From: Methanothrix sp.
GTDB lineage: Archaea > Halobacteriota > Methanosarcinia > Methanotrichales > Methanotrichaceae
Length of the DNA stretch: 64,000 bases
Direction: 5' to 3'
Assembly (NCBI GenBank): GCA_037128175.1
Contig: JBAXWY010000006.1
Coordinates: 28,858-92,857 of the forward strand
In this document: piece after piece, positions 1 to 64,000 of the stretch
How positions within the stretch are numbered: position 1 is the first letter of the stretch
Layout: every line of letters begins with the position of its first letter
Program-made: the position numbers and the translations under genes
The notes under the pieces: generated by a model
The model's database searches: none
What the model saw: only the letters and a program-made list of their open reading frames with translations
Told to the model about the DNA's origin: nothing

Positions 1-730
1 AGCCGCCCTTGTGCAGCACGGTGTCGCCAAGCTCCGTGTCCCGCTCCATCGATCCCGTGCAGGGGTAGGAATGATGCGCCTCAGAGATCCTCTCCCGGAT
101 GTCGGGCTGATCCGGCTCCAGGCCCAGGAGACGCTTGGCCACAAACCAGGTGGAGCCGCAGGGCGCTGTGCGCAGCACACTAGCTGCCAGGATGTGGTCT
201 TTTCCCGCCCGGCTCTTTTGCACCGTCACATCGATTAAGGGATCGCCAATGCCGGCCTCCATGAGAAAGGCATAAATGTTCGGCTTGGCCGGATCAGGAA
301 CCAGGGCGCAAAAGGGCTTGGCAAAGGCCGCCTCCATCCCGAGCTCCTTAGCCTTCTCCTCCAGTTGCGTTCTCTGGCCCAAAGGAAGATCGCGAGGCGA
401 CTCCGAGCCGCCCACAATGCCCTTCACGCCCGCCTCCTTCAGTTTGGGAAGCAGGCCGAAGAGAATGTCGGGATGAACATTTATGACGAGAGCAATGTCC
501 GCGACAGGGATGTTCTGGGGCAGTAGTGGTTCCACATCATCAATGAAGTCCCCCAGGGATGCTGGATCTGGCATCTCCACCAGAGAGACGATGTTCTGGG
601 CATAGCCCGGCCGGACATTCCTGCACTGGGTGCAGGCATCGGCACAGGAGATGCAAAAGCCCGAATAGTTGATGAGATTGCCCACAACCCTCTCGCCAAA
701 TTCGCCATTGTAGAATACTAGCAGCTTCAA
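1..730 (-). CDS. DUF166-family protein (3' end beyond left edge; absent from ORF track)
   Basis: Manual translation from TTG at 730 (GGTGA RBS upstream): LKLLVFYNGEFGERVVGNLINYSGFCISCADACTQC...RTAPCGSTWFVAKRL...HHSYPCTGSMERDTELGDTVLHKGG, open to position 1. The APCG, YPC.SM and GDT.LH motifs fit DUF166. Confidence 0.75.
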   Translation of the reverse strand, partial: MKLLVFYNGEFGERVVGNLINYSGFCISCADACTQCRNVRPGYAQNIVSLVEMPDPASLGDFIDDVEPLLPQNIPVADIALVINVHPDILFGLLPKLKEAGVKGIVGGSESPRDLPLGQRTQLEEKAKELGMEAAFAKPFCALVPDPAKPNIYAFLMEAGIGDPLIDVTVQKSRAGKDHILAASVLRTAPCGSTWFVAKRLLGLEPDQPDIRERISEAHHSYPCTGSMERDTELGDTVLHKGG

Positions 731-862
731 GCCTTCACCACACTATGAATAAACGCATTAACGTCTTTGATATCAAGGTATTTAGCATTGAGCGTTTCTG
801 CAAAGATACCCTTTGCAGGCACGCTGTAAGCAAATCGCGATTTTAAGGGAAAAAAACGTATT

Positions 863-1873
863 TCAGGCTGCCTTTGCCTGGCAGGCCATGTGGCGCGCTG
901 CATAGAGCAATGCAGCAAAGCCCAGGCTCATGGAGATCAATGAGATCAGACCTCCCACCAAGGGCAGCAGAGAGAGCACATTGAGGATTACAAATCCGAT
1001 CACGAAGTAGACCAGATCGCTCTGTTTCTTATTTACCCGCTCGCCAATCCACTTGCCCAGACTGAAGGAGACGAAGGTTCCGCTCAGCATGAGGGCTGCA
1101 AAGAATAGCAGAGTTGAGATCACGGCAATGGGCAGCCCCACCACCGTTACCGCCACCAGCAGCAAGGCAATAAATGAGGCAATGATCATGACGAAACCCA
1201 GCAAGGTCTTGAGCAGGGTCGAGCTTCTCACCTCGCGATCCACTGCTTGGACGATGACGGGCAGACACTTGACCAAAATCAATCCCAGAATGAAGTAGCC
1301 AAGCATGGCCAGCAGGCTGAAGATGTTAAAGCCCATATCATAATCCTCGTTCTTTTGAGATTGATCTTCTACCTTGTGGAAATTCACCTTTCCCGCCGAG
1401 CCGGTGTTATTGAATTGGTTGGCGCTGACGGTGAGGGTGCCGTTTACCTGTCCCGCGTTAACCACCTGGCCGCCGCCGATGAGAGCATCTCTCTCAATTG
1501 TATTGCCGGGAAGGATGTTCACCTGGCCGCCTAGAGCCACCAGATTGGTGCCGATGTTGCCGCCCAGGTTGACATTTCCGCCCGCAGCTACAACCTTTCC
1601 CCCCACGTTCGCGTTGACATAAACCTGGCCACCGGCGGCGATTACATCCCCCTTCACCGGGGCATTGATGTTCACAGTGCCGCCGGCAACTATGGCCGAG
1701 TCCACCGGGGCATTGATGCTCACCATGTTGCCCGCTGCGATGATGTCGTCGGCAACAGCCGTGTCTACAGAGATTGTATCACCAGAAAAAACCTGCAATG
1801 CCTGCCCTGGTGAGCAGAGCAGAACAAGAGTCATCAAAACGAGAATTGCTTTAATACACTTCATCCCATTCAC
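863..1873 (-). CDS. Membrane protein with bactofilin-like/polymer-forming beta-helix repeats and C-terminal TM bundle
   Basis: Signal peptide, repeated (A)GGxVxIxxxVxGD motifs, then about 5 hydrophobic helices. Confidence 0.7.
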   Translation of the reverse strand: MNGMKCIKAILVLMTLVLLCSPGQALQVFSGDTISVDTAVADDIIAAGNMVSINAPVDSAIVAGGTVNINAPVKGDVIAAGGQVYVNANVGGKVVAAGGNVNLGGNIGTNLVALGGQVNILPGNTIERDALIGGGQVVNAGQVNGTLTVSANQFNNTGSAGKVNFHKVEDQSQKNEDYDMGFNIFSLLAMLGYFILGLILVKCLPVIVQAVDREVRSSTLLKTLLGFVMIIASFIALLLVAVTVVGLPIAVISTLLFFAALMLSGTFVSFSLGKWIGERVNKKQSDLVYFVIGFVILNVLSLLPLVGGLISLISMSLGFAALLYAARHMACQAKAA

Positions 1874-2008
1874 CTCAATTAAATTGCATTTTATCCAATA
1901 AATAACCCATGTATGAGTTTTATAGCATTTTTTCGTTTTGTTATTTATTGAATCAGAAAAGATTTATCATACAATTGCTCGTAGAATAATTTGTATGGGA
2001 GGCATGGT

Positions 2009-2575
2009 TTGAAAATCGCGGTAGACATTGACGGGGTTCTGGCAGACCAAGTCAGTGCGGTTCTTTTGGAAATTGAAAAAGATTATGGACAGACGTATTG
2101 CAAGAGCGATATTAATCGTGCCCACTGGAGCTTTGCGGGAATAGAGATATGGACGGAAATAGCCCGGTTGTTGGCCGACCCCGAATACGTTATGCGTGTG
2201 CCGTTGATCGAGGGCTCTCAAAAAGCCATAAAGCAGCTTTGCAGGCATGATCTTCTTGTGGTAACGGCCAGACGGCCCAATGCCGAGGAGGCCACCAGAA
2301 GATGGCTGAACTGGCACTTTCCCAGCCTCACGCAATACTATCATGCCAGGACCGGCACCAAGCATAATATACCCTCCGACGTGCTGATCGATGACCTGGA
2401 TATGAACATCGTAGAATTTGTCAGAAGCGATCCCAATCGACGAGGAATTCTTTTCCTGCACCCCTGGAGCTTAAACGGCACAGATATTGAAGATTATTCC
2501 GATCGAGTCTACTATTGCCCGCAATGGCATAGTGTTGTGAAAGCTATAGATGATATTATGGACGATCAACCTTGA
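2009..2575 (+). CDS. HAD-superfamily 5'(3')-nucleotidase (NT5C-like)
   Basis: IAVDIDGVLAD motif I, VTAR motif II, LIDD motif IV; GGAGG RBS before TTG at 2009. Confidence 0.8.
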   Translation: MKIAVDIDGVLADQVSAVLLEIEKDYGQTYCKSDINRAHWSFAGIEIWTEIARLLADPEYVMRVPLIEGSQKAIKQLCRHDLLVVTARRPNAEEATRRWLNWHFPSLTQYYHARTGTKHNIPSDVLIDDLDMNIVEFVRSDPNRRGILFLHPWSLNGTDIEDYSDRVYYCPQWHSVVKAIDDIMDDQP

Positions 2576-5148
2576 AAAGACTGCCACAGCTGCTCGCCCC
2601 CGCCGGTTCACCGATGGCTCTGCATGCAGCCATCGCCGCTGGTGCCGATGCCGTTTACCTGAGCGGCAAGAGATTTGGGGCACGAAAATTTGCCGCAAAC
2701 TTTGATGAGCCCGACTTAGCTAGGGCTATAGACTACGCCCACCTCCGGAACGTAAAAGTCTATGTGACAGTCAACACCCTCATCAGAGAAAATGAGCTCT
2801 ACGATGTGGCTGTGTATCTTATCCGCCTTTTTGAGATGGGGGTAGATGCCGTGCTGCTACAGGATCTGGGGCTAGGCCTGCTGGCAGGCCGCATGGTGCC
2901 AGAGCTGGAGAGGCACGCCTCCACCCAGATGACCATTCATAACAAAGAAGGTGCTCTCTGGGCGAACCGCGCCGGATTTAAGAGAGCCGTCCTGGCCAGA
3001 GAGGTCGGGCTGGATCAGATAAAAACGATGGGGCAAGAGTTGGAGAATGAGAAGGATACAGCCACGCAGGCAATCGGCCTGGAGGTTTTCGTGCACGGCG
3101 CTCTATGCTACTCTTACTCCGGGCAGTGCCTTCTCTCCTCGGCCATCGGCGGGCGCAGCGGCAACCGGGGCATGTGCGCCCAGCCCTGTAGAAAGCCCTA
3201 CGTGCTGCTCAGAGGAGAAAAAGACATTTACGGCAGGCCGACCGGCCTGGCAGCCCAGCCGCAAAGAGAGCGTTTTCTCATATCCACCCGCGACCTTTGC
3301 GTTTACCGGCATCTGGACAGGATCGTCCGCTCGCCGATAGAGTCCCTGAAGATTGAAGGGAGGATGAAGTCCCCGGAGTACGTGGCCATTGTAACCAGCA
3401 TTTACAAAAGAGCCCTGCAGGCCATTGCCAAAGGCAAGTGGTCGCCGTCTTCTGAGGATGAAAGAGACCTGGCCTTGTCCTTCAACCGCGACTTCACGAA
3501 TGGCCACCTGCTGGGGGCCAGGGATGTCATGGGCCGGGAGATGTCGGACAACCGGGGCGTTCTCATCGGCAGCGTGGCCTCTTTCGATGTGCAGAGAGGC
3601 GAGGCGGCAGTAAGGCTCTCCGGCCCCTTTTGCCCTGAGAAGGGCGACGGTCTGGTCTTTCTGGCTCCTGGCCAAGAGATGGGCCTGGTGGTGCAAAATG
3701 TGGTGAAAAAGGATGGCCTGCTGCGGCTGATGACGCCGGAGAGGGTGCGCCCAGGCAGCAAAGTCTATCTGACGGGCAGCACCGCTCTGGCCAAAAAAGC
3801 GCAGGAGATCATCGCCTCCGACAAGATAGAGATCCCCCTGGATTTAACCATCATCTGGCAGGAGGGCACGCCTCTGCTGCAGGCCACGCTGGAAGACGGC
3901 CGCATCGTTCAGGTCAAAGCCGCCTTTAAAATGGAAAAGGCCAAAAATCAGCCCACTTCCCGGCAGCAGATCGTTTCGCAGATGCTGCGAACGGGTGGAA
4001 CGCCTTTTGTCGTCCAAAAGATTGCCATGGACTACGCCGGGGATCTTTTCGCTCCCTTAGGTGCCTTAAACCAGGCTCGGCGTGATCTCTTGGAAAAGGT
4101 GCAAGAGGCCCTTTTAGAAAAGAGACGCCCCACCAAGGAGAAGGTAGAGAGAGCGCGAGATATATTGAAAGAACTGAACCTGTCTGCCTCTACGTTTCCA
4201 GCCTCTACTGGTCCCACCTCCAATGCCCCGACCACATCGATGGCCCGCATACCTTCACTGGCCGTCTATGCCGATAGCCTGGAGACTGTGAGGGGCGCCG
4301 TGGAAGGAGGATGCCAGCGAGTTTACTTTGAGCCCGTCCTGGGATGGGAAGAGAAAGACCGGGCAACAAAGGCCGCGAAGATGATAGAAGAGGCAAAAAC
4401 AATCTGCGGAAAAGTGCCGCTGATCTGGAAGTGGCCCAAAATCACGCACGCAAATTTCTTCAACTTTGCCGGGCCTATGTTGCTGGCCAAGGCAAATGTC
4501 GATGGGGTCATGGTGGAGAACGTAGGAGCAGTGCAGGCCGTTATGCAAGCTGCCCCCGATGTCCATATTTATGGAGCCTCCGGCCTCAACGTCTGCAATC
4601 ACCTGACTGTGCAGGCGTTAGCTTCGCCCTTAGAGCAACTCACCCTCTCGCCGGAGCTGTCCGCCCGGCAACTGGCCGATACCGTAGCCGCTGTGCGCCT
4701 TATCCCGGACGCGCCCCAGATGGAGCTGATGGTGCAGGGTAGCCAGGAGGTAATGGTAGCCGAGGACTGCATGCCCCTTCCGGCCAACGGAGAATATGAT
4801 GCAAAAGAATTCTGGGGGCTGCAGGACATGAGACGCATCTTTCCCCTGCGCCTGGATGATGATAAGAGGACGCATATCTTTAACTCCGCCGAGACCTGCC
4901 TGCTCGACCAGATGCCCGAGATCTTCGCCATCGATCTAGATGGTGTGGCCGTGGACGCACGGGGCCGGACGGGAGAGTACGCCCGCGAGATGACAAAGAT
5001 TTACAAAAAGGCCATAGATCTTACCGAGAGGGGAGGCGGGACTCTCCGCCAGGATCTGGAAAGCCTGAAGGAGTCTATACGGCCCCTGGCTCTGGGGGGC
5101 ATAACCCACGGCCACTTCCAGAAGGGGCTGAAGGATGAGATCACTTAG
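2572..5148 (+). CDS. U32 peptidase family protein with DUF3656 (RlhA-like RNA hydroxylation protein)
   Basis: LLAPAG, GADAVY, HASTQ, EVFVHGALCYSYSGQC, NRGMCAQPCR and SLKIEGRMK motifs. Confidence 0.85.
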   Translation: MKRLPQLLAPAGSPMALHAAIAAGADAVYLSGKRFGARKFAANFDEPDLARAIDYAHLRNVKVYVTVNTLIRENELYDVAVYLIRLFEMGVDAVLLQDLGLGLLAGRMVPELERHASTQMTIHNKEGALWANRAGFKRAVLAREVGLDQIKTMGQELENEKDTATQAIGLEVFVHGALCYSYSGQCLLSSAIGGRSGNRGMCAQPCRKPYVLLRGEKDIYGRPTGLAAQPQRERFLISTRDLCVYRHLDRIVRSPIESLKIEGRMKSPEYVAIVTSIYKRALQAIAKGKWSPSSEDERDLALSFNRDFTNGHLLGARDVMGREMSDNRGVLIGSVASFDVQRGEAAVRLSGPFCPEKGDGLVFLAPGQEMGLVVQNVVKKDGLLRLMTPERVRPGSKVYLTGSTALAKKAQEIIASDKIEIPLDLTIIWQEGTPLLQATLEDGRIVQVKAAFKMEKAKNQPTSRQQIVSQMLRTGGTPFVVQKIAMDYAGDLFAPLGALNQARRDLLEKVQEALLEKRRPTKEKVERARDILKELNLSASTFPASTGPTSNAPTTSMARIPSLAVYADSLETVRGAVEGGCQRVYFEPVLGWEEKDRATKAAKMIEEAKTICGKVPLIWKWPKITHANFFNFAGPMLLAKANVDGVMVENVGAVQAVMQAAPDVHIYGASGLNVCNHLTVQALASPLEQLTLSPELSARQLADTVAAVRLIPDAPQMELMVQGSQEVMVAEDCMPLPANGEYDAKEFWGLQDMRRIFPLRLDDDKRTHIFNSAETCLLDQMPEIFAIDLDGVAVDARGRTGEYAREMTKIYKKAIDLTERGGGTLRQDLESLKESIRPLALGGITHGHFQKGLKDEIT

Positions 5149-5154
5149 GGCAGA

Positions 5155-5457
5155 TCAGAGGACATAATCCACCACTATCCGGCTCTCACATACTTTGCCG
5201 ACAAAGTTTGCCACCAAAATGTGTTCAGGCTGCTTCTGATAGCTGTAAAGGGCTTCTTTGCTCTCGAATTCTGAAACGAGGACCAGATCATAGGCCACGC
5301 CCGCCTCCAGAAAGTTGATGCCCACCTCGAAGAACTTAATCTCCTCGATTTGGGCAGGTAGGGCTTCCAGCTTAGCCTTCAGCACCTTGATATTTGCCGC
5401 CTTATCCCTGCCCTCGGCCCATTCTTTGAGCTTGAACATAACGATATGCTTGATCAT
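5155..5457 (-). CDS. Dabb family stress-responsive A/B barrel protein
   Basis: MIKHIVMFKLK...YDLVLVSEFES.EAL..YQ..PEH...RIVVDY. Confidence 0.85.
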   Translation of the reverse strand: MIKHIVMFKLKEWAEGRDKAANIKVLKAKLEALPAQIEEIKFFEVGINFLEAGVAYDLVLVSEFESKEALYSYQKQPEHILVANFVGKVCESRIVVDYVL

Positions 5458-5523
5458 CCGCAAAAGCCTCCCTGCTACCAGGAACAATTCCTCTATTGCG
5501 GTCACATGCTTAGTTTATAACGA

Positions 5524-6421
5524 TAATGGTTTTCCCGGTGAGCAAAGGGCATGCGACTTGTACGCTGCCTGCTTGGCAAAAAGGGCAGCACTGGAGCGAA
5601 GAGGAAGAATAAGGAGGGAGGCAAAAGTCGTCTGGATGTAGGAGGGAGAAAATAGCCATCGACTTTCGCCAATACACTATACGTCAGTTGACGATATTTA
5701 AGGATTTCCGTCAAGAAAGGTCAAGAGCCAGGAATCCTTACCAAAGAAGATAACAGAAAAGAGCGAAATCAAGATATCAGGCAGGCCAGCGCCGAAAGCC
5801 ACAGCGTCCCTTTTGAAGGAGCCAGTCACCGCAGTGATGGCCTGACCCTGCCCGAAGCCCGACTAAAAGCCGGAAGGCGGCAGAGCACTGGAATTTGACA
5901 CAGCGTCCGTTTTAAAGGAACCCGTTCTCATGGGGCCTCGTGCTCGCCTTACGCCAATGGTTTGCGTCGCGCTCCTGTTTCCCGGTCGTGTATTAGCGTG
6001 AGAGATCCCGGCGGATTGCTAGGCCGTTTATGGCATGCAACTTTCAGCCACCGGATCATTTTACTCACAGGCTCCATAGCCCGAATGCATTGCCACGAAG
6101 GCATGCATCTCCTGAAACAGAGCATTATCGGAATTGCGGTTAAGCCCACGACACGCCCGCCAACCCTTGCAGTACGCGACGAACTATCTATATGATCGTT
6201 ATAGATATTTGTAGTTTGCGGCTGAGCCTGGGAAGGGATGAAAAGGAGACGAAGGCACATCCAAACAAGCACTTGCCGTGCGAAAAGACCAGACGGACCA
6301 GGTGCTTGAGGTACGTCGCGAACCTCCATTATCTCGCCCTGATATTACCTGCGACGACCAATAATGGGTTCAATCTACTACCTATTCACCTCGAACTACA
6401 AAACAGGAGAGCAAACCATTA
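5524..6421 (+). ncRNA. Candidate large structured non-coding RNA (family not recognised)
   Basis: No credible CDS. About 15 complementary segments found by eye, G-U pairs favour the + strand, linkers are A/G-rich, and the ends are complementary (TAATGGTTT/AAACCATTA). See findings. Confidence 0.5.
5800..5919 (+). repeat. 21-nt imperfect direct repeat x2
   Basis: CACAGCGTCCCTTTTGAAGGA (5800-5820) and CACAGCGTCCGTTTTAAAGGA (5899-5919), 19/21 identical. Confidence 0.85.
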
Positions 6422-6502
6422 ATTAGCCATGAAGTCATAGTAATAGAGCGTGGCATGGATTAAAGAAATGAAATGAAATATGTGAATTTAAGGGTAAGTG
6501 AT

Positions 6503-6784
6503 ATGAAGAACTCGATAATATTAGGCTTAATATTCGTGTTGTTGGCAGGCAGCTCTTTTGCCGTACCTTTGCAGCTAAGCGGGGACTCTGGCCGGGCCAT
6601 TCTCGGCACAATTGATCTAAACAACAGCACCAACATGGCCAACACCACCAATGAGACACAGCTGTGGAGCTGGGGAAAGCTGCCCATCGGCCATTTTATT
6701 AATGCTTCCGGAAAGCTGGCGGCCAACCCCCTCAATGACGATAGTTTAGTGATCGTGCCGCCACGTTCTGATGCAATGAATTAA
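6503..6784 (+). CDS. Small secreted hypothetical protein
   Basis: MKNSIILGLIFVLLAGSSFA signal peptide; LSGDSGRAIL and LWSWGKLP.G motifs. Confidence 0.65.
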   Translation: MKNSIILGLIFVLLAGSSFAVPLQLSGDSGRAILGTIDLNNSTNMANTTNETQLWSWGKLPIGHFINASGKLAANPLNDDSLVIVPPRSDAMN

Positions 6785-6795
6785 AAAAAGTGTAG

Positions 6796-6869
6796 CGGAC
6801 CCGCCGGGATTCGAACCCGGGTCCGAGGCTCCGGAGGCCTCTATTCTATCCAGACTATACTACGAGTCC
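6796..6869 (-). tRNA. tRNA-Arg(CCG)
   Basis: Cloverleaf: acceptor GGACTCG/CGGGTCC, anticodon arm GAGGC-CT-CCG-GA-GCCTC, T-arm CCGGG-TTCGAAT-CCCGG. No intron, CCA not encoded. Confidence 0.95.
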
Positions 6870-6889
6870 ATTATGAGTAAAATTTTAGA

Positions 6890-6897
6890 ATATATAA
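6890..6897 (-). promoter_or_regulatory. Putative TATA box of tRNA-Arg
   Basis: TTATATAT on minus strand about 21-28 nt upstream of the tRNA 5' end. Confidence 0.5.
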
Positions 6898-6942
6898 GTT
6901 AGCGGGCCCTTCAACCCACGGAAGCAGCCCCTAACTAATGAT

Positions 6943-7251
6943 TTAGCTTTCCAGCACAATCTCAATATTTACATTCTTTGGAACCTGGATTCTCATGAGC
7001 TGGCGAAGCGCCCTCTCATCAGCATCCAGATCGATGAGCCTCTTGTGCACTCTCATTTCCCAGTGATCCCAGGTGGCAGTTCCTTCGCCGTCAGGACTCT
7101 TCCTGCAGGGAACCACCATCTTTTTGGTGGGCAGCGGGATGGGCCCCGCCATGTGAACGCCTGTTCTCTGAGCTATCCCCTTTACCTGGCTGCATATATC
7201 GTCCAGCATCAAGGGATTAGTGCCGGAAAGTCGAATTCTTGCCTTCTGCAT
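6943..7251 (-). CDS. rps10: 30S ribosomal protein S10
   Basis: [33 protein letters not shown]; downstream of tuf. Confidence 0.97.
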
Positions 7252-7273
7252 GTTTTAACACCAAAAAATTAGT

Positions 7274-8548
7274 TTAGCGTGGTATCACGCTGATGCACAT
7301 GCCGGCTGCGACGGTAGTGCCCATATCTCGAATGGCGAACCTTCCCAGTTGAGGAATCTCCTTCACCGGTTCAATGACCATAGGCTTGGAGGGAGTAACC
7401 ATGATGATGGCCGCATCTCCAGCCTTGATGAAGGCAGGATTCTCTTCCTTGACCGCGCCGGACCTTGGATCCAGCTTGGCCAGAATGGCAGTGAGGGTGC
7501 ACGCGATCTGCGCGGTATGGCAGTGGAACACCGGGGTGTATCCCGCCGATATGGCGCTGGGGTGCTGCAACACTACGATCTGGGCCTTGAACTCCTTGGC
7601 CACGGTCGGGGGCTTAGCTACCGATCCGCAAACGTCGCCGCGACGAATGTCGTTCTTGGCGACACCGCGCACGTTCCATCCGATGTTGTCGCCGGGGAAT
7701 GCCTCGGAGACTTCCTCGTGATGCATCTCAATGGACTTGACCTCGCCAGTAGATCCGGCGGGCTCGAAGATGATCTTGTCGTTCTTTCTCATGACGCCCG
7801 TCTCAACACGGCCCACAGGCACCGTACCCACGCCAGATATGGTGTAGACATCCTGCACCGGTACGCGCAGAGGCAAATTGGTCGGCTTCGCGGGCACCTT
7901 GAGGTTGTTCAGGGCTTCCAGAAGGGTTGGGCCCTTGTACCACTTCAGGTTGTCACTGGGCTTGGAAAGGTTGTCTCCCATCAGGCCGGATATGGGCACG
8001 AAGGGTATATCCTCCACCTTGAATCCAACCATCTTGAGCAGCTTGCCTACCTCTTCCTTGACCTCGTTGAATCTCTTCTCGTCGAAGGGCGGGGTGGTGG
8101 CATCGATCTTGTTCATGCCCACAACAAGCTGGCTGACTCCCAGTGTCCTGGAAAGGAAGACGTGCTCCTTAGTCTGAGCCATGACGCCGTCCGGGACGGC
8201 CACGATCAGCACCGCGGCATCAGCCTGGCTGGCGCCGGTGATCATGTTCTTTACGAAGTCCCTGTGACCGGGGCAGTCCACCACGGTAAAGTAGAACTTG
8301 GCGGTATCGAAGCGATGATGGGCGATATCAATGGTAACGCCCCTCTCGCGCTCTTCCTTCAGGCTATCCATGACCCAGGCGAACTCGAAGGTTGCCTTTC
8401 CCTTGGATGCTGCTTCTTTCCTGTACTCATCAATGACGTGAGCGTCTACAGCTCCCGTCTCGAACATCAATCTGCCTACGGTCGTCGACTTGCCGTGATC
8501 GACGTGTCCAATGAATGCGAGATTGAGGTGTGGCTTTGCATCTGCCAT
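7274..8548 (-). CDS. tuf: Translation elongation factor 1-alpha
   Basis: [33 protein letters not shown] and GRFAIRDMG. Confidence 0.98.
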
Positions 8549-8613
8549 AATTTATCTCCTCCAACTGGCACTATCAATATTTTTCAGTATTTCATCTTTT
8601 CTAGAGGTCGCGC

Positions 8614-10809
8614 TCAAACGACCTTCAGGTAATCGGAAGGTTTGGGCATCTCAGGTTTCAGGCCCTTTCTGGTCCGAATCTGCTTGACGGTATCTTGCAG
8701 CAGGTTAGCGGGCAAGGGCTCAAATCCAGCGAACTCAGAGGACCAGAGTGCTCTGCCTTCGGTGGCCGACCTTATGGCCCCGGAGAATCCGAACATTTGA
8801 GCCACAGGCATCTTGGATTTAAGGATAATCATATCGCCCTGGCTGTCCATGTTCAGGATAACGCCTCTCCTTCCCTGGATCTCAGACATGGCTCCACCCA
8901 TTTGATCCTGAGGCACCTGTATATAGACATTCTGGAAGGGCTCCAATAAAACCGGATCCGCCATGAGTATTCCCGCCTGCACGGCTTGCCTTACCGCAGG
9001 AATGACCTGAGCGGGGCCACGGTGCACTGCATCCTCGTGCAGCTTTACATCTACGATTTTGGCTTTTATACCCTGCGCGGGTTCCCTGCAGATGGGGCCG
9101 TTCTTCAGCGCTTCCTCGAAGCCCTCTAAGATGAGCTCCATAGTCTCTCTCAGGTACTGGATACCTTTGGTCATGTTGAGCAACATGTTGGTGCCAAAGT
9201 ATCCGACAATGCTCTTCGCTTCCTCTTTTCCCATGCCGTTCTCGAGGAGAACCTTCCTGCGCTCAACCTCTTCCATCTTCATGCTGATCTTGCCTTCTTT
9301 CAAGGCCTCGATCACGCCCGGTTCCAGGGGCTCAAACTCGATGTAGAAACGGTTGTGGTGGTTAGGTGACTTGCCTTCCACTGGTCCAGCTCTGCCGCCC
9401 ACGGACTCACGATATACGACGATTGGTGGAGAAGTCTTCAGCTCCACGCCGCGATCGCGCTGCAGCCTGGTCACAGTTACATCCAGATGCAGCTCGCCCA
9501 TGCCAGCCAGGAGGTGCTCGCCGGTCTCCTCGTTGATGGTGACCTGCAGGGTTGGGTCCTCTTTGGCGATCTGCCTTAAGACCTCTACAACCTTTGGCAG
9601 GTCGCGGGTGTTCTTGGCCTCGACGGCTACGGTCATGACCGGTTCAGAGACATGCTTGATCTGCTCGAAAGGCGTCATGTTCTGTTCTGAAGAGATGGTA
9701 GATCCTACGATGGCATCTCTTAGACCAGTCACGGCAGCAATGTTTCCGGCTGGTATCTCCTCTACCTCAACCCTCTCCGCACCCATGACGATACCCGTCT
9801 GCTGAATACGATTGGTATCGACCACGCCGGATACATACAGCTCCATGCCGCGATGCAGGGTTCCAGAGAAGAGCCTGCCCGTGGCTACCTCGCCTGCATG
9901 CGGGTCGATCTTCAACTTATTGATCATGAATGCGACAGGACCTTTTGGGTCGCAGGTAGCCATGGCTCTTCCCACGTCACTATCCCAATTGCCATGCCAG
10001 ATGACCTTGACTCTCTCCTTTTGGGCATCGATGGGGCTGGGCAAGAACTTGACTACCATATCGTTTACGGCAATATAAAGCGGGACCTTCTCGGCCAGCT
10101 CCTTCATCTTTCCTGCCCGGCAGTATTCGACGACCTGCTCAAAGCCGATGCCCGTCTTCTTCATCTGAGGCACGCTGATGGCCCAATTATAGAGAGCCGA
10201 CCCAAAGGCGATATTTCCCCGAGCAGCATCCAGCTTCCAGCCGGCTTTATATTTCTCTTCATCCATTCCTTGGATGAGCTTGTTGACATTGTCAATGACC
10301 TTGCCCAGGCGCATGGCCATATCTTTCGGCTCAACTTTCAGCTCATTGATCATGCGGTCCACTTTATTGACGAAAAGGACCGGCCTGACACCTTCCTTGA
10401 GAGCCTGTCGCAGCACAGTCTCCGTCTGAGGCATGGCGCCCTCAACGGCATCCACTACAACCACTGCGCCGTCAACCGCCCGCATCGCCCGAGTAACGTC
10501 GCCTCCAAAGTCCACGTGGCCGGGAGTATCAATCATGTTGATGAGATATTCCTTGCCATCTATCTCGTGAACCATGGATACATTGGCAGCATCGATAGTA
10601 ATTCCGCGCGCCTGCTCCAGGGGATCGAAATCCATGAAGAGCTGCTTGCCTGCCAGATCCATGGAGATCATGCCTGCGCCTCCCAGAAGGTTATCAGAAA
10701 GGGTTGTCTTGCCGTGATCGATATGTGCTACGATTCCGATGTTCCGGATAAACTCAGGCTTGTCCATCAGAGTCGTTACACGTTCTGCTATTTTCTTCCT
10801 CTTGCCCAT
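8614..10809 (-). CDS. fusA: Translation elongation factor 2
   Basis: [21 protein letters not shown] and diphthamide loop [12 protein letters not shown]; start taken at MGKRKK (10809). Confidence 0.97.
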
Positions 10810-10989
10810 AATACGCCTCGCGAAGTTTAAGATAAAGGTTAAATCCAGACTAGGACTCAGATTCCTCGGACTCAATCTATTTAAGCCTTCGGCCATCTCA
10901 GGGCGGTTTCAAAATCGAATATGGCGCGAAATTATAATTATGGATAAAGCTTAAATCGCGGCGAGAAAAGCAGATCAACGGTTTTTACG

Positions 10990-12384
10990 ATGGCGCGCTT
11001 GGTAATGAAGTTTGGTGGTGTTTCCGTTGCTGACGGAAACAGACTGCGGCATGTAGGAGATCTGGTCTTACATTTTAGCCGCGACAATGAGATAGTTTTG
11101 GTTACTTCCGCCCTGCAAGGCGTCACTGACGACCTTTTGGCCTGTGCCAAAAAAGCAGCAAAGGAGGGAAATGTCTCAGAAGTGATCGATTTCATGGAGA
11201 AGCTCACGGATAGGCACAATCAGGCCATAACTGATGCCATAAAAGATCCTCAAATCGCCAAAGAGGTCAGTGAGACGATATCTAACAAGCTGTCTGAGCT
11301 CGAAAAAGCTTACATCGGCATCTGCTACCTGGGTGAGCTTACAGCACGCTCGTTGGATTATATATCCAGCTATGGCGAGCAACTGGCGGCGCCCATTCTC
11401 GCAGGAGTCTTGAGAGATATGGGCATACCCTCTTTGCACTATACCGGCTCAGAGGCAGGAATCATCACCGACAGTAACTATGGCGACTGCAGGCCCTTAG
11501 AGAAGACCTACAATTTAATTCCCCAAAGGCTCTTGCCGCTCAAGGGCGTTCCCGTGGTCACTGGCTTCATCGCCAAGGACGAAAAGGGCACGATTACCAC
11601 CTTAGGGCGGGGTGGCTCGGATCTGTCCGCCTCGCTCATCGGGGCGGCTATTGATGCCGATGAGATCTGGTTCTGGAAGGAGACATACGGCATAATGACT
11701 ACCGATCCCAAGATCGTGCCCGAGGCCAGGTCTATTCCCTCCATCTCCTACCGGGAGGCTATGGAGCTGTCCAACTTCGGGGCCAAGGTCTTGCACCCCC
11801 GCTCCATTGAGCCTGCCATCCGAAAAGGCATCCCTGTGCGTGTTAAATGCACCTTCGATCCCGATATCCCCGGCACACTAATAGTGCATGAAGTTGTACC
11901 CAAAGCGGATGTGATAAAGGCAGTTACACTGCACAAGAATGTGGCTCTGCTCAACATTTCCGGGGCAGGCATGATTGGAACGCTGGGCGTCGCGGCGCGC
12001 GCTTTTTCTGCTCTCGCCAAGGCAGGCATCAATATAGTCATGATCAGCCAGGGATCGTCGGAGGTCAATATCTCCATGATCATTGAGGAGCGGCAGGTGG
12101 AGAAAGCAGAAGATGCCCTAAGAGCCGAGTTTCCCAGAGATCTGGTCAAGGATATCTCGCACGATCACGATGTCTGCGCTGTGGCAGTTGTAGGCGCTGG
12201 AATGGAGGGCACACCGGGCGTTGCCGCGCGAGTCTTCAAGGCCATGGGCGCGGCCAGGATAAATGTGGTCATGATCAGCCAGGCATCGGGTCAGCTTAAC
12301 ATCTCCTTTGTGGTCGCTTCCAAGGATGCAGAGCAGGCAGTAAGAGAGCTGCACCGTGAGTTTTGCCTGGGAGGAGAAGCATGA
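10990..12384 (+). CDS. lysC: Aspartate kinase with two ACT domains
   Basis: VMKFGG, SYGE, TTLGRGGSD, GAKVLHP and C-terminal ACT repeats. Confidence 0.95.
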   Translation: MARLVMKFGGVSVADGNRLRHVGDLVLHFSRDNEIVLVTSALQGVTDDLLACAKKAAKEGNVSEVIDFMEKLTDRHNQAITDAIKDPQIAKEVSETISNKLSELEKAYIGICYLGELTARSLDYISSYGEQLAAPILAGVLRDMGIPSLHYTGSEAGIITDSNYGDCRPLEKTYNLIPQRLLPLKGVPVVTGFIAKDEKGTITTLGRGGSDLSASLIGAAIDADEIWFWKETYGIMTTDPKIVPEARSIPSISYREAMELSNFGAKVLHPRSIEPAIRKGIPVRVKCTFDPDIPGTLIVHEVVPKADVIKAVTLHKNVALLNISGAGMIGTLGVAARAFSALAKAGINIVMISQGSSEVNISMIIEERQVEKAEDALRAEFPRDLVKDISHDHDVCAVAVVGAGMEGTPGVAARVFKAMGAARINVVMISQASGQLNISFVVASKDAEQAVRELHREFCLGGEA

Positions 12385-13376
12385 AGGGGCTGACGTATGC
12401 AGAGGCGGGCGTGGATATTCACCAGGAGAACCGATCCATTGATGCCATGAAGGCCGTGCTGACGACAAAACGTAAGGGCTTCGGAGCGCCCATGACCGAG
12501 ATCGGCCACTACGCCGGACTCCTGGATATGGGCAGCTTTGCCCTGGCCATGACCACAGATGGTGTGGGTTCCAAGGTCCTCATTGCCAATGCGATTTCCA
12601 AGTGGGATACGATCGGCATCGACTGCATCGCCATGAATGTCAACGACCTTTATGCTATCGGGGCCGAGCCCATCGCCTTTGTGGACTATCTGGCCGTAGA
12701 GAAGGTGGACCCTGAGCGTGCAGGGCAAATTGCGATAGGCTTGGCCCGCGGCGCCGAGATATCCAATATGACCATTGTGGGAGGGGAGACGGCTTCCTTG
12801 CCAGAGATCATTCGGGGCTTCGACCTGGCAGGCACCGCCATCGGCGTCGTGGACAAGGACAAAGTTGTGACGGGCGAGAAGATCCAACTGGGTGATGCTC
12901 TGGTGGGCGTGCCCAGCAGCGGCCTGCACAGCAACGGCTATACTTTGGCCCGGCGCATCATTGCCGAGTCCAAGTACACCTACTTCGACCGCATGCCCGG
13001 CGGGAAAAATACCATTGGAGAAGAGTTGCTCACACCCACCCGGATCTACCCCGAGATCGTGAAACTGGTGCAGGAGTGCGATGTGCATGGCCTCGCCCAC
13101 ATCACCGGCTCGGGCCTTCTCAAGCTGCGCCGCATCTCGCAATTGGGCTTTGAGATCACCGATCCACTGGAACCGCAATCCATCTTCCGCTTCCTGCAGG
13201 AGCTGGGCAATGTGGATGAGGCAGAGATGTACCGCACATTCAACATGGGCATGGGCTTCGTGGTCGTAGTAGCCGAAGATGAGGCCCAAAAGGCCTGCCG
13301 TATCATGGGGCCGGGCGCAAAGGTAATCGGATCGATTGTAAAAGAAGGAATAAAAGCAGGCCGCATGACCTTCTAG
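12381..13376 (+). CDS. purM: Phosphoribosylformylglycinamidine cyclo-ligase
   Basis: TYAEAGVDI, TDGVGSK, GGETA, SSGLHSNGY and TFNMGMG; ATGA overlap with lysC stop. Confidence 0.96.
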   Translation: MKGLTYAEAGVDIHQENRSIDAMKAVLTTKRKGFGAPMTEIGHYAGLLDMGSFALAMTTDGVGSKVLIANAISKWDTIGIDCIAMNVNDLYAIGAEPIAFVDYLAVEKVDPERAGQIAIGLARGAEISNMTIVGGETASLPEIIRGFDLAGTAIGVVDKDKVVTGEKIQLGDALVGVPSSGLHSNGYTLARRIIAESKYTYFDRMPGGKNTIGEELLTPTRIYPEIVKLVQECDVHGLAHITGSGLLKLRRISQLGFEITDPLEPQSIFRFLQELGNVDEAEMYRTFNMGMGFVVVVAEDEAQKACRIMGPGAKVIGSIVKEGIKAGRMTF

Positions 13377-14143
13377 GCCTGCTGCTTTTTTTCGCCGAAC
13401 ATCTCTTCTAATTTGGTCTTAATCTTTCGTATGGATTCTATGGCCGGGCAATTCACATCAATGGGCGGCTTGCCTGCCAGGTCCGCTTCTACCAGACATT
13501 TGTCAAAGGGAATGGTTCCCAGGACCGGTATGCCCATCAAGGCCAGCTTCTCGGCCACGGGACCCGGGTCGTCGGCCTTGTTTATGACGGCAAAGTACCT
13601 GGTAATGCCGATCTCCTTGCCCAGATGCATTATCCTCTCCACGGTCTCAATGGATCTCATGCCCGGTTCTACCACGGCGATCATGGCATCGACCCCGCGA
13701 GCTGTGGCCCTGCCTAAGTGCTCGATGCCAGCTTCCATGTCCATGATCACCAGATCCTTTTCCCGAACGATGACGTGCCTGATGAGTGCTTTGACAAAGG
13801 CATTGGCCGGACACATGCAGCCCGAGCCGCCGGAATCGATGGTACCCATGACCACCAGCTTGACATTGTCGGGCCCGGTGCAGCCGCACATGGCCACCAC
13901 GTCGTCTACCTTGGGATTCATCTTGAACATGCCGCCGGGCATGCCCGCCCGCTCCTCAACCAGGTCTTTGTGCTCGGTGACGGGCTTGGGCAAATTCGGG
14001 ATGCCCAGAGCTGAGCCCAGGTTCATGCTCGGGTCCGCGTCAATCGCCAGAACATTGTAGCCGTCGCGGGCAAAGAGACGGGCTAAGGTGCCGGCCAGGG
14101 TGGTCTTACCCACACCGCCTTTTCCTGAAATTGCGATCTTCAT
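13373..14143 (-). CDS. cooC: CooC/AcsF-type nickel-insertion ATPase (CODH/ACS maturation)
   Basis: SGKGGVGKTT deviant Walker A, DADP, GSGCMCP and DMEAGIEHLGR. Confidence 0.88.
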   Translation of the reverse strand: MKIAISGKGGVGKTTLAGTLARLFARDGYNVLAIDADPSMNLGSALGIPNLPKPVTEHKDLVEERAGMPGGMFKMNPKVDDVVAMCGCTGPDNVKLVVMGTIDSGGSGCMCPANAFVKALIRHVIVREKDLVIMDMEAGIEHLGRATARGVDAMIAVVEPGMRSIETVERIMHLGKEIGITRYFAVINKADDPGPVAEKLALMGIPVLGTIPFDKCLVEADLAGKPPIDVNCPAIESIRKIKTKLEEMFGEKKQQA

Positions 14144-14231
14144 TTTTATAAACCTCGTGAGAATGATTAAGTCTATTTCTAGCATGTACGTTTATATCGA
14201 TTCTGCATGATAACAGTAGCGGGGCGCTGCA

Positions 14232-16025
14232 ATGATCAAGAGCATCAGAAAGAGCGGTGACGAGACCGAAAGACTTGGCCAAGAGAGGATTGCCGCAGCC
14301 CTTGCCGACGACATTTTGCTCTCCAGCAATGCCGCTACAATTCTCAAGAAGAGATATCTACGTCGCGACGAGCGCGGGGCCATCGCGGAGACACCGGGAG
14401 AGATGTTCGAACACGTGGCCGCTCATGTCTCGCAAGCTGAGATAAAGCATGGAGGCAATGAAAAAAATTTCTGCAGAAAATTTTTAAAGATGATGCGTGA
14501 CCTGGAATTTCTGCCCAACTCCCCCACGCTCATGAACGCAGGGCTGCCGCTGGGGCAGCTCTCCGCCTGCTTCGTCCTACCCGTAGAGGACTCTCTCGCC
14601 GGTATCTTCGAGGCTCTGAAGAGCATGGCCCTCATCCACCAGAGCGGGGGGGGCACTGGCTTCTCCTTCTCCCGGCTGCGGCCTAAAAATGATGTGGTGC
14701 GCGCGACGGGCGGAGTGGCCAGCGGCCCGGTATCCTTCATGCGCATCTTCGACACGGCCACGGATGTGATCAAGCAGGGAGGCCGCCGCCGGGGCGCCAA
14801 CATGGCCACGCTACGCGTCGATCACCCGGACATCCTGGAGTTCATCCAGGCCAAGGAGAAGCCGGGGTTTTTGGAGAACTTCAACATCTCTGTGGCGGCA
14901 ACCGATGAGTTCATGCACGCGGCGCGGCAGGGCGAAGAGATCGAGCTGATCAATCCGCGGACCGGCCAGGTCGCGGGACATATCAATGCCAGAGAGACAA
15001 TGGACTGCATCGCTAACTCTGCCTGGCGAGGTGGCGATCCGGGCATGATCTTCATAGACAGGATCAATGCCGCTCACCCTCTGCCTGGCCTGATTGAGAG
15101 CACCAATCCCTGCGGCGAGCAGCCGCTGCTTCCTTTCGAATCCTGTAACCTGGGCTCCATCAATCTCGCCAAGCTGGTGGAGAGGGGCGAGATGAACTGG
15201 GAACGACTGGGGGAGCTGGTCTCATTGGCAGTGCGCTTCCTGGACGATGTCATCGATATGAACTGCTACCCTTTGCAGCAAATCGAAGAGACCACCTTGC
15301 AGTCGCGAAAGATCGGTCTGGGGGTGATGGGCTTTGCCGAAATGCTCATCCTGATGAATATCTCCTACAACTCCCTGGAAGCCGTGCGCCTGGCGGAAGG
15401 GATCATGAAATTTATCACCCAGGCGGCGCGCGCGGCGTCAGCAGAGCTGGGCGAAGAGCGCGGCTCTTTTCCGCTCTTCGAAGAGTCCCGGCTCAAGAAT
15501 TGGAGCGCCATGAGAAACGCCACGGTGACTACCATCGCACCCACGGGCACCATCAGCATCATCGCGGGGACATCCAGCGGCATTGAGCCGCTCTTTGCGC
15601 TGGCTTTTGTGCGCCGGGTGCTGGAGGGAGCGCGGCTTTTGGAGGTCTCGCCCCTCTTTGAGGGCGCAGCCGCAGCGCGCGGCATCTACAGCTCGGAGAT
15701 GAAGGCTGAGCTGGCCAAAAAGGGCTCGGCAGCGGATATGGCGGGCGTGCCCCAGGATCTGAAGGACCTTTTTGTAACGGCTCTGGACATCCCTTCCGAG
15801 CAGCACGTGCGCATCCAGGCCGCCTTCCAGAAGTACACAGACAACGCCGTCTCCAAGACTGTGAACCTTCCCGAGAGCGCCACGGTGGACGATGTATTGC
15901 GGGTCTTCAACATGGCTTACGACCTGGGCTGCAAGGGCGTCACCGTCTTTCGCTACGGCAGCAAAAGCCAGGTGCTCTATCTGGGCAACGGCGAGACGGT
16001 GCCGGGGTGCAAGTACTGCGGGTGA
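14232..16025 (+). CDS. nrdJ: Adenosylcobalamin-dependent (class II) ribonucleotide reductase
   Basis: [39 protein letters not shown] and AVSKTVN; no adjacent beta subunit. Confidence 0.9.
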
Positions 16026-16106
16026 GCTATGAATACAAGAGAAGGCGATGCCAAGAGCGGTCGTAACTCAAAAGAATTTTATTGAAAGCAGACGTTATCT
16101 CGTAGT

Positions 16107-17735
16107 ATGTACAGACAAAATTCCCGGAAATGCACCCATCAATCAGCGATTGTCCTACTCTGTATTTTCGTTTCCTGTTCTTTAGCAGGACTCGCAGATG
16201 CAGAAAAAATAATTCCCACTAATTCGTCTAGCGACCAATTAAATAATTCTGATCCGTCCGTTGGCATATCATCGAAAACCTTTCTCATCCCTCCGGGCAT
16301 AATGCCCATTGTCGTACTGCAGGGAGAGCCCTACGAGATGGGATATCAGTATGCACTTCAGGCGGAAGATTACATTGCAATCGTGCGGGACGCCGCCTGG
16401 GCCAGCGCCCTCTCAAAGAACTCATCGCCAGAGATCCTGCAGACCTGCCAGGAATACCGGCAATATATCACAAGAGAGCTGCCCCAATTTAATTTTAGCT
16501 ATTTTTTCCAGGGTATGACTGATGCCATGAACGATCAAGGTTTTCAGTTTGGCCCAGATGATCCGGTGGTGATGCTCTACTGGGGCGGACGACAGGGTCC
16601 TGAGCCTCCCGATCACTGCACGGCCATAGCCGCCTTCGGCAACGCCACCGGCTGTGGTATGATCGCGGGAACAAATTTTGATTACTATCATCTGCCCTCT
16701 AATTCATATTCGATCATCCTTGCTCTCTATCCAAATTCAGGTAATTCCTGTATCATTCCTTCCGGGGCAGGGCGAACAGGAAGCAATTCTGCCTTCAATG
16801 ATAAGGGATTGATATACATCCTGGCGGCAGCATCTCAGAAGGGTCCCGGCGACAACGGCCCCGGCATTACCGGCTTTTTGGAGCTGCCCTACGTGGCCAT
16901 GACCTGTGACACCGCCCCTGAGGCGGAAAAATTCCTCATCAACTCGACCCGCATGTTCGGACTTAACCACCTCCTACTTGATGCAGGGGGCAATGCCACG
17001 GTCCTGGAAGCAACTCGGGCCAGATATGCCCTGAGAAAGGCCGGGGACAACAATGAGTCGGATTATCTGGTGGTGACCAACCATTATCTTAATCCCGTGA
17101 TGAAACCCTCTCAACCGATTTGGGACCCACTGAAGTATTATCCATCCAGCTATTATCGATACATCACCGCAGAGAAGATGATCGCCGACCAGCAGGGCAG
17201 ATTCAACTATACAACAGCCGTGCAGACTTTCTCGTTAACCGATTGGTGGGATGGGAAAGCATGGCATCTTGACGATCCCTGGAGCACCAACACCATCAAC
17301 CGCTTCCGCCCTGATGTTGCCACTCTCTATTCGGCAATAGCCATTCCCAGCGATCATAAAGTCTCCATCTGCACGGGAAATCCCGGCATGCCCTACTGGG
17401 GCACCTTGGCTTGCGGCCAGACAGGGACCTATGTCAACTTGACTATGGGAAATAAGCCGGAAGACCTCGTATTTGACCTCAAAAAGGATGCATCGGCGGT
17501 CATGTGGATGACGGTCCAGGTGATGGAAAAGCAGCCAACGGAAAAAACCGCAAATTTATGGGCGGAAGCGGAAAACAATTACTGGGAAGCGATTTGGTGG
17601 CTTGACCGAGCCGTGCTGGAGAGAGAAGGTTCTGCAAAGGCGGCTGCCTGGGGAAGGTCGGCAACCAACTTTGCGGAAGTGATCGCGCAGGCAGAAATGA
17701 TTCAGGAGCTTTGCCGGCCTCATCCGACAAATTGA
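16107..17735 (+). CDS. Secreted Ntn-hydrolase, C45 peptidase/acyltransferase-like
   Basis: Signal peptide, G.PYEMGYQY, H-C-T nucleophile motif (DHCTAIAA), NFD, TNHY and S..RY. Confidence 0.7.
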   Translation: MYRQNSRKCTHQSAIVLLCIFVSCSLAGLADAEKIIPTNSSSDQLNNSDPSVGISSKTFLIPPGIMPIVVLQGEPYEMGYQYALQAEDYIAIVRDAAWASALSKNSSPEILQTCQEYRQYITRELPQFNFSYFFQGMTDAMNDQGFQFGPDDPVVMLYWGGRQGPEPPDHCTAIAAFGNATGCGMIAGTNFDYYHLPSNSYSIILALYPNSGNSCIIPSGAGRTGSNSAFNDKGLIYILAAASQKGPGDNGPGITGFLELPYVAMTCDTAPEAEKFLINSTRMFGLNHLLLDAGGNATVLEATRARYALRKAGDNNESDYLVVTNHYLNPVMKPSQPIWDPLKYYPSSYYRYITAEKMIADQQGRFNYTTAVQTFSLTDWWDGKAWHLDDPWSTNTINRFRPDVATLYSAIAIPSDHKVSICTGNPGMPYWGTLACGQTGTYVNLTMGNKPEDLVFDLKKDASAVMWMTVQVMEKQPTEKTANLWAEAENNYWEAIWWLDRAVLEREGSAKAAAWGRSATNFAEVIAQAEMIQELCRPHPTN

Positions 17736-17876
17736 TCTGCAAAGAATTGCCATTGGATGGAAAGGAGGAAAGGGCCAGAGGCTGCAAAAGGTAAAGGAGG
17801 GAGATTGTGTCGAAAAGCCGCCCCAGGCCACAAGCCATCAGCAAACCAATTACCCCTTATTAACTGTGTCGGTTGA

Positions 17877-18443
<567 letters not shown>

Positions 18444-18458
18444 ATTAAATAATACCAC

Positions 18459-19436
18459 TCAGGCCGTCGCGGCGGCCTGAGTGGTATTATTTCCCTGCAT
18501 TGTTTCATTTAGCAATGTTTCGTTCACCATCGTTTCATTGCCGTCCGGGACAACAGGAACTGCTTGTGTGGAGACCATTAGACCCATGGAAAGGGGCTGG
18601 ACCTTCTTGGCCTCGGCAGGAAGCTTGATACTTACGCTCTCATTGAAGCCCTCAAAGATCATGGAGACCTCTGCATTTATTCGCATCTCCATTGTCCCGG
18701 ATTCGTTGGCCTGCAGGCCTAAAGACTGAGGGGCCACGGTGAAGATTTCCAGTACATCCGTCTTCTTGAGAAGATGAGTATCTTTAGTGATCCAGTAGTA
18801 GACGTCCAGGCTCATATTGCGGAAGAGTTCGGAGTAGTTCATGCTCGGCATAGGCACAAGAGATGATGTCTCTCCGGCGAGCTGTTCGGCCACTGTGCTC
18901 ATATCCATCTCCGCCCGGACTTTGTAGCAGTTCTGGCCCTCCACCATCTCCGAGCCAATCAGAGAGAGGCGAGACTGATTGAACATTTTGAGCTGCCGGG
19001 TCATTGTGTTTTGCTGGGACCAGGCATTAGCCACACCGGGCACCTTTATAGCCGTCCAGTTTCCATCCATCTTCATGTAGATGGTGTCGTTGATAAGATA
19101 CTCCTCCAGAGCGATGGCGCTGGTGTTGTCCTCATCGCCCTTTGCATAAGTGAGTGAGGCCATGGACAGCTTTAGAGCATGATCGGTCATGTTGGCCATG
19201 CCGTAGCCTAAAGAGCGCGTGTAGAGTTTCTGGGAATCGCCCGCGGAGAGGTTGACCAGATCTATTTTCTGCTCCATCTCCAGGGAAAAGCGGTAGGACT
19301 CAAGACTGGCCGAAGAGTCGACCACCAGAGACTGCAAAGTTGAGGCTATCAATTCATCGAAGGTGCTATTCGTCTGGCCGAGCGCTGCAGGACAGCAGAG
19401 CAGCAGGGCCAGCGCCAAAAGCATAAAATATCTCAT
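18459..19436 (-). CDS. Secreted LppX/LprAFG-like (DUF6612-like) protein
   Basis: Signal peptide, LESYRF, YLINDTIY..MDGNW, G.E.V.G..CY and YYWI.KDTHL; paralogue of 37080-38042. Confidence 0.55.
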   Translation of the reverse strand: MRYFMLLALALLLCCPAALGQTNSTFDELIASTLQSLVVDSSASLESYRFSLEMEQKIDLVNLSAGDSQKLYTRSLGYGMANMTDHALKLSMASLTYAKGDEDNTSAIALEEYLINDTIYMKMDGNWTAIKVPGVANAWSQQNTMTRQLKMFNQSRLSLIGSEMVEGQNCYKVRAEMDMSTVAEQLAGETSSLVPMPSMNYSELFRNMSLDVYYWITKDTHLLKKTDVLEIFTVAPQSLGLQANESGTMEMRINAEVSMIFEGFNESVSIKLPAEAKKVQPLSMGLMVSTQAVPVVPDGNETMVNETLLNETMQGNNTTQAAATA

Positions 19437-19594
19437 GGCCGGGGAGATGGTGGAATGGAGGTAAATCCTTTTTGCTTCTTTTCAGAAAATCGCCTCAGTT
19501 TTGCGTCAAAGATTCTAGGAAATAAAGAATAGGATGCTGATCGAGGAATCCATCAGATTAAAGTATATCATAATCTATCGTACCTTAGATCTAA

Positions 19595-22408
19595 ATGAAA
19601 AACGATTGGATGCGAGCCGGAGAATTTTCCCAATACCTCTGTGAGAATGAGGTATTGGGAATCTATCAGACATCTGCAGCAGGACGCTATGTGATTGCGA
19701 ACCCAGCTCTTGCTCACATCCTGGGATATGATTCTCCGGAGGATTTGATCAATTCCATCACAGACATCGATAGGCAAGTTTTTGTCGATCCCTTCCGGTG
19801 CCTGGTGTTTCATCGCCTCCTGAAAGAAACGGGCAGCGTGAAGAACTTCGAGGCAGAACTATTTCGCAAGAACGGGGAACGGGTCTGGATTTCCATCCAG
19901 GCCGATGCGATAAATGACCAGAATAATATAGCTTTATCTTACCAGGGATTTCTGTTAGATATCACTGAACAAAAAAACGTGGAAAAGTCTCTGAAAAGGT
20001 CGGAAGAAAAATATCGAACGCTTGTGGAGAACCTCAACGATGTTATCTTTACCTTGGACAACGCTGGCCGCATCATTTACGTAAGTCCAGTAGTGGAACC
20101 GCTGCTGGGATACAAGCCAAAAGAAGTAATTGGAGAAGACTTTGCGGCATTCATTCATCCCGATGACCTGCCCGGCCTGACGGACAGTTTCTACAAAACG
20201 ATGCAAGGCAAGCTTGAGCCTTACGAATTCCGCATACTTGACAATCGCAATCAATACAGGCAGGTAAGGACTACCAGCAGGCCTGAGATTGACGAACTGG
20301 GTCGGTCATTGGGAATAACCGGGCTTTTGTCCGACATCACTAAGCAAAAGCAAAAAGATGATGCAGAGCAGGAATCGGAAAGTAAACTGAAAGCGATTAT
20401 TGAGTTTCTCCCGGATGCAACCTTTGTCATAGATCTAGAAGGAAAGGTAATCGCCTGGAACCGGGCCATGGAGGAGATGACCGGGGTCAACAAGAAGGAT
20501 ATGATCGGACAAGGAAATCATGCTTATGCCATCCCGTTCTATGGTGAAAGACGACGACAGTTGCTGGATCTATTAGATAAGAACGATAAAGAAATTGCAT
20601 GCAACTATCGATATGTGCGACGAAAAGGGAATACACTCTACGCAGAAATATTTACCCCGGCATTGTTCGGTGGCAGAGGGGCAAATGTATGGGCAACGGG
20701 AGCACCGATCTTCGATGCCAAAGGAAAGCGCCTGGGTGCCATAGAATCCATTCGCGACATCACCGAGAGCAAGAGAGCAAAAGAAGAGCTGCAGGAATCC
20801 AAGGACTACCTGGAAAAGATAATCAATTCCATAGGCGATCCCTTATTCGTCAAGAATCGGCAGCATCAATTTGTTTTGGTAAACAACGCATTTTGTGCAT
20901 TATCGGGCCGCAGTTGTGAGGAACTCCTGGGAAAGATGGACTACGACTTCTTCCCGGAAGAGCAAGTTGACGTTTTCCTGGAGAAGGACGAGCGGGTCTT
21001 TGAGACGGGAAAAGAGAACGTGAATGAGGAAACAATTACGGATTCCCAAGGAGTCGATCGCACCATAATAACCAAGAAGACGTTGTATACGGACATTTCC
21101 GGGAACAGGTTTATCGTGGGAATCATCCGGGATATAACCGAGCGCAAGTGGGCGGAAGAGGAGCTGCAAAAGACCAACCGGCAATTAAAGCAATCAATTG
21201 CCAAGGCCAATGAACTGGCCGGTCTGGCCGGAAAGGCCAACGCCGCCAAGAGCGAATTTTTGGCCAACATGAGCCATGAGATCCGCACGCCCTTGAACGG
21301 CGTCATAGGCATGACCGAATTACTCTTGGACACGGATTTGAATAGCGAGCAAGAGGAATACGCCCAAACCATCAACATGAGCGGCGAAGCGCTGCTGGCA
21401 CTCATCAACGATATTCTGGATTTCTCCAAGATTGAGGCCAATAAGCTGGTGATGGAGAAACGAGAATTCGACCTGCACTCCGTTCTTAAGTATACAACCG
21501 ATCTCCTGGCCAGGAGCACCCAGGAAAAAGGCTTGCGGCTTACCTGCCAGGTAGAGCCCGACGTACCGATGCTGCTGCGGGGCGATGCCGGAAGGCTCTG
21601 TCAGATTCTGGCCAACCTGGGAGGCAATGCCGCGAAGTTCACGAACCGGGGCAATATCCAGATCCAGGTAAGCGTGGAGAAAAGGGAAAAGAGAAATATC
21701 ACGCTTCGCTTTTCGGTCAGCGATACCGGAATCGGCATCCCGGCCAACCGATTGAAGGCCCTGTTCACACCCTTCACGCAAGCAGACGGCTCCACCACAA
21801 GAAAATACGGCGGAACGGGCCTGGGTCTTGCCATCTCCAAACAACTAGCCCAGATGATGAACGGCAAGATCGGAGCTAGAAGCGTTCCGGGAGTCGGATC
21901 TACGTTCTGGTTCACAGCCAGGTTCGAGAAGGTTCCCGACAAGCAAGCAGAGGAAGAAGTCTTGGACAGCAAGGTGCAAAAGGCGCCGGAAGCAGGCGAT
22001 GTTCTATCTCTACCCGACAAGGTGCGCATCCTGTTGGTGGAGGACAATCCCGTAAACCAGAGAGTCGCCCTGGCCATGCTGAAAAAGCTTGGCATCCGGA
22101 CGGATGTGGCGGCCAATGGCCAGGAGGCGGTCCAGGCTCTGCAGACCGTAACTTACGATCTGGTGCTGATGGACTGCCAGATGCCTGAGATGGACGGTTT
22201 CGAGGCCACCCGCGCCGTCCGGCAAAAAGAGTCGGCGGCGAGCAGTCCGAGCATCCCCATCATCGCCATGACCGCTTCCGCCATGCAGGCCGACCGGGAG
22301 AAATGCCTTCAAGCGGGGATGAGCGATTTCATTGCCAAGCCGGTCCAACAGGGAGAGCTGGCCGAGATGCTGGCCAGATGGCTGGCCATATCTATTCGAC
22401 CTTCTTGA
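19595..22408 (+). CDS. Multi-PAS hybrid histidine kinase / response regulator
   Basis: Four PAS/PAC domains, [13 protein letters not shown]-box, NAAKFT, DTGIG, GGTGLGL and receiver domain ([17 protein letters not shown]); no TM segments. Confidence 0.93.
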
Positions 22409-22889
22409 ACATCGATCCTTTCACCCCGCAGACCGGGCACTTCTCGGGAGCTTCCTTCTCCACAGTCATGCCGCAGACCGGGCAGACGAAGTAGGGGTAG
22501 CTCTCCTTCTTGGTCTCCAGGCTTTCCAGCATATCATGATAGAGCCGGGCGTGGTATTCCTCTACCGCATTGGCATAATTGAAGCTCCTCTCGGCGTCCC
22601 TGGCACCCTCGGCCTTGGCTGCCGCGATCATCTCAGGATACATCTCCTTGAACTCGTGCGTCTCGCCAGCGATGGCCTCGCGCAGGTTCTCCTTGCTGGT
22701 CTTGATGGCTTTCAAAGCGCGCAGGTGGTTGGCAGCGTGCACGGCCTCCGCCTCGGCGGCAGCCCTAAAGAGCTTGGCAGCTTGGGGAAAGCCTTCTTTA
22801 TCGGCCTGGGCGGCAAAAGCGGTGTACTTCCTGTTCGCCTGCGACTCTCCGGAAAAAGCCTCCATCAAGAAATCCTCAGTCTTGGTCAT
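22392..22889 (-). CDS. rbr: Rubrerythrin
   Basis: GESQA..KY, E..HA, GE..E...MY, E..H diiron motifs and CPVCG...CPVCG rubredoxin-like tail. Confidence 0.93.
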   Translation of the reverse strand: MTKTEDFLMEAFSGESQANRKYTAFAAQADKEGFPQAAKLFRAAAEAEAVHAANHLRALKAIKTSKENLREAIAGETHEFKEMYPEMIAAAKAEGARDAERSFNYANAVEEYHARLYHDMLESLETKKESYPYFVCPVCGMTVEKEAPEKCPVCGVKGSMFKKVE

Positions 22890-22995
22890 TTTTAATCACA
22901 CCATGCTAACTTGGCAGACAAATAAGTTAAGACTTTTGTCCCCCGGCCAGATCTGTCATCTATAAATTCTCAGAGGTGGAAAGACTGCCTTGCAA

Positions 22996-23979
22996 ATGAG
23001 CGAGAGAATCATAGAGGTCAAGGATCTCGAATACAAATACGGCGACTTCAAAGCCGTTGACGGCGTCTGCTTCTTCGTGCGAGAGGGCGAGATCTTCTCC
23101 TTCCTGGGGCCCAACGGGGCAGGAAAGAGCACGGTCATCAATATTCTCACCACGCTTCTGCCCGTGCAAAAGGGCAGCGTCACCATTGCCGGATACGACC
23201 TGGCCAAAGAGCCGCAAGAGGTGCGCCGCTCCATCGGCATCGTCTTTCAGGATGAGACACTGGACCGCGACCTCACCGTCTGGGAGACCCTGGAGCTGCA
23301 CGGCCGCATCTATTCCATGCCCAAATCGGAACGAAAAGAGAGAATTGACGAGATCATAAAGCTGGTGGAGCTGGAGGAGAAGAGGAATGTGCGCACTCGC
23401 TTTCTCTCCGGCGGCATGAAGCGGCGGCTGGAAATAGGCCGTGGGCTGATGACCCGCCCCAAGGTGCTCTTCCTGGATGAGCCCACCATCGGCCTGGACA
23501 CGCAAACTCGGCGCCGTCTGTGGGACTACATCAAAAAGGTCAACGATTCCGGGACTACCATCTTTCTTACCACCCACTACATGGATGAGGCAGACCAGGT
23601 CAGCAACTGGATAGATATCCTGGACCACGGCAAGATCATCGCTTCCGGCGATCCGACCAAGCTCAAAGATGCCCTGGGAAATGATATGATCTACCTGGAC
23701 ACCAGCGACAACGTCGCGACGGAAGAAATGCTGCGGGGCATGAAGGCCGTTTCGAACGTCAAGGCTGCAGCCGCAGGCCTGGCCGTCACCATAAACGCAG
23801 ACGGCACGCACTGCCTTCCCATCATCATGAACAGGCTGCGGGAAAGGGGCATCGATATCGTCAGCGTCAACCTGAAAAAGCCCACATTGGATGACGTCTT
23901 CGTGCACTACACGGGAAGGGACATCAGAGAGGCAGGGGCGGGCAAGCTGCCCCGCATTCAGCCCAAAGGAGGCCGGTGA
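22996..23979 (+). CDS. ABC-2 (DrrA-like) exporter ATP-binding subunit
   Basis: GPNGAGKS, LSGGMKRR, FLDEPT and TTHYMDEA. Confidence 0.92.
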   Translation: MSERIIEVKDLEYKYGDFKAVDGVCFFVREGEIFSFLGPNGAGKSTVINILTTLLPVQKGSVTIAGYDLAKEPQEVRRSIGIVFQDETLDRDLTVWETLELHGRIYSMPKSERKERIDEIIKLVELEEKRNVRTRFLSGGMKRRLEIGRGLMTRPKVLFLDEPTIGLDTQTRRRLWDYIKKVNDSGTTIFLTTHYMDEADQVSNWIDILDHGKIIASGDPTKLKDALGNDMIYLDTSDNVATEEMLRGMKAVSNVKAAAAGLAVTINADGTHCLPIIMNRLRERGIDIVSVNLKKPTLDDVFVHYTGRDIREAGAGKLPRIQPKGGR

Positions 23980-24818
23980 AAATGAGCTGGGAATTTTTGA
24001 CAATCTACTGGCGCGATATGCTCCGCTTCGTTCGCTTTAGAATTGCTCTGGTCGTCTCTCTCATCCAACCGGCCCTGTGGATGGCGCTTTATGGGGCAGC
24101 CATGTCCAGCAACTTCTCGCGGCTTAGCTCAGGCATGACCGTGCCCGAGGGCGCAGTCGCTGTCTCCTACCTGACCTTCATGGGGGCAGGAGTGATTGCT
24201 TTGACCACCCTATTTACCAGCCTCTTTGGCGGCATCACTCTGCTGTTCGACAAGAACTGGGGGCTGATGAGAGAGCTGTTGGCCAGCCCCATGCCCCGAA
24301 ACCACATCATCCTGGGCGTCGGCCTCTCCGGAGTTACCAAGTCCTTCATCCAGGTGATGGTCATCATGGGCTTTGGCCTTCTCATCGGGGTGCACTTCTT
24401 TCCCGGCTACACCTTGCTGGAGACGGCAGGTGCCATTTTGGGAGTGCTGCTCTTTGTGGGCGTCTTTTCCTTAGGATTTCTATTCCTCTCCTCGGCCATA
24501 TCCATGAGCATGGACACTCCAGAGGGGCTACAGGCCGTCATCACCCTTCTCACCCTGCCCCTGTTCTTCGCCAGCAATGCCCTCTACCCCATCGATGCCT
24601 TCCCGGGTGTGATGAGAACGCTCGCCCAGTTCAATCCGCTTACCCATCTGGTGAACGGGGTGCGCTACTTTGCCGTAGGAAAGGACTTTTACGCCATCGG
24701 CATTCATTACGTTTACAACAGCTCCGACATCATGCTCTCCTTTTTGGCGCTGACGGGCTTTGCCGCGGTTATGTTCCTGGTGGCCTGGCGGGTTTTCAAG
24801 AATGCAGTGGTAACTTGA
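23976..24818 (+). CDS. ABC-2 exporter permease
   Basis: Six TM segments, NPLTHLV motif; overlaps ATPase stop. Confidence 0.9.
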   Translation: MKMSWEFLTIYWRDMLRFVRFRIALVVSLIQPALWMALYGAAMSSNFSRLSSGMTVPEGAVAVSYLTFMGAGVIALTTLFTSLFGGITLLFDKNWGLMRELLASPMPRNHIILGVGLSGVTKSFIQVMVIMGFGLLIGVHFFPGYTLLETAGAILGVLLFVGVFSLGFLFLSSAISMSMDTPEGLQAVITLLTLPLFFASNALYPIDAFPGVMRTLAQFNPLTHLVNGVRYFAVGKDFYAIGIHYVYNSSDIMLSFLALTGFAAVMFLVAWRVFKNAVVT

Positions 24819-24864
24819 ATCGAAATTTCAATGACTATCATGATAAGTTAATGGAGGAAAAGAT

Positions 24865-25527
24865 ATGAAGGTCTTAGGAATTTGCGCCAGCCCGCGGGGC
24901 TCCAAGAGCACGACACTGCGGCTGGTTCAGGCCGTCCTGGACGGGGCGAAAGCCTCCGGTGCTGAGGTGGAAATGGTGGACGTCTGTGAGCTGGACATCA
25001 AGTTCTGCAACGCCTGCACCGTCTGCTTCAAGGAAGGGAAATGCGTGCACAAAGACGACTTCCAGGGTCTTTACGACAAAATCCTGGCTGCGGACGGCCT
25101 GGTCTGGGGCTCGCCCAACTACTTCGACACAGTCACCGCCCAGATGAAGACGCTCATCGACCGCATGGCGGACGCCATTCACTGCCAGCTTCTGCGGGGC
25201 AAGTACTGCGTCAGCGTGGCCAGCGGTGGCAACAACTACGATCAGGTCACCACCTACCTGGACGGCCTGATGATCCACTTCGGGGCCTTTGTCACAGGAA
25301 ACGTGGGAGCAACCATGTCCCAGGGCCCGGCGGCTCTAGAGGGGGCGGAGAAGAAGGCCGCCGTGCTCGGCAAATCTCTTGCCGAGGATATCAGGACCAA
25401 GCGCGACTATATCGAGCAAAGGGAGATGCAAGAGGAGATTCGGGAGTACTTCAAGAAACTCGTGAAGATGAACAAAGAGAACTGGGAGCACGAGTACGAG
25501 TTCTGGAATAAACTAAACTGGAACTGA
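24865..25527 (+). CDS. Iron-sulfur flavoprotein / NADPH-dependent FMN reductase family
   Basis: SPRG..S.T, CxxCxxCxxxxxC (CNACTVCFKEGKC), GSPNYF and QMKTLIDR. Confidence 0.88.
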   Translation: MKVLGICASPRGSKSTTLRLVQAVLDGAKASGAEVEMVDVCELDIKFCNACTVCFKEGKCVHKDDFQGLYDKILAADGLVWGSPNYFDTVTAQMKTLIDRMADAIHCQLLRGKYCVSVASGGNNYDQVTTYLDGLMIHFGAFVTGNVGATMSQGPAALEGAEKKAAVLGKSLAEDIRTKRDYIEQREMQEEIREYFKKLVKMNKENWEHEYEFWNKLNWN

Positions 25528-25620
25528 GAGGAGATTGGCTGATTTCGGCTTAAATAACAAAGATATCGCCTCGTTTGGGGGCGAGATCTTCGTTATTTAA
25601 TTACGAATATTATTCATTGT

Positions 25621-26316
25621 TCAAGATTTTCTTCCCACAGGCAGAACTCCGATGGGCTCTTCGCCGGGAGAGAGGGCCAGGTACTCTTTGGTTTTATTCT
25701 CATCAAATCCCGCGGTGTAGGTGGATCCCAGGCCCAGGGACACAACTTGAAGAAGCAGATTTTCAGCAGCAGTCCCTGCCTCAATGTACACGAACCGGCT
25801 CAAATCCTGACCGGAGATTTTGTTTGTGCGTTCGAATACACCTGTGATTATGAAGACTGCCGGTGAGCCCGTTCTCCAGTCTTCCCGGCCACCTCGGCCG
25901 GAGTTAAAAAGCTCAGGGATCTTGTTGCCCTTGGATATAAGCGTCAGATTGTGACCCAGAGGGGAGTAGTGATAGACGCCGGCAGGCAAGCCTGTGACAT
26001 TTCCTGCCAGAAGATAGACCTCCAGGGGATATGTTGCCATTGCCGAAGGCGATGTGCGATGGCCTTTGTCATCCGTCACGCCCTGGGCGGCCCAGGAGAG
26101 CTGAGAGATTTCATCCAGAGTCAAAGACTCGTTCCTGAAGCTTCTTATGGACCGCCTCTCTAAAAGGGCTTTTTCTACGCTCATGCCGCCATCGGTGCGG
26201 GGTTGCGGCAGCGTTACCACATCAGATGCCCCTTGATTTGAACTTACGGACACCGCCATTATGGCCGTTAGAAGGACAATCAGGCCAACCACAAATACAA
26301 TCATTGTTTGTCTCAT
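25621..26316 (-). CDS. SagB/ThcOx-family nitroreductase-like dehydrogenase with N-terminal signal/anchor
   Basis: RRSIRSF, LSWAAQG, RTSPSA..YPLE and EAG..AENLLL; hydrophobic N-terminus. Confidence 0.85.
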   Translation of the reverse strand: MRQTMIVFVVGLIVLLTAIMAVSVSSNQGASDVVTLPQPRTDGGMSVEKALLERRSIRSFRNESLTLDEISQLSWAAQGVTDDKGHRTSPSAMATYPLEVYLLAGNVTGLPAGVYHYSPLGHNLTLISKGNKIPELFNSGRGGREDWRTGSPAVFIITGVFERTNKISGQDLSRFVYIEAGTAAENLLLQVVSLGLGSTYTAGFDENKTKEYLALSPGEEPIGVLPVGRKS

Positions 26317-26372
26317 TTTTCTCACCAGATCCACATAACTCTTTAATAGTTTCCAGCCCTACAATAATGTTT

Positions 26373-26987
26373 ATGCTAACACTGGAAGAGGGCAAGATGG
26401 CCGTCCATCTGGCCAGGCAGGCCCTGACCAACTACATCGAGAAGAAAAGAATTATCGAGACGGAAAATCTCTCGCCCGTCTTCGAGGAGAAGCGAGGCGT
26501 CTTTGTAACCCTGCACGAGGACGGCGACCTGCGTGGCTGCATCGGCTATCCTCAGCCCGTCATGCCGCTTGGCAAAGCGATCGTGGACTCGGCCATCAAT
26601 GCAGGTTCCCGCGACCCGCGCTTTCCCGGCGTGCGTCCGGGGGAGCTCGGGAGAATTGAGGTGGAGGTGACCATCCTCACCAGGCCCAAAATCTACACCG
26701 CACCCAAAGAGAAGCTGCCCGAGCTGGTGCTGGTGGGCAGGGACGGTCTGATCGTAACCAATGGTCCTTATTCCGGCCTGCTCCTGCCCCAGGTGGCTTT
26801 GGAGTGGGGCTTCGACTCACGAGAGTTCCTCTCCCAGACCTGCGTCAAGGCCGGGCTAGCAACGGATGCCTGGCTGGATGAGGATACACAGGTTCAGCAC
26901 TTCGAGGCGCAGATCTTCGCAGAGGTGGCGCCGGATAGAGAGGTCTTCGAGAAGAGCTTCCCGGAGAGCGGATGCGGGACGGTGTAG
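26373..26987 (+). CDS. AMMECR1-domain protein (TIGR00296 family)
   Basis: RGVFVTL, LRGCIG, DPRF, GLLLPQV and CVKAG. Confidence 0.92.
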   Translation: MLTLEEGKMAVHLARQALTNYIEKKRIIETENLSPVFEEKRGVFVTLHEDGDLRGCIGYPQPVMPLGKAIVDSAINAGSRDPRFPGVRPGELGRIEVEVTILTRPKIYTAPKEKLPELVLVGRDGLIVTNGPYSGLLLPQVALEWGFDSREFLSQTCVKAGLATDAWLDEDTQVQHFEAQIFAEVAPDREVFEKSFPESGCGTV

Positions 26988-27083
26988 GGGGATAGCTTAT
27001 AGGATCGAAGATCACGCGCAGCGAGCTAGCTCAAGATGAGATCTCTCAGGATCTGGAGCCGGATTTTGACCTGGTGCGTCGCA

Positions 27084-27506
27084 TTACTGCCAAGCTGAAG
27101 AAAGAGGGCCGTCTGTAGGGCAATCTCTTCCGCTCACTGCTTTAAAATATCCAATAGTCCTTGCTGAAATACCTGAAAACTTCGGGAACGATTGCGAGAG
27201 GGCACCATGTTTGCCGTTTTGGGCTGCGCTCCTGGCCACCAGGCCGGCATCTCTTGCCGCCCGGTCCAGCTTTTCTTTCAGGGATTGGCAGTCTTCTCGA
27301 TCTTCATCGACCAGCACCACTATTCTCCAGTCTGGCGGCAAGAAATTCCCATAGCCTTTGAGCCGCTGGGGCAATTTGCTCAGCAGATCGGTTTTGCTCC
27401 GGTAGGCGTAAATGCCAAAGGTAATGCCGCTACCGCAGATCTTAGGAACCAGGTTTTGCAGTGCAGCCTCGGCAGAAGGCTCTTCCACAAGGAACTCGAT
27501 ATGCAT
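27084..27506 (-). pseudogene. DUF4276-family (TOPRIM-like) protein, internally deleted
   Basis: EFLVEEPSAE, LP.RLKGY and VLVDEDREDC are present. The expected EEL/EAWF segment is missing after AQNGK, and the C-terminus is short and degenerate. Confidence 0.65.
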
Positions 27507-27513
27507 CTCGAAT

Positions 27514-28776
27514 TTACCTCAGAGGGCTTTCTTTGGGCTTATGACTTACAGCGATCTTCGGACCACCGGATGCAGTCAAAGGATCGCCCACCTCGAAGTG
27601 GCCCTCCATCCAGAGCTGCCCCAGGCTCGCCCCTTCTTTTAAAAATTCAGGTATGCCCTTCATATCCGACGCTTTTTTTGCCTGGGTGTAGCCGTGCTCA
27701 TCCCTGTAGAGCACCCAGAGTTCTTCCGGCTTGAGGCCGTCAACGAAGAACGGAGAGTGGCTGGTGACCATCAACTGCGTTCTCTCCGTTGCCATGCGGC
27801 ACTCTTCCGCCAGCTCAGGCAGAAGGCGTGGATGAAGGTGATTTTCCGGCTCCTCTATGCCTATCAGCTCCGGTGGGCTGGGGGTCGTAAAGCAACGTCA
27901 GGTAGGCCAGCATCTTCAGGGTGCCGTCGGAGGCAAACTTGGCCAGGATGGGCTGCTCGAAGGGAGCGTCCTTGATCTGCAAAAGGAGACGGCCGTCGGG
28001 CATGAAATGAGACTCCACTTTTTCAAGCCTTGGCACACGTTCGGATAGTGCTTTTAAGACCTTCTCTAGTCGGTCTTCATGTTGTTCTTTGAGGTACTGA
28101 ATCACATTAGGAAGGTTGTCCCCCGTCTCGGAAAGCCTCTCCTGGGGTCCGGCTTCAGGGGAATGCCACGGCTGGAGTCTGCGGTCAGATAAGAGAGATA
28201 CCATCCGGCAATGAAGCGACGCAGTGCGCTGATCCGAGGATGCTTTGCCAACTGACCAAGTGTATTAACCGCAAGCACATCGGGAGATGTCAATATTTCG
28301 TGAATCCGCATCTCTTTTTCATCAGGCTGGTCCCCTGTGACCACGAGACCCGCGCCGTTCTTGAAATCGAGGAACCGGAAAGACTTGCCTTGTGATGCCC
28401 TGCGCCACTGTAGCCACTCCTCGGCGACAAATGGACCGGTCGGGCCTTCATTGATGGATAGATGATAGGTAATGAGAAGCGAATCCTTGCTCTCACGATA
28501 CTTCAACTCAATCACAATAGGCCCTTTCGAGCCTCGGGTGCGCAGCTCCTTAAATCTACTGCGTCTGTCCCAGGCTTTACGCAGACCTACGGAGAAACAT
28601 TCGGAGAGAAAGGCGAAGACATCGAATATGGTTGATTTGCCGCTGCCGTTTGGTCCTAGGAAAACTGTGAATGGGGTGATGCCTTTGAGTTCGAGATCGT
28701 GCAAAGCTCTATAATTCTTTACACGCAAGTATTCAATTCGCGGGACCGACTGTCTGCTGCTCTCTGGATTAATCAT
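27514..28776 (-). pseudogene. AAA_21/AbiEii-type ATPase broken by two frameshifts
   Basis: Three consecutive frames join into one protein: GPNGSGKS, L...[20 protein letters not shown] and TSHSPF. Shifts lie in C-runs (minus strand) near 28160 and 27882. Confidence 0.85.
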
Positions 28777-29272
28777 GACTTCTCACATAATGATTTTGCA
28801 CTTATTTAATGGTAACCCGCTCATAATGATATTCTCGGCCAAAGACAAAAGAGTCGTCCGCTTCGCCCGGCATCTGTATTTTGACATACGCCTTTTTGAA
28901 TCCCATGCAAATGGCGCCGTTCCTCAACATCCCTCGGGCCCGGTGCCCTTCCCGGCCAAAACTCTTCATTCCACCCGGCTTTGACGGCGTCATCCGGCGG
29001 AATGCTGCGATATCGGCGGTCGATGTTCTCTCACAGAGCGCGGGTGGCGTATCTGAGCAAATATGCTTAAACGATTAGCTAATGGTTATTATATTCAGTT
29101 AATTTGCCAATTTTTTCTAATTTATAACTTTTTTTGCCGAATATTTTTCAGGATTTGCAAAAGCGTTTGCAGCAAAGTCCTCGCGCTCTTCCACCCTTTT
29201 TTGGGGTACTTTTGGATTAAATTAATATACCGAATCAGAGAGGCTTATTCATATCCACGAAGGAGGAAAAAT

Positions 29273-29539
29273 ATGGCTGAGATGAGAAATTTCGCCCTGC
29301 GCGATGCTGAGGGAAATGAGATTGGAGTTTTTACAGGAAAATCACCCAGACAGGCCGCCCTGAAGGCAGCCAACCGGGGCTTCACCGATATCAAGCTGCG
29401 CGAACGCGGTACCAAGAAGGTGCATGTGTTTACAGGAGAGAGAGTGCAGGTGGACAAGCCTGCGGGTGCACCGGCCTGGATGCCTGACAAGATCTGGAAG
29501 CCAAAGGTAAAGAAGGTCGGCATCGAGAAGCTGGAATAG
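29273..29539 (+). CDS. Non-histone chromosomal protein MC1
   Basis: RNFALRD..GNEIGVFTGKSPRQAALKAA, LRERGTKKVH and PAWMP..IWKP; AGGAGG RBS. Confidence 0.95.
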   Translation: MAEMRNFALRDAEGNEIGVFTGKSPRQAALKAANRGFTDIKLRERGTKKVHVFTGERVQVDKPAGAPAWMPDKIWKPKVKKVGIEKLE

Positions 29540-29633
29540 GCGAAAGCCCTGTATCTGAAATCCAGAAAAGAAATGGGATGATGAGGCCAAGGTCGGCCTC
29601 ACACCCGCATCCTTGCCTCGTAGCGGGAAATTC

Positions 29634-30839
29634 TCACATCCGGGCTTTTTTCGCGTCCGTACCAGGCTTTAAGCCACATATTGTTTCGAAATACCTCCAG
29701 CTGCCCCAGGTAGGAGCATTAGGATCAGGATCAAATTCTGAGGCATCGTTGTTGGCCTGTACGCGCCAGTAGTAAACAGGGTCATCATCCGGCAGGATCC
29801 CCAATGAACCTGAGCATCTGAATCCTTTTGTCACCTTATCTGCCCTAAAATCCCCTTCTGCCACAATAATGTCCTCTTCGTCCTGGTAGTTGATCACCTG
29901 CAAATGGTATTCTGTGGCAAGAGGTGATGCAGTCCAGGTGAAGGTTGGCGTGCCGGTGGAGATGAGCCCCTTGGGGGATAAGGGAGTCGATTTTCCCGGA
30001 GGCGTGTCCACATATCTGAAGCTCTTGTAATAGCTCCAGGGCCCTTCGCCCTTGCAATTAATGGCCTTAATCCACCACTTGTAGTAGATTCCAGGATCGA
30101 GATACAGTTCGGGGGGCGCAAAGAAGCAGACCTTATCTGTATCGGAGTACACATCTTCGACATTAAGATCTTCATCAAAGATGATCTCATTTGGATAGCT
30201 TGCTTCGGCTACCTTGAGGCGGTACTCAGTGCATCCGGTCACAGGCAGCCAAACAAAGGTCGGACTCATGCTGCCAATGTTATCTTTGGGCGAGACAAGC
30301 ATCGCCCTGCCTGGGAAAGAGGAAGATGTGCAGACGGTAAATTCCATTAAATCGCTCAACTGATCGTCGCTGCCGCAGTCCCTACACAGGATGCTCCAGG
30401 TATAGGTTCCTGGACCCAGGCTTTCGGGAGGAGTCACTAAGATTATACCATCATTATCCGGAGGGAATTCCGAGGCCTCATACCAGTGCTTGATCACGGT
30501 AGCATCCTGACCGTCCCTTACCTCCAGGCAGTAGTACTGGCAACCACCCACGGCGTACCATGAATAGGTGAGCTTGCCGGTCTTCACGGTTTCAGAAGGC
30601 GATATAAGTTCGGGAGCTTCAAGCACCTGTCGAACCGATGCATTTGCTAAAACCGTTTCCCGGGCCGCATCATCTAAGCCCGGCGAACTGGAAGCGTTGG
30701 CACTGCAGTTCGTGCAGTTCTCCGGTCCGCTCATTTTCAATGGTGTCTGAGCGACACATGATGCCGCCAATAGCAGCATTAGCATCCCAGCCATTGCCGC
30801 AATTGCCAGCTTCTTTTGAAGTGATTCTCGTTTAATCAT
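29634..30839 (-). CDS. Secreted protein with three Ig/FN3-like repeats
   Basis: Signal peptide; three units L(I/V)SP...T(F/Y).W..V.G...Y.L.V...Y.W.I/V. Confidence 0.65.
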   Translation of the reverse strand: MIKRESLQKKLAIAAMAGMLMLLLAASCVAQTPLKMSGPENCTNCSANASSSPGLDDAARETVLANASVRQVLEAPELISPSETVKTGKLTYSWYAVGGCQYYCLEVRDGQDATVIKHWYEASEFPPDNDGIILVTPPESLGPGTYTWSILCRDCGSDDQLSDLMEFTVCTSSSFPGRAMLVSPKDNIGSMSPTFVWLPVTGCTEYRLKVAEASYPNEIIFDEDLNVEDVYSDTDKVCFFAPPELYLDPGIYYKWWIKAINCKGEGPWSYYKSFRYVDTPPGKSTPLSPKGLISTGTPTFTWTASPLATEYHLQVINYQDEEDIIVAEGDFRADKVTKGFRCSGSLGILPDDDPVYYWRVQANNDASEFDPDPNAPTWGSWRYFETICGLKPGTDAKKARM

Positions 30840-31078
30840 GAGACCATCTCTTTTATTGTGAAGTAATTTGTAGACAAGTTATATATATTTTTTTCTTAAA
30901 GAATTGAATTTCATTGAAATGAAGACACTAAAAGACGAGCCTAGCCACTAAGAAATAATATCAGTAAAACAATTTTATTTTTACTAGCAGAGTCGCAAAA
31001 ATCGCTAGAAAATATCAGGAATAGCTGATAAGAAATCAAAAAAAAGAAGGCTGCTAAAAAAAAGGGCAGCCTGTGTCT

Positions 31079-32383
31079 CTAGGGCACCAACCGCCTTCGG
31101 TCGCGCGGGAAGAGAACCGCATCGCGGATATTCTCCAATTTAAGCATGGTCATGACCAGCCGGGAGAGACCCAGCCCCCAGCCGGCATGAGGCGGCATAC
31201 CGTAGCGGAAGGCATTGAGGTAGAACTCGAATCCATCCGGGTCCAAGCCTTTCCCTTTTATGCGCTCCACAAGCTGGCTGTAGTCATGCACCCTCTGCGC
31301 CCCGCTGGCCAGCTCCATGCGCGGATGCATGAGATCAAAACCCCGGCAAACCTCGGGCCGGTCCTCATAAGGCAAGGTGTAGTAGGGCTTTATGGAGGAC
31401 GGCCAGTCGGTTAGGAAGTAGTGCTCGCCGATAGTTTCACCGAGGAACCTCTCCGTCTCTGTATCCAGATCATCACCCCACTGCATCTTGACGCCGGCCT
31501 TCGCTGCCGCCAGCTCCAGCGCCTCGGAATAGGTGATTCTCTTAAAGGGAAGCTTGGGAACTTGCAGATCCAGGCCCAATACCTCTAACTGGTAGCGGCA
31601 GTTCTCGGCCACATATAGGTAGGCTCCCGCCACCGCCTCTTCTAAAATCTCCATAACGTCCTTGTCATCGACAAAGCTAAACTCAATATCGATGGAGATG
31701 GCCTCATTGAGGTGGCGGCGGGTGTCATGCTCCTCTGCCCGGAAGATGGGCCCGATCTCAAAAACCCGGTCCATACCCGCACTCATGAGCATCTGTTTGT
31801 AGAGCTGTGGGCTCTGATTCAGGAAAGCCTCCTTCTCGAAGTAGCTGATGGGGAAGAGATCCGTTCCTCCTTCAGTGGCCGCTGCCACTATCTTGGGAGT
31901 GAAGACTTCAGTTACCCCTTTTTGGTAAAAGTAGCTTCTCAGGCTCTGCAAAACGGCGCTCTCGATCTCGAACGCAGCCAGAACAGAGGGCCTTCTGATG
32001 TCCATGAACCTGGCATCAAGGCGTGTGTCCAGCTCGCACTCCACCTTCTCCGTGGGGTCCAGGGGCAAAGGCACCTGGGCAGCATTCAACACCTGGATTT
32101 CCGTGGGAAGGATCTCATATCCGCGAGGAGCTTTAGCCTCTGCCTTGACACATCCCCGCACCATTACCACACTCTCCCTGCTGATGGAGCGCGCGCTCTT
32201 GAACATCTCTTTTCCCAGCAGCTTCTTGACCAAAGTTACCTGAGCCAGTCCTTTCCTGTCCCGCAGTACCAGGAAGGCTATGCCCCCCAGGTCGCGCATC
32301 TCGTGGGCAAAGCCGGTTAAAATTACCTCTTTGCCATCCAATCCTGCGTTAATATCGCCGGAATAATGAGTTCTAAGGATCAA
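31079..32383 (-). CDS. aspS: Aspartate--tRNA ligase (archaeal type)
   Basis: OB-fold (F..LRD), [22 protein letters not shown] and motif 3 G.G..R...FPRD. Confidence 0.96.
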
Positions 32384-32495
32384 GTCGTCTCACGCCAGCG
32401 AGATTGGATTCATGATATAAAAACCGTCTGGATAAGATAAAGACAAATAAGATGAGTGGCTACATTTCTTAAGTTGTTTATCAGGGTTTATAGAT

Positions 32496-32705
32496 ATGGC
32501 ACTATCCTTGCAGGGTTTCCTGGGCCAGAAGGAATTCTGGATTTTTCTCTTCATCTTAGGGTGGGTGCTGCTCAACTGGCCTTTAATTGAACTGGCGAGC
32601 AGCCACGTTATATTAGGTACGCCGGCCATATTGGTTTATATTGCCTCGATCTGGCTATTTTTCATCCTGGCTCTGTATCTCTTCGATCGGGGGAATTTTG
32701 ATTGA
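32496..32705 (+). CDS. Small two-TM protein coupled to SLC5 sensor-transporter
   Basis: Two hydrophobic helices (LNWP...YI..IW); 4-nt overlap with next gene. Confidence 0.7.
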   Translation: MALSLQGFLGQKEFWIFLFILGWVLLNWPLIELASSHVILGTPAILVYIASIWLFFILALYLFDRGNFD

Positions 32706-35700
32706 TTGGACAGAATGTCGCCTTGGTCGTAATGGTCCTTTACCTGCTGCTGCTCTTTGGCATCGCCCGGTATGCCGACCGCCAAAAACACTTAGGAAAG
32801 AGCATCGTGGCCAATCCCTATGTTTATGCTCTCTCTCTGTGCGTATACGTCTCGGCATGGACCTTTTACGGCTCCATCGGAAGGGCGGCATCCACAGGTC
32901 TCGAGTTTTTGCCCATCTACCTGGGACCCGTCTTGGCCATGACAGTTGGCTGGATAATAATCCGAAAAATGATTCGCGTCTCAAAAGAACACAGGCTCAC
33001 ATCCATTAGTGACTTTATCAGCTTCCGCTATGGGCGAAGCTACGCCATAGGTGCCGTGGTGGCAGCAATGAGCCTGATCATGGTAACACCTTATGTGGCA
33101 TTGCAGCTCATTGCCATCTCCACATCTCTCGATATATTGAGCGGCTCGAACATCATATTCCTAGGCTTTAATGTGGAAAGCAAGCTGGTAGTGGCCGTTC
33201 TCCTGGGGGCCTTTGCCGTTATATTCGGGGCACGCCATCTCGACCCTATGGAGCGCCATGAGGGCCTTATCGCTGTGGTGGCCTTTGAATCTCTGGTGAA
33301 GATCGTGGCCTTTCTTCTCGTGGGACTCTATGTCACCTATGGCGTCTTTTCAGGATACGGAGATATTATGAGCCGGACGATCGACCTGGCCTCAAACAAC
33401 CAGACATATGAGACGCTCATGGATGTAGAGCCGACGCTCTGGTTCACCTTGACTTTAGTATCCTTCTTTGCCATTCTTTTTTTGCCCAGGCAGTTTCATG
33501 TCATGGTGGTGGAAAACTCCGATGAGGTGCATCTCAAGAAGGCCATGTGGCTCTTTCCACTCTATCTTTTATTGATCAATATATTCGTTCCCGCTATTGC
33601 CTGGGGTGGGGTGCTCCTGAATACTCCGGGTCTGAAGGATGCCTTCGTAATAACCATACCTTACACGATGGGATTGGATGCTCTCTCGCTCTTCGTGTTC
33701 ATAGGAGGTACTTCAGCAGCCACGGCCATGATCCTGGTTGAATCCGTTGCCGTGGGCACCATGCTGCTCAACGATCTGGAGATGCCTTATATTTTAAGCC
33801 ATATAAAGAAGGACAAAAATCTGGCCGATACGCTTCTCAATACCAGAAGGCTGAACATACTTCTGGTCGTGTTCTTAGGATATCTCTACTCGCGTGCTGT
33901 GGCTTACCAGACACTGGCCGATATTGGAGTCGTCTCTTTTCTGGCGGCCAGCCAATTGGCTCCTGCCGCCTTGGGTGGCCTGTACTGGAAGAAAGGCAAC
34001 CGAAAAGGGGCCATGTTAGGCCTGATGTCAGGCTTTTTGCTCTGGGCCTACACCGCCCTCATTCCCACGGTTGCGAAAGGGAATGTCTGGCTGGTAGATT
34101 TAGTCCGGGATGGACCGTTCGGCATAGCCGCTCTTAGGCCCACCAATCTCTTCGGGCTTGATCTGGACATCTGGACCAACTCCGTATTCTGGACACTCCT
34201 CGTCAACTGTAGCCTGTATGTCCTCGTATCTTTGGCAAGCAAGCCCAATTTGGATGAAGAGAGCAATGCGAATTGCTTCGTGGATGCTTACCTGCAAAAG
34301 GCAACGCATCACGAACTGGAGAAGGGAGCGATACACCAGGGAACGGTTGAAGAGCTGGAGGCAACGCTGGCGCACTATATCGGTGAGACGCCGGCCAAGA
34401 TAGAGGTCGATGCCTACCTTGAGTTTCTCGGCACCAGCCGGGAGAAGATCGAGGCAGGACAGCTTCGGATGCTATGGGGCCAATTTGAGAAGACTCTTAC
34501 CGGTTTTGTGGGATCCTCGGCCACCAGGATGATTGTGGAAGATCAGGTAACTGTGAAGCCGGTGATGGAAGCCGTCAAGGAAACCCTTCCGGCATATGAT
34601 TTAGTGCGAGGAAAGATCTATGTCGTGCCTGAAATTGCCTATGAGGTCTTCACCGATCAGATCACCCATGGCGTGGAGGGGCTGTGCATTACGCATGATG
34701 CCCCGGAGGAGGTGAGGCGACGCTGGGGCTTTAAAGAGACGCCCATCATAAAACTCTCCGATGAGAAGGGAAGCGATCGCTACATCTCTCCCAGAAATCT
34801 GCCACTCCTATTTGTGACCATAAAGTCATTCGTTGAGTCCAGCAAGAACAGCATCATCCTCATAGACAGCATCGAGCAGCTCATCAAAGAGAACGAGGGC
34901 AAAATCCCGCAAAAGGAGATACTGGACTATGTCTACCAGATGGAGCTTTTGGGCCATAAGTCACATTTGATACTGGCGGAAAAGCCGGATTTTGTCCATA
35001 CGAGCATAACTATGAGCATAAATGAGGTCAAAGAGCTGCTTTTCTCATTAGGCCCCCTTTCCACCTATCTCTTCCGGGCATTCTCAGATGCCATGCTCTC
35101 AAAGCTCGACGATAATGTGAGAAAAGAGGTAGTTATGCAGGCCAATGAGCTAGTAGCCTCCGGAGAATTCTTTGAGACAGGCAAGCTGATGACGCAGCTT
35201 TCAGATGATTCCGTTGCCGCCTGCGAGCCGGATATGAAAGGCGCTCTGCAGTCCAGTGTGTCTCTTGATATCCGCATGGACCAGGTGCTGACCAGGCGCA
35301 GCTTCTTTGTGGCAGTGAGAAGACTGGACAGAATCATTAAGACGCACGATCCTGCCTTCGACCTTATCGCGACACTGGCGGAGCTCATGAAGAGCTATGG
35401 ACGAAGCCCCTATGAGATCTCCCTCATTCCAGGTACCACCTACATTATTGCCGAAGAAAAGCCACAAAAGAGCCTGGAGCTCTTCAGCGAACTGGTGAGG
35501 CACGGCATGGAAGGGCTGTGCTTGAGCCGCTACAATCCAAAAACCCTTAATGAAAGATATAATGTGCCGGAAGATGCGGTTATATGGCTTACGCAAAAGA
35601 GCGAGCCAGGGTACAGGACAGTGGACCCGACGAACTTCCCCCGGCTCTCCAGCATGATCTCCGATTTCCTGGGCCGGGCCAGCTATCCCATCATCTTGCT

Positions 35701-35881
35701 GGAAGGAATGGGATATCTCATCACCCAGAGCAACTACGAAACTGTGCTCCGGTTTGTCCAGTCCCAGAGAGACGAGATCGCCCTGAAGAACGCGATAATG
35801 CTGGTGCATATCGATCCACTTTCCCTGGACACAAAGGAGCTGCATCGCCTGGGTAGTGAAATGGAGACATTTAAGGTATGA
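32702..35881 (+). CDS. Sodium:solute symporter (SLC5)-STAC-like-2x DUF835 fusion
   Basis: CbrA/CrbS-like YALSL..Y..AWTFYGSIG, SISDFIS.RYG, PYVALQL and LPRQFHV; STAC-like segment (L.GFVGSSATRM); two GLC.T/SR..P...W/KL...LxxL domains. Confidence 0.8.
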   Translation: MIGQNVALVVMVLYLLLLFGIARYADRQKHLGKSIVANPYVYALSLCVYVSAWTFYGSIGRAASTGLEFLPIYLGPVLAMTVGWIIIRKMIRVSKEHRLTSISDFISFRYGRSYAIGAVVAAMSLIMVTPYVALQLIAISTSLDILSGSNIIFLGFNVESKLVVAVLLGAFAVIFGARHLDPMERHEGLIAVVAFESLVKIVAFLLVGLYVTYGVFSGYGDIMSRTIDLASNNQTYETLMDVEPTLWFTLTLVSFFAILFLPRQFHVMVVENSDEVHLKKAMWLFPLYLLLINIFVPAIAWGGVLLNTPGLKDAFVITIPYTMGLDALSLFVFIGGTSAATAMILVESVAVGTMLLNDLEMPYILSHIKKDKNLADTLLNTRRLNILLVVFLGYLYSRAVAYQTLADIGVVSFLAASQLAPAALGGLYWKKGNRKGAMLGLMSGFLLWAYTALIPTVAKGNVWLVDLVRDGPFGIAALRPTNLFGLDLDIWTNSVFWTLLVNCSLYVLVSLASKPNLDEESNANCFVDAYLQKATHHELEKGAIHQGTVEELEATLAHYIGETPAKIEVDAYLEFLGTSREKIEAGQLRMLWGQFEKTLTGFVGSSATRMIVEDQVTVKPVMEAVKETLPAYDLVRGKIYVVPEIAYEVFTDQITHGVEGLCITHDAPEEVRRRWGFKETPIIKLSDEKGSDRYISPRNLPLLFVTIKSFVESSKNSIILIDSIEQLIKENEGKIPQKEILDYVYQMELLGHKSHLILAEKPDFVHTSITMSINEVKELLFSLGPLSTYLFRAFSDAMLSKLDDNVRKEVVMQANELVASGEFFETGKLMTQLSDDSVAACEPDMKGALQSSVSLDIRMDQVLTRRSFFVAVRRLDRIIKTHDPAFDLIATLAELMKSYGRSPYEISLIPGTTYIIAEEKPQKSLELFSELVRHGMEGLCLSRYNPKTLNERYNVPEDAVIWLTQKSEPGYRTVDPTNFPRLSSMISDFLGRASYPIILLEGMGYLITQSNYETVLRFVQSQRDEIALKNAIMLVHIDPLSLDTKELHRLGSEMETFKV

Positions 35882-35932
35882 TATAGAATATAGAAAAACA
35901 TTCTAATAGTTAGCGAGCCCTAATTTGATGCT

Positions 35933-36175
35933 ATGAGCGATGTAGGACTTATATTATTATTCGTAGCCATAGTCTTTGGCGCATTCTTGATCCTGAGATC
36001 CCTCAAGAATTTCGTAATTAATGCCATAATGGGGCTGGTTATCCTTTATATCGCTGATGCCATAGCAGGTCTGGGAATTGGCCACAGCTGGCTGGTGATC
36101 TTGATCTGCGGCATCGGCGGAGTCTTGGGTGCATTCCTGGTGATACTGCTCCATTTCCTAGGCGTTGTAATTTAA
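35933..36175 (+). CDS. BofA-like small membrane protein
   Basis: Three TM helices; NAIMG and ICGIGGVLG motifs. Confidence 0.7.
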   Translation: MSDVGLILLFVAIVFGAFLILRSLKNFVINAIMGLVILYIADAIAGLGIGHSWLVILICGIGGVLGAFLVILLHFLGVVI

Positions 36176-36459
36176 AGGGAATCTAATTTTTCATTCCTTT
36201 CTAAAACGCTCACTAGATTGTCATTAATTGTAGAATTCATATTATTAAGATTTTGCAGCAGCTCATGACCGGAAGACGTGGTCTTGTATAGCCGTTCTTC
36301 TTTTACCAGATAACCGTGCGAAGTTAACCATTCGAGGTATAATCCGGCATTTTTAAAATTAAGGTTTACCTGGTAGACTATTTTGGTCTTGCTTGAGCCA
36401 TCCGTTTTGCATATATTGAGAATACAGCCAAGTATCTCCGGCTTATTTCTTCGCGTCAT
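36172..36459 (-). CDS. Winged helix-turn-helix protein (HTH_45-like)
   Basis: RR...EI...IL, KTKIVYQVNLNF and Y.TT..G.ELL. Confidence 0.85.
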   Translation of the reverse strand: MTRRNKPEILGCILNICKTDGSSKTKIVYQVNLNFKNAGLYLEWLTSHGYLVKEERLYKTTSSGHELLQNLNNMNSTINDNLVSVLERNEKLDSL

Positions 36460-36608
36460 CTCCAATTTCCCCGCTTTTTGTCGGCCTCCGTATACTATAT
36501 TAGATTAGATACTGATAAAACTTTCGTAACTTTAATATCATGTAATCTTTTCGGCAAAAAAGATATAGAATTATAAAGATGAGTGTTACTGCAAAAAGAT
36601 AAAAAGTA

Positions 36609-37064
36609 TTATCTGCACACAATGGATGCAATCATCGTATCCAGTTCTTCTGCATCCCGTCGCAGTGGTTCCTCACCCTGGCTCTTGAGCTTTGCCAGAT
36701 CCCGGCGCAAGGGTCCCAGACGTAAGCCCGCGTTTTGTCCCTCGGCATGGCATGCCAGTTGCCGCAGCCTCTCCAGCCTCTGCCTCATAGCATCCGGCCT
36801 TTGCAGCAATTCCGACAGCCCTTGCAGGGCCTTGACGACGCTTTTGCCGCGCGCTGTTAGCTCCAGGTAATTGATCCTTCCCTCCGGCCGCGACTTGATC
36901 AAACCCTGCGCTTCCAGCTCACGAAAGATGCTGCAGGTATGGGGAAAGGTAGAATCTATGCGCTTGGCAACCAGCGCGGCATAGGCGTGCTCGATCTCAC
37001 CTACGGCCATAATAGCTAAAACGGGCTTTTCCCGGAGGAAAAGCCGCTCTAGTGGTTCACGCAT
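36609..37064 (-). CDS. MarR-like wHTH transcriptional regulator
   Basis: YA..VAK.IDSTF.H...I..ELE..GLI....GR...LELT.RG. Confidence 0.8.
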   Translation of the reverse strand: MREPLERLFLREKPVLAIMAVGEIEHAYAALVAKRIDSTFPHTCSIFRELEAQGLIKSRPEGRINYLELTARGKSVVKALQGLSELLQRPDAMRQRLERLRQLACHAEGQNAGLRLGPLRRDLAKLKSQGEEPLRRDAEELDTMIASIVCR

Positions 37065-37079
37065 GCATTCTCAAACTTT

Positions 37080-38042
37080 TCAGGCCTGCACAGCTGCGTT
37101 TGCTTGGACCTGTGTGGGTGTGATGACCGGAGCGGAAAGGGCCTGCTCCGGCGGGGTTATGTCAGTCGGCTTGTCGAAGTCATAATACAGATCATCCGTC
37201 TCTATGCTGACCGATATTTCTCCCAGCCTAATCGATTGATTGAACATCTTCATCTGGCCGGTATTGGAATCCATGGCACCTATGATCTCCGGCGTCATGG
37301 AAAAGCTCATGATGCTATGGTATTTCACAGGCAAGTAAGACTTCTTGGAGATCCAAATCGTCTTTTCTATCTTGCCCGTCTCGTTCAGCTCGGTTCTGTT
37401 GACTGAGGGCAAATACATGGGATACTGAGTCACCTTAGCTGCTATGGCAAAAGCGGCATTTTGGAGATTGATGTTATCCCCACTCCCGGTTACAATCTTC
37501 AATTTGTAGGCATCCTCGCCACTGATAGCCTCCGTGCCGAGATCCTCCGTAATGGAAAGATTAAACGTCTCTGCTATGGATTTTACCTGATTATTTTTGT
37601 CCGGGCCCCAAACCTCTTGCATAGACCGCGGGTCCACAAGATGAGTCCAATTGCCACTCTCATCATTTACATAGGTTGAGTTTCCGATCTGATAAACATC
37701 GGCACTTGTGGTGCTGGTGTTCGCCGGCTGGCCGGACATCTCCATCTGGTTCTTGGTCGAGCCGCTGGCATGAGCCGCTAAGCTAGACATGTTTACAACG
37801 GCATCAGTTTCAGCGTTTTCCGTGACGGTGGTTGACTTATCAGTAGTTGCATTGGCCCCGGAATTGAGCTTTAGCGTCTGAGTCACTGAACTCTTGATGC
37901 TGTAGCTGGTCAGGTTTTCGGCTGCTGCAATGGATAGAGTCTTCTGCTCTGCTGCACTCTTATCCGTAACACTCGGACCTTTCTCCGTGCAACCGGATAT
38001 GGCCACGGCAATCAACATAAGGACTAGTAATAATCTCTTCAT
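37080..38042 (-). CDS. Lipoprotein, LppX/LprAFG-like (DUF6612-like)
   Basis: Lipobox ISGC; LTSYSI, YQIGNSTY...GNW and IWISKKSYLP; paralogue of 18459-19436. Confidence 0.6.
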   Translation of the reverse strand: MKRLLLVLMLIAVAISGCTEKGPSVTDKSAAEQKTLSIAAAENLTSYSIKSSVTQTLKLNSGANATTDKSTTVTENAETDAVVNMSSLAAHASGSTKNQMEMSGQPANTSTTSADVYQIGNSTYVNDESGNWTHLVDPRSMQEVWGPDKNNQVKSIAETFNLSITEDLGTEAISGEDAYKLKIVTGSGDNINLQNAAFAIAAKVTQYPMYLPSVNRTELNETGKIEKTIWISKKSYLPVKYHSIMSFSMTPEIIGAMDSNTGQMKMFNQSIRLGEISVSIETDDLYYDFDKPTDITPPEQALSAPVITPTQVQANAAVQA

Positions 38043-38072
38043 ATTTTAAGCTCCAATCTTAGTCATTCAAGC

Positions 38073-38993
38073 CTAATTTTGCCCGGTGGGCAAAAACTTT
38101 TCGCCTGTGATCATCTCGAAGAGTTTGATGTAGATCCTGCTCGTCTCTTGCACCACAACAGGTGGCAGAGCTGGAATGGGCGGCTCATTTTGGCCGGCGT
38201 CTCGGGCTTTATAGAGCTGATCTTTGTAGCCCGTCTGGCGATAGTACTGGCGCACATACTCCTTGGATAAGTCCACGAACTCACCCCGATCATAGCAGGC
38301 CTTGTCCCAGAAGCGATCCTCATCTGCGGTTCCGTAGACATCGATCACCATGATCTCTCTTCCCTCGTCAAAGGCCAGCTCCTTTTTGCCGTCCACGTGA
38401 ATCAGGCCTCGCGAGGCAACGCTCTTGCCGATGTCCTCATCGATCTTGAGCACAACCTCCCGGGCATCCTCATATTCCTGAGAGGAAAGGCCGGAGATGT
38501 GCAGGGCTTCTGCCTTTTCCAGCAGGCGATCGGTCTTCTCTAGCTTTGTGGAGACCTCCAGGAAGGGTTCGGGAAGAATCTCGCCGTAGATGACCTTGTG
38601 ACCGGCTGGAAAGCCGAGGAACTCTGCCGAGACCTTGCCCTCTTCTACACGGTCGTATAGGGATCCGGCCACATACCAGCGGCAGATCCACTCCAGAGGA
38701 ATGAGGTAGTTCTTGGACTTTCCTGTAATCTGCTGCGGCTGGAGTATGTCCACCTTTTTACAGATCATGCCTGTGGGGGCCCGGTACTCCAAAAAGTGGG
38801 TCTTGATGCCCATCCTGGCCGCTCTCTTAAACCAATAAACGCCCTCACGACTGAGGGTTTCTCCCTTAAAGGGAATCAGGCTAGGAATAACCTTGTCGAA
38901 GACAGAGATGTTGTCTGTAAAGAGAAACTCAAGTCGGTCCCCGAGGTCGTAGGCCTCTTTGACCTTGCCCTTTATCAAAAGCTTGCGCTGCAT
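38073..38993 (-). CDS. purC: SAICAR synthase
   Basis: GKVKEAY, TDNISVFD, IPLEWICR..VAGS, DGKKE, DEDRFW and KEYVRQY. Confidence 0.95.
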   Translation of the reverse strand: MQRKLLIKGKVKEAYDLGDRLEFLFTDNISVFDKVIPSLIPFKGETLSREGVYWFKRAARMGIKTHFLEYRAPTGMICKKVDILQPQQITGKSKNYLIPLEWICRWYVAGSLYDRVEEGKVSAEFLGFPAGHKVIYGEILPEPFLEVSTKLEKTDRLLEKAEALHISGLSSQEYEDAREVVLKIDEDIGKSVASRGLIHVDGKKELAFDEGREIMVIDVYGTADEDRFWDKACYDRGEFVDLSKEYVRQYYRQTGYKDQLYKARDAGQNEPPIPALPPVVVQETSRIYIKLFEMITGEKFLPTGQN

Positions 38994-39063
38994 CGGAGCC
39001 TATCTGGCCGGGAAAGATGATAACACTTTTGGTTTTGAAGCAAAAAAGGAGGATAAGAGAGGT

Positions 39064-40713
39064 CTATTCCTCTCCGCCCATACCGCCCATGCCTGGTGGC
39101 ATGCCACCCATGCCGCCAGGCATACCGCCCGATCCGCCGGATTTGGAGGCGATGACATCGTCGATCCGGAGAATCATGACTGCGGCCTCAGTAGCACTGT
39201 TGATGGCCTGGGTCTTGACCCGCAGGGGTTCGACAACGCCCAGCTTCAGCATGTCCACAGGCTCGCCGGTGTCCATGTCCAGGCCGGCGCTCTTAATGCC
39301 TTTCTCATGCTGGCTTCTCAGAGACACCAGGGAATCGATCTGATCCAGACCGGCGTTCTCGGCCAGGGTCTTGGGAATGACTTCCATGGAGTCCGCGAAG
39401 GCCTCAATGGCCAGCTGCTCGCGACCGCCCACGGTTGCCGCGTACTCGCGCAGGCGTAGCGCCAGCTCGACCTCAGGGGCACCGCCGCCGGGCACAATCT
39501 GTTTGTCTTCTACGACTACGCCCACAACGCGCAGCGCATCTTCCATGGCCCGGCTGAGCTCATCGACCACGTGTTCGGTTCCGCCCCGCAGGATGATGGA
39601 AACGGACTTGGGGTTCTCGCACTCTACCACAAAAGTCATCTTCTCGTCGCCAATCTTCCTCTCTTCGACAACGCCCGCTTTGCCCAGGTCGTTCTTGGTC
39701 AGATCGTGGATGCTGGTGACAACTCTTCCGCCTGTAGCGCGGCCCAGCTTCTCCATATCGCTCTTCTTGACGCGGCGAACCGTGTAGATGCCGGCCTTGG
39801 CCAGGAAGTGCTGGGCCAGGTCATCGATGCCCTTCTGGCAGAAGACGACGTTAGCGCCGGTGGCCATGATGTCATCCACCATGCCCTTGAGCATGGTCTC
39901 TTCCTGGTCCAGGAAGGCCTGCAGTTGATCGGGCGAGGTGATCTCTATCTTGGCATCGACCTCAGTCTTCTCGATCTCGATGGCAGCATTGAGCAGCGCA
40001 ATCTTTGCGCCCGTGACCTTCTTGGGCATGTTGGGATGCAGCCGGTCTTTGTCGATGACCATGCCGTGTACCAGCTCGGAATCGGTAATTCCGCCGCCCA
40101 CCTTCTTCTCTACGGTGATGTTGTCGGTGTCGACAGACCCGTCCTCATCCACTATGGCCTTGACAGCCTCAACGGCCAGGTTGGCAAGCTCGCCTCGAGC
40201 AGTGCCCGAGCCCTTGCCGGTCATGGCGGTGATGGCGATCTTCGTTAAAAACTCAGTATCTTTAACAGAGACATCCACGGCAATAGTCTTCAGAATTTCC
40301 AGAGACTTGTCTGCAGCAGCCCTGTAGCCGGCAGCGATAACCGTGGGATGAATCTCCTGATCAAGCAGAGACTCGGCCTGCTTGAGCAGTTCCCCAGCAA
40401 GCACCACGGCGGTAGTGGTTCCATCTCCAACCTCAGCATCCTGGGTCTTGGCAATCTCCACCATCATCTTGGCGGCGGGATGCTCGATGTCCATCTCTTT
40501 AAGAATGGTAACACCATCGTTGGTTATTACTACGTCGCCCAGAGTATCGACCAGCATCTTGTCCATGCCCTTGGGGCCGAGTGTGGTTCTAACGGCTCCT
40601 GCCACGGCCTTGGCGGCCATGATGTTCGACCTCTGTGCTTCCCGGCCAGCCGTTCTTTGGCTGCCTTCCTTGAGAATAACTACTTGCGCTCCACCAAATT
40701 GTCCTGCTGCCAT
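39064..40713 (-). CDS. Thermosome subunit (group II chaperonin)
   Basis: [30 protein letters not shown] and GGM-rich tail. Confidence 0.97.
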
Positions 40714-40876
40714 TTAATACCTCCAATTGCGATTTAGATCAAATTAAGGCATCGGATGTTTGAACGTCTATATGAATGTTGCGAGTGGGAGGATGTTGAA
40801 TCTTAGTGATAAGATCGTAAGGAGCCAATTTGGTAATAAATTGTAGATTTGACAAATTATTTTACCATTTATAATT

Positions 40877-41509
40877 TTAAAACAATCTTGGTAATGGAAT
40901 GATGAATATGTTTGGGCGTTGCGCCACTTGGACATTATTAGCAGAGGGTGTTCCAGACAAATACGAATAGGCGAAATATAGAATTATGATCACCAAGAGT
41001 ATTAACGCAAAACCTAGAAGCAATATTGAACGGTTGCCCCATTTATATTCTTCATTATAAATATCATATATAAAATCCCATTGTTGATCTCTTGTTTCCG
41101 GTAATTCCCCTAACGGAGATGCTGCTTGAACGGACTTTATGTTAGACGCAATTGATGTTACTAGGACTATTGCCGCAAGAACAATCACGCCGATGATATA
41201 TGGATCTATCTGAATTTTATCTCCATTTCCATTAAAAATGAAGTATAATAACCCGAATACACCCGTCAAAAGAACTCCGCAGGCAGGGATCACAGCTTTA
41301 CTTTGCTCCCTTATGTGATTACGGTTAACCTTATAAATATTTATATAATCGTTAGAATCTAATAATTGATTGGAAACGAGATGGACATCAAGTGGCTCTA
41401 ATTCGGATTCTAATTCTTGTTCCAATCCAGGAACTGATTCGGATTTTAATTCAGGCTCAGATTCAAGTTCGGTTTTGCCGTCCGAGCTAATAGATTGGTT
41501 TTCTTCCAA
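40877..41509 (-). CDS. Hypothetical membrane protein (AT-rich) with acidic ELES-type N-terminal repeats
   Basis: 210-aa ORF, 3 TM helices (2+1), low GC. Confidence 0.55.
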   Translation of the reverse strand: MEENQSISSDGKTELESEPELKSESVPGLEQELESELEPLDVHLVSNQLLDSNDYINIYKVNRNHIREQSKAVIPACGVLLTGVFGLLYFIFNGNGDKIQIDPYIIGVIVLAAIVLVTSIASNIKSVQAASPLGELPETRDQQWDFIYDIYNEEYKWGNRSILLLGFALILLVIIILYFAYSYLSGTPSANNVQVAQRPNIFIIPLPRLF

Positions 41510-41536
41510 TTGAGATAACTTCCGTTACATTTAGTC

Positions 41537-41860
41537 TTATCTTATTACTGCCTTTGGATAAAAATGCAATTTATTACGGTCAACTTGGTTTACTCGTATA
41601 GTATCTTCAACAATTTTTAATCTATCGGCATTGGGTACATAAATACCCCAATTTCTTTCTTTGACACCCATATCTTTTGCGATCTGCATCCTTAAAATGC
41701 CGATTTGTTCGTCGCCTCTTATAACTACAAGATGTCCGCGATTTCCAGGTAATTGAACGCGAATATTGTTAGGTGGTAAACTTTCTCTGACGTTCCTCCT
41801 GGCATGGCAACTAACTGCTTTCACCTTATCTCTAATCGACTTCATTGGAGGCTTTGTCAT
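41537..41860 (-). CDS. Hypothetical protein, possible ubiquitin-like beta-grasp domain
   Basis: 3' part of ORF 41537-42325 (the 5' part is an alternative frame of the upstream gene). Strand-strand-helix-strand pattern; start uncertain. Confidence 0.45.
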   Translation of the reverse strand: MTKPPMKSIRDKVKAVSCHARRNVRESLPPNNIRVQLPGNRGHLVVIRGDEQIGILRMQIAKDMGVKERNWGIYVPNADRLKIVEDTIRVNQVDRNKLHFYPKAVIR

Positions 41861-42018
41861 TAGATCATATAACTGAATTGCTTTGCTTATAATCCTTTTC
41901 AGTAGATTCACCAAAAAATAAACCACTCCCGAGATTTTAAGGAGCAACTCACGGGCCATTAGATGCTGATCGAAAACGCCAAAATGACTTCGCCGCTTCG
42001 CTTCACTCGTGAGAGCCG

Positions 42019-43062
42019 TCACGAGGCGCAGATAACGTTGGCCGCCTTCTCCTGCCGGATCATGTAATAGAGCACGAAAAGAACGCAGATGTTGCCCGCC
42101 AATCCCAGGATGGCGAGAAACTGGGCCCTGTAAAAGAGGAATACCTGCACCAGAAAGATCTGCACCAGGACTGCATCCTTGAAGAGCAGGTAGGACTGCA
42201 GTCGGTTGCTTTTTATTTTTATGGCGGCGGCAATCACCAGGGCGGCCGCCAGCGTGGCCGAAAGAAGGCCGGCCAGATCGAAAAACGAGAGCGTGGGAAA
42301 GACGGTATGCAGATCCACCCTCCATTCCAGCTTAACATAGAGCAAAAAGAAGTCCATACCCAGGGCGAGCAGAGATTGCAGGATGAAGAAAGCAATCACC
42401 GCATTTACGAACCAGGATTTTTGCACCAGCTTCCGGTAAATCCTTCTGCCCCGATACTTGGCGGCAGTGTAGATATCGGGCCCTGGAACTGGCACAGACT
42501 GTGTGGCGTAAAGCAACTGTTGAAGGGCTTTTGTCACCGGATCAGAGGGAGAGCATTCTTTGAGCAGATCCAGCGCCCGTCTTCTCTCCCGGTGATCCAG
42601 GTCTTCCAGGACCACCTCTTTGGCAATCTCCAGAACATTGACCAGCTTCTCCTGCTCGCTGAGCTTGGGCTTTTTGACAACGTTTTCTATGGCCAGGTAG
42701 AGCAGAACGAATACCAGGTAAATCAGGGTCACTGCCGGCCGGTAGAAGTAGTCGTTGTCGCCGGTGATGAACTTACCCAGCTCGTCTATGAACGCCCCAA
42801 ATCCAAAGCCCCCCAGGGCGGCCACCAGATAATAAGCGGATTTGTTGATGTAAGCGAGAGCAATGACCAGAGCGATCATCATGAGCACTCCTCCCAAAAG
42901 GACATGGGCGATGTGCAAATTGCCGGGGCTGAAGCTGGGATAGCCGGTCAAGGCCAAAAAGAAGCGGATGCCTAGAACGGAAAAAACTGATGTGACAAAG
43001 AAAAGCTCCAGCAGGCTGGTAGCTTCCAGGTTGCGCATTAAATGACGGTTGAATAGCTTCAT
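42019..43062 (-). CDS. Conserved hypothetical multi-TM membrane protein
   Basis: R.FL..TGYP, HIAH.L.GG and GFG.FIDELGKFIT.DNDYFYRP; about 8 TM segments. Confidence 0.75.
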   Translation of the reverse strand: MKLFNRHLMRNLEATSLLELFFVTSVFSVLGIRFFLALTGYPSFSPGNLHIAHVLLGGVLMMIALVIALAYINKSAYYLVAALGGFGFGAFIDELGKFITGDNDYFYRPAVTLIYLVFVLLYLAIENVVKKPKLSEQEKLVNVLEIAKEVVLEDLDHRERRRALDLLKECSPSDPVTKALQQLLYATQSVPVPGPDIYTAAKYRGRRIYRKLVQKSWFVNAVIAFFILQSLLALGMDFFLLYVKLEWRVDLHTVFPTLSFFDLAGLLSATLAAALVIAAAIKIKSNRLQSYLLFKDAVLVQIFLVQVFLFYRAQFLAILGLAGNICVLFVLYYMIRQEKAANVICAS

Positions 43063-43122
43063 CCGAGATCTCCCTATCCCGTCCTGGTTACAGATGCTGT
43101 ATTGCTATTAAAAAAATGTATT

Positions 43123-44883
43123 TTAAGTTTCCTCAACGGGATAGTAGTATTCGCCCTGCTCCTTTTGAGTTCTTTCCAGCCTTGACTGTGGCTTGTTAAC
43201 GCGCGGCCGCCGCGTCTCCTCATCGCGCCGGAAGGTGATGTTTATGGCTTTGAGAAAGGCGTTCATGCCCTCACGCATCTCCAAAGGCGTATGAGCAATG
43301 CCCAAAACCCCCGCCGTGCCCTCAAAGACCATGAGCCGTTCCGCGAGCAGATCGATGAGATAGATATCATGGTCCACGACCAGCACCGTCTTCTCCGAGG
43401 ACTCGGCAAAGCGCCTCATGACCTTGGCCGCCAGCATCCTCTGCTCCACATCCAAATGCGCCGACGGCTCATCCAGCAGATAGAGGTCCGCCTCGCGACT
43501 GAGGCAGGCAGTTATGGCCACGCGCTGCAGCTCGCCACCGGATAGCTCCGTCAAGGCCTGATCCATAAACGGCTCCAGGCCCATGGGCTTTAAAATCTCC
43601 GTCTGGTAGAAGCTGGTGTCAAAGTCATGAGTCACGCTACGTAGAAGCCCCTGCACAGTTACATCGGAATCGGCTTTCAGGTACTGGGGCTTGTAGGATA
43701 CTCTGAGCCGGCAATCGAAGCTTCCAGCGGTCGGCTTTTCCACGCCCGCCAGGACCTTGATGTAGGTACTCTTGCCGATGCCGTTCGGACCCAGGATGCC
43801 CACCACTTCGCCACGACGAATGATACCGGGCTCTGCCACCAACCGGAAGGATGAGTACTGCACTTCAAAGGCCCCGTAGGCGATGAGCGTGGGGATCTCC
43901 TTGTCGATGCGGGGGGCATGCACATCGAAACGAATGGATGTATCCCGGAAGCGCACATTCTCCTCAGGAAGGTTGCCGCGCAGGTATTGGTTGATGCCTA
44001 CCCTTACCCCTTTGGTCCGGGTTATGACGCCATAGGCCCCAGGCACGCCGTAGATGAGATGAACGTTTTCTGCCAGAAGGTCAAGCAGGGCCAGGTCATG
44101 TTCCACTACCATGACCGCCTTATCCTTGGCCAGGCTCTGCAGGATGCGGGCCACGTTGATGCGCTGGTAAATATCCAGGAAGGGGCTGATCTCATCGAAG
44201 AAATAGAAATTGGCGTCGCGCGCGACCGTCGCCGCGATGGCCACTCGCTGCAACTCTCCACCTGAGAGGCTTGATATCTCCCGGTCCATGAACTTGCCTA
44301 GAGAAAGTCCTTCCACCAGATCGGCGAGAGCACCGCGTTCGTCCGTTTTCTCCAAGAGACCGCTAACAGGCCCCGAATAGCTCTTGGGGATGCGATCAAC
44401 ATACTGCGGCTTGTAGGATGTCTTGACGCCCTTATCTGCTACCTTTTTCAGATAATCTCCCAGGGCGCTGCCCGCAAAGCGGGAGAACACATCATCCCAG
44501 GAGGCATTCTTCCCCAAATTAGGTCGAAGGATGCCAGAGAGTATGGATACGGCGGTGCTTTTTCCTATGCCGTTGGGGCCCAAAAGACCGGTGACCCGGC
44601 CCTCAACCGGCACGGGCAGACCATAAAGCGCAAAGCCGTTCTGGCCATACCTGTGCACCGGATCCTCCATCTCTTCCGGCAGGTTGGTGATGGTAATCGC
44701 CCCAAAGGGGCATTTGCGCACACAAATACCGCAGCCCACGCAAAGGTTCTCGGTGATGAGGGGCTTGCTATCCACAAAGACTATGGTCTCGTCGCCCGTG
44801 CGTACCGGTGGGCAGAAGTACTCGCACTCTTTGGAGCACTTGCGGGGCTGGCAGCGATCGCGGTTGATGATGGCAATTCTCAT
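43123..44883 (-). CDS. rli: Ribosome recycling ATPase ABCE1/RLI
   Basis: N-terminal 2x[4Fe-4S] Cys motifs; two GPNGIGKS and LSGGELQR cassettes; RPRVNK. Confidence 0.96.
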   Translation of the reverse strand: MRIAIINRDRCQPRKCSKECEYFCPPVRTGDETIVFVDSKPLITENLCVGCGICVRKCPFGAITITNLPEEMEDPVHRYGQNGFALYGLPVPVEGRVTGLLGPNGIGKSTAVSILSGILRPNLGKNASWDDVFSRFAGSALGDYLKKVADKGVKTSYKPQYVDRIPKSYSGPVSGLLEKTDERGALADLVEGLSLGKFMDREISSLSGGELQRVAIAATVARDANFYFFDEISPFLDIYQRINVARILQSLAKDKAVMVVEHDLALLDLLAENVHLIYGVPGAYGVITRTKGVRVGINQYLRGNLPEENVRFRDTSIRFDVHAPRIDKEIPTLIAYGAFEVQYSSFRLVAEPGIIRRGEVVGILGPNGIGKSTYIKVLAGVEKPTAGSFDCRLRVSYKPQYLKADSDVTVQGLLRSVTHDFDTSFYQTEILKPMGLEPFMDQALTELSGGELQRVAITACLSREADLYLLDEPSAHLDVEQRMLAAKVMRRFAESSEKTVLVVDHDIYLIDLLAERLMVFEGTAGVLGIAHTPLEMREGMNAFLKAINITFRRDEETRRPRVNKPQSRLERTQKEQGEYYYPVEET

Positions 44884-44892
44884 GGGTATACC

Positions 44893-45303
44893 TCAGTTGA
44901 GAAGGAGCGTCCAGGCAACCAGCCAGAAATCGACTACCATGAACTCTACATAGATCCAATCTTTGGTCTTGAAGCTTGCTGCATCTATATTCAAGAACGT
45001 ATAGGTATACTTTTGAATGACATAGGTAAGCAGTATTACAGAAAGCATCACGAAATGCCAGGGATAACGATCTAATGCCGCACCTGTATAATAGCAGGCA
45101 AAGCCCGCCACGGTTCCGAGGATAGAAGGATACACGGTCTTGATTATTCCATCAATGCGGTCCTTTCTGCGTTCGGCTGCGCTCTTGGGCAAGACTTTGG
45201 GCGGTAGCTTGGCTACCTTTTCACTCGGTTTTTCCTGGGTAGTCGCGAGGGTCGCGAGCCGTTGGTCTTCCTTATTGCCAACCTTTTTTTCTTTCTTGGC
45301 CAT
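44893..45303 (-). CDS. EMC6-like archaeal membrane protein
   Basis: Three TM segments; KDW.YV.FM...FW.V.WTLLLN tail; adjacent to ABCE1. Confidence 0.7.
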   Translation of the reverse strand: MAKKEKKVGNKEDQRLATLATTQEKPSEKVAKLPPKVLPKSAAERRKDRIDGIIKTVYPSILGTVAGFACYYTGAALDRYPWHFVMLSVILLTYVIQKYTYTFLNIDAASFKTKDWIYVEFMVVDFWLVAWTLLLN

Positions 45304-45386
45304 CCAACCTTTGCATTTCATTATATGATAATAGCGTTTTGGTCCGGGAAAAGTCCAAGTACTATAACTTTCAAGAGCCTCTGCAT

Positions 45387-45842
45387 GTGTATGTCGTAGC
45401 GGATGCCTCGGTATTCATCTGGGGTAAAAGGCCAGCAGGGGAATTGATCACCGTCCCGGCGGTTGAAGCGGAGCTCAAAGATATAAGGACAAAGTCCCTG
45501 CTTCACATCTTCGAGACGCGAGTGGAAAGCCCCTCCCCCCAGGCGCGAAAGGCTGCAGAGCGCGCCGCAACACAGACAGGCGACCTCAAAGCACTGTCTT
45601 CCGCTGATTTGGATGTCCTGGCAAAAGCCCTGGAATATAGAGCAGTTCTAGCTACCGATGACTACGCTCTGCAAAACGTCGCTCTTCACCTCGGCCTGAA
45701 GATCGAGACCATCGGGCAGCCCAGGATAAAGAGATTGCTAAAACACGTCCAGAGGTGCCAGGGCTGCGGCAGCAAATTCGAGGGGGAAACTTGTGCGGAT
45801 TGCGGAACTCCTGCCCGAAAGAAAAAGAGGTGCATAAGATGA
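45387..45842 (+). CDS. nob1: Nob1-family PIN endonuclease with Zn ribbon
   Basis: VADAS, T...V..E, TGD...LS.AD, TDDYALQN and CQGC...CADCG. Confidence 0.88.
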   Translation: MYVVADASVFIWGKRPAGELITVPAVEAELKDIRTKSLLHIFETRVESPSPQARKAAERAATQTGDLKALSSADLDVLAKALEYRAVLATDDYALQNVALHLGLKIETIGQPRIKRLLKHVQRCQGCGSKFEGETCADCGTPARKKKRCIR

Positions 45843-46456
45843 AGAATATTGAAACTTTGATTAAGAAGGCAACAGAACTAAAGGCGGAAGGACTGGTTGA
45901 AGGCCAGATATCAGAGGAGCTGAATGTCTCCAGCGAGACGGTGACCTGGCTGCTTACTCATGCTGAGAAGACGAGCACATCGCCCGGGCCCAAAGATATC
46001 TCAGTGGACTGGTCCATGATCGGCAAGAGTGCCTTTAGGCTGAACCACGTCTCGGAAGCACTCTCCGATATCATTTATGATACTTTAGACGACAACGACT
46101 GCGGCGTGGATGTCGTGGTGGGCATAGCTTTAAGCGGCCTGCCTCTGGCCAGCATGGTGGCCAATAGCCTGGCGGCGGAGCTTGCTGTCTACACTCCCAG
46201 CAAACAGATGCTCACCAAAGAGAGCGGCAAGGCGCGCGGCAATCTGAGCGCTAACTTCGCCGGTGTTATGGACAAAGAGTGCATCATCATAGACGATGTG
46301 ATTACATCCGGCCAGACGCTGGAAGAGGCTGTCGAGTATCTGGATGAGCACGGGGCCAAGATCAATGCAGTCGCTGTCCTGATCGACAAGAAGGGCACGG
46401 ACGAGATCGCGGGAGTTCCCGTGGTTTCGCTCTTGAAGGTCTTGAGAGTAAATTAG
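45839..46456 (+). CDS. PyrE-like PRTase with N-terminal HTH (GfcR-like)
   Basis: I.EELNVS.ETVTWL HTH, DISVDWS and IIDDVITSG PRPP motif. Confidence 0.85.
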   Translation: MKNIETLIKKATELKAEGLVEGQISEELNVSSETVTWLLTHAEKTSTSPGPKDISVDWSMIGKSAFRLNHVSEALSDIIYDTLDDNDCGVDVVVGIALSGLPLASMVANSLAAELAVYTPSKQMLTKESGKARGNLSANFAGVMDKECIIIDDVITSGQTLEEAVEYLDEHGAKINAVAVLIDKKGTDEIAGVPVVSLLKVLRVN

Positions 46457-46599
46457 ATCAAACCGATTATGAGATGGCCGGAAAAGACGGCCATTCAAAT
46501 ATTTTCTTCGGAACCCTGATCTTTGCGCGTACTTTTCCCCGACCCTTAGAAAGCCTTTTAGCATTCCTGTATCAACTTTCGCACTCAAGCTGATCAACT

Positions 46600-49500
46600 A
46601 TGTTCTCCGAGGATGAGTATCGATTGGACTTCTTCGTGGATGAGGGATTCCAGCGCAAGAAGTGCGACAAATGCGGCAAATTCTTCTGGACCAGGAACGG
46701 CGAGAGGAGGACTTGCGGGGACCCGCCCTGCGATCCCTATACCTTCATAGGCTCTCCCATATTCAAACGCGAGCACACAATAGACGAGATGCGCGAGCAC
46801 TACCTCAGCTTCTTTGAGGCCCGAGGGCACGCTCGCATCAAGAGGTATCCGGTGGTGGCCCGCTGGCGAGACGACATTTACCTCACCATTGCCTCCATCG
46901 CCGATTTCCAGCCTTTTGTGACCTCCGGGCAGGTGCCGCCGCCCGCCAACCCCCTCACCATCAGCCAGCCCTGCATCAGGCTTGATGATCTAGATTCGGT
47001 AGGGCGCAGCGGACGGCATCTCACCACCTTCGAGATGATGGCCCACCACGTCTTCAACACTCGCGAAAAGGAGTACTACTGGAAGGATCGTACGGTCCAA
47101 TTATGCGATGAGCTGCTGGTCGGTCTGGGCATGGACCCGCTGGCTGTGACCTACAAGGAGAATCCCTGGGCAGGCGGCGGGAACGCGGGACCGAGCGTGG
47201 AGGTCATGGTCGGGGGTCTGGAGCTTGCCACGCTGGTCTTCATGGACCTTAAAACTGCACCAGGAGGGGCCATCCAGATCAAGGACGAGTCTTATGAGAA
47301 GATGAACAACTACATCGTGGACACCGGCTACGGTCTGGAGAGGTTTGTCTGGGCCTCCAAGGGCTCGCCTACCATTTACGATGCTATTTTTCCCGATCTG
47401 GTCAGGAAGGTGGCCGACCTGGCGGGCGTCGAGCACAACCTGCAAGACCCTGAGTATGCCGAGATCTTCGCCCAGAATGCCCGCCTTGCAGGAATGGTGG
47501 ATCTGGACGAGTACAGCATGCAGGATCTGCGCAGGAAAATTGCGGGCAGCATCGGCATCTCGCCCGAGAAGCTGGAGAAGACCATCGAGCCCATGGAGCG
47601 CATCTATGCCGTGGTGGACCATACCCGTTGCCTGGCTTACATGTTTGGAGACGGCATCATCCCCTCCAATGTCAAAGCAGGCTACCTGGCAAGGCTGGTC
47701 ATCCGCCGCACTCTGCGCCTGATGAAAGAGCTGGAATTGTCTCTGCCACTGGCGGAATTGGTGGAGATGCAGATCCAGCGGCTGGACTATTCTGACTGGC
47801 AGGAGCGCTTTGTCACCATCAAGGAGATCCTCGACCAGGAAGAGCAGAAGTACGCGGAGACCCTGGAGAAGGGCAAGCGTCTGGTCAAGAAGACGGCCGA
47901 GCACTTTAAAAAGTTGAACCAGCCCATTCCCCTGGTGGAGATGATCTCCCTTTACGACACGCACGGCATTCCCCCTGAGATCGCTCGCGAGTCGGCAGAG
48001 GAGATGGGGGCAACGGTGGAACTGCCGGACAACTTCTACTCACTGGTGGCCAAGAAACGCATCCGGGCCGAGAAAGTAGAAGCCAAAGCCACCCTGCCCG
48101 GCAAGACTGAGCTTTTATTCTACGAGCAGCCCTTCGGGCAGGTCTTCGAGGCCCAGGTGCTGGATGTGATGCAGGACGGCAGCATCATCCTGGACAGAAC
48201 GCTCCTCTACCCAGAGGGCGGCGGCCAGCCGGCTGATCACGGCACTCTGGAGAAGGGGGGCAGGGCTTTCTCTGTAGTGGATGTGCAAAAGTCGGGAGAC
48301 GTTGTGCTGCATAAGTTAGCAAGGCCGGGATTGGCGAAAGGCGACTATGTCACCGGCAAGGTGGACATGCGTCGCAGGCTGGCGCACGCCCGCCATCATA
48401 CTGCCACTCACCTGGTGCACGACTCCGCAAAACGCGTTTTAGGCAAGCACGTCTGGCAGGCAGGAGCCCAGAAGAGCGAGGATCGTGCCCGGCTGGACAT
48501 CTCCCACTACAAGCGCATCACAACCCTGGAGCTGAAGGCGATAGAGTTAGAAGCTAACCGGCGGGTGATGGAGATGGAACCAGTGGACACCCAGTTCCTT
48601 CCCAGGACGGAGGCGGAAAAGCTCTTCGGCTTTGAGCTGTACCAGGGAGGCGTGCCTCCTGGAAATCAGATTCGCGTGGTGCGGGTGGGCAGCGACATCG
48701 AGGCCTGTGCTGGAACGCACGTCACCAACACAGGGCAGATCGGGGCCATCAAGATCCTGCGCGCCGAGCGCATTCAGGACGGCGTGGAGAGGATCGAGTT
48801 TGCTGCAGGCGAAGCGGCCGTGCGGGCGGGCCAGGAGCGCGACGACCTGCTCTCCGGAGCCGCAGACGTGCTGCGCGTTCCGAACGAGCAACTGCCCCGC
48901 ACGGCGGAGCGCTTCTTTGAGGAGTGGAAGGGCCAGCAGAAGGAGATCGAGCGACTGACGGATGAACTGGCATTGGTAGATGTCATGTTCCTGGAAAAAA
49001 ATGCTTGGGAAAGCATGTCGATAAATGGTCTAAAAACGATAAGAGGTATTGTAAACAATTGGGATTTTGAAAGATTGATCAAGACTAGCACGCTACTTGC
49101 GAAGAAGGATTATTTTACAGTAATCGTGGATGGGAGTGGAAAGTTTGCAGTAGCGATTGGAAACACTGGTTTGAAAAGCGGCATGAAAGCAAATGCTACT
49201 GCAAAAGAGATCATAAGGAACTTAGGCGGCAAAGGTGGAGGAAAAGCAGAGTTGGCTCAAGGTGTTGTTACAAAGCTAGATAGCTTGGAAGAAGATCTTG
49301 GCAAGACTTTAGCGTTATATTTAGGTATTCCTTACTTTAGTTCGCGAGAAGAGAATGTAGAATCAAATTTAAGAAGTGAACCCCCCTCAGAAAAGACTGA
49401 GCGCTCCGATTTACTCTTGAAGCAAGGAATAGACCTTTGGCGCAAAGGATATCGTGATAAAGCAATGGAGTGCTTCGATAAATCTATAGAATTAGATCCC

Positions 49501-49965
49501 ATGAATGAGCAAGCATGGATAAAAAGAGGCATTGCTTTTGGCAACCAAGGTGAACATAACCAAGCAATCGAATGCTTCCGTCATTCTTTGGAAATCAATC
49601 AAGAGTCCGCGGAAGCATATCATAATCTTGGAGTTGCTTTTGGACATATTGGTCAATATAAGGATGCCGAAGAGAATTTTAACAACGCTATTGAAAAGAA
49701 GCCGGATTATGCAAATGCGTGGCTCAATATGGGTACTGCTAATCTCAAGCGAGCCAAGTATATAGATGCATTAAATTGCTTCAATAAGGCTATTGAGCTG
49801 AATCCAAATGATGAAATGGCCTGGTTTAGCAAAGGAGTGGCACTTTCAGAAAGGAAGGACTATTCGGAGGCTATTGATTCTTTAAGGACTGCCATCGACC
49901 TAAAGCCATCTTTTGAAGCCGCTAAGGCCAAAATTGCTTCAATAGAAAGCAAATTAAAAAATTGA
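46600..49965 (+). CDS. alaS: Alanine--tRNA ligase with divergent C-Ala domain and C-terminal 5-TPR extension
   Basis: Archaeal AlaRS motifs TIASIADFQP, QPCIR, H.T.FEM, DTGYGLER, HTATH and ACAGTH. Single frame through GGKGGGKAELAQG into TPRs (about 49400-49965). Confidence 0.92.
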   Translation: MFSEDEYRLDFFVDEGFQRKKCDKCGKFFWTRNGERRTCGDPPCDPYTFIGSPIFKREHTIDEMREHYLSFFEARGHARIKRYPVVARWRDDIYLTIASIADFQPFVTSGQVPPPANPLTISQPCIRLDDLDSVGRSGRHLTTFEMMAHHVFNTREKEYYWKDRTVQLCDELLVGLGMDPLAVTYKENPWAGGGNAGPSVEVMVGGLELATLVFMDLKTAPGGAIQIKDESYEKMNNYIVDTGYGLERFVWASKGSPTIYDAIFPDLVRKVADLAGVEHNLQDPEYAEIFAQNARLAGMVDLDEYSMQDLRRKIAGSIGISPEKLEKTIEPMERIYAVVDHTRCLAYMFGDGIIPSNVKAGYLARLVIRRTLRLMKELELSLPLAELVEMQIQRLDYSDWQERFVTIKEILDQEEQKYAETLEKGKRLVKKTAEHFKKLNQPIPLVEMISLYDTHGIPPEIARESAEEMGATVELPDNFYSLVAKKRIRAEKVEAKATLPGKTELLFYEQPFGQVFEAQVLDVMQDGSIILDRTLLYPEGGGQPADHGTLEKGGRAFSVVDVQKSGDVVLHKLARPGLAKGDYVTGKVDMRRRLAHARHHTATHLVHDSAKRVLGKHVWQAGAQKSEDRARLDISHYKRITTLELKAIELEANRRVMEMEPVDTQFLPRTEAEKLFGFELYQGGVPPGNQIRVVRVGSDIEACAGTHVTNTGQIGAIKILRAERIQDGVERIEFAAGEAAVRAGQERDDLLSGAADVLRVPNEQLPRTAERFFEEWKGQQKEIERLTDELALVDVMFLEKNAWESMSINGLKTIRGIVNNWDFERLIKTSTLLAKKDYFTVIVDGSGKFAVAIGNTGLKSGMKANATAKEIIRNLGGKGGGKAELAQGVVTKLDSLEEDLGKTLALYLGIPYFSSREENVESNLRSEPPSEKTERSDLLLKQGIDLWRKGYRDKAMECFDKSIELDPMNEQAWIKRGIAFGNQGEHNQAIECFRHSLEINQESAEAYHNLGVAFGHIGQYKDAEENFNNAIEKKPDYANAWLNMGTANLKRAKYIDALNCFNKAIELNPNDEMAWFSKGVALSERKDYSEAIDSLRTAIDLKPSFEAAKAKIASIESKLKN

Positions 49966-50021
49966 ACAAAAGGAAAAGGTGCTTGCATGGATAGAATGTT
50001 GAACGTCCCATTAAAGCATGT

Positions 50022-50250
50022 CATAGGATGAGCAGCGCAGACATCGATGAGCTTCTCAAGGCGGAGGCACTCCTGGCGGAGCGGGACGGATCGCCCTTTT
50101 GGGCAGCGAGACAGGCAAGTTGGTCGCCACGGTGGGCCAGTCAGGCATCGATAAGGGCATCAAGGCTGGCTGCATCATCCTGGCGGATGGCTCAATGTGG
50201 AGAAGCTGGACAAGGCATTTCAGGCGGGAAGAACGGCGATGATGGCCTAA
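50022..50250 (+). pseudogene. Degenerate copy of alaS 3' end (C-Ala/DHHA1 remnant #1)
   Basis: Across frames: HRMSSADIDELLKAEALLAERD / IALLGSETGKLVATVGQSGIDKGIKAGCII / NVEKLDKAFQAGRTAMMA*. Confidence 0.75.
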
Positions 50251-50314
50251 ATATTTTTTTCTTTGACGATACAATTTTCAATAACCAATTTGGGTTTGAA
50301 GGGACGGCAGGATC

Positions 50315-51328
50315 ATGGGAACTGAAATAAAAACATGGCAGATTATAGACGGCAAGTTAACCTCCGTGGATACCGCTCTGAAATATGAAGGCCGAACTGA
50401 GCCATACGATCTTGAACCCTGGCTCGCATCAAATCCTGAAATAATAGGAACGGATATCATGATCATTGGCAGGCAGGTTATGACTAAATCCGGCCCTATT
50501 GACTTACTTGCCGTTGACAAATCTGGAAACACGGTGATTATTGAAATCAAGCGCGCCGAACTGCCACGAGAGACACTTGCTCAGGCGATCGATTACGCAT
50601 CAAATGTTGCTGAATGGACTGCAGAAAAATTGAGCGAAATTCATTCGTCATACACTTCAAGAGCATTTGGGGAATCTTTCAACGAGGCATTTCCTGATAT
50701 CGATCTGGAGAATGTAAATCTCAATAGCACGCAAAGAATTCTCCTTGTCGGCTTCTCCATCGAGGCGTCACTCGAAAGAATGATTGAATGGCTTTCGGAC
50801 TCTTATGAAGTCAACGTCAATGCCATAGTTCTAAATTATGTCAAGACAAAAGGTGGAGACGAACTTCTGATGAAGACGTCCATCATTTCTGAAGAGGCGG
50901 AACAGGAACGGAGCGGAAAAAGGAAAAAGTTTGAAATACCGATGTCCGATGAACCTCCCGCCATTGATTACGATGTGTCAAGCCTGAAGGGATTGTTGCT
51001 CGATTACCTCTCAAGAGATCGAGTCACTAACAGGCGAATGCGGGACATTCTATTTCCATCACTCTTGAATACCAAGGAACCTGATAAGCTCAGCAGAGAT
51101 CAATTATCAAGCAAATTTGTTGAGTTCGACAATAATTACGATGAGTCGAAAGTAGGATTCTACCTGACATCAATTTCATCGCAACTTGGTATGAAGAAGA
51201 ACGATTTTCTTCGACAAGTTATTGCATACGAGTACCCACGGCATCATTGGGAGAAAGATAACTTTTCGATTCGGCTCAAATACCGGGATCTAGTTTTAGA
51301 GGTCCTTGAAGAACTGAAGAGGCAATAA
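50315..51328 (+). CDS. NucS/DUF91-like PD-(D/E)XK endonuclease domain protein
   Basis: E..LE.WL, IGRQV.T..G.IDLLAVD..G..VIIEIKR and AQAIDYAS. Confidence 0.8.
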   Translation: MGTEIKTWQIIDGKLTSVDTALKYEGRTEPYDLEPWLASNPEIIGTDIMIIGRQVMTKSGPIDLLAVDKSGNTVIIEIKRAELPRETLAQAIDYASNVAEWTAEKLSEIHSSYTSRAFGESFNEAFPDIDLENVNLNSTQRILLVGFSIEASLERMIEWLSDSYEVNVNAIVLNYVKTKGGDELLMKTSIISEEAEQERSGKRKKFEIPMSDEPPAIDYDVSSLKGLLLDYLSRDRVTNRRMRDILFPSLLNTKEPDKLSRDQLSSKFVEFDNNYDESKVGFYLTSISSQLGMKKNDFLRQVIAYEYPRHHWEKDNFSIRLKYRDLVLEVLEELKRQ

Positions 51329-51372
51329 TCAAAACTCACATTTATATCAAAAGAGCATCCAACACCATCTCC

Positions 51373-51621
51373 GTGAATAACGAAAACCTACTGGAAAGGA
51401 TCACCATAAATCCCAAAGTAATGGTAGGCAAACCCGTCATCCGGGGCACTCGGCTCACCGTGGAGTACATCCTGGGACTCCTGGCCCATGGCACCACCAT
51501 GGAGGATATCCTGGTGGAGTATCCCGGCTTGGAAAAGGACGACATCTATGCCTGTCTTCTCTTTGCCTCCAAGACCCTTCAAGACGCTTCTTTCATTCCC
51601 CTCGCGGCCGAGGCCGTTTAG
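51373..51621 (+). CDS. DUF433 antitoxin
   Basis: RITINPKVMVGKPVIRGTRLTV..IL..LA.G....DIL.EYP.L...DI.ACL.FA. Confidence 0.92.
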   Translation: MNNENLLERITINPKVMVGKPVIRGTRLTVEYILGLLAHGTTMEDILVEYPGLEKDDIYACLLFASKTLQDASFIPLAAEAV

Positions 51622-51777
51622 ATGCGTTTCCTGGTTGACGAATGCGTGGGCCCTTCTGTCGTGAGGTGGCTACGCGAGAACAATCATGACGCCACCTCTG
51701 CTTGCGAGGATTGCAGGGGATGGGAAGACGAAAGCAGAGGCCGAGATCATGGATGGCCTAAGAATCGTGGTGCATAA
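51622..51777 (+). pseudogene. DUF5615 (PIN-like) toxin, truncated
   Basis: MRFLVDECVGPSVVRWLRENNHDA...RGWEDE then runs into the alaS remnant and stops after 51 codons; immediately follows DUF433. Confidence 0.8.
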
Positions 51778-51993
51778 GATGGGCAGCGAGACCGGCAAGC
51801 TCGTGGCCGCAGTAGGGCCTAGTCGGGCCTGGCGAAGGGCGTCAAGGCGGGCAGCATCATCCGGGCCGCGGCCAAGGCCCTGGGCGGGGGCGGAGGAGGT
51901 CGACCGGAGCTGGCGCAAGGTGGGGGGCCCAATGCCGAGAAGCTGGACGAGGCCCTGGCGGCGGGAAGGGAGGCGATGAGGGCAGGGGCGTAA
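51731..51993 (+). pseudogene. Degenerate copy of alaS 3' end (C-Ala/DHHA1 remnant #2)
   Basis: KAEAEIMDGLRIVVHKM-GSETGKLVAAVG / [56 protein letters not shown]; host-like high GC. Confidence 0.85.
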
Positions 51994-52599
51994 GGCCTCT
52001 GCCTCGGTCTTCTTGCGCTCGGATGATGCACGCCGCAATTTCATAGAGGCAGGAGAAGGCGGAAAAGATCCGGTTCATTGAGCAGGGCCTCTATGCGGAC
52101 ACGGATTATGCAAGACAGGATTGCCAAGCGGTCCTCCCGAACATTTCTCCCCAACTCCAATACTCATTTGCCCCGCTCTAACAAGCTGGCCCAGGAGTTC
52201 AACCGGATGGAGCTGGATTTTTTCAGCGATCATCGCACCGCAGGCACGCGCATCTACCGGCAATATTCTCTCACCCAAATCACATCCACCTCACCGGCCA
52301 CCTTACTTGCATATCATTCCCCTGGCCGAGATTATTGCTCTGGCCCAGGCTACAAGAGTGTCATGACGGCAGGCGTGCAAAAGAGCATTATGTTTTTTAA
52401 TAATTTCATACTCCGTCCACGTTTCCTTTTTTTGGGCGCCGTAAGAGTCAATAACTTTATATACATTTAAAAGATATTAATCATATGCTTTATTTGAGAG
52501 TAGTTTACCATAGCATTAATGTGGTGTATATGTAACATTCGAAATAAGATTCAACAATTAAAATATTTATTATATGTTGCAAACCAAGAGGAGTAAGAT

Positions 52600-55500
52600 A
52601 TGTTCGCCAGTAATTTAACCCCGAAGAATAGGCATAGATTAAAGAGAAAAAGCTATTTTAGCATCGGCTTTGCCGGAGTACTCTTTTTTGCCGGCATGCT
52701 ACTTGTGGTATTGATGTCGAACAACAGCGCTGCGATTCCTGGTGATGTCTCAGTTGACAATGTAATCAACGTATCCGACAACCAGAATCTTAGTGCCAAT
52801 GGTGCAACCCCTGGCGCCGAACTTCACTTCAGAACAAAGAGGGCAACACCAGAAGAGAGAAGGGCTGCCGCCGAGCGTTTCAAAGAGATTTATAAACCCG
52901 CCCAGGTACTAGCTCAAGCTAAGGCTCTTGCTGCAGCTCAGAATGTTTCTGCTGCCCCACCGGTCTTTGCCCTCGATCCCGGCGGTGTACCACATTATTT
53001 CGGACCATACGCAAACTGGGCCAACAGCCCGCTGCCTAAGGGCGTTATAACCAGCATCGCGGTTACGGACGGAGGCAGCGGCTACACTGCGGCACCTGTT
53101 GTTATCGTTGATGATGCCTACAACAACATTGGAGTTGTTAGGGCTAATGTTGCGGCAGTGCTTAATGGCGGCGTTATAACCGGCATCACAGTATATGCCG
53201 GTGGCAGTGGATATACGGCTCCAGTAGTCACTATCACCGACCCTACCGGCACGGGCGCCAGTGCTACGGCATACATAGGCGGTCCCCTAGCAGGCGGCAT
53301 GAGAAAATTCGTCGATTCGCTGCCCGGTCTGAATGCAGCCGGAAAGAACGACCTGGGACAGTATATACCAGTTGCCGTTCCGGACAAGACAACCTATCCA
53401 GGATGCGATTACTATGAGATCGCCGTCGTGCAGTACTCCGAGAAGATGCATAGAGACCTTCCCAATACAACTCTGCGAGGATATGTGCAGCTTGAGACAC
53501 CCCAGAATTTGGCCACCAGCAGGCACATCCCACTGAAGTACCCCAACGGCACCGCAATAAAGAACGCAACAACAAACTTGCCTGTTCTTGCACATAATGA
53601 TACCCAATACCTGGGGCCAACTATTGTGGCAGAGAGGGGCGTTCCTGTGCGTGTGAAGTTCCATAACTATCTTCCCACGGATGTCGATGGCGACCTCTTC
53701 ATTCCCGTGGACCACACAGTCATGGGATCAGGAATGGGTCCGATGGGAATGATGGCAAGCCCCATGAACTACAGCGAAAATCGCGCTGCAGTTCATCTGC
53801 ATGGTGGCGATACAGTGTGGATCAGCGATGGAACACCTCACCAGTGGACAACACCTGCCGGTGAGCACACATCCTACCCGAAAGGTGTCAGTGTGAGGAA
53901 TGTCCCGGACATGGACGGCGGAAATGAGCCGCAAGGTACGCTGACTTTCTACTATACCAACGATATGAGTGCCAGGCTGATGTTCTATCATGACCATGCC
54001 TACGGCATCACCCGTCTCAACGTCTACTCCGGAATGGCGGCGGGTTACCTGATCACCGACAACGTAGAACAAGACCTGATCAAAGGTACCGACGTTACCG
54101 GTGTCAATCCTACCAAAGCCAAGCTTCTTCCCGATGTAGGGATTCCTCTGGTCATCCAGGATAAGACCTTCGTTGATAGTACCACCATAGCAGCACAGGA
54201 TCCTACCTGGAACTGGGGGACGGGACCAAGAGACGTGAACGGAAAAATAACAAACGCTGTCACCGGTGACCTCTGGATGCCCCATGTCTACATGACGAAT
54301 CAAAATCCCTGGGACATTACCGGAACTAATGCCTTTGGCCGGTGGATGTATTCCCCCTGGTTCTGGCCTCCCGCCACACCTACAAAGAGAGGGCTGATTC
54401 CTAACCCATACTACACAGGAGGAGCCGGAAGCGCAGCACCCTGGGAGCCGCCCATGATACCCGGAACTCCAAACCCATCCATGGCGATGGAGTCCTTTAT
54501 GGATACGCCCATAATCAATGGCGCTGCTTATCCCAGTCTAGAGGTGGGGCCCAAATCCTATCGCTTCCGCATCCTGAATGCAGCCAACGAGAGATCTTTG
54601 AATTTGCAGATGTATTTGGCAAGTTCCATCATCAATAGCATAACCGTTACCAATGGCGGCAGCGGCTATACACAGCCATCGATCTTTATCACGGATTCTA
54701 CAGGATACGGTCGGGGCGCTACTGCCAGAGCCACGATTTCCGGCGGCATCATTACTGGCATATCTCTTCTGACTGCAGGAAGCAACTATACAGCACCGAT
54801 GGTTACCATTACCGATCCTACCGGCAAGAGCGCTACTGCTACGGCATCAGTCTACACAGGTCTGACGGAAGTGGGCATGGTCCCTGCATCCAATTGTGCA
54901 GGCTTGCCGGCTAACTGGCCGACAGATGGAAGAGATGGCGGTGTACCTGATCCACTACGAAAAGGTCCGTCATTTATCCAAATTGGCAGCGAAGGCGGCT
55001 ACCTGCCGGCACCAGTAGTGATAGAGAACCAGCCGGTTACTTTTATCGGAAATGCGCAGGCGTTCAACTTCGGAAATGTAGATAAGCATACACTTCTGCT
55101 GGGGCCGGCGGAGCGGGCGGATGTCATCATCGACTTCTCCCAATATGCAGGAAAGACCATCATTCTCTACAATGATGCACCTGCGGCGTTCCCAGCGGCG
55201 GACCCGCGTGTGGATTACTACACTCATGACGTGGACCAGAGGGATACGGGAGGTGCACCAACAACTCAACCGGGATATGGCCCCAATACCAGGACCATCA
55301 TGCAGATCAATGTGAAGGCAACAACAAGACCAGATCCTGCTTACGATCTGGCCACACTCAATCAGGTATTTGCCAAAAAGGCAGGCAAGAGGGGCGTATT
55401 TGAGGTATCGCAACCGCCGATCATCGTTCCGCAGGCAGCTTACAACTCCGCCTACGACAAGACGTTCCCCTTCGATGTTATTAAACAATACGTTCAGCTC

Positions 55501-56877
55501 TACCAATCCAGCCATACATTCTGGAATATTGGCGGCTCGGAACTGACGATCCCACTGGAGCCCAAGGCAATCCATGATGAGATGAACGCTGCCTATGACG
55601 AAGAGTACGGACGGATGAGTGGTTTATTAGGGCTTGAAATGCAAACTACTAACCCCTTGAATCAGAATTTCATGCTCTACGGATTCGCAAGTCCACCTGT
55701 CGAGGTCATAAAGGACTCCATGACGCCTCTCTCTGAACCATCTGCAGGCGATGGGACTCAGATCTGGAAGATCACGCACAATGGTGTTGATACCCACACA
55801 TATCACTTCCATCTGTACAATGTGCAGGTCATCAACAGAGTTGCATGGGATGGCATTCTCTTACCGCCTGATGCCAATGAGCTGGGCTGGAAGGAGACTG
55901 TCAGGACCAACCCCCTGGAGCATACCATTGTGGCCTTGAGACCGGTTGCACCACGGGTGCCTTTCAAGGTTCCCAACAGCACCCGCTTGATTGACCCGAC
56001 AATGCCTGCAGGAGACATTCTGAAGGGCCCGCCTGGTGGATTCCTTGACCCGGCTGGAAATCCGGTTACCGTCTTGAACCATCTGGTCAACTTCGGTTGG
56101 GAGTACATGATACACTGCCATCTCCTGGGCCATGAAGAGATGGATATGATGCACACCCAGGTGTTTGCAGTTGCACCGGAAGCGCCGACTAACCTTGCAG
56201 TCACTGTAGGCAGTCCTGTTACTTTAACATGGGTGGACAATTCCATCAGCGAAACCGGATTCACCATCCAGAGAGCAAAGGATGCCGCATTCACCGTGGA
56301 TCTGACTACATTCACAGTTGGACCAAATGTAGTAACATACATCGATAATACGGCAGTGCCTGGTACAACATACTACTACAGGGTGCGAGCTGACAACCTG
56401 GTAGGCGATACCACAGTGTATCCGGCTCCTGCTGTTGGATTCCCCCAGAAGACGGCTGAATCAAAATGGTCAAACTTGGCGGTCAACCTGTATGTTTCCA
56501 TTGCTCTTCAGGCCTTCAATGGCCAGTATGTCTGTGCAGAGGGCAGCGGCGGTGATGGAGTCGTAGCTAACCGTAATGTCATCGGTCCCTGGGAGACTTT
56601 CAAGCTCATCGATCAGGGCAACGGCAATGTGGCTCTGCAAGCCTTCAATGGCCAGTTCGTCTGTGCTGAAGGTGGCGGTGGCGGCCTTTTGGTAGCTAAC
56701 CGCAATTGGATCCTCGGATGGGAGACTTTCAAGCGCATAGATCTGGGCGGCGGCAATATAGCTTTGCAGGCCGCCAATGGCCAGTACGTTTGTGCGGAAG
56801 GAGGCGGCGGACGTGAGGTGGTGGCTAACCGCGATTGGATCCGCGAATGGGAGACTTTCAAGCTGATCGCAATCTAA
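52600..56877 (+). CDS. Large exported multicopper oxidase with inserted GGSGYT repeats, FN3 and C-terminal fascin-like domain
   Basis: Cu motifs VHLHGG, FYHDH, HTYHFHL and HCHLLGHEEMDM; FN3 (APTNL...LTW.DN..YYYRVRA); 3 fascin repeats. Confidence 0.88.
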   Translation: MFASNLTPKNRHRLKRKSYFSIGFAGVLFFAGMLLVVLMSNNSAAIPGDVSVDNVINVSDNQNLSANGATPGAELHFRTKRATPEERRAAAERFKEIYKPAQVLAQAKALAAAQNVSAAPPVFALDPGGVPHYFGPYANWANSPLPKGVITSIAVTDGGSGYTAAPVVIVDDAYNNIGVVRANVAAVLNGGVITGITVYAGGSGYTAPVVTITDPTGTGASATAYIGGPLAGGMRKFVDSLPGLNAAGKNDLGQYIPVAVPDKTTYPGCDYYEIAVVQYSEKMHRDLPNTTLRGYVQLETPQNLATSRHIPLKYPNGTAIKNATTNLPVLAHNDTQYLGPTIVAERGVPVRVKFHNYLPTDVDGDLFIPVDHTVMGSGMGPMGMMASPMNYSENRAAVHLHGGDTVWISDGTPHQWTTPAGEHTSYPKGVSVRNVPDMDGGNEPQGTLTFYYTNDMSARLMFYHDHAYGITRLNVYSGMAAGYLITDNVEQDLIKGTDVTGVNPTKAKLLPDVGIPLVIQDKTFVDSTTIAAQDPTWNWGTGPRDVNGKITNAVTGDLWMPHVYMTNQNPWDITGTNAFGRWMYSPWFWPPATPTKRGLIPNPYYTGGAGSAAPWEPPMIPGTPNPSMAMESFMDTPIINGAAYPSLEVGPKSYRFRILNAANERSLNLQMYLASSIINSITVTNGGSGYTQPSIFITDSTGYGRGATARATISGGIITGISLLTAGSNYTAPMVTITDPTGKSATATASVYTGLTEVGMVPASNCAGLPANWPTDGRDGGVPDPLRKGPSFIQIGSEGGYLPAPVVIENQPVTFIGNAQAFNFGNVDKHTLLLGPAERADVIIDFSQYAGKTIILYNDAPAAFPAADPRVDYYTHDVDQRDTGGAPTTQPGYGPNTRTIMQINVKATTRPDPAYDLATLNQVFAKKAGKRGVFEVSQPPIIVPQAAYNSAYDKTFPFDVIKQYVQLYQSSHTFWNIGGSELTIPLEPKAIHDEMNAAYDEEYGRMSGLLGLEMQTTNPLNQNFMLYGFASPPVEVIKDSMTPLSEPSAGDGTQIWKITHNGVDTHTYHFHLYNVQVINRVAWDGILLPPDANELGWKETVRTNPLEHTIVALRPVAPRVPFKVPNSTRLIDPTMPAGDILKGPPGGFLDPAGNPVTVLNHLVNFGWEYMIHCHLLGHEEMDMMHTQVFAVAPEAPTNLAVTVGSPVTLTWVDNSISETGFTIQRAKDAAFTVDLTTFTVGPNVVTYIDNTAVPGTTYYYRVRADNLVGDTTVYPAPAVGFPQKTAESKWSNLAVNLYVSIALQAFNGQYVCAEGSGGDGVVANRNVIGPWETFKLIDQGNGNVALQAFNGQFVCAEGGGGGLLVANRNWILGWETFKRIDLGGGNIALQAANGQYVCAEGGGGREVVANRDWIREWETFKLIAI

Positions 56878-56984
56878 GAGACTGCTAGATGTGCTGTCCT
56901 ATCCTTTTTACAGGAAGGGATGGCTATATTTTTATGGAGTGAGCAATAATTGAGTTTTGCATGAAAAACTGTTGAGATGATACC

Positions 56985-57707
56985 ATGAGATACGAATTAG
57001 CTCTCTTATTTGCGCTTAACCTATTGGTTTTCGCAATGCCGGCAACTGCTGAAAACGTTGATCAATATATAAGGAACCTTGAAGATGAAAATAGCGTTAC
57101 TAAAGCGGATGCTGCAATGGCTCTTGGTGAGCTCAATGACACAAGCGCTATTGACCCGTTGATTCAAGCCCTTAAAGATGAGAACAGCTCGGTTCGATCT
57201 GAGTCGGCCAAAGCTCTGGGATGGATCAAAGACAAACGCGCACTCGACCCATTAATTCAGGCTTTGAATGACCAGGATGGAGAAGTTCGCGGGTCAGTCG
57301 TAGCGGCTCTCGGTGAGTTGAAAGACAATCAAGCCGCAGATCCGCTAATACAATCTCTGCGTGATGATATGGTCTCAGTCAGGGCTAAAGCTGCCAAAGC
57401 TCTGGGAAAGATTGGGGATGAAAAAGCCGTCGATCCATTGATCCAGGCTCTAAAGGATGAAGACCCCATAGTAAGGTATCAATCGGCAGAAGCTCTGGGC
57501 AATATAAAAGACGACCGAGCAGTCGATCCACTGATAGAGGCTCTGAATGATGAGGATAACAGTGTAAGATACTGGACGATAGTGGCTTTGGGAAATATAG
57601 GTGACACCCGTGCTACAGAACCATTGACTAAAGTGTCTCAGGAGGATAGTGATAGTTACGTCCGAAATGCTGCAGAAGATGTACTGAAGAGACAGGGATG
57701 GAAATAA
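56985..57707 (+). CDS. Signal-peptide-bearing HEAT-repeat (PBS-lyase-like) protein
   Basis: Six to seven 31-aa repeats DPLIQAL.DE...VR..AA.ALG.I.D. Confidence 0.88.
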   Translation: MRYELALLFALNLLVFAMPATAENVDQYIRNLEDENSVTKADAAMALGELNDTSAIDPLIQALKDENSSVRSESAKALGWIKDKRALDPLIQALNDQDGEVRGSVVAALGELKDNQAADPLIQSLRDDMVSVRAKAAKALGKIGDEKAVDPLIQALKDEDPIVRYQSAEALGNIKDDRAVDPLIEALNDEDNSVRYWTIVALGNIGDTRATEPLTKVSQEDSDSYVRNAAEDVLKRQGWK

Positions 57708-57794
57708 GGGAAACTGGCAATTATGCTCGCAAGCATGCACCTTTGATATGATAAGAAATGAAGAGCACCTCATTCTTATTTTATTATAAAACGC

Positions 57795-57925
57795 AATACC
57801 CGCAGCTTGCTGCGACTGGGATAAAGGGCATACGTATTCAACTTAGGCTTGGATCAATCAGCCCTACCGGGTTCCATTTTCATGCGGCGACGCTTTGGAT
57901 GCCCCGCAGCTTGCTGCGCGGGTGC
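57795..57925. mobile_element. Short non-autonomous element with two palindromic ends (IS200/IS605-type PATE or REP-like)
   Basis: ATACCCGCAGCTTGCTGCG (57796-57814) and ATGCCCCGCAGCTTGCTGCG (57899-57918), each a CGCAGC-TT-GCTGCG palindrome. Confidence 0.55.
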
Positions 57926-57977
57926 GCCGCCGCCGTTTCACTCTTTTGAGATAATGATCTATCTCTCCAACACCCAT

Positions 57978-59921
57978 CTATGGCCTGATTAGATTTAATG
58001 TTTCCCAGGCACCTATTTCGTTGCGGTCGGCTACAACTTCACCGCCGCCTTCTGCACAGATATATTGGCCATTGGCCGCTTGAATAGCCATCTTGCCAAG
58101 ACCGATTAGCTTGAAAGTCTCCCAGGCACCTATAGCATTGCGGTTGGCTACGACTGTTCCGCCACCGCTGCCTTCTGCGCATAAATACTGACCGTTGGCT
58201 GCCTGGAGGGCTACATTATCGTTTCCTATATAGATTAGCTTAAATGTCTCCCAAGCAGTTATTGCATTGCGGTTGGCTACGACTGTTCCGCCACCGCTGC
58301 CTTCTGCGCATAAATACTGACCGTTGGCTGCCTGGAGGGCTACATTATCGTTTCCTATATAGATTAGCTTAAATGTCTCCCAGGCACCTATTGCATTGCG
58401 GTTGGCTACGACTGCTCCGCCACCGCTGCCTTCTGCGCATAAATACTGGCCATTGGCTGCCTGAAGGGCTACTTTTTTCAGATCAATGAATTTGAAGGTC
58501 TCCCATGCGCCGATAGCATCGCGGTTAGCCACGACCTCGCGACCTCCTCCTCCTTCCGCACAGAGAAACTGGCCATTATGAGCTTCAAGAGCTACTTTGC
58601 TATTTCCTTGATCGACAAGTCGGAATGTCTCCCAGGCACCTATTGCATCGCGGTTGGCCACAACTCCATCTCCTCCGCCGCCCTCTGCACAGACGTACTG
58701 GCCGTTGGAGGTCTGAATGGCTATGTTGCTAAGATCTACGAGATTAAACGTCTCCCATGCGCCGATATCATTACGGTTAGCTACGACTTCGCCTCCACCG
58801 CTACCTTCCGCACATAGGTACTGACCATTAGCTGCCTGAAGAGCTACATTGCCGTTCCCTACATCGATGAGCTTGAACGTCTCCCAAGCGCCTATAGCAT
58901 TACGGTTTGCTGTAATTTCGCCGCCACCGCTGCCTTCTGCACAGAGAAAATAACCGTTGTCAGCTTGAAGAGCTACGTTACCATTTCCTTGATTGATAAG
59001 CCCGAATATTGCCCAGTTGCCAATTGAATTGAGATTGGCCCGGACATCGGTGCCGCCACCATTTATTGCGCAAACATACTGACCATTGACTGCCTGAAGG
59101 GCAACATAATTTGGCAAATATTTGTTGGGATCATTCATATATTCATTGATATGCTCGTTTTGTGCCTCCCATGATTGTAATAAATTTGCTGGTTCTAATT
59201 GCGAACTTACTGCCCATTCATTTATAAAATCAATGACTTTTCCAAGTTCTATTTCCTCGTTTTTCCATAAGTTAATGGCGCGAATTACATCCGCAAGCAT
59301 AACTGCCGGATTAAGGGTAAGATCATAATATCCATCTATGTAATAACTACATATTTTATTATGATCGCCGCCATAGTCTTTAATTGCCTTGCTTCTTCCA
59401 TCATCATAACCCCGTTGTGCATCGCTGCGGCAATCGTATGGAACCCCATAGCAATAGTGGTAAATGACTCCGCCATTTCCTGGAAAATCATCGCATCTTG
59501 GAGCACATACTTGAAATTGAATGTTATATGTAGTCTCTTCTTCCGGCAACCATCGATCGCAATCTTCGCTTAGACCTAATTTTCTATCTATGGCGCCTCT
59601 TGCTCTCCACTTCGTAACTATATATTGTTTCCCATCCGCCAATCCCTTTCTATATCCCTGTTGATAATCATCATTACCCTTAAAGCCCTCCATTATCATA
59701 TTCGTATACCCAATGAATTCTAATAGGACCTGCAAAGCATCCAATGGAGATGCTATCGAGTTGCTCTGCAGGGATGACAATAACCCCGTCTCATTGCTGC
59801 TCTGCCGAATGCTGGTATCATTGCTTAAGGTGTAATTTGATTGAAACTCCTCAGCACATATTACATTAAAACAAAGCGGCATTACAAGGATTATTAGGAT
59901 TACGAGTTTCGTTTCGTTCAT
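57978..59921 (-). CDS. Secreted protein with unique N-terminal domain and nine fascin-like repeats
   Basis: Signal peptide; 9x ALQAxNGQYLCAEGxGGxxVVANRxAIGAWETF. Confidence 0.85.
   Translation of the reverse strand: MNETKLVILIILVMPLCFNVICAEEFQSNYTLSNDTSIRQSSNETGLLSSLQSNSIASPLDALQVLLEFIGYTNMIMEGFKGNDDYQQGYRKGLADGKQYIVTKWRARGAIDRKLGLSEDCDRWLPEEETTYNIQFQVCAPRCDDFPGNGGVIYHYCYGVPYDCRSDAQRGYDDGRSKAIKDYGGDHNKICSYYIDGYYDLTLNPAVMLADVIRAINLWKNEEIELGKVIDFINEWAVSSQLEPANLLQSWEAQNEHINEYMNDPNKYLPNYVALQAVNGQYVCAINGGGTDVRANLNSIGNWAIFGLINQGNGNVALQADNGYFLCAEGSGGGEITANRNAIGAWETFKLIDVGNGNVALQAANGQYLCAEGSGGGEVVANRNDIGAWETFNLVDLSNIAIQTSNGQYVCAEGGGGDGVVANRDAIGAWETFRLVDQGNSKVALEAHNGQFLCAEGGGGREVVANRDAIGAWETFKFIDLKKVALQAANGQYLCAEGSGGGAVVANRNAIGAWETFKLIYIGNDNVALQAANGQYLCAEGSGGGTVVANRNAITAWETFKLIYIGNDNVALQAANGQYLCAEGSGGGTVVANRNAIGAWETFKLIGLGKMAIQAANGQYICAEGGGEVVADRNEIGAWETLNLIRP
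58117..58475. repeat. Near-identical 129-bp tandem repeats (fascin units)
   Basis: GTCTCCCA... unit starts at 58117, 58246 and 58375. Confidence 0.9.
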
Positions 59922-60066
59922 TACTACAACCTCATGTCATCTTATTAATCAATCCAATAACTATTACAGCATTAACTTATAAAAATAGCTTTCTATTTTG
60001 GAGGACTTCTATGTCGTCCCAACATTGTAGTCCAATGATTTCAATTGGAATCCACATAACTCATTT

Positions 60067-60288
60067 CAGTATGTCTGTGCGGAAGGCGGTGGTGGAAATG
60101 TAGTTGTGGCTAACCGAGATGCAATAGCTGCTTGGGAGACCTTGAGGATAGTCAATCTGGGAAATGGCAATTATGCTCTACGTGCCGCTAATGGCCAATA
60201 TGTCTGTGCCGAATTTGGTGGTGGAGATGGAGTTATGGCTAATCGAAACGCAATAGGTGCGCGGGAAACATTAAGAATAATCCCGTAA
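60067..60288 (+). pseudogene. Orphan fascin-repeat fragment
   Basis: QYVCAEGGGGNVVVANRDAIAAWETL...YALRAANGQYVCAE...; in-frame TAG at 60028 upstream and no start ahead of the first repeat. Confidence 0.65.
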
Positions 60289-60479
60289 TAGGATGTCGAC
60301 AAAAAACGCCATCCTTCTGGAGTTAACGAGAGAATTTACCTGAAACTCGTAAATGTTGGAGATCTCCTCAGGCGGCGCGCCTGCAGCGCAGGTTGCCGCA
60401 TATAACTTTAATACTCAAGGAAAGGATTGCATTGCACACACTCACTAGCAATAAAATGGCAAGCAGAAGGACGCTACAA

Positions 60480-61358
60480 ATGAAGCTAAATAGGTTATTG
60501 ATACTCGTAATGGCCTTAGCAGTTATAGCCTGCAGCGGCTGTTTAACTGAAACCGAACAAAATAAGATGCAAGAGAGTGCCCCGCAGAATTCTTCATCGT
60601 TTATGGCTTTTGGCCCAGGCTTCCATAACCCAGAAGACTGGTCCGGCACCCCAACCCGCTGGATGAAGGACAACGCCACCCTACTGGTAAACTCGTCTGA
60701 GAATCGCACCGCCACTTTGAGCCTGAATGCGCAAAGCTTCTACCGCAACCGGACGCTTGTTGTATACATAGGCAATGAGCTTGTGACAAAGGCGGCAATA
60801 CCAACGAAAGGCTTCGTCGAGATTGAGGCACGAATCCACCTGGTAAAGGGCATAAACGCCCTCAGACTTCGCGTTCTTGAAGGATGCGAACAACCGAGCG
60901 ATATTAAGGAGTTGAACAGCTCTGATGAACGGTGTTTAGGCGTAGCTATTCAGAACATAGCTCTGGACGAGAGGAAATCCAGCCAGTTGAAATACCTCAA
61001 GGGCTTCTATGATACCGAGAACTGGGCTGGTGCCCCCTCCCGTTGGATGCAAGCCAATGCCACCCTCCTGGTAAACTCCTCTGAGAATCGTACCGCTACC
61101 CTGAGCTTGAATGCGCAGAGCTTCTATCGCAATCGTACGCTGGAGATCTCCTCAGGCGGCTCGCCTACAGCACAGGTTGCCTTGCCCACTAGCTTTATCG
61201 ACGTGAGCGTGCCATTGCAGCTTGCAAAAGGGCCCAACGTCGTGTACCTGCGCGTGCCAGAAGGCTGCGAGATGCCAAGCGATATCAAGGAGCTAAACAA
61301 CCCTGATGAAAGGTGCCTGAGCGTGGCGGTTAAGAGCATAACACTGGATGAGAGGTAA
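60480..61358 (+). CDS. Lipoprotein with two tandem about 135-aa beta-sandwich domains
   Basis: Lipobox CSGC; duplicated GF...E.W.G.P.RWM..NATLLVNSSENRTATLSLNAQSFYRNRTL...EGCE.PSDIKELN..DERCL. Confidence 0.8.
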   Translation: MKLNRLLILVMALAVIACSGCLTETEQNKMQESAPQNSSSFMAFGPGFHNPEDWSGTPTRWMKDNATLLVNSSENRTATLSLNAQSFYRNRTLVVYIGNELVTKAAIPTKGFVEIEARIHLVKGINALRLRVLEGCEQPSDIKELNSSDERCLGVAIQNIALDERKSSQLKYLKGFYDTENWAGAPSRWMQANATLLVNSSENRTATLSLNAQSFYRNRTLEISSGGSPTAQVALPTSFIDVSVPLQLAKGPNVVYLRVPEGCEMPSDIKELNNPDERCLSVAVKSITLDER

Positions 61359-61495
61359 GGCGGTCAGGCGGCTTGCCTTTAACTTGTAGGATTGCGAAGG
61401 ACGAATTTCGCTGACCGCGGGTCAACGAGAGTCTCGACGAGATGATGTCAAAAGTCTAAAAAAAATTGAGTGGCGCGATTCTCGCGCCTCCTTTC

Positions 61496-63532
61496 CTAGC
61501 TGGAAATTATATTGAGTTCAAAGGTTTCCCAAGCACCTACCCAGGGCCTATTTGCATAGATGCCGGCACCGCCGCCGTTCTCGGCTACGACAACTTGACC
61601 ATTGAAGGCCTTAAGGCCGATTTTGCCGTTCCCCAGGTCCATATAGCCAAAGGTCTCCCAGGCACCTACGGAATTGCGGTTAGCTACTATCACACCACCG
61701 CCGCCGTTCTCAGCACAGAGATACTGGCCATTGGCAGCACGAAGGGCTACATTGCCATTGCCCAGATCGACCAGTTGGAAGGTCTCCCAGGCACCTACAG
61801 AATTACGGTTAGCTACTATCACACTACCGCCGCCATTCTCGGCACACAGATATTGACCGTTGTAGGCCCGCATAGAGATTTTTTTCGGAGTGCCGTATTT
61901 CAGTGGAGTGAGCATGGGATCGCCTAGAATATTCATTCCGTAGAACCAATCTACATCATCGACACCGTTTTCTTTGAACCATTCGATGAATGCCGAGCCA
62001 ACAATCTCCCCATGAGCAATCGGTCGATAGAAATTGTCGAAATAGAGCATGCTCCCTGTTTTTGTGGAACCGATGGCCACTAAGCCATTTGTGCTGGTGA
62101 AGATATGCCAACCACCTAAGTAATTGGATTCTGTAAACCTGGTTGCAGAGCAAACGAATAGATTATAGAAGATGGCTTTTGGATCAAGCGTCTTGATATC
62201 TTGCGAATAGATTGAACCATCCCATGCATCGTTAATCTTGAACGTTTGTCCACCAGACCAACCATGGCAGCAAATCTGAACCCAATCGTATCCTTGCGTT
62301 AATCTGTTCAGATAATCGGTTGGATTCGTCGTAGCTTTGTCATTCACAAGAGTTGTAGTATCATATATCAAGCCGAGTGCATTGTTCCAATCTGTTGACG
62401 AGCCAACCCAATCATCGTCGATGTACATTAATCCCCGCTTGGGCTGCGGTATTAATCCCTGCCGATATAAATGATTTTTATTGAAGTAATTTCTCAATAA
62501 AGCTATTTCAGTTGCCCCCTCTAGATTGAGGTTATTTGCCAGTAATCTTGCCACGAAGATCTCTGGATCTCGATCGCCCGTATGTGAATCGTACAACCCA
62601 TCAGAATCAGTGTCCGTCCAGGTTCCATCAAGATCCATATAGAATAGATCGATCGGCCATTGTTCCCAAGCTTCTCCAAAGGTATATTTCTCAAACCAAG
62701 CAGTTGGGATATCACCGATTAGGAGAACTCCTGCAATGGGTTGGATGCTTTGTAACCAAGACCTTAAATCCGCAGGAGAAGGATTTGAACCATCTGAAAA
62801 GAACCAAGACTCGGCATTGTATCCCTGCCGTTTTACATCTTCAACATAGCGATTTATTTCAGGAGTTAGGGATGTAGCCAGAGATCTCGTCCTAGTTAGG
62901 ATTATGAATCTTGGAGTAGCACGAACACCAGGCGTGGGATTCGATTGTATTGGAACGATCTTTTCCTGGGTTAAGCTTCTGCTAAACTGCTGAGACTTTA
63001 TATAATCAGCATAAGTGTCAGGATTATTTGGCCCAGTCCACTCTAAGCGCTTTACAGTCTCCGTCTCTTTAAGTGGCTCTCCAACAACCTCATTGGAAAC
63101 AGGGGCTTGATCTCCATGGATGGTCAAGTAGATTGTATCGCAGCCCTCCCAATAAACCTCTTTTTCGGGATCTATGATCTTCCAGGCCAAAGCCTCGATT
63201 AAAAAGGCTCCAACATTTGTAAATTGAATTGATGCATTGAACTCTACCGAATCATTTGCTCTCAGGTCCCCTTTCCAGGTCAAATTTCCTTTAATCAATT
63301 TGGCATCAGGTGGTAGAATAACGTTTGCATTCACCTCTTGAACATCGAATTCGCTGGAGATGTTGCAGATTACCATCGCGGTTTCGTTTGCCAAAGGAAC
63401 TTTTGACATAGTCAGAGTAACATTCAAGGGGGATGATCCATCTCCCTGAAGATCTTCCCCGTTCGAAAACCCCATTCCTTGCATTAGCCATAGAAGAATA
63501 ATGACTAACGTTACCTTTCCCTTTCTCGTCAT
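61496..63532 (-). CDS. Secreted C25 (gingipain-like) cysteine peptidase with C-terminal fascin-like domain
   Basis: LIGD.P, D.FY..LDG, PEIFVARL, CHG catalytic His, FVCS catalytic Cys, NILGDP; 3 fascin repeats. Confidence 0.8.
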   Translation of the reverse strand: MTRKGKVTLVIILLWLMQGMGFSNGEDLQGDGSSPLNVTLTMSKVPLANETAMVICNISSEFDVQEVNANVILPPDAKLIKGNLTWKGDLRANDSVEFNASIQFTNVGAFLIEALAWKIIDPEKEVYWEGCDTIYLTIHGDQAPVSNEVVGEPLKETETVKRLEWTGPNNPDTYADYIKSQQFSRSLTQEKIVPIQSNPTPGVRATPRFIILTRTRSLATSLTPEINRYVEDVKRQGYNAESWFFSDGSNPSPADLRSWLQSIQPIAGVLLIGDIPTAWFEKYTFGEAWEQWPIDLFYMDLDGTWTDTDSDGLYDSHTGDRDPEIFVARLLANNLNLEGATEIALLRNYFNKNHLYRQGLIPQPKRGLMYIDDDWVGSSTDWNNALGLIYDTTTLVNDKATTNPTDYLNRLTQGYDWVQICCHGWSGGQTFKINDAWDGSIYSQDIKTLDPKAIFYNLFVCSATRFTESNYLGGWHIFTSTNGLVAIGSTKTGSMLYFDNFYRPIAHGEIVGSAFIEWFKENGVDDVDWFYGMNILGDPMLTPLKYGTPKKISMRAYNGQYLCAENGGGSVIVANRNSVGAWETFQLVDLGNGNVALRAANGQYLCAENGGGGVIVANRNSVGAWETFGYMDLGNGKIGLKAFNGQVVVAENGGGAGIYANRPWVGAWETFELNIISS

Positions 63533-63794
63533 CGTATCCTCCCAATTTTCATGTCTATATTAATAACAATTATATGTATTTATATTTTGCGTTTTAATAT
63601 TCCATTATTAGATATTGTTTAGCTTTCTTTTTCTCATTTTTAAGCTTACGTTTTTTTTAAATGTATCCTATCGAAAATTTATGCTAAGAATATTCCTAGA
63701 TACTATCTTTATTCTCCAATTGGGTTATTTGCATGCGAAATATATCTGAAAAAAGAGTATTGGGAGATGTCAGGCAAAGCTACGAGCTTGCTTA

Positions 63795-64000
63795 TTACCT
63801 GTATTCACGATAAAACGTCTCCCAGGCACCTACTGCATTGCGGTTAGCCACTACTACGCTTCCACCACCACCTTCGGCGCAGAAATATTGGCCGTTATTG
63901 GCCCGAAGAGCTATATTGTTATTTCCAAGCTCAACGACTCGGAAGGTCTCCCAGGCACCTACTGCATTGCGGTTAGCCACTACTACGCTTCCACCACCAC
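63795..64000 (-). CDS. 3' end of another fascin-repeat protein (start beyond right edge)
   Basis: GGGSVVVANRNAVGAWETF repeats with 129-bp period (63817 and 63946). Confidence 0.8.
   Translation of the reverse strand, partial: GGGSVVVANRNAVGAWETFRVVELGNNNIALRANNGQYFCAEGGGGSVVVANRNAVGAWETFYREYR

Follow-up and report, generated by a model that had tools for sequence, protein, structure and literature searches.

A dispersed, minus-strand candidate non-coding RNA locus in Methanothrix and related archaea

Gene content of the locus and distribution of the repeated element

The window, a 64,000-nt stretch of Methanothrix DNA, contains a gap at 5506-6472 that is free of long open reading frames, as the initial annotation had recognized, and that is bordered on the left by a Dabb-domain gene on the minus strand (5155-5505) and on the right by a 103-aa ORF on the plus strand (6473-6784), beyond which lies tRNA-Arg(CCG) (6795-6869). 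The gap had been proposed to hold a large structured non-coding RNA of undescribed family, about 900 nt long (5524-6421), read from the plus strand and associated with the tRNA. An undescribed large structured RNA without an Rfam match is what the present analysis supports, but on the minus strand and with a core of ~390 nt (~6166 to 5780).

Rfam models exist for OLE, GOLLD, ROOL, HEARO, raiA and group II intron domains. When the full window was searched against Rfam 15 (4227 families) at the gathering score, only the tRNA was returned, and a search of 5300-6900 at E ≤ 10 gave three matches, all of them on the tRNA. The corresponding search with a full-length paralogue (L031, 2250-3150; E ≤ 10) gave a single match at chance level, to ALIL (12.6 bits vs. 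a gathering score of 50, E 1.3). The earlier statement that the region carries no RNase P or SRP signature is likewise borne out, and both genes are found elsewhere in the genome: the only over-cut-off match to the RNase P model RF00373 is on contig C37 (220.9 bits), and that to the SRP model RF01857 is on contig C82 (187.7 bits). A full-text literature search outside subscription journals brought up nothing published about this RNA, nor about DUF1699 in archaea; passages of PMC10477309 and PMC11225162 deal with pipelines only.

The sequence between 5600 and 6228 is one copy of a dispersed element of 630-720 nt, with conservation among copies ending at ~5600 and ~6228. The genome itself yields 13 nhmmer matches, four of which are long copies, and the locus is thus one of several dispersed paralogues per genome rather than a single-copy gene. 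The element occurs in all 58 genomes of the genus, in 75 of 105 genomes of the family and in nine of its 16 genera (E ≤ 1e-10), and a covariance model, R1, detects it in 43 of 74 family genomes. It was not found in 76 genomes sampled across four sister families, a result that describes a sample and is not proof of absence. One window query included the tRNA and two protein genes besides the element, and the hits it gave beyond the genus, at best E values of 1e-4 to 1e-9, are not assignable to the element. For comparative analysis, 43 full-length copies were collected and three were dropped at identities of at least 93%, giving alignment A1 (40 rows), in which the window copy was substituted for L021; alignments A2 and A3 (39 rows each) omit one divergent copy present in A1 (L049:349-1028).

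The right third of the interval originally assigned to the RNA (6227-6421) is not conserved. It belongs to a locus-specific spacer, to which no strand is assigned (6227-6472), that lies outside the element and holds the multibranch domain of the earlier drawing. Apart from one 46-nt repeat, this spacer has counterparts solely at the orthologous locus in close relatives, at 88% in G012 and reaching as far as 6311 in G011; no paralogous copies of it were found. The multibranch domain previously drawn at 6208-6402, the pairing of the interval's ends (5524-32/6413-21) and the hairpin 5564-69/5584-89 all fall outside the repeated element, and paralogous copies were found for none of them. TTTATAA at 5514-20 sits ~90 nt beyond the conserved element and is, by inference, more plausibly the TATA box that serves the Dabb gene on the minus strand. 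The proximity of the tRNA is coincidental, as ARAGORN detects any tRNA in the flanks of only two of the 42 other loci.

The family is non-protein-coding. It is extremely unlikely that the copies derive from decayed protein-coding genes or from the remains of an insertion sequence. In favour of such an origin, the longest stop-free stretch of a copy, with a median of 121 aa, somewhat exceeds that of shuffled sequence (median 93, 95th percentile 147). Against it, conservation shows no three-base periodicity (in the single ungapped block, the period-3 power reaches 0.35 of the mean), gap runs have lengths with remainders 1, 2 and 0 modulo 3 in 1186, 456 and 244 cases, no frame is kept between copies, and no copy contains a transposase-like ORF.

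An element acting at the DNA level, for instance a MITE-like element, a recombination site or a regulatory cassette with only incidental transcription, would account for the dispersal of the copies and for the truncated copies and solo modules that exist beside full ones. The conserved palindrome at 6182-6210 would also suit such an element, as would the DUF1699 gene with a possible HTH tail adjoining 11 of 48 copies and a rearrangement breakpoint in the relative G012 that coincides with the element edge (window ~6219-6226). The other junction of that rearrangement (L010) showed no further copy of the element. At the Dabb locus some relatives (L018 and L019) hold only M1, a small module described below, and neither a clean empty site nor a target-site duplication was identified there. 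We nevertheless regard a DNA-level repeat as improbable, since 5600-6228 has no terminal inverted repeats and the aligned ends of the 40 copies are unrelated, while copies are held in conserved synteny across species at identities down to 54-93% and are therefore old and stable. The strand-asymmetric G-U pairs and compensatory changes, which point to selection on RNA, and the very high contig depth in RNA libraries, both described in the following section, argue against it as well.

Fold, strand and transcription of the large RNA

The consensus fold, the metatranscriptome contigs and the match to R1 (5984-6116, minus strand) together define an RNA core of ~387 nt in this copy (5780-6166, minus strand), with a predicted 5′ end at ~6162-6166 and a mature 3′ end predicted at ~5780, just past the terminal stem. 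Copies that carry an extra hairpin have a core of 470-490 nt; the window copy is without it. RNAalifold, applied to the minus strand of 39 copies, gives 95 pairs of which 20 show compensatory changes, and 98.1% of the consensus-pair cells are canonical. Double changes occur in 20 pairs and 86 cells compared with 10.9 ± 1.9 pairs and 25.6 cells in 500 shuffles, none of which reaches the observed values, a control that overstates the support because one alignment served both to derive the structure and to count its pairs, and because the copies are relatives of one another; in slid controls they affect at most 12 pairs and 17 cells. Single-sequence folding gave no significant excess and is not used as support: the minimum free energy of 5506-6472 is no better than that of dinucleotide shuffles (z -0.48 on the plus and -1.62 on the minus strand, 20 shuffles each), and 5776-6168 gives z -1.05 on the minus and +0.17 on the plus strand (100 shuffles each).

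The core has a conserved multi-helix fold whose ends are joined by a terminal stem, P1, in which the 5′ arm 6155-6161 pairs with 5780-5786 on the minus strand; its seven pairs are 98.5% canonical over the 39 copies, and two of them alternate between G-C and G-U. P1 competes with a helix drawn earlier between 5782-88 and 5838-44, which is weaker at 85% canonical and has one pair formed in only 15 of 39 copies. Two of the previously noticed local hairpins reappear as consensus helices 8-11, namely the long hairpin at 5998-6068 and the hairpin at 6085-6108. The former corresponds to a three-part structure on the minus strand (helices 9-11, 5997-6069; 19 pairs, nine of them changed on both sides) that is the best-covarying part of the fold, and the latter to helix 8 (6085-6108, minus; nine pairs, 98.6% canonical, with one-sided variation only). 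Helix 15 (5820-5842, minus), in which three pairs show compensatory changes, is capped by a UNCG-type loop, seen as C-UUCG-G, C-UGCG-G or C-UACG-G in 13 of 39 copies and as a UUCGCG variant in nine; loops of this type fall on the minus strand. An internal duplication occupies 5800-5925 (minus), with modules at 5800-5826 and 5899-5925 that form direct repeat D1 (85% identity), and within each of them a small hairpin comes before a GCUGUG hairpin (helices 13, 16 and 17). The pairing 5699-5706/5733-40 is not conserved (53% canonical in 39 copies). The predicted long-range helix 1, between 6164-6166 and 5615-5617, is probably an artefact, and an 11-nt complementarity between 5667-5677 and 5988-5998 was dropped because one arm lies upstream of the predicted start of M1 and the other is used in helix 3.

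Several features distinguish the two strands. The same alignment folds at -82.03 kcal/mol with 95 pairs on the minus strand but at -27.82 kcal/mol with 59 pairs as its reverse complement. The consensus pairs include 525 minus-strand G-U cells against 30 A-C cells, contradicting the initial reading of the non-Watson-Crick pairs as G-U on the plus strand, and many G-C/G-U/A-U series on the minus strand would become A-C mismatches if read on the plus strand. Within the 103 pairs that both strand predictions share, there are likewise 196 minus-strand G-U cells compared with 95 on the plus strand. A single structured RNA of ~900 nt transcribed from the plus strand (5524-6421) and functionally tied to the tRNA is accordingly very unlikely. 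Such an RNA would be compatible with the conservation of some plus-strand helices (the 103 pairs common to both predictions), which is explained by the symmetry of Watson-Crick pairs, with near-palindromic TATA-like boxes that could fire in both directions, and with a 613-nt contig of RNA run X7 that crosses the predicted start of the minus-strand RNA (5834 to 6366); it is at odds with the far weaker consensus fold and the mismatches on that strand, with the end of conservation at ~5600 and ~6228, and with the rarity of tRNAs at the other loci.

A putative promoter of the large RNA lies in an AT-rich, partly palindromic region at 6182-6218 (minus), which includes a TATA-like octamer (6189-6196) whose distance to P1 downstream is 27 nt in this copy. 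In the 39 copies the octamer is ATTATATA or a one-base variant, located 27-33 nt before the terminal stem; the tRNA promoters of the same genome serve as reference. The pairing 6185-92/6200-07, drawn originally as an RNA helix, is kept (90%), but as a DNA palindrome upstream of the predicted RNA start. Downstream of P1, a pyrimidine- and T-rich tract (5741-5779, minus) resembles a terminator and may act as one; its sequence is poorly conserved, with a longest T run of at least four in 27 of 39 copies and at least three in all, and a T+C content of 53-71%. Both roles are suggested by sequence and position. As a separate observation, the TATA-like boxes of the locus are nearly palindromic and could in principle fire both ways.

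The core is present at high depth in RNA libraries. Contigs of all four RNA runs analysed fall on 5780-6140, and the metatranscriptome contigs cover just the core at depths from hundreds to tens of thousands. These data are assembled contigs, which carry neither strand nor ends, have one depth each, may sum paralogues and strains and, taken alone, are formally open to DNA carry-over. The sequence 5859-5940 is matched without a difference by an 82-nt X6 contig of depth 879, while contigs of that run on the neighbouring Dabb gene and on M1 have depths of 4.1 and 2.76. In X5, 843 contigs match and single contigs reach a depth of 25,000; the summed depth of up to ~1e6 pools many strains and paralogues and is no measure of expression level. 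In the rRNA-depleted run X7 the core has a depth of ~6-20, not far above the ~6-9 of the flanks. Stretches without contig cover, such as 5710-5770 and, in X5 and X6, the flanks, carry no evidential weight: the linker at 5710-5770 varies too much to let contigs from other copies align to it, and contigs of other copies break at ~6120-6140 because the window copy is without the extra hairpin.

The small module M1 and neighbouring genes

The 3′ part of the element consists of a module, M1, that includes a promoter box of its own (5605-5711, minus). The predicted small RNA (5605-5670, minus) contains a 10-bp hairpin, 5661-5670/5620-5629 (helix 18; 99.7% canonical), in which pair 755-802 is G-U in 18 copies, A-U in 14 and G-C in seven; this retains the helix first noticed at 5620-30/5660-70, which is 94% canonical over 39 aligned copies. 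One CCUCC motif is located in the hairpin loop and another in the 3′ tail, and both are kept in most of the 39 copies and in all six copies of the same genome. A BRE/TATA-like box at 5696-5711 (minus) has the same form as the tRNA boxes of the genome and is separated from the hairpin by a fixed 25-nt spacer in 35 of 39 copies. A U5 tract downstream (5578-5582, minus), read directly from the DNA, may serve as terminator in this copy. Four of the six M1 copies in the genome stand without the large RNA, and M1 looks like a separate small-RNA gene whose product is a putative anti-Shine-Dalgarno RNA. When the same genome was searched for sites to which the large RNA or M1 might bind by antisense pairing, only short matches at chance level came up (E 0.7 or worse), and no single M1 target stands out among them.

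In the window M1 points at the Dabb gene, ~95 nt away, as might be expected if the element were the 5′ leader of the downstream gene. A long untranslated region of the opposite kind, the 3′ UTR or co-transcribed tail of a DUF1699 gene, would fit the copies in which that gene is linked, since in nine of these 11 copies it lies upstream on the same strand at a distance of 54-82 nt. Either origin is, in our view, very improbable, given that 37 of 48 copies have no DUF1699 gene within 700 nt, that several copies, and the solo M1 copies of the same genome too, have convergent neighbours on the M1 side, and that promoter-like boxes precede both RNAs at fixed spacing.

The DUF1699 product is identified by its match to PF08004 (188 bits vs. 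a cut-off of 33.4). Phmmer against the PDB gave only matches at E 0.11, to ribosomal protein S6, Foldseek gave nothing at E ≤ 0.001, and the best VIA-align scores (Z 6.5) are to generic alpha/beta domains, with the C-terminal helices aligning to HTH domains at Z 4.6-4.8. The ESM Atlas returned only its own family and one related cluster in which 27% of the members carry HTH_7. Identity as a serine recombinase is unsupported by any listed match.

Interpretation and comparison with known RNAs

Taken together, 5600-6228 is likely to represent one copy of a lineage-specific, multi-copy, minus-strand non-coding RNA locus of Methanothrix and its relatives. The large RNA would be made from its own TATA-like promoter and would end at the T-rich tract that follows the terminal stem, and the separable downstream gene, with its BRE/TATA box, 10-bp hairpin and two CCUCC motifs, would give rise to a small RNA of ~70-90 nt. 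The best guess as to the nature of the large RNA is a stable, protein-binding scaffold or decoy. A mechanism for the pair of RNAs can be offered only tentatively, and we consider it rather doubtful as a whole: the large RNA would be a stable and abundant scaffold or decoy whose duplicated hairpin modules bind a protein partner, or alternatively would self-assemble like some large ornate bacterial RNAs, and the small RNA would mask ribosome-binding sites. That the locus amounts to an archaeal system without a described counterpart, in which a new class of large RNA, produced from several gene copies far above ordinary transcripts and acting as an RNP or RNA-only assembly, is genetically linked to an anti-Shine-Dalgarno small RNA and, in some of the copies, to a DNA-binding protein of the DUF1699 family, is a possibility that we rate a little below even.

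Methanothrix and its relatives are among the most widespread methane-producing archaea and matter for global methane and for anaerobic digesters. To our knowledge, large structured RNAs without an assigned function are seldom encountered, and almost every class described so far is bacterial. What the present data indicate is an archaeal class, conserved across the family and with several paralogues per genome, whose fold is backed by covariation and whose depth in RNA libraries from the environment is very high. If the abundance holds, it would be an important and hitherto unannotated component of the Methanothrix transcriptome, of a kind that standard pipelines keeping only ORFs or Rfam matches would discard, and it would lend itself directly to structure determination, to the identification of partners and to strand-specific study of its expression. 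The RNA also offers a specific marker of Methanothrix activity in metatranscriptomes, and the linked small RNA, with its two putative anti-Shine-Dalgarno motifs, makes translational control testable in a methanogen without a genetic system.

Among known RNAs, archaeal RNase P and SRP RNAs are alike in size (~300-400 nt), in a terminal stem that joins the ends and in high abundance, but neither model matches this region. OLE (ornate, large, extremophilic) RNA of the Bacillota is described as exceptionally highly expressed and with a biochemically unexplained function (PMC3413148). The RNA described here resembles it in its length of hundreds of nucleotides, its multi-helix fold, its restriction to a lineage and its high expression as judged by contig depth. 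It differs in being archaeal, multi-copy and dispersed, whereas OLE is single-copy and located in an operon, in having no evident membrane-protein partner gene and in having no Rfam match. GOLLD and ROOL, other large ornate RNAs, form RNA-only multimeric assemblies according to a preprint (10.1101/2024.12.08.627333), and assembly of this type is one possible mode of action here. The earlier comparison with them rested on size and complexity; the present RNA is smaller (~390-490 nt), is without a tRNA link or an Rfam match and, among the families searched, is found in one archaeal family only.

6S RNA and CsrB are protein-sequestering RNAs. The large RNA would share with them abundance, stability and repeated hairpin modules able to bind several protein copies, an analogy of mechanism only, without homology. 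For M1, the closest parallel is sRNA41 of Methanosarcina mazei, which has C-rich motifs complementary to the Shine-Dalgarno sequence and is proposed to mask ribosome-binding sites. The likeness concerns M1 alone and is by description, both being archaeal small RNAs with C-rich anti-Shine-Dalgarno motifs, putatively so in M1, which is distinguished from sRNA41 by its multiple copies and by its frequent physical linkage to the large RNA.

The gene-free interval and its conserved fold

The interval described as gene-free in the initial annotation is real and is bounded by ORFs at 5155-5505 and 6473-6784. The former, on the minus strand, is a Dabb gene (Pfam Dabb, 91.7 bits); the latter, on the plus strand, encodes a 103-aa product without a Pfam family and lies next to a minus-strand tRNA-Arg(CCG) gene (6795-6869). 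The 103-aa product has a hydrophobic, signal-like N-terminus, and several relatives have kept both its ORF and the tRNA. The sequence TTTATAA at 5514-5520 is kept beside the Dabb gene in relatives (loci L018 and L019) and by position fits a TATA box of this minus-strand gene, not a plus-strand promoter. A 46-nt stretch at 6399-6443 recurs elsewhere in the genome (C38:26331-26376, 91% identity) and is unrelated to the element considered below.

Rfam 15 yields only tRNA, both for the whole window at gathering scores and for 5300-6900 at E values up to 10, and the genome's canonical genes for RNase P RNA and SRP RNA sit on other contigs. The folding excess over dinucleotide shuffles, for which the initial annotation had proposed a test, was not found, either for the 967-nt gap (z of -0.48 on the plus and -1.62 on the minus strand) or for a 393-nt core within it (+0.17 and -1.05), which folds no better than shuffled sequence. 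The complementary segments visible in the single sequence are thus no more than would be expected by chance.

Structure is evident among homologous copies, and it is here that the covariation sought by the initial annotation was detected. In an alignment of 39 non-redundant copies, taken in minus orientation, RNAalifold predicts 95 pairs, 20 of which show compensatory changes. A separate count over the consensus pairs found 98.1% of 3688 cells to be canonical, with double changes at 20 pairs (86 cells) compared to 10.9 ± 1.9 pairs (25.6 cells) in 500 shuffles, none of which reached the observed value. When partners were slid by 1-3 columns, 37-47% of cells still formed pairs and double changes were seen in no more than 17 cells; both controls are generous, since a single alignment served to derive the structure and to count its pairs, and the copies share ancestry, but the margin is still large. 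The element very probably represents a genuine structured RNA family.

The initial annotation placed the RNA on the plus strand, a reading that the alignment speaks against. As given, it folds at -82.03 kcal/mol with 95 pairs, whereas its exact reverse complement reaches only -27.82 kcal/mol with 59 pairs. Read as minus strand, the consensus pairs contain 525 G-U cells versus 30 A-C cells, and among 103 pairs predicted on both strands from a first alignment, G-U pairs number 196 on the minus and 95 on the plus strand. Within otherwise invariant helices some pairs alternate between G-C, G-U, and A-U (for example, G-U in 18, A-U in 14, and G-C in 7 copies at one pair, and G-U in 21, G-C in 16, and A-U in 2 at a second), so that roughly half of the copies would lose these pairs on the plus strand. 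UUCG, UGCG, and UACG loops with a C-G closing pair are especially stable, and one of these caps a minus-strand hairpin in 13 of the 39 copies. The strand is assigned from the asymmetry in energy and in G-U versus A-C cells, and there is strong reason to believe that the RNA is transcribed from the minus strand.

A dispersed, non-coding element

The structured core forms part of a dispersed repeat at ∼5600-6228. DNA searches of the same genome detected further copies, one full (C28), one cut by the contig end (C55), and one 5′-truncated (C8), in addition to shorter pieces, and a profile built from 23 copies gave 13 matches there. Near-identical proteins of neighbouring genes are recorded under the name Methanothrix. 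In relatives, a 630-720-nt unit with 70-76% identity to the window copy occurs several times per genome, its boundaries falling sharply at ∼5600-5608 and 6221-6228. At E ≤ 1e-10 the element was found in all 58 genomes of the genus and in 75 of 105 family genomes, which span 9 of 16 genera. With a covariance model restricted to a 133-position sub-domain, 43 of 74 family genomes gave a match, and of 76 genomes searched in four further families of the class none did. The locus is a member of a family-wide multi-copy system, with several paralogous copies per genome. Several species share the Dabb-adjacent copy as an orthologue, at 86-97% identity. Divergence between loci reaches 46% (pairwise identities run from 0.54 to 0.93, with a median of 0.72), which argues for an old paralogous family and against a recently active transposon. 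In the closest relative (G012), what follows the right edge of the element is found ∼21 kb away and inverted (C5 41291-41910 and 62587-63258), with a breakpoint that coincides with the element edge at ∼6219-6226; a 306-aa ORF of no assigned type is located 379 nt downstream there.

Coding capacity was considered and ruled out: no reading frame is shared between copies, the alignment shows no three-base periodicity, the lengths of most gap runs are not divisible by three (1186 and 456 versus 244), and stop-free stretches are comparable to those of shuffled sequence.

The tRNA linkage suggested by the initial annotation is not a recurrent feature, tRNA genes being found at 2 of 42 loci. Of 48 copies with the promoter-side module, 11 are directly preceded by a DUF1699 gene (PF08004, 188 bits) in the same orientation (L002:2248-2682, on contig C28 of the same genome, and 10 other loci); in nine of these the gene ends 54-82 nt from the element edge. 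The window copy has no such neighbour; its genome encodes eight DUF1699 genes, three of which adjoin an element copy. A structure model (pLDDT 75.7) predicts a small alpha/beta domain followed by three C-terminal helices, for which fold searches gave a weak resemblance to HTH domains (Z 4.6-4.8), and a helix-turn-helix tail that binds DNA is no more than a lead.

Anatomy, putative flanking signals, and a linked candidate small RNA

On the minus strand, the large RNA is closed by a 7-bp terminal stem (6155-6161 with 5780-5786; 98.5% canonical), inside which lie helix 3 (6147-6152 with 5985-5990) and a conserved hairpin (6085-6108). Most of the covariation is borne by a long three-part hairpin (5997-6069), which is accompanied by helix 12 (5979-5983 with 5917-5921), a UNCG-capped hairpin (5820-5842), and two similar double-hairpin modules (5800-5826 and 5899-5925) that constitute an internal duplication with 85% identity. 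The window copy lacks a variable extra hairpin (∼75-90 nt, between 6117 and 6118) present in most others, so that the core measures ∼387 nt here and ∼470-490 nt elsewhere.

A TATA-like octamer (ATTATATA in most copies; 6189-6196 here), embedded in a partly palindromic AT-rich block, is located 27-33 nt upstream of the terminal stem. The overlapping conserved near-palindrome at 6182-6218 (arms 6182-6192 and 6200-6210) could serve as the operator of a protein that binds DNA as a dimer. A promoter comparison was made with the 80-nt regions preceding the 38 tRNA genes found by ARAGORN in the same genome; in many, a purine-rich GAAA(G) is followed by two bases and then TTAAAT or TTTATCT, and this box ends 26-31 nt ahead of the mature tRNA. 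A tRNA-type BRE/TATA box is also carried on the minus strand by M1, the small downstream module of the element (5605-5711), where in 35 of 39 copies a fixed 25-nt spacer separates it from the start of a 10-bp hairpin. Archaeal transcription ends at T-rich tracts, and 3′ of the terminal stem the sequence is rich in pyrimidines but poorly conserved, 27 of 39 copies having T runs of at least four. These flanking motifs are, from their sequence, putative promoters and terminators.

The arrangement would comprise two tandem minus-strand genes, one for the large RNA from ∼6166 to 5780 (perhaps to ∼5745 before trimming) and a second for a small RNA from ∼5671 to ∼5580. A U5 tract within 5530-5600 is a candidate end of the small RNA in the window copy; ∼70 nt at 5530-5600, between the Dabb promoter region and M1, are missing from the orthologous locus of another relative (G010, L019). 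Four of the six M1 copies in the genome are solitary (C1:136270-136372, C4:92219-92365, C42:14704-14822, and C67:3763-3873) and the Dabb locus of some relatives contains M1 alone, indicating that the two genes are separable; M1 is probably a multi-copy small-RNA gene. In place of the ∼900-nt RNA initially proposed, the analysis points to a ∼390-nt gene for a structured RNA on the minus strand (5780-6166), flanked by sequences that resemble a promoter and a terminator and linked to a probable small-RNA gene at 5605-5711. The initial observation is partly confirmed and its interpretation partly supported, in that a structured RNA without an Rfam match is very probably present, although on the other strand and of different extent.

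Occurrence in RNA libraries and relation to known RNAs

A search for RNA runs that contain parts of 5100-6900 found 24 from 15 studies, 23 of them on record as RNA. Four environmental runs from four studies were examined as assembled contigs, which carry neither strand nor ends and have one depth each, and it is the core that they cover. Run X6 includes an 82-nt contig, with a depth of 879, whose sequence is that of 5859-5940 without a difference, and further contigs on 5897-6104 at depths of 18-446, compared to 4.1 for the Dabb gene (5320-5457, 12 differences) and 2.76 for M1 (5611-5683). X5 contains 843 contigs with at least 90% identity within 5780-6115, at single-contig depths of up to 25,000, two of which stop without further letters at 5780 and 5783, the end of the terminal stem. 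A 279-nt contig of X1 has two differences over 5919-6120, beyond which it enters the extra hairpin that other copies carry. In X7, which is rRNA-depleted, the contrast is small (core ∼6-20, flanks 6-9, M1 17-24) and one 613-nt contig spans the predicted start. It can safely be stated that the core of the family occurs in RNA libraries, at depths orders of magnitude above neighbouring-gene contigs in two of the four runs; summed contig depths pool strains and paralogues and are no measure of abundance.

The M1 hairpin displays a CCUCC motif, complementary to the Shine-Dalgarno sequence, in its loop and again in its 3′ tail, and the obvious hypothesis is that the small RNA would mask ribosome-binding sites through these motifs. 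Analogous masking is reportedly exerted by sRNA41 of Methanosarcina mazei. No antisense target of the large RNA was detectable in its own genome; this, together with the closed stable fold, conserved copies, duplicated hairpin modules, and very high representation in RNA libraries, is best fitted by a scaffold or decoy RNA that would bind a protein, or by one that would self-assemble in the way recently shown for some large bacterial RNAs (10.1101/2024.12.08.627333). This mode of action is a tentative proposal that may well prove wrong.

A full-length paralogue matched no Rfam family, and searches over the main text of openly available papers gave no description of the large RNA, which within these bounds is rated as a new RNA class. 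It resembles OLE, GOLLD, and ROOL in kind, as large RNAs to which no function is assigned, but has no defining sequence or structure in common with them and is distinguished by being archaeal and multi-copy.

Follow-up and report, generated by a model that had tools for sequence, protein, structure and literature searches.

A chimeric alaS with a foreign C-Ala-TPR end and remnants of earlier ends behind it in Methanothrix

The single alaS of this Methanothrix genome is a natural chimera in which an in-frame junction links a native core to a horizontally acquired C-Ala-TPR end. We analyzed a 64,000-nt stretch of the genome (the window), in which alaS is an unbroken ORF (46600-49965) encoding 1121 amino acids (aa), compared with 909-915 aa in most relatives. 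All window features described here lie on the + strand. The whole protein matches TIGR03683 (1251 bits), and this is the only full alaS match in the genome, which is 99.8% complete. The native part (46600-48965; 59.5% G+C) encodes the catalytic, tRNA-recognition and editing domains (Pfam tRNA-synt_2c and tRNA_SAD) up to the block encoding ...RFFEEWKGQQKEIERL and is 94.7% identical at the nucleotide (nt) level to the core of the nearest relative, G012. Collinearity with that genome stops at 48965, and across the junction (48965/48966) G+C switches from 59.5% to 39.9%. Residual codon-level similarity crosses this left junction, within a block that is 83-95% conserved across the genus.

The foreign end (48966-49965; 39.9% G+C) consists of a divergent C-Ala domain (DHHA1-like, dimerization/tRNA-binding; ~48966-49340), a disordered linker, about five TPRs (~49390-49962) and the stop codon. 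In the protein, Pfam placed DHHA1 at residues 841-898 and four to five TPRs at ~936-1110. An AF2 model (pLDDT 89.8) predicts a true C-Ala fold, which is shared with the C-terminal domain of the archaeal A. fulgidus AlaRS (PDB 3wqy/2zvf; TM 0.75). The glycine-rich GG.GGG...LAQG motif, invariant in the C-Ala alignment, is kept. Identity to the solved domain, however, reaches only 23-27%, and the TPR extension of the foreign end is absent from the 909-915-aa relatives. Identity to the alaS tails of the genus is 41-45% (aa), and the top match among 400 sampled genomes of the phylum was 37%. We found no near relative among those 400 genomes or elsewhere in its own genome, and none among 1.84 billion representatives except for one variant, the 330-aa metagenome protein P0121 (97% identical), which is its only close relative. 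From the TPR stop codon to the resumption of native-type tail runs an AT-rich spacer (49966-50026), the right end of the newest insertion, for which no match was found in any relative. There is no homology at this right junction, and ~75 nt of the old tail were removed. The newest event was therefore a replacement and not a clean addition of a cassette, which corrects the capture model of a first-pass annotation of the window.

Behind the foreign end lie two earlier native-type alaS ends, both decaying pseudogenes. Remnant 1 (50027-50250) spans approximately tail codons 45-141 and matches the alaS tails of the genus at 78-84% nt identity, with homology starting at 50027. Roughly 45 codons are missing from the start of the tail, there is a ~52-nt internal deletion accompanied by a frame change, and the C-terminus is ...AGRTAMMA with its stop at 50250. 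In its stop codon and 3' flank the remnant agrees with the functional tails of G070 and G032, behind which the same nuclease gene is found, and window positions 50027-51647 are collinear with the tail, nuclease and DUF433 genes of G032 (84%). Remnant 2 (51733-51993) is G+C-rich, runs from approximately tail codon 33 to the stop, and matches the genus tails at 85-92% (92.2% for the functional tail of G042), with a ~63-nt internal deletion and a 2-nt insertion before its end at 51993. It is orthologous to a remnant in G012, and the flank behind it (51994-52048) is common to the flank behind the G012 remnant. Window positions 51980-52048 are 92.9% identical to L033 1803-1872, and a further shared piece at 52339-52386 matches L033 1992-2040; beyond this, no synteny with relatives was seen. 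The two remnants are direct repeats that have diverged from each other (75-81% identical), as first described, and contain the motifs quoted for them. A self-comparison of the genome returned 448 local repeat pairs.

Three cargo genes separate the remnants. The first (50315-51328) encodes a 337-aa PD-(D/E)xK-type nuclease-like protein with matches to Pfam NucS_C (E 6e-8, residues 33-82) and PADLOC PDC-S11 (E 3.4e-44, residues 1-203), and it scored far under the cut-off of NCBIfam NucS. It thereby matches a candidate family of single-gene phage defence. The second (51373-51621) is an intact DUF433 antitoxin-type gene of 82 aa (Pfam E 1.9e-24), which adjoins alaS in many relatives. Of the third (51622-51736), a DUF5615 (PIN-like) toxin gene that encodes 119 aa in relatives, only codons 1-37 are left (Pfam DUF5615 positions 1-38 of 110). 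The remainder is deleted in the window copy, and the truncated open frame extends into remnant 2 up to 51777. The DUF433 antitoxin is an orphan, and the DUF5615 toxin is broken. This layout, from the C-Ala-TPR end to the second remnant, lies at or within a few bases of where the first-pass annotation had placed it, and the layers are stacked in the order it proposed.

The window is not the product of a chimeric assembly. Over 47069-57962, across all junctions, the separately deposited metagenome contig L066 is 99.99% identical; a single contig of run X4 spans 48700-51824 with no differences, and a contig from run X15, from another study, bridges 49897-50086, although some of the covering runs may share their source with the window. 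Past 51736, the X15 contig reads on as an intact DUF5615. That reads of different strains or organisms were joined at repeated alaS-tail sequence is therefore highly improbable, even though the alaS tail is a break point in several assemblies of the genus (G015, G010, G053 and G067) and the contigs of runs X4 and X6 stop inside remnant 2. The foreign end of P0121, the 97% variant, occurs in a second strain, which also argues against an artefact.

There is no single invariant alaS end in the genus. Two or more tail matches were found in 19 of 59 genus genomes. Of the 52 with a tail, at least 16 carry a truncated extra one preceded by differing cargo (a count that sets aside four ambiguous genomes and adds one remnant-only genome). 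Where both are on the same contig (12 genomes), the extra tail is on the same strand, 0.6-3.7 kb behind alaS. Almost all remnants extend as far as the stop codon; their 5' truncation varies, with 5' ends from approximately tail codon 1 to 116. The cargo comprises five TA types (DUF433/DUF5615, DUF2281/PIN, ParE-like in two orientations, UPF0175/DUF3368 and UPF0150), nuclease-like genes, LTD and S-layer proteins, and an IS66 transposase. A second genome, G060, carries a low-G+C divergent foreign tail, followed by a HEAT ORF and then a native remnant. The window genome (G000) and G012, which are closest relatives, have remnant 2 and its flank in common, but the cargo before the remnant is wholly different.

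Most of this pattern could be local in origin, a possibility that we consider rather doubtful. It takes alaS-DUF433-DUF5615 as the old state, in which tandem duplication of the tail and TA module by unequal crossing-over produced the first remnant. Inheritance, conversion and trimming of this remnant would have followed, further genes would have entered the non-essential DNA separating the copies, and the AT-rich end alone would have been truly imported. Such a history would fit the DUF433-DUF5615-remnant junction that, with a 27-nt deletion, is common to at least six genomes (G059, G010, G053, G070, G057 and G017), the order tail-TA-remnant-TA' in G036, the order remnant-DUF433 in G044 and G046, and the many genus genomes with alaS-DUF433 and no remnant. 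It would also fit the finding that each genome's remnants cluster with its own functional tail. However, other remnants have no preceding DUF433/DUF5615 (ParE-like in G016 and G058, DUF2281/PIN in G012, UPF0175/DUF3368 in G054), and the tails of the window and G060 are truly foreign. In addition, the nuclease gene is 94.6% identical (nt) between the window genome and G070, compared with 88.5% for their alaS cores. Because the nuclease genes are closer than the cores, this suggests exchange of the gene between lineages.

Because the junction is common to at least six genomes, much of the remnant pattern is inherited and should not be taken as a tally of independent captures. The remnants share old junctions yet group with the tail of their own genome, which points to gene conversion between tail copies. 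The first-pass annotation had proposed successive captures, each with a new end. That model is largely supported, but import of a tail is clear only for the newest layer (48966-50026), which brought the foreign C-Ala and displaced the previous end; in the older layers, the clustering of remnants with their own tail would be equally compatible with import, gene conversion or local duplication.

We interpret the locus, with somewhat better than even confidence, as the product of recombination without an integrase, with the conserved FFEEWKGQQKEIERL coding block as its anchor, by the same logic as C-terminal displacement in Rhs/T6SS loci. Incoming DNA would comprise the 3' part of alaS plus whatever stood behind it in the donor, and would integrate without a site-specific recombinase. 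One end would pair by homology in conserved alaS, where the FFEEWKGQQKEIERL-encoding block is the last good anchor; the other would be joined by illegitimate recombination within the resident tail or immediately after it. The route may be homology-facilitated illegitimate recombination or single-crossover integration of a circularized fragment. Only events that leave alaS intact would survive, so each surviving insertion would supply or keep a complete end and push the 5'-truncated old end downstream. TA modules may stabilize DNA landing behind alaS. Tail copies could later recombine with one another. Gene conversion would then make remnants similar to the resident tail, and deletions would also arise, as in the loss that extends from codon 38 of DUF5615 into remnant 2. 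A donor of the foreign end did not turn up in the searched genomes and representatives, so donor homology at the anchor could not be inspected. Further points weigh against this interpretation. For the older layers, no sequence is closer to the remnant than the functional tail, and vice versa, which leaves tail import a possibility there. The G036 arrangement looks like tandem duplication. Finally, the newest junction (48965) and the shared older remnant junction, which starts in the FFEEW codons, are only ~50 nt apart, and this proximity could equally mark the target site of a recombinase. We know of no demonstration of the proposed mechanism in methanogens.

A recombinase target would implicate integrative elements, which we regard as unlikely. 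The cargo would then be decayed plasmids or viruses that used an att site inside the 3' part of alaS and carried a substitute gene end; their recombinase genes would since have been lost, and the TA modules, being addictive, would have persisted. Inserted DNA flanked by direct repeats of the target 3' part, the stacking of successive layers, the closeness of the two best-defined junctions within the most conserved block, and the TA and defence genes, typical leftovers of mobile elements, would all fit. However, a search of the window for the tyrosine-recombinase family PF00589 gave no match, in line with the first-pass annotation, and the nearest match (C6:3873-4133) is ~72 kb from alaS. A Pfam scan of 27 cargo ORFs chosen from the loci of 13 relatives found no integrase or recombinase (one ORF is the IS66 transposase). 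The inserted blocks are small (0.6-3.7 kb) in 12 of 12 same-contig cases, no viral contig with the alaS tail or anchor block was found, and remnant 5' ends are dispersed instead of falling at one site. The term cassette capture, which implies dedicated machinery, is thus not borne out, as no evidence for such machinery was found. Prophages e14 and phage 21 insert in the 3' part of icd in E. coli and carry a substitute end. As in alaS, the target is kept functional by a diverged replacement end and the old end becomes a downstream repeat, but these insertions depend on an integrase and a defined att core, and a complete element lies between the repeats; neither integrase nor element was found at alaS.

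Orphan 3' ends of Rhs/CdiA loci are reportedly described by Jackson et al. 2009, the source cited for them. The likeness to orphan C-terminal cassettes of polymorphic toxins drawn in the first-pass annotation is apt. In PMC5361080, which cites that study, Rhs/CdiA loci have a constant 5' part and a replaceable 3' part, as alaS does. Displaced 3' fragments that lack the 5' part form a stack downstream, all on one strand and with the most recent closest to the gene; small companion genes separate the orphans, and there is no dedicated recombinase. The model given there for Rhs/T6SS displacement invokes the mechanism proposed here. In the sequential displacement of Vibrio cholerae T6SS effector-immunity modules (PMC5361080), a conserved upstream homology anchor is combined with an illegitimate other end, and old downstream genes are shifted and kept, as at alaS; ordinary homologous recombination subsequently spreads the arrays among strains. 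In Vibrio, the immunity genes are presumed to be kept by selection, whereas here the constraint would be a whole alaS. Integron cassette arrays, as outlined there (PMC5361080), also receive new units beside a fixed point, from which older units are shifted away, but they have an integrase and an attC-type site; the alaS locus has neither, with the coding end of an essential gene serving as the "attachment". Other differences are clear. Vibrio is naturally competent, whereas a DNA uptake route in the methanogen is only putative. The alaS gene encodes an essential housekeeping archaeal aminoacyl-tRNA synthetase and not a secreted toxin, and the replaced part is a dimerization/tRNA-binding domain. 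Unlike in Rhs/CdiA, what accompanies the tails is TA, nuclease and other cargo, for which a cognate relation to the tail would be putative, and the orphans are broken, so that re-expression would follow only after repair.

From the genome comparisons, the stretch just behind alaS is a recurrent site of such rearrangement in the genus, and "hot spot" here refers only to this recurrence across genomes. In the window genome, since both downstream remnants are broken, the foreign C-Ala-TPR end of AlaRS is now indispensable.

The alaS gene of this Methanothrix sp. is chimeric. A single open frame of 1121 aa occupies 46600-49965, and the alaS frames of most same-genus relatives are 909-915 aa long. 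Residues 4-901 align with positions 1-895 of the 902 in TIGR03683 (archaeal alanine--tRNA ligase), C-terminal domain included, at 1251.8 bits (cut-off 744.7). This is the one full alaS match (n=1) in a genome rated 99.8% complete. The G+C content is 59.5% in the native part of the gene, the core (46600-48965), and 39.9% in the foreign end (48966-49965), with a genome mean of 50.8%. The core is 94.7% identical to that of the nearest relative, G012, which is collinear with the window across 45099-48965; past 48965 the alaS tail of G012 (the 3' end of the gene, coding for the C-Ala domain) matches 50027-50246 and 51733-52004 instead. Host-like sequence stops at the left junction with codons for ...FFEEWKGQQKEIERL. 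By hand count on the alignment, 11 of the first 18 bases past this junction equal the native sequence, the level of agreement that incoming DNA from a distantly homologous alaS should leave.

The left neighbours of alaS are conserved (43123-46456) and encode an ABCE1-type protein, assigned by its two ferredoxin-like cysteine clusters and two ABC domains in the sequence, EMC6-arch, a PIN_6 protein with a C-terminal zinc ribbon, and a phosphoribosyltransferase. Collinearity on this side covers 45086-48972 in the relative G011, in addition to the block common with G012. Longer AlaRS frames were also seen in other families of the phylum, in genomes G130 (C1:644438-644716; 1118 aa), G399 (1001 aa), G194 (994 aa) and G156 (992 aa), the usual length being ~910-940 aa.

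The foreign end begins with a divergent C-Ala domain. Pfam DHHA1 matches 48966-49340 (residues 787 to ~912) with 26.7 bits, barely above the cut-off of 25.9, and the glycine-rich motif G89 G90 G92 G93 G94 L98 A99 Q100 G101 is invariant in the protein alignment of the domain (A1). A PDB sequence search placed AlaRS C-terminal domains in the top three ranks, as weak matches (E 0.005-0.08). The AF2 model of the first 126 residues (pLDDT 89.8, pTM 0.84) was best matched by Foldseek to 3wqy_A (E 3.5e-8, TMq 0.75), followed by 2zvf and 3g98; 3wqy_A, the C-terminal dimerisation domain of A. fulgidus AlaRS, also gave the best superposition. As modelled, the foreign C-Ala has the fold of this solved archaeal domain, and dimerisation and tRNA binding are predicted functions only. 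The domain is followed by 4-5 TPRs (four stretches matched by Pfam TPR_1, five by TPR_2). In a 334-residue AF2 model, a linker of 12 low-confidence residues connects an alpha/beta domain to 11 TPR helices, for which the top PDB folds were consensus TPR proteins and MamA.

Searches for the origin of the foreign end point to an unsampled donor. The domain shares 41-45% identity with the tails of its genus, and across 400 genomes sampled from the phylum its best match reached 37% (any match in 236 of 401 genomes, the window's own included). A HMMER search of 1.84 billion representatives returned 18 hits at E <= 0.001, among which one was close: P0121, a 330-aa metagenome protein, 97% identical, from a 1204-nt contig that starts at the junction. 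The hits after it, at 38-41% identity, belong to tails or remnants of the Methanothrix-genus type. No second copy of the domain was found in the window's own genome, and a scan of genome contigs for the donor recovered no relative. Word-index homologue searches gave no match at E <= 0.001 for residues 780-935 and were flooded by TPR proteins, with no donor found, for residues 787-1121; a protein atlas search returned TPR clusters only, with scores below 0.8. We rejected the possibility that the TPR part is a captured neighbour, as it is 35% identical to its best own-genome paralogue and 33% identical to the REase-TPR gene behind alaS in G011. The latter gene (locus L036, 508-1713, minus strand) lies directly behind alaS and encodes a 401-aa protein with a REase_MTES_1575/DUF559 nuclease domain and ~7 TPRs.

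Two broken native-type tails lie behind the chimeric gene. In remnant 1 (50027-50250) the tail is preserved from codon ~45 onward, apart from ~52 nt that are deleted. The functional alaS ends of the relatives G070 and G032, where the same nuclease-like gene comes next, agree with it in stop codon and 3' flank, and 50027-51647 is collinear with the tail, nuclease and DUF433 genes of G032 at 84% identity. The layer preceding the newest one was therefore a G070/G032-type arrangement, in which the AT-rich DNA replaced ~75 nt of the tail and left the rest stranded. Remnant 2 (51733-51993) starts at about tail codon 33 and reaches the stop, but lacks ~63 nt and carries 2 inserted nt. Its identity is 92.2% with the functional G042 tail and 75-81% with remnant 1. 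Remnant 2 and its next 44-55 nt match the G012 remnant and its flank, so the remnants of these two genomes are orthologous. The cargo, meaning the genes between tail copies, that precedes the orthologous remnant in G012 is wholly different and consists of DUF2281 and a broken PIN gene. A 19-nt imperfect inverted pair flanks remnant 2; scans for inverted repeats, terminators and promoters around the units found nothing above chance.

The cargo of the window comprises a nuclease-like gene (50315-51328) with a weak NucS_C match, an intact DUF433 antitoxin-type gene (51373-51621) and a DUF5615 gene cut after codon 37 of 119. The nuclease-like protein matches PADLOC PDC-S11, a candidate defence family, at E 3.4e-44, with residues 1-203 of 337 covering only profile positions 1-196 of 358. 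The window thus holds a broken DUF433/DUF5615 pair; in G005, G017, G057, G059 and G070 the pair, a predicted type II toxin-antitoxin (TA) system by sequence, is intact. Further right, 52600-56877 is a 1425-aa open frame whose product has a signal-like N-terminus, contains a weak multicopper-oxidase domain and ends in three DUF7910/fascin-like repeats; the 400 nt upstream of the frame have 33-40% G+C. None of the relatives carries this frame behind alaS, which makes the locus variable on its right side as well.

Other contigs agree with this order. L066, a separately deposited metagenome contig, is 99.99% identical across 47069-57962; L067 shows no difference from the window and probably represents the same record. 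Among sequencing runs, compared as contigs and not reads and in some cases perhaps sharing their source with the window, X4 spans 48700-51824 with no difference and X6 spans 48700-51362. Run X15 comes from a different study; one of its contigs, of 190 nt, joins the TPR end to remnant 1 (49897-50086, 3 differences), and a second contig continues beyond 51736 as an intact DUF5615, indicating that the truncation is specific to the window strain. The RNA-library run X8 yielded contigs at 48941-49513, 49723-50228, 50256-50573, 51421-51646 and 51729-51955, which carry no transcription or strand information; none of them bridges 48965 with 31 letters on each side. One RNA-library contig joins 51983 to 50256 with 7 extra letters and 5 differences in 148 nt. 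An excised circle was rejected as its source, given the differences and the G070-type order in which the tail directly precedes the nuclease, and we read it as a related strain. Several draft assemblies break inside or just after the alaS tail (G015, at the end of C25 and the start of C75; G010, G053 and G067, at contig ends), which tail repeats or strain variants would explain if they mislead the assembler. A practical consequence is that repeated tail copies break assemblies of the genus at alaS, where the gene may be reported as truncated.

The arrangement recurs in the genus. The 141-aa tail of G012 matched 52 of 59 genus genomes, 19 of them at least twice. From these 19 we set aside G034 (two complete tails, on separate contigs), G063 (one tail matched in two frames), G015 (a pair of overlapping halves where contigs end) and G068 (a weak hit inside a 411-aa ORF), and we added G046, in which the remnant is the sole match. 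A 5'-truncated extra tail is present in at least 16 genomes. It sits downstream of alaS in the same orientation, 0.6-3.7 kb from the stop, in 12 (G000, the window's own genome, and G005, G012, G016, G017, G036, G044, G054, G057, G058, G059 and G070), and on a contig that ends nearby in G010, G053, G067 and G046. Twenty further genus loci added two weak extra matches only (G041 and G047). Remnants almost always extend to the stop codon, and their starts range from the FFEEW codons to tail codon 116. Many relatives' remnants keep an open frame of 94-122 aa to the native stop (L042 2169-2465, L050 2416-2709, L041 4314-4649, L051 747-1115, L043 1458-1742). Two proteins, P0123 and P0124, are listed with these; P0123, from a metagenome, has a hydrophobic N-terminus fused to a remnant.

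The genes before the remnants vary. DUF433/DUF5615 genes were found in G005, G017, G036, G057, G059, G070, G053, G010 and G067, DUF2281/PIN in G012, ParE-like pairs in G016 and G058, UPF0175/DUF3368 in G054, an LTD protein in G044, UPF0150 in G046 and G059, an HSDR_N-like protein in G057, the nuclease-like gene of the window in G070, and an S-layer-like protein and an IS66 transposase in G059. A second low-G+C functional tail occurs in G060 (L048 ~946-1850); it is 52% identical to the usual tail and is followed by a HEAT ORF, apparently split from it by a frameshift, and then by a native remnant. In the fragmentary metagenome protein P0122, such a tail is fused in frame to HEAT repeats. With TPRs in the window and HEAT repeats in G060 and P0122, helical-repeat extensions on C-Ala have arisen at least twice.

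Comparison of the tail copies suggests continued recombination between them. In G059, G010, G053, G070, G057 and G017 the remnant starts a few bases past the DUF5615 stop with decayed FFEEWKGQQKEIE codons, and all six remnants have a 27-nt deletion between two CGGCT repeats. We interpret the DUF5615-remnant junction of these genomes as one old junction. A tree was built from 39 functional tails and 9 remnants at least 150 nt long (the G015 row labelled a remnant may be part of that genome's real tail). The remnants form no clade in it (8 changes), and starred support places those of G057, G017 and G053 next to the functional tail from the same genome or its closest kin. A common junction with copy-specific similarity is the signature that gene conversion between repeats would leave. 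The alternative is independent duplication. At least part of the pattern could have begun as tandem duplication of a tail with its TA pair, as suggested by the orders tail-TA-remnant-TA' in G036 and remnant-DUF433 in G044 and G046. There is a modest sign of exchange between lineages in the G070 pair, where the nuclease segment is 94.6% identical to that of the window and the alaS cores 88.5%, and none in the G032 pair (84% and 84.4%). A self-comparison of the window's own genome for displaced gene ends returned 448 unannotated pairs of local direct repeats, for the most part repeat proteins and paralogues.

The locus thus shows an essential gene that is chimeric, a stack of former ends in decay, small cargo that varies, and an arrangement that recurs across the genus. 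We propose that integration would be homology-anchored and recombinase-free, either through one-sided homology or through single-crossover integration of a fragment with an alaS 3' part. Selection would purge all events that break alaS, and gene conversion and deletion between repeats would follow later. We know of no gene-transfer mechanism established for these organisms. The main rival explanation, that the cargo represents decayed integrase-borne elements, would fit the closeness of the two best-defined junctions, and we consider it unlikely: no recombinase, element or viral attP was found in the material searched. There is no PF00589 (tyrosine recombinase) match in the window and no site-specific recombinase among 27 cargo ORFs of relatives, picked by eye from 166 ORFs of >=45 aa, a selection in which small or unusual recombinases could be missed. 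The repeats at the insert ends, inspected for an att core, are long decayed tail copies with 75-81% identity; junctions lie near the FFEEWKGQQKEIERL block in two cases and the other remnant starts are scattered. A virus-borne attP was rejected, as no viral contig with an alaS tail or the anchor block was found.

The same model is proposed for Rhs C-terminal displacement and T6SS effector-immunity arrays in PMC5361080. Like an Rhs/CdiA array, the alaS locus joins a conserved 5' part to 3' ends that vary, and orphan 3' fragments in the same orientation are stacked downstream. Unlike in Rhs/CdiA, the variable end is a C-Ala domain and not a toxin, the ends are not each followed by a cognate immunity gene, and the genes behind the alaS ends (TA pairs, nuclease-like genes and others) have no fixed pairing with tail type. 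The alaS locus therefore works like a polymorphic-toxin array without being a member of that class. A search of open-access full-text literature, with most subscription journals outside it, found no paper on an alaS-linked hot spot; two apparent alaS hits concerned 'Alaska' and a qPCR control gene.

A broader and distinctly speculative reading, to which we give little credence, is that the alaS coding end serves as an integrase-free landing pad in the genus. Displaced tails would then be homology arms for strain-to-strain swaps of TA/defence cassettes and of whole C-Ala domains with protein-binding extensions (the TPRs of the window, the HEAT ORF behind the G060 tail and the in-frame HEAT fusion of P0122). 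A cassette supplying the sole working end of an essential gene would be undeletable, and C-Ala turnover might itself be selected, for example as escape from a viral or toxin factor targeting AlaRS or tRNA-Ala handling.

The displacement extends C-terminal exchange, hitherto described for secreted toxins as far as we found, to an archaeal housekeeping gene, and connects it with an integrase-free build-up of TA and defence-candidate genes. It also offers a testable case of small defence islets that form and turn over beside a conserved anchor. An essential, universally conserved enzyme tolerates a natural wholesale swap of its C-terminal domain, and the replacement, ~40% identical to the native domain and carrying an added TPR module (HEAT in relatives), is a natural experiment on what archaeal AlaRS needs from C-Ala.

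Follow-up and report, generated by a model that had tools for sequence, protein, structure and literature searches.

Genomic islands and integrative elements are known to insert at the 3' ends of genes for tRNAs or proteins, casposons at the end of the aEF-2 gene included, and polymorphic toxin loci (Rhs, CdiA) have displaced "orphan" C-terminal cassettes. In the eukaryotic multi-synthetase complex, aminoacyl-tRNA synthetases are found with appended protein-interaction domains. The alanyl-tRNA synthetase (AlaRS) is described as having a single prototype structure that is conserved throughout biology (PMC10036535, PMC8887476), and natural mini-AlaRS without the editing and C-Ala domains are also reported (PMC10036535).

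Here, a stretch of 64,000 nucleotides of a Methanothrix sp. assembly (GenBank GCA_037128175.1, contig JBAXWY010000006.1; the window) was analysed. The catalytic, editing and C-Ala/DHHA1 parts of the canonical archaeal AlaRS (TIGR03683; A. fulgidus 3WQY/3WQZ, 2ZVF) are all present in the encoded AlaRS; however, it has about 220 extra C-terminal residues (linker, five TPRs and cap), and its C-Ala, here C-Ala', is just 36% identical to the genus's own and of foreign composition. The likeness to components of the eukaryotic multi-synthetase complex consists of a non-catalytic helical module set on a terminus via a flexible linker, for which docking is plausible. In contrast to those, the present case is archaeal, is a strain- or species-level polymorphism and was gained together with a swapped C-Ala. 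Mini-AlaRS shows that the C-terminal part of the enzyme is plastic in evolution and that alanylation can outlast its loss or alteration (PMC10036535), but there the change is a loss, whereas here it is a replacement plus the gain of a repeat domain.

A complete AlaRS with a replaced C-terminal module

The open reading frame at 46600..49965 (+) encodes 1121 aa without internal stops, in the order complete archaeal AlaRS (residues 4-901), linker, five TPRs and capping helix. Residues 4-901 match positions 1-895 of the 902 in TIGR03683 with 1251.8 bits against a cut-off of 744.7, a whole-protein match above the curated cut-off that assigns the product, as judged from its sequence, to the archaeal alanine--tRNA ligase equivalog. 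Pfam gives tRNA-synt_2c (63-591, E 2.2e-124), tRNA_SAD (691-733, E 1.8e-16), DHHA1 (841-898, 26.7 bits and barely above the cut-off of 25.9) and TPR families (TPR_1, TPR_2, TPR_8 and others) that span residues 934-1117, with 123.3 bits for TPR_1 and 104.6 bits for TPR_2 in four to five stretches apiece. The His-containing stretch HHTATHLVH and the Cys-containing stretch EACAGTHV, which we take to be zinc motifs, are visible in the translation. Since this is the sole alaS copy above the TIGR03683 cut-off in a 99.81%-complete genome (98-contig draft), the product presumably functions as AlaRS by necessity.

The native core (46600..48957, +; residues 1-786) contains the class II catalytic, tRNA-recognition and editing domains and the beginning of the helical linker, and reads ...FFEEWKGQQKEIERL at its C-terminal end. 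It shows 95.7% nucleotide identity to G012 (window 45099-48965). C-Ala' (48958..49323, +; residues 787-908) supplies the remainder of the helical linker and a DHHA1-like globular domain with the motif GGKGGGKAELAQG. It is followed by a linker predicted to be disordered from AlphaFold2 (AF2) pLDDT (49324..49389, +; about residues 909-930), and by the five TPRs, capping helix and stop codon (49390..49965, +; residues 931-1121), identified by Pfam, AF2 and Foldseek. In the AF2 model of residues 760-1121 (pLDDT 87), a single long helix crosses the junction, the alpha/beta domain of C-Ala' takes up model residues 52-149 (pLDDT mostly 81-96), values fall below 50 at model residues 152-166 in the linker, and the TPR part has 11 helices (pLDDT 90-98), corresponding to five TPRs plus cap. 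The coordinates and the domain count initially proposed were right. The best Foldseek matches of the TPR part are consensus-TPR proteins (E 8e-14), the OGT TPR domain and MamA, with 30-39% identity to designed consensus TPRs, and the tail is predicted to be a genuine TPR repeat domain, with tandem 34-residue repeats in a superhelix. C-Ala' aligns with the native Methanothrix C-Ala over 92 aa; it also aligns with the C-terminal domain of A. fulgidus AlaRS (PDB 2zvf, E 2.2e-14), with which it shares a G-rich ...GGG(R/K)..AQG motif, as well as 3wqy residues 763-894. Sequence and predicted fold thus point to a divergent yet genuine archaeal C-Ala.

The composition breaks where a drop in GC and codon style had first been noticed, after ...QQKEIERL. 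In 300-bp steps, GC is 0.60-0.67 up to 48949 and 0.41-0.40 over 48950-49999. The core has GC 0.595 and GC3 0.772, against 0.400 and 0.361 in the tail (48958-49962), whose halves are alike (GC3 0.38 in C-Ala', 0.35 in linker and TPRs), and the fall in GC3 from 0.77 to 0.36 lies at residue 786/787. The low-GC block as a whole (48966..50026, +; 1061 bp, GC 0.399) consists of C-Ala', linker, TPRs, stop and 61 bp; genome GC is 0.508 and just 3.9% of 5777 1-kb segments are as low, and in the genome the block matches only itself, with no second copy. The left recombination junction (48956..48972, +) lies in register inside the conserved ...GAGATCGAGCG.CTGA... (codons for EIERL). At these positions the alaS DNA matches of nine relatives stop (blastn and junction alignment), and blastn to relatives gave no match between 48972 and 50027. 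The block stands in place of about 70 bp of native alaS, and no repeats were found at its ends. With the homology of relatives ending at the junction, the low GC and the divergence of C-Ala', the 3' module of alaS is foreign and the gene a chimera of the kind suspected at first, the C-Ala' and TPR cassette being a horizontally replaced module in the sole AlaRS.

Displaced gene ends and insertions at the alaS 3' end

The analysis also brought up features beyond the first-pass annotation, namely displaced native C-Ala fragments, a second tail allele and a genus-wide hotspot. The rest of the previous alaS 3' end is found as a pseudogene at 50027..50246 (+) (orphan 1), equivalent to L012 3951-4109 plus 4162-4226 at 78-82%, frameshifted and with the G-rich motif region deleted. 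Further downstream, at 51733..52004 (+), an older piece of a native-type C-Ala end (orphan 2) corresponds to L012 3906-3961 plus 4025-4248 at 87-89% and to TIGR03683 positions 847-901 (E 3.3e-4); its region has a GC of 0.66-0.68, it carries a 63-bp internal deletion, a frameshift and one TAG, and native downstream flank follows it. The two orphans flank a NucS_C-like/PDC-S11-like gene of 337 aa (50315..51328, +; Pfam NucS_C E 6.3e-8) and a DUF433/DUF5615 pair. The PADLOC match to PDC-S11 (E 3.4e-44) is partial, residues 1-203 covering profile positions 1-196 of 358, and PDC systems are themselves unproven candidates; the gene is considered a candidate defence nuclease, part of an older cargo outside the cassette. 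The DUF433 antitoxin-like gene (51373..51621, +; Pfam E 1.9e-24) is 81-87% identical in nucleotides to genes right after alaS in G020, G005 and G023. The adjacent DUF5615/PIN-like toxin gene (51622..51777, +; Pfam profile positions 1-38 of 110) encodes 51 aa, while the full length is 119 aa in G074, G065, G017 and G045. Judged from these reading frames, the putative type II toxin-antitoxin (TA) pair is broken in this genome, with DUF433 intact and the toxin truncated.

The pre-insertion layout is represented by G074, in which a canonical, untailed alaS stands beside the NucS/PDC-S11-like gene, there broken by one stop, and the DUF433/DUF5615 genes. Window positions 48700-48972 match L033 (G074) 3838-3566 and positions 50027-51736, where the DUF5615 homology to G074 ends, are colinear with L033 3497-1733 (88.9% over 1766 columns); therefore, the block replaced 68 bp of a G074-type gene. 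Orphan 1 runs straight on into the following genes, just as in the G074 arrangement. Since the neighbouring genes adjoin untailed alaS in G074 and, for the TA pair, in G020, G005 and G023 as well, they are older than the cassette.

The reading that we prefer, at a probability of about 0.68, is that of a real chimeric alaS produced by module replacement, with the old ends left downstream as pseudogene fragments and the TPR tail acting as a docking platform. In-register recombination in the conserved codons for ...QQKEIERL would have joined the native core (residues 1-786) to the AT-rich 1061-bp cassette, with an illegitimate right join at which the native sequence was lost. The previous 3' end would then have been displaced downstream and decayed to orphan 1, orphan 2 lying beyond an earlier insertion that would have carried the candidate defence nuclease and the DUF433/DUF5615 pair. 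In the protein, the core would charge and proofread tRNA-Ala as usual. C-Ala' would take on dimerisation and elbow binding, as it must, this being the only alaS, and would be tethered to the five TPRs and cap by a flexible linker of 20-30 residues. The TPR domain may thus be a protein-protein docking platform kept by selection, either recruiting a partner to AlaRS or putting AlaRS in a complex.

Across the genus, 16 of 59 genomes contain a further match to the 3' end of alaS, which in 11 of them lies on the same contig, 0.7-4.1 kb downstream. The duplicates are long, reaching about 340 bp, and the cargo between the copies is low in GC and includes TA modules, nucleases, an IS66 transposase and others. 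The alaS 3' end in Methanothrix is, on this evidence, a hotspot that receives small cargo and at which C-Ala ends become duplicated or displaced. A possible explanation, to which we give a minor yet appreciable weight, is that mobile elements attach there and bring their own C-Ala segment to restore the gene, in which case block and orphans would be decayed serial integrations and the TPRs cargo fused to a surrogate end. A replaced gene end, cargo and a displaced old end running into native flank are typical of 3'-end integration. As in such elements, the supplied 3' end keeps the target working, the insert ends, on its far side, at a partial copy of the old gene end, TA and defence cargo is low in GC, and arrays arise through serial events. 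The partial duplicates that bound cargo in 11 genomes may be att-type repeats: the left edges of the distal copies coincide at q189 in three genomes (G065, G060, G074), near the junction described here (q176-183), but the remaining edges vary (q207, q225, q284, q316, q412, q457). The best matches for C-Ala' among 17 more distant HMMER hits are Methanothrix-type C-Ala at 35-40%, consistent with an old copy that evolved on an AT-rich element belonging to these hosts. However, no tyrosine recombinase (PF00589) was found within tens of kb of alaS in G000, G020, G005, G023 and G012, a search covering this one family in five genomes. In the window, Pfam scanning of nine proteins at 50028-63532 detected no recombinase. 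Moreover, IMG/VR gave no match, and the newest block is a bare coding piece of merely 1.06 kb that lacks terminal repeats.

Tail alleles and the role of the TPR domain

The C-Ala+TPR tail was found in 0 of the 58 other Methanothrix species genomes, and the AlaRS open frames of 40 relatives comprise 905-953 aa and end at C-Ala, in agreement with the initial statement that archaeal AlaRS usually ends there; an architecture common and fixed in the group can thus be discarded. No C-Ala+TPR relative that might represent the donor was recovered from species genomes or IMG/VR. HMMER against 1.84 billion representatives retrieved P0002 as the sole close relative, with a tail 94.5% identical (309/327), 18 substitutions over both domains and an intact frame; its source is a 1204-bp contig beginning 7 residues past the junction. 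A second C-Ala+TPR allele is found in P0021 and P0025 (1122 aa; P0021 on 18 contigs), with the Pfam architecture tRNA-synt_2c, SAD, DHHA1 and TPR. Their core is identical to that of the window AlaRS at 770 of 786 residues (98%), while the tail, which begins after the same L786, is 52% identical over 314 colinear residues. The linker motifs LG(I/V)PY(F/L) and REE are common to the window AlaRS and the P0021 tail and are, like TPR1, strongly conserved across the two diverged alleles. Short AlaRS forms with the native tail fall in the same 90% cluster as P0021. The C-Ala+TPR tail is thus a module family of at least two alleles, a strain- or species-level polymorphism and not a fixed lineage trait. 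Other tails were found as well: HEAT tails on Methanothrix-type C-Ala (P0003, P0008), a Cys-rich tail, zinc-ribbon-like by eye, on the same type (P0007), and a tail of about 70 aa without assigned family on a variant Methanothrix-type C-Ala (P0068, P0006).

Because of its absence from the 58 genomes and from AlaRS of the 40 relatives, the tail is dispensable for AlaRS function in the genus, and it might be an idle passenger of a real replacement, one that came with C-Ala' through an accidental in-frame fusion in the donor and was tolerated owing to the loose tethering of C-Ala and the disordered linker that bears the tail. The predicted disorder of the linker and the generic, consensus-like TPRs agree with this, and neither a partner nor a conserved neighbour suggests a role for the tail. 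We nevertheless consider it unlikely: the linker and TPR frame is open in three versions (the window, P0002 and P0021) despite 48% divergence, which argues for selection on the TPR part, the linker motifs and TPR1 are conserved, and the addition of HEAT alpha-solenoid tails to other Methanothrix AlaRS suggests a recurrent advantage.

A bolder and rather doubtful interpretation is that the alaS 3' end is a polymorphic cassette locus, at which alternative C-terminal modules (native C-Ala, two diverged C-Ala+TPR, C-Ala+HEAT, C-Ala+Cys-rich, and variant C-Ala with the tail of about 70 aa) are swapped onto a near-identical body at a single fixed position. The ends that they replace would persist as orphans among TA and defence genes, and balancing or conflict-driven selection would hold old alleles in populations. 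One such pressure would be a factor from a virus or toxin directed against the AlaRS tail or tRNA-Ala handling. The organisation is like that of Rhs/CdiA loci, with a conserved N-terminal body, a sharp junction after a conserved motif (L786 in both alleles), divergent C-terminal modules on near-identical bodies (tails 52%, cores 98% identical), and older C-terminal pieces downstream, interleaved with small accessory genes. The resemblance is organisational only, however: AlaRS is an essential housekeeping enzyme, no toxin C-terminus with immunity gene of Rhs/CDI type was found, as the tail is C-Ala plus TPR and the block has only 61 bp after the stop, and the alaS orphans have decayed and are without the upstream homology that re-use would require.

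The first-pass annotation had further suggested that the tail is possibly linked to virus conflict or to the toxin/nuclease genes next to it. Functionally, such a tail could sense attack on tRNA-Ala or AlaRS, or control the neighbours. The PDC-S11 candidate and the PIN-like TA pair next to alaS, the variable, TA- and nuclease-rich character of the locus across the genus, and divergent tails on near-identical cores, as conflict-driven diversification can give, would be compatible with it. Yet we regard this as highly improbable, and the link to the neighbours was not supported: they predate the cassette and, standing beside untailed alaS, show no co-variation with the tail. In addition, the toxin is truncated here, the nuclease gene has a stop in G074, and the cassette itself contains nothing defence-related.

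Finally, an assembly or binning chimera, in which a low-GC block of another organism was joined by the assembler, could be imagined from the 98-contig draft, the abrupt composition break and the P0002 contig that starts just past the junction as if some assemblies break there, but it is close to negligible, given that Methanothrix sequence in the same orientation lies on both sides, the two parts meet in frame and in register inside a homologous domain, P0021 has the same full-length architecture, and contigs of other runs carry the identical structure. Both block junctions are bridged without differences by contigs from separate metagenome runs (X1, 3344 bp, 48481-51824; X3, 48909-51362), which leave the frame unchanged and show no break separating the TPR part. 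A separate 11-kb metagenome contig (L028) is 99.99% identical across 10336 bp. Sampled words are present at 0.98-1.00 in six DNA runs, whose independence is limited as all six are flagged as possible sources. The chimeric alaS is also present in RNA libraries, in which DNA may occur, so that transcription is not thereby proven. Contigs of the RNA library X7 cover 48941-49239, 49240-49513, 49723-49899 and 49907-50228 with no differences, the one over the left junction extending just 25 letters into native sequence, short of the 31-letter rule.

Implications for Methanothrix and its AlaRS

In Methanothrix MAGs, contig breaks and genes called "alanine--tRNA ligase-related protein, partial" are accounted for by the orphans and the tail. 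TA and defence cargo has landed repeatedly at the 3' end of an essential gene, whose displaced ends record past events. If the cassette-locus interpretation were true, alpha-solenoid tails would give AlaRS strain-specific partners, and a genetic architecture like that of polymorphic toxins would exist on a housekeeping translation enzyme. More generally, AlaRS is described as retaining a prototype architecture across life (PMC10036535, PMC8887476). Here, an acetoclastic methanogen that is abundant in fresh water has, in its only AlaRS, a replaced C-Ala and a putative TPR platform, and close relatives have a second, deeply diverged version of the tail and other helical-repeat tails. The locus is a natural experiment on the extent to which the tRNA-elbow/dimerisation domain is exchangeable, and it offers a concrete candidate for archaeal synthetase-partner complexes.

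Architecture and composition of the chimeric synthetase

The window's gene for alanyl-tRNA synthetase (AlaRS), alaS, is an open reading frame of 1121 codons (46600..49965, + strand). TIGR03683, the NCBIfam equivalog for archaeal alanine--tRNA ligase, spans residues 4-901 from end to end with 1251.8 bits against a cut-off of 744.7, and Pfam places tRNA-synt_2c at residues 63-591, tRNA_SAD at 691-733, a weak DHHA1 match at 841-898, and TPR families at 934-1117. The native core ends at residue 786. It is followed by a divergent C-Ala domain (C-Ala', residues 787-908), a linker, and the TPR part. The abrupt composition break reported by the first-pass annotation was borne out, since GC drops from 0.595 in the core (46600-48957) to 0.400 in the tail (48958-49962) and GC3 from 0.772 to 0.361. 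Both parts of the tail are alike in GC3 (C-Ala' 0.38, linker and TPRs 0.35). Mean GC for the genome is 0.508, and of its 5777 1-kb windows just 3.9% reach the AT-richness of the foreign block (1061 bp, 48966-50026); upstream of the alaS region, a further low-GC kilobase (0.375) lies at 41001-42000. A promoter and terminator scan gave nothing above shuffled expectation.

In an AlphaFold2 model of residues 760-1121 (mean pLDDT 87), the junction is spanned by one long helix leading into an alpha/beta domain, followed by a disordered stretch of about 15 residues and eleven helices that make up five TPRs and a capping helix. C-Ala' aligns to the C-terminal domain structure of Archaeoglobus fulgidus AlaRS (2zvf, E 2.2e-14; also 3wqy, residues 763-894), and it has the fold and motif of a genuine C-Ala. 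Foldseek with the two-domain model returned only TPR matches and none for C-Ala, the TPR part superposing on consensus-TPR proteins, the OGT TPR domain, and MamA; thus, the identity of the C-Ala relies on sequence comparison and Pfam. A complex prediction with two copies of residues 760-909 scored 0.33 against a mark of 0.42, which gives no answer and is evidence neither way.

Replacement of the alaS 3' end

Alignment with the nearest species genome (G012, locus L012) runs through window 45099-48965 (95.7% DNA identity) and breaks off there; for eight other relatives the break falls at 48956-48972. Directly upstream of alaS lie two overlapping ORFs (45339-46456, + strand) of 167 and 233 aa, the shorter one Cys-rich at its C-terminus; both are conserved in relatives (88-93% nucleotide identity). 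Native-type C-Ala coding sequence was found twice more, downstream of the block. The first orphan end (50027-50246) corresponds to L012 3951-4109 and 4162-4226 at 78-82%, is frameshifted, and lacks the G-rich motif; the second (51733-52004) corresponds to L012 3906-3961 and 4025-4248 at 87-89%, also scores with the AlaRS profile over model positions 847-901 (with one TAG), and translates into the native C-terminus with a frameshift and an internal deletion of 21 codons.

The layout in G074, a species of the same genus, represents the state before the event: an intact canonical alaS, the same NucS-like gene as in the window, DUF433, a full 119-aa DUF5615, and a short distal remnant of alaS. This locus runs colinear with window 50027-51736 at 88.9% (1766 columns), and the stretch immediately upstream of that aligns to window 48700-48972. 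The colinearity on both sides implies that 68 bp of the G074-type gene were exchanged for the 1061-bp block. The left join is in register inside the conserved EIERL codons, the first tail codons still being native-like, and the right join shows no homology. A repeat search found no terminal repeats around the block, and the genome holds no second copy of it.

Several lines of evidence bear on whether the chimera is real. This gene apart, nothing in the genome, whose completeness is scored at 99.81%, passes the cut-off, and six DNA metagenome runs contain between 0.98 and 1.00 of the words sampled from 48600-50400; since each of the six is flagged as a possible source, their independence is incomplete. 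One assembled contig from run X1 (3344 bp) spans 48481-51824 and another from run X3 spans 48909-51362, each with 0 differences, and L028, a separate metagenome contig, agrees at 99.99% identity across 10.3 kb. In an RNA library (X7), contigs extend with 0 differences across most of the tail and the region of the stop, and a left-junction contig includes only 25 native letters; these contigs fit with transcription, short of proving it. In X7 and in a further run (X10), parts of the stretch have no coverage. A single X7 contig (depth 2.6) joins 51983 to 50256, with 38 letters on its shorter side and 7 other letters between. We read it as the trace of a co-occurring strain whose native-type alaS end immediately precedes the NucS-like gene; a tandem or circular arrangement of 50256-51983 could give it too, and the evidence is too thin to count.

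Distribution of the tails and candidate sources of the TPR part

Where the gene is whole on one contig, AlaRS open frames are 905-953 aa in 40 relatives (24 of the same genus), and 0 of the 40 match beyond residue 918. In the phylum, the TIGR03683 survey matched 394 of 401 genomes, and no open frame of at least 1100 aa was seen among 150 of its 399 rows (the longest being 1074 aa, with frames counted stop to stop and upstream sequence included). The 90%-identity cluster of the whole protein contains short forms of 905-906 aa (P0022 on 18 contigs, P0023 on 16) together with a second long form, represented by P0021 (1122 aa, 18 contigs) and P0025. The core of P0021 is identical to that of the window's protein at 770 of 786 positions, and its tail begins after the same L786 with a colinear order (C-Ala, linker sharing the LG(I/V)PY motif, five TPRs), being only 52% identical. 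When this second tail allele was searched in 59 genus genomes, the only full-length match was in the present genome; elsewhere, it matched only stand-alone TPR proteins, at 42-47%.

Among 1.84 billion cluster representatives, C-Ala' had 18 HMMER matches. One is close, a 330-aa piece on a 1204-bp contig (P0002, 309 of 327 residues identical), and the other 17, at 29-47%, are mostly Methanothrix-type C-Ala fragments. Residues 787-935 as a query found no homologue among proteins of 616-1962 aa, since long forms are hidden in a 90% cluster with a short-form representative. Species genomes and IMG/VR, scanned with the C-Ala' of the window and with the two-tail alignment, gave no relatives. P0021 residues 880-1122 gave 546 matches, the best 120 of which are multi-TPR proteins, none with tRNA-synt_2c; as the order follows the summed repeat score, this absence is a weak negative. 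The ESM Atlas returned generic TPR clusters only (score 0.79, below the lead threshold). A literature search found nothing joining alanyl-tRNA synthetase, C-Ala, and tetratricopeptide, nor anything on fusions of AlaRS to TPRs or on insertion into alaS.

Other tails after C-Ala occur in proteins assigned to Methanothrix by the names that the sources give to cluster members: HEAT repeats in P0003 (contiguous with the editing domain) and P0008, and a Cys-rich tail, zinc-ribbon-like by eye, in P0007. In addition, P0068 (993 aa) and P0006 carry a variant C-Ala with an uncharacterised tail of some 70 residues. The window itself encodes, 5 kb downstream of alaS (56985-57707, + strand), a 240-aa HEAT-repeat protein of the PBS-lyase type, the type also seen in the tails of P0003 and P0008.

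From the identities obtained, no source of the TPR part appears nameable. The TPR proteins of the genome itself are at most 34% identical to the tail TPRs, and the best of the genus reach 42-47% identity to those of P0021. The TPR protein beside alaS in G011 shares only 33% identity with the tail TPRs. It is encoded right after alaS on the opposite strand (L016 4243-5541, - strand) and combines a REase_MTES_1575/DUF559 nuclease domain with about seven TPRs in 433 aa, with weak PADLOC matches to PDC-S37 and Hhe.

The alaS 3' end as a recurrent insertion site

With a 371-bp probe from the native alaS 3' end, 52 of 59 genus genomes gave a match. In 16 of them there was another one, located 0.7-4.1 kb downstream on the same contig in 11 and on a different contig in five; for G015, one of the five, a contig end may have split a single copy. 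In the loci examined, the distal copy reaches the gene end and is followed by the native flank. Its left edge is at probe position q189 in three genomes (G065, G060, and G074) and elsewhere at q207, q225, q284, q316, q412, or q457; the window's junction falls at q176-183. Between alaS and the distal copy, most genomes carry a DUF433/DUF5615 pair (typed by Pfam in the window, recognised by similarity in relatives). Other cargo includes a ParE-like toxin (G064), DUF2281/PIN (G012), an HSDR_N-like nuclease (G020), an S-layer-like protein with an IS66 transposase and a UPF0150 (HicB-like) gene (G065), a 457-aa uncharacterised protein (G060), and, on the other strand, the REase/DUF559-TPR protein (G011).

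Some assemblies are irregular at this locus. In G017 (L035, G017:C5:55000-61000), alaS appears split over three frames that align to residues 1-308, 306-525 (with a TGA), and 527-901; behind it lie DUF433/DUF5615 and a C-Ala remnant of reduced length. A pseudogene, a sequencing error, or a mixture of strains could explain this. The alaS contig G015:C25 (L021) stops within C-Ala at residue 828, the rest opening G015:C75 (L039), and further MAGs (G004, G019, and G008) break within alaS, a pattern that fits with repeats or strain variation disturbing assembly.

In the window, three genes lie between the orphan ends. The first (50315-51328, + strand) encodes a NucS_C-like protein of 337 aa with an N-terminal PD-(D/E)xK part, a match to PDC-S11, a candidate defence family of PADLOC (E 3.4e-44, residues 1-203 only), and no match for its C-terminal 130 residues; its ortholog in G074 (L033 2144-3169, - strand) has one internal stop. 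An intact DUF433 gene follows. Its partner, the DUF5615/PIN-like toxin gene (51622-51777, + strand), has lost about 300 bp compared with G074 and encodes only 51 aa, with homology ending at 51736. DUF433 is here an antitoxin that has lost its toxin. The first-pass annotation had proposed a link of the tail to these toxin/nuclease genes, which is unsupported, since relatives carry the same genes next to an alaS with no tail, and here they are partly disrupted. Further downstream, three beta-trefoil-repeat (DUF7910/fascin/FRG1-like) proteins of 1425 aa (52600-56877, + strand), 647 aa (57978-59921, - strand), and 678 aa (61496-63532, - strand) probably form a cluster of surface or secreted proteins; among them are one weak multicopper-oxidase match and one peptidase C25 domain, and their region has no synteny with five relatives.

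The best-supported account is a module replacement, in which recombination where the helical linker meets C-Ala would have exchanged the gene end, in a region that repeatedly takes up foreign DNA. For the origin of the hotspot itself, a site-specific element carrying a surrogate gene end is a live explanation; a search for one family, the tyrosine recombinases, found none near alaS in five genomes. As the only alaS in the genome, the chimera must work. The TPR part is in frame despite 48% divergence between the two alleles, and the first TPR and the linker are the best-conserved parts of the tail; it is on these grounds that we take it as a tethered docking platform probably under selection, rather than junk. 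Rhs/CDI loci carry orphan ends, and their layout would be comparable to that of the alaS locus. In the boldest account that the data permit, by analogy with such loci, alaS in Methanothrix may be a polymorphic-cassette locus on an essential synthetase.
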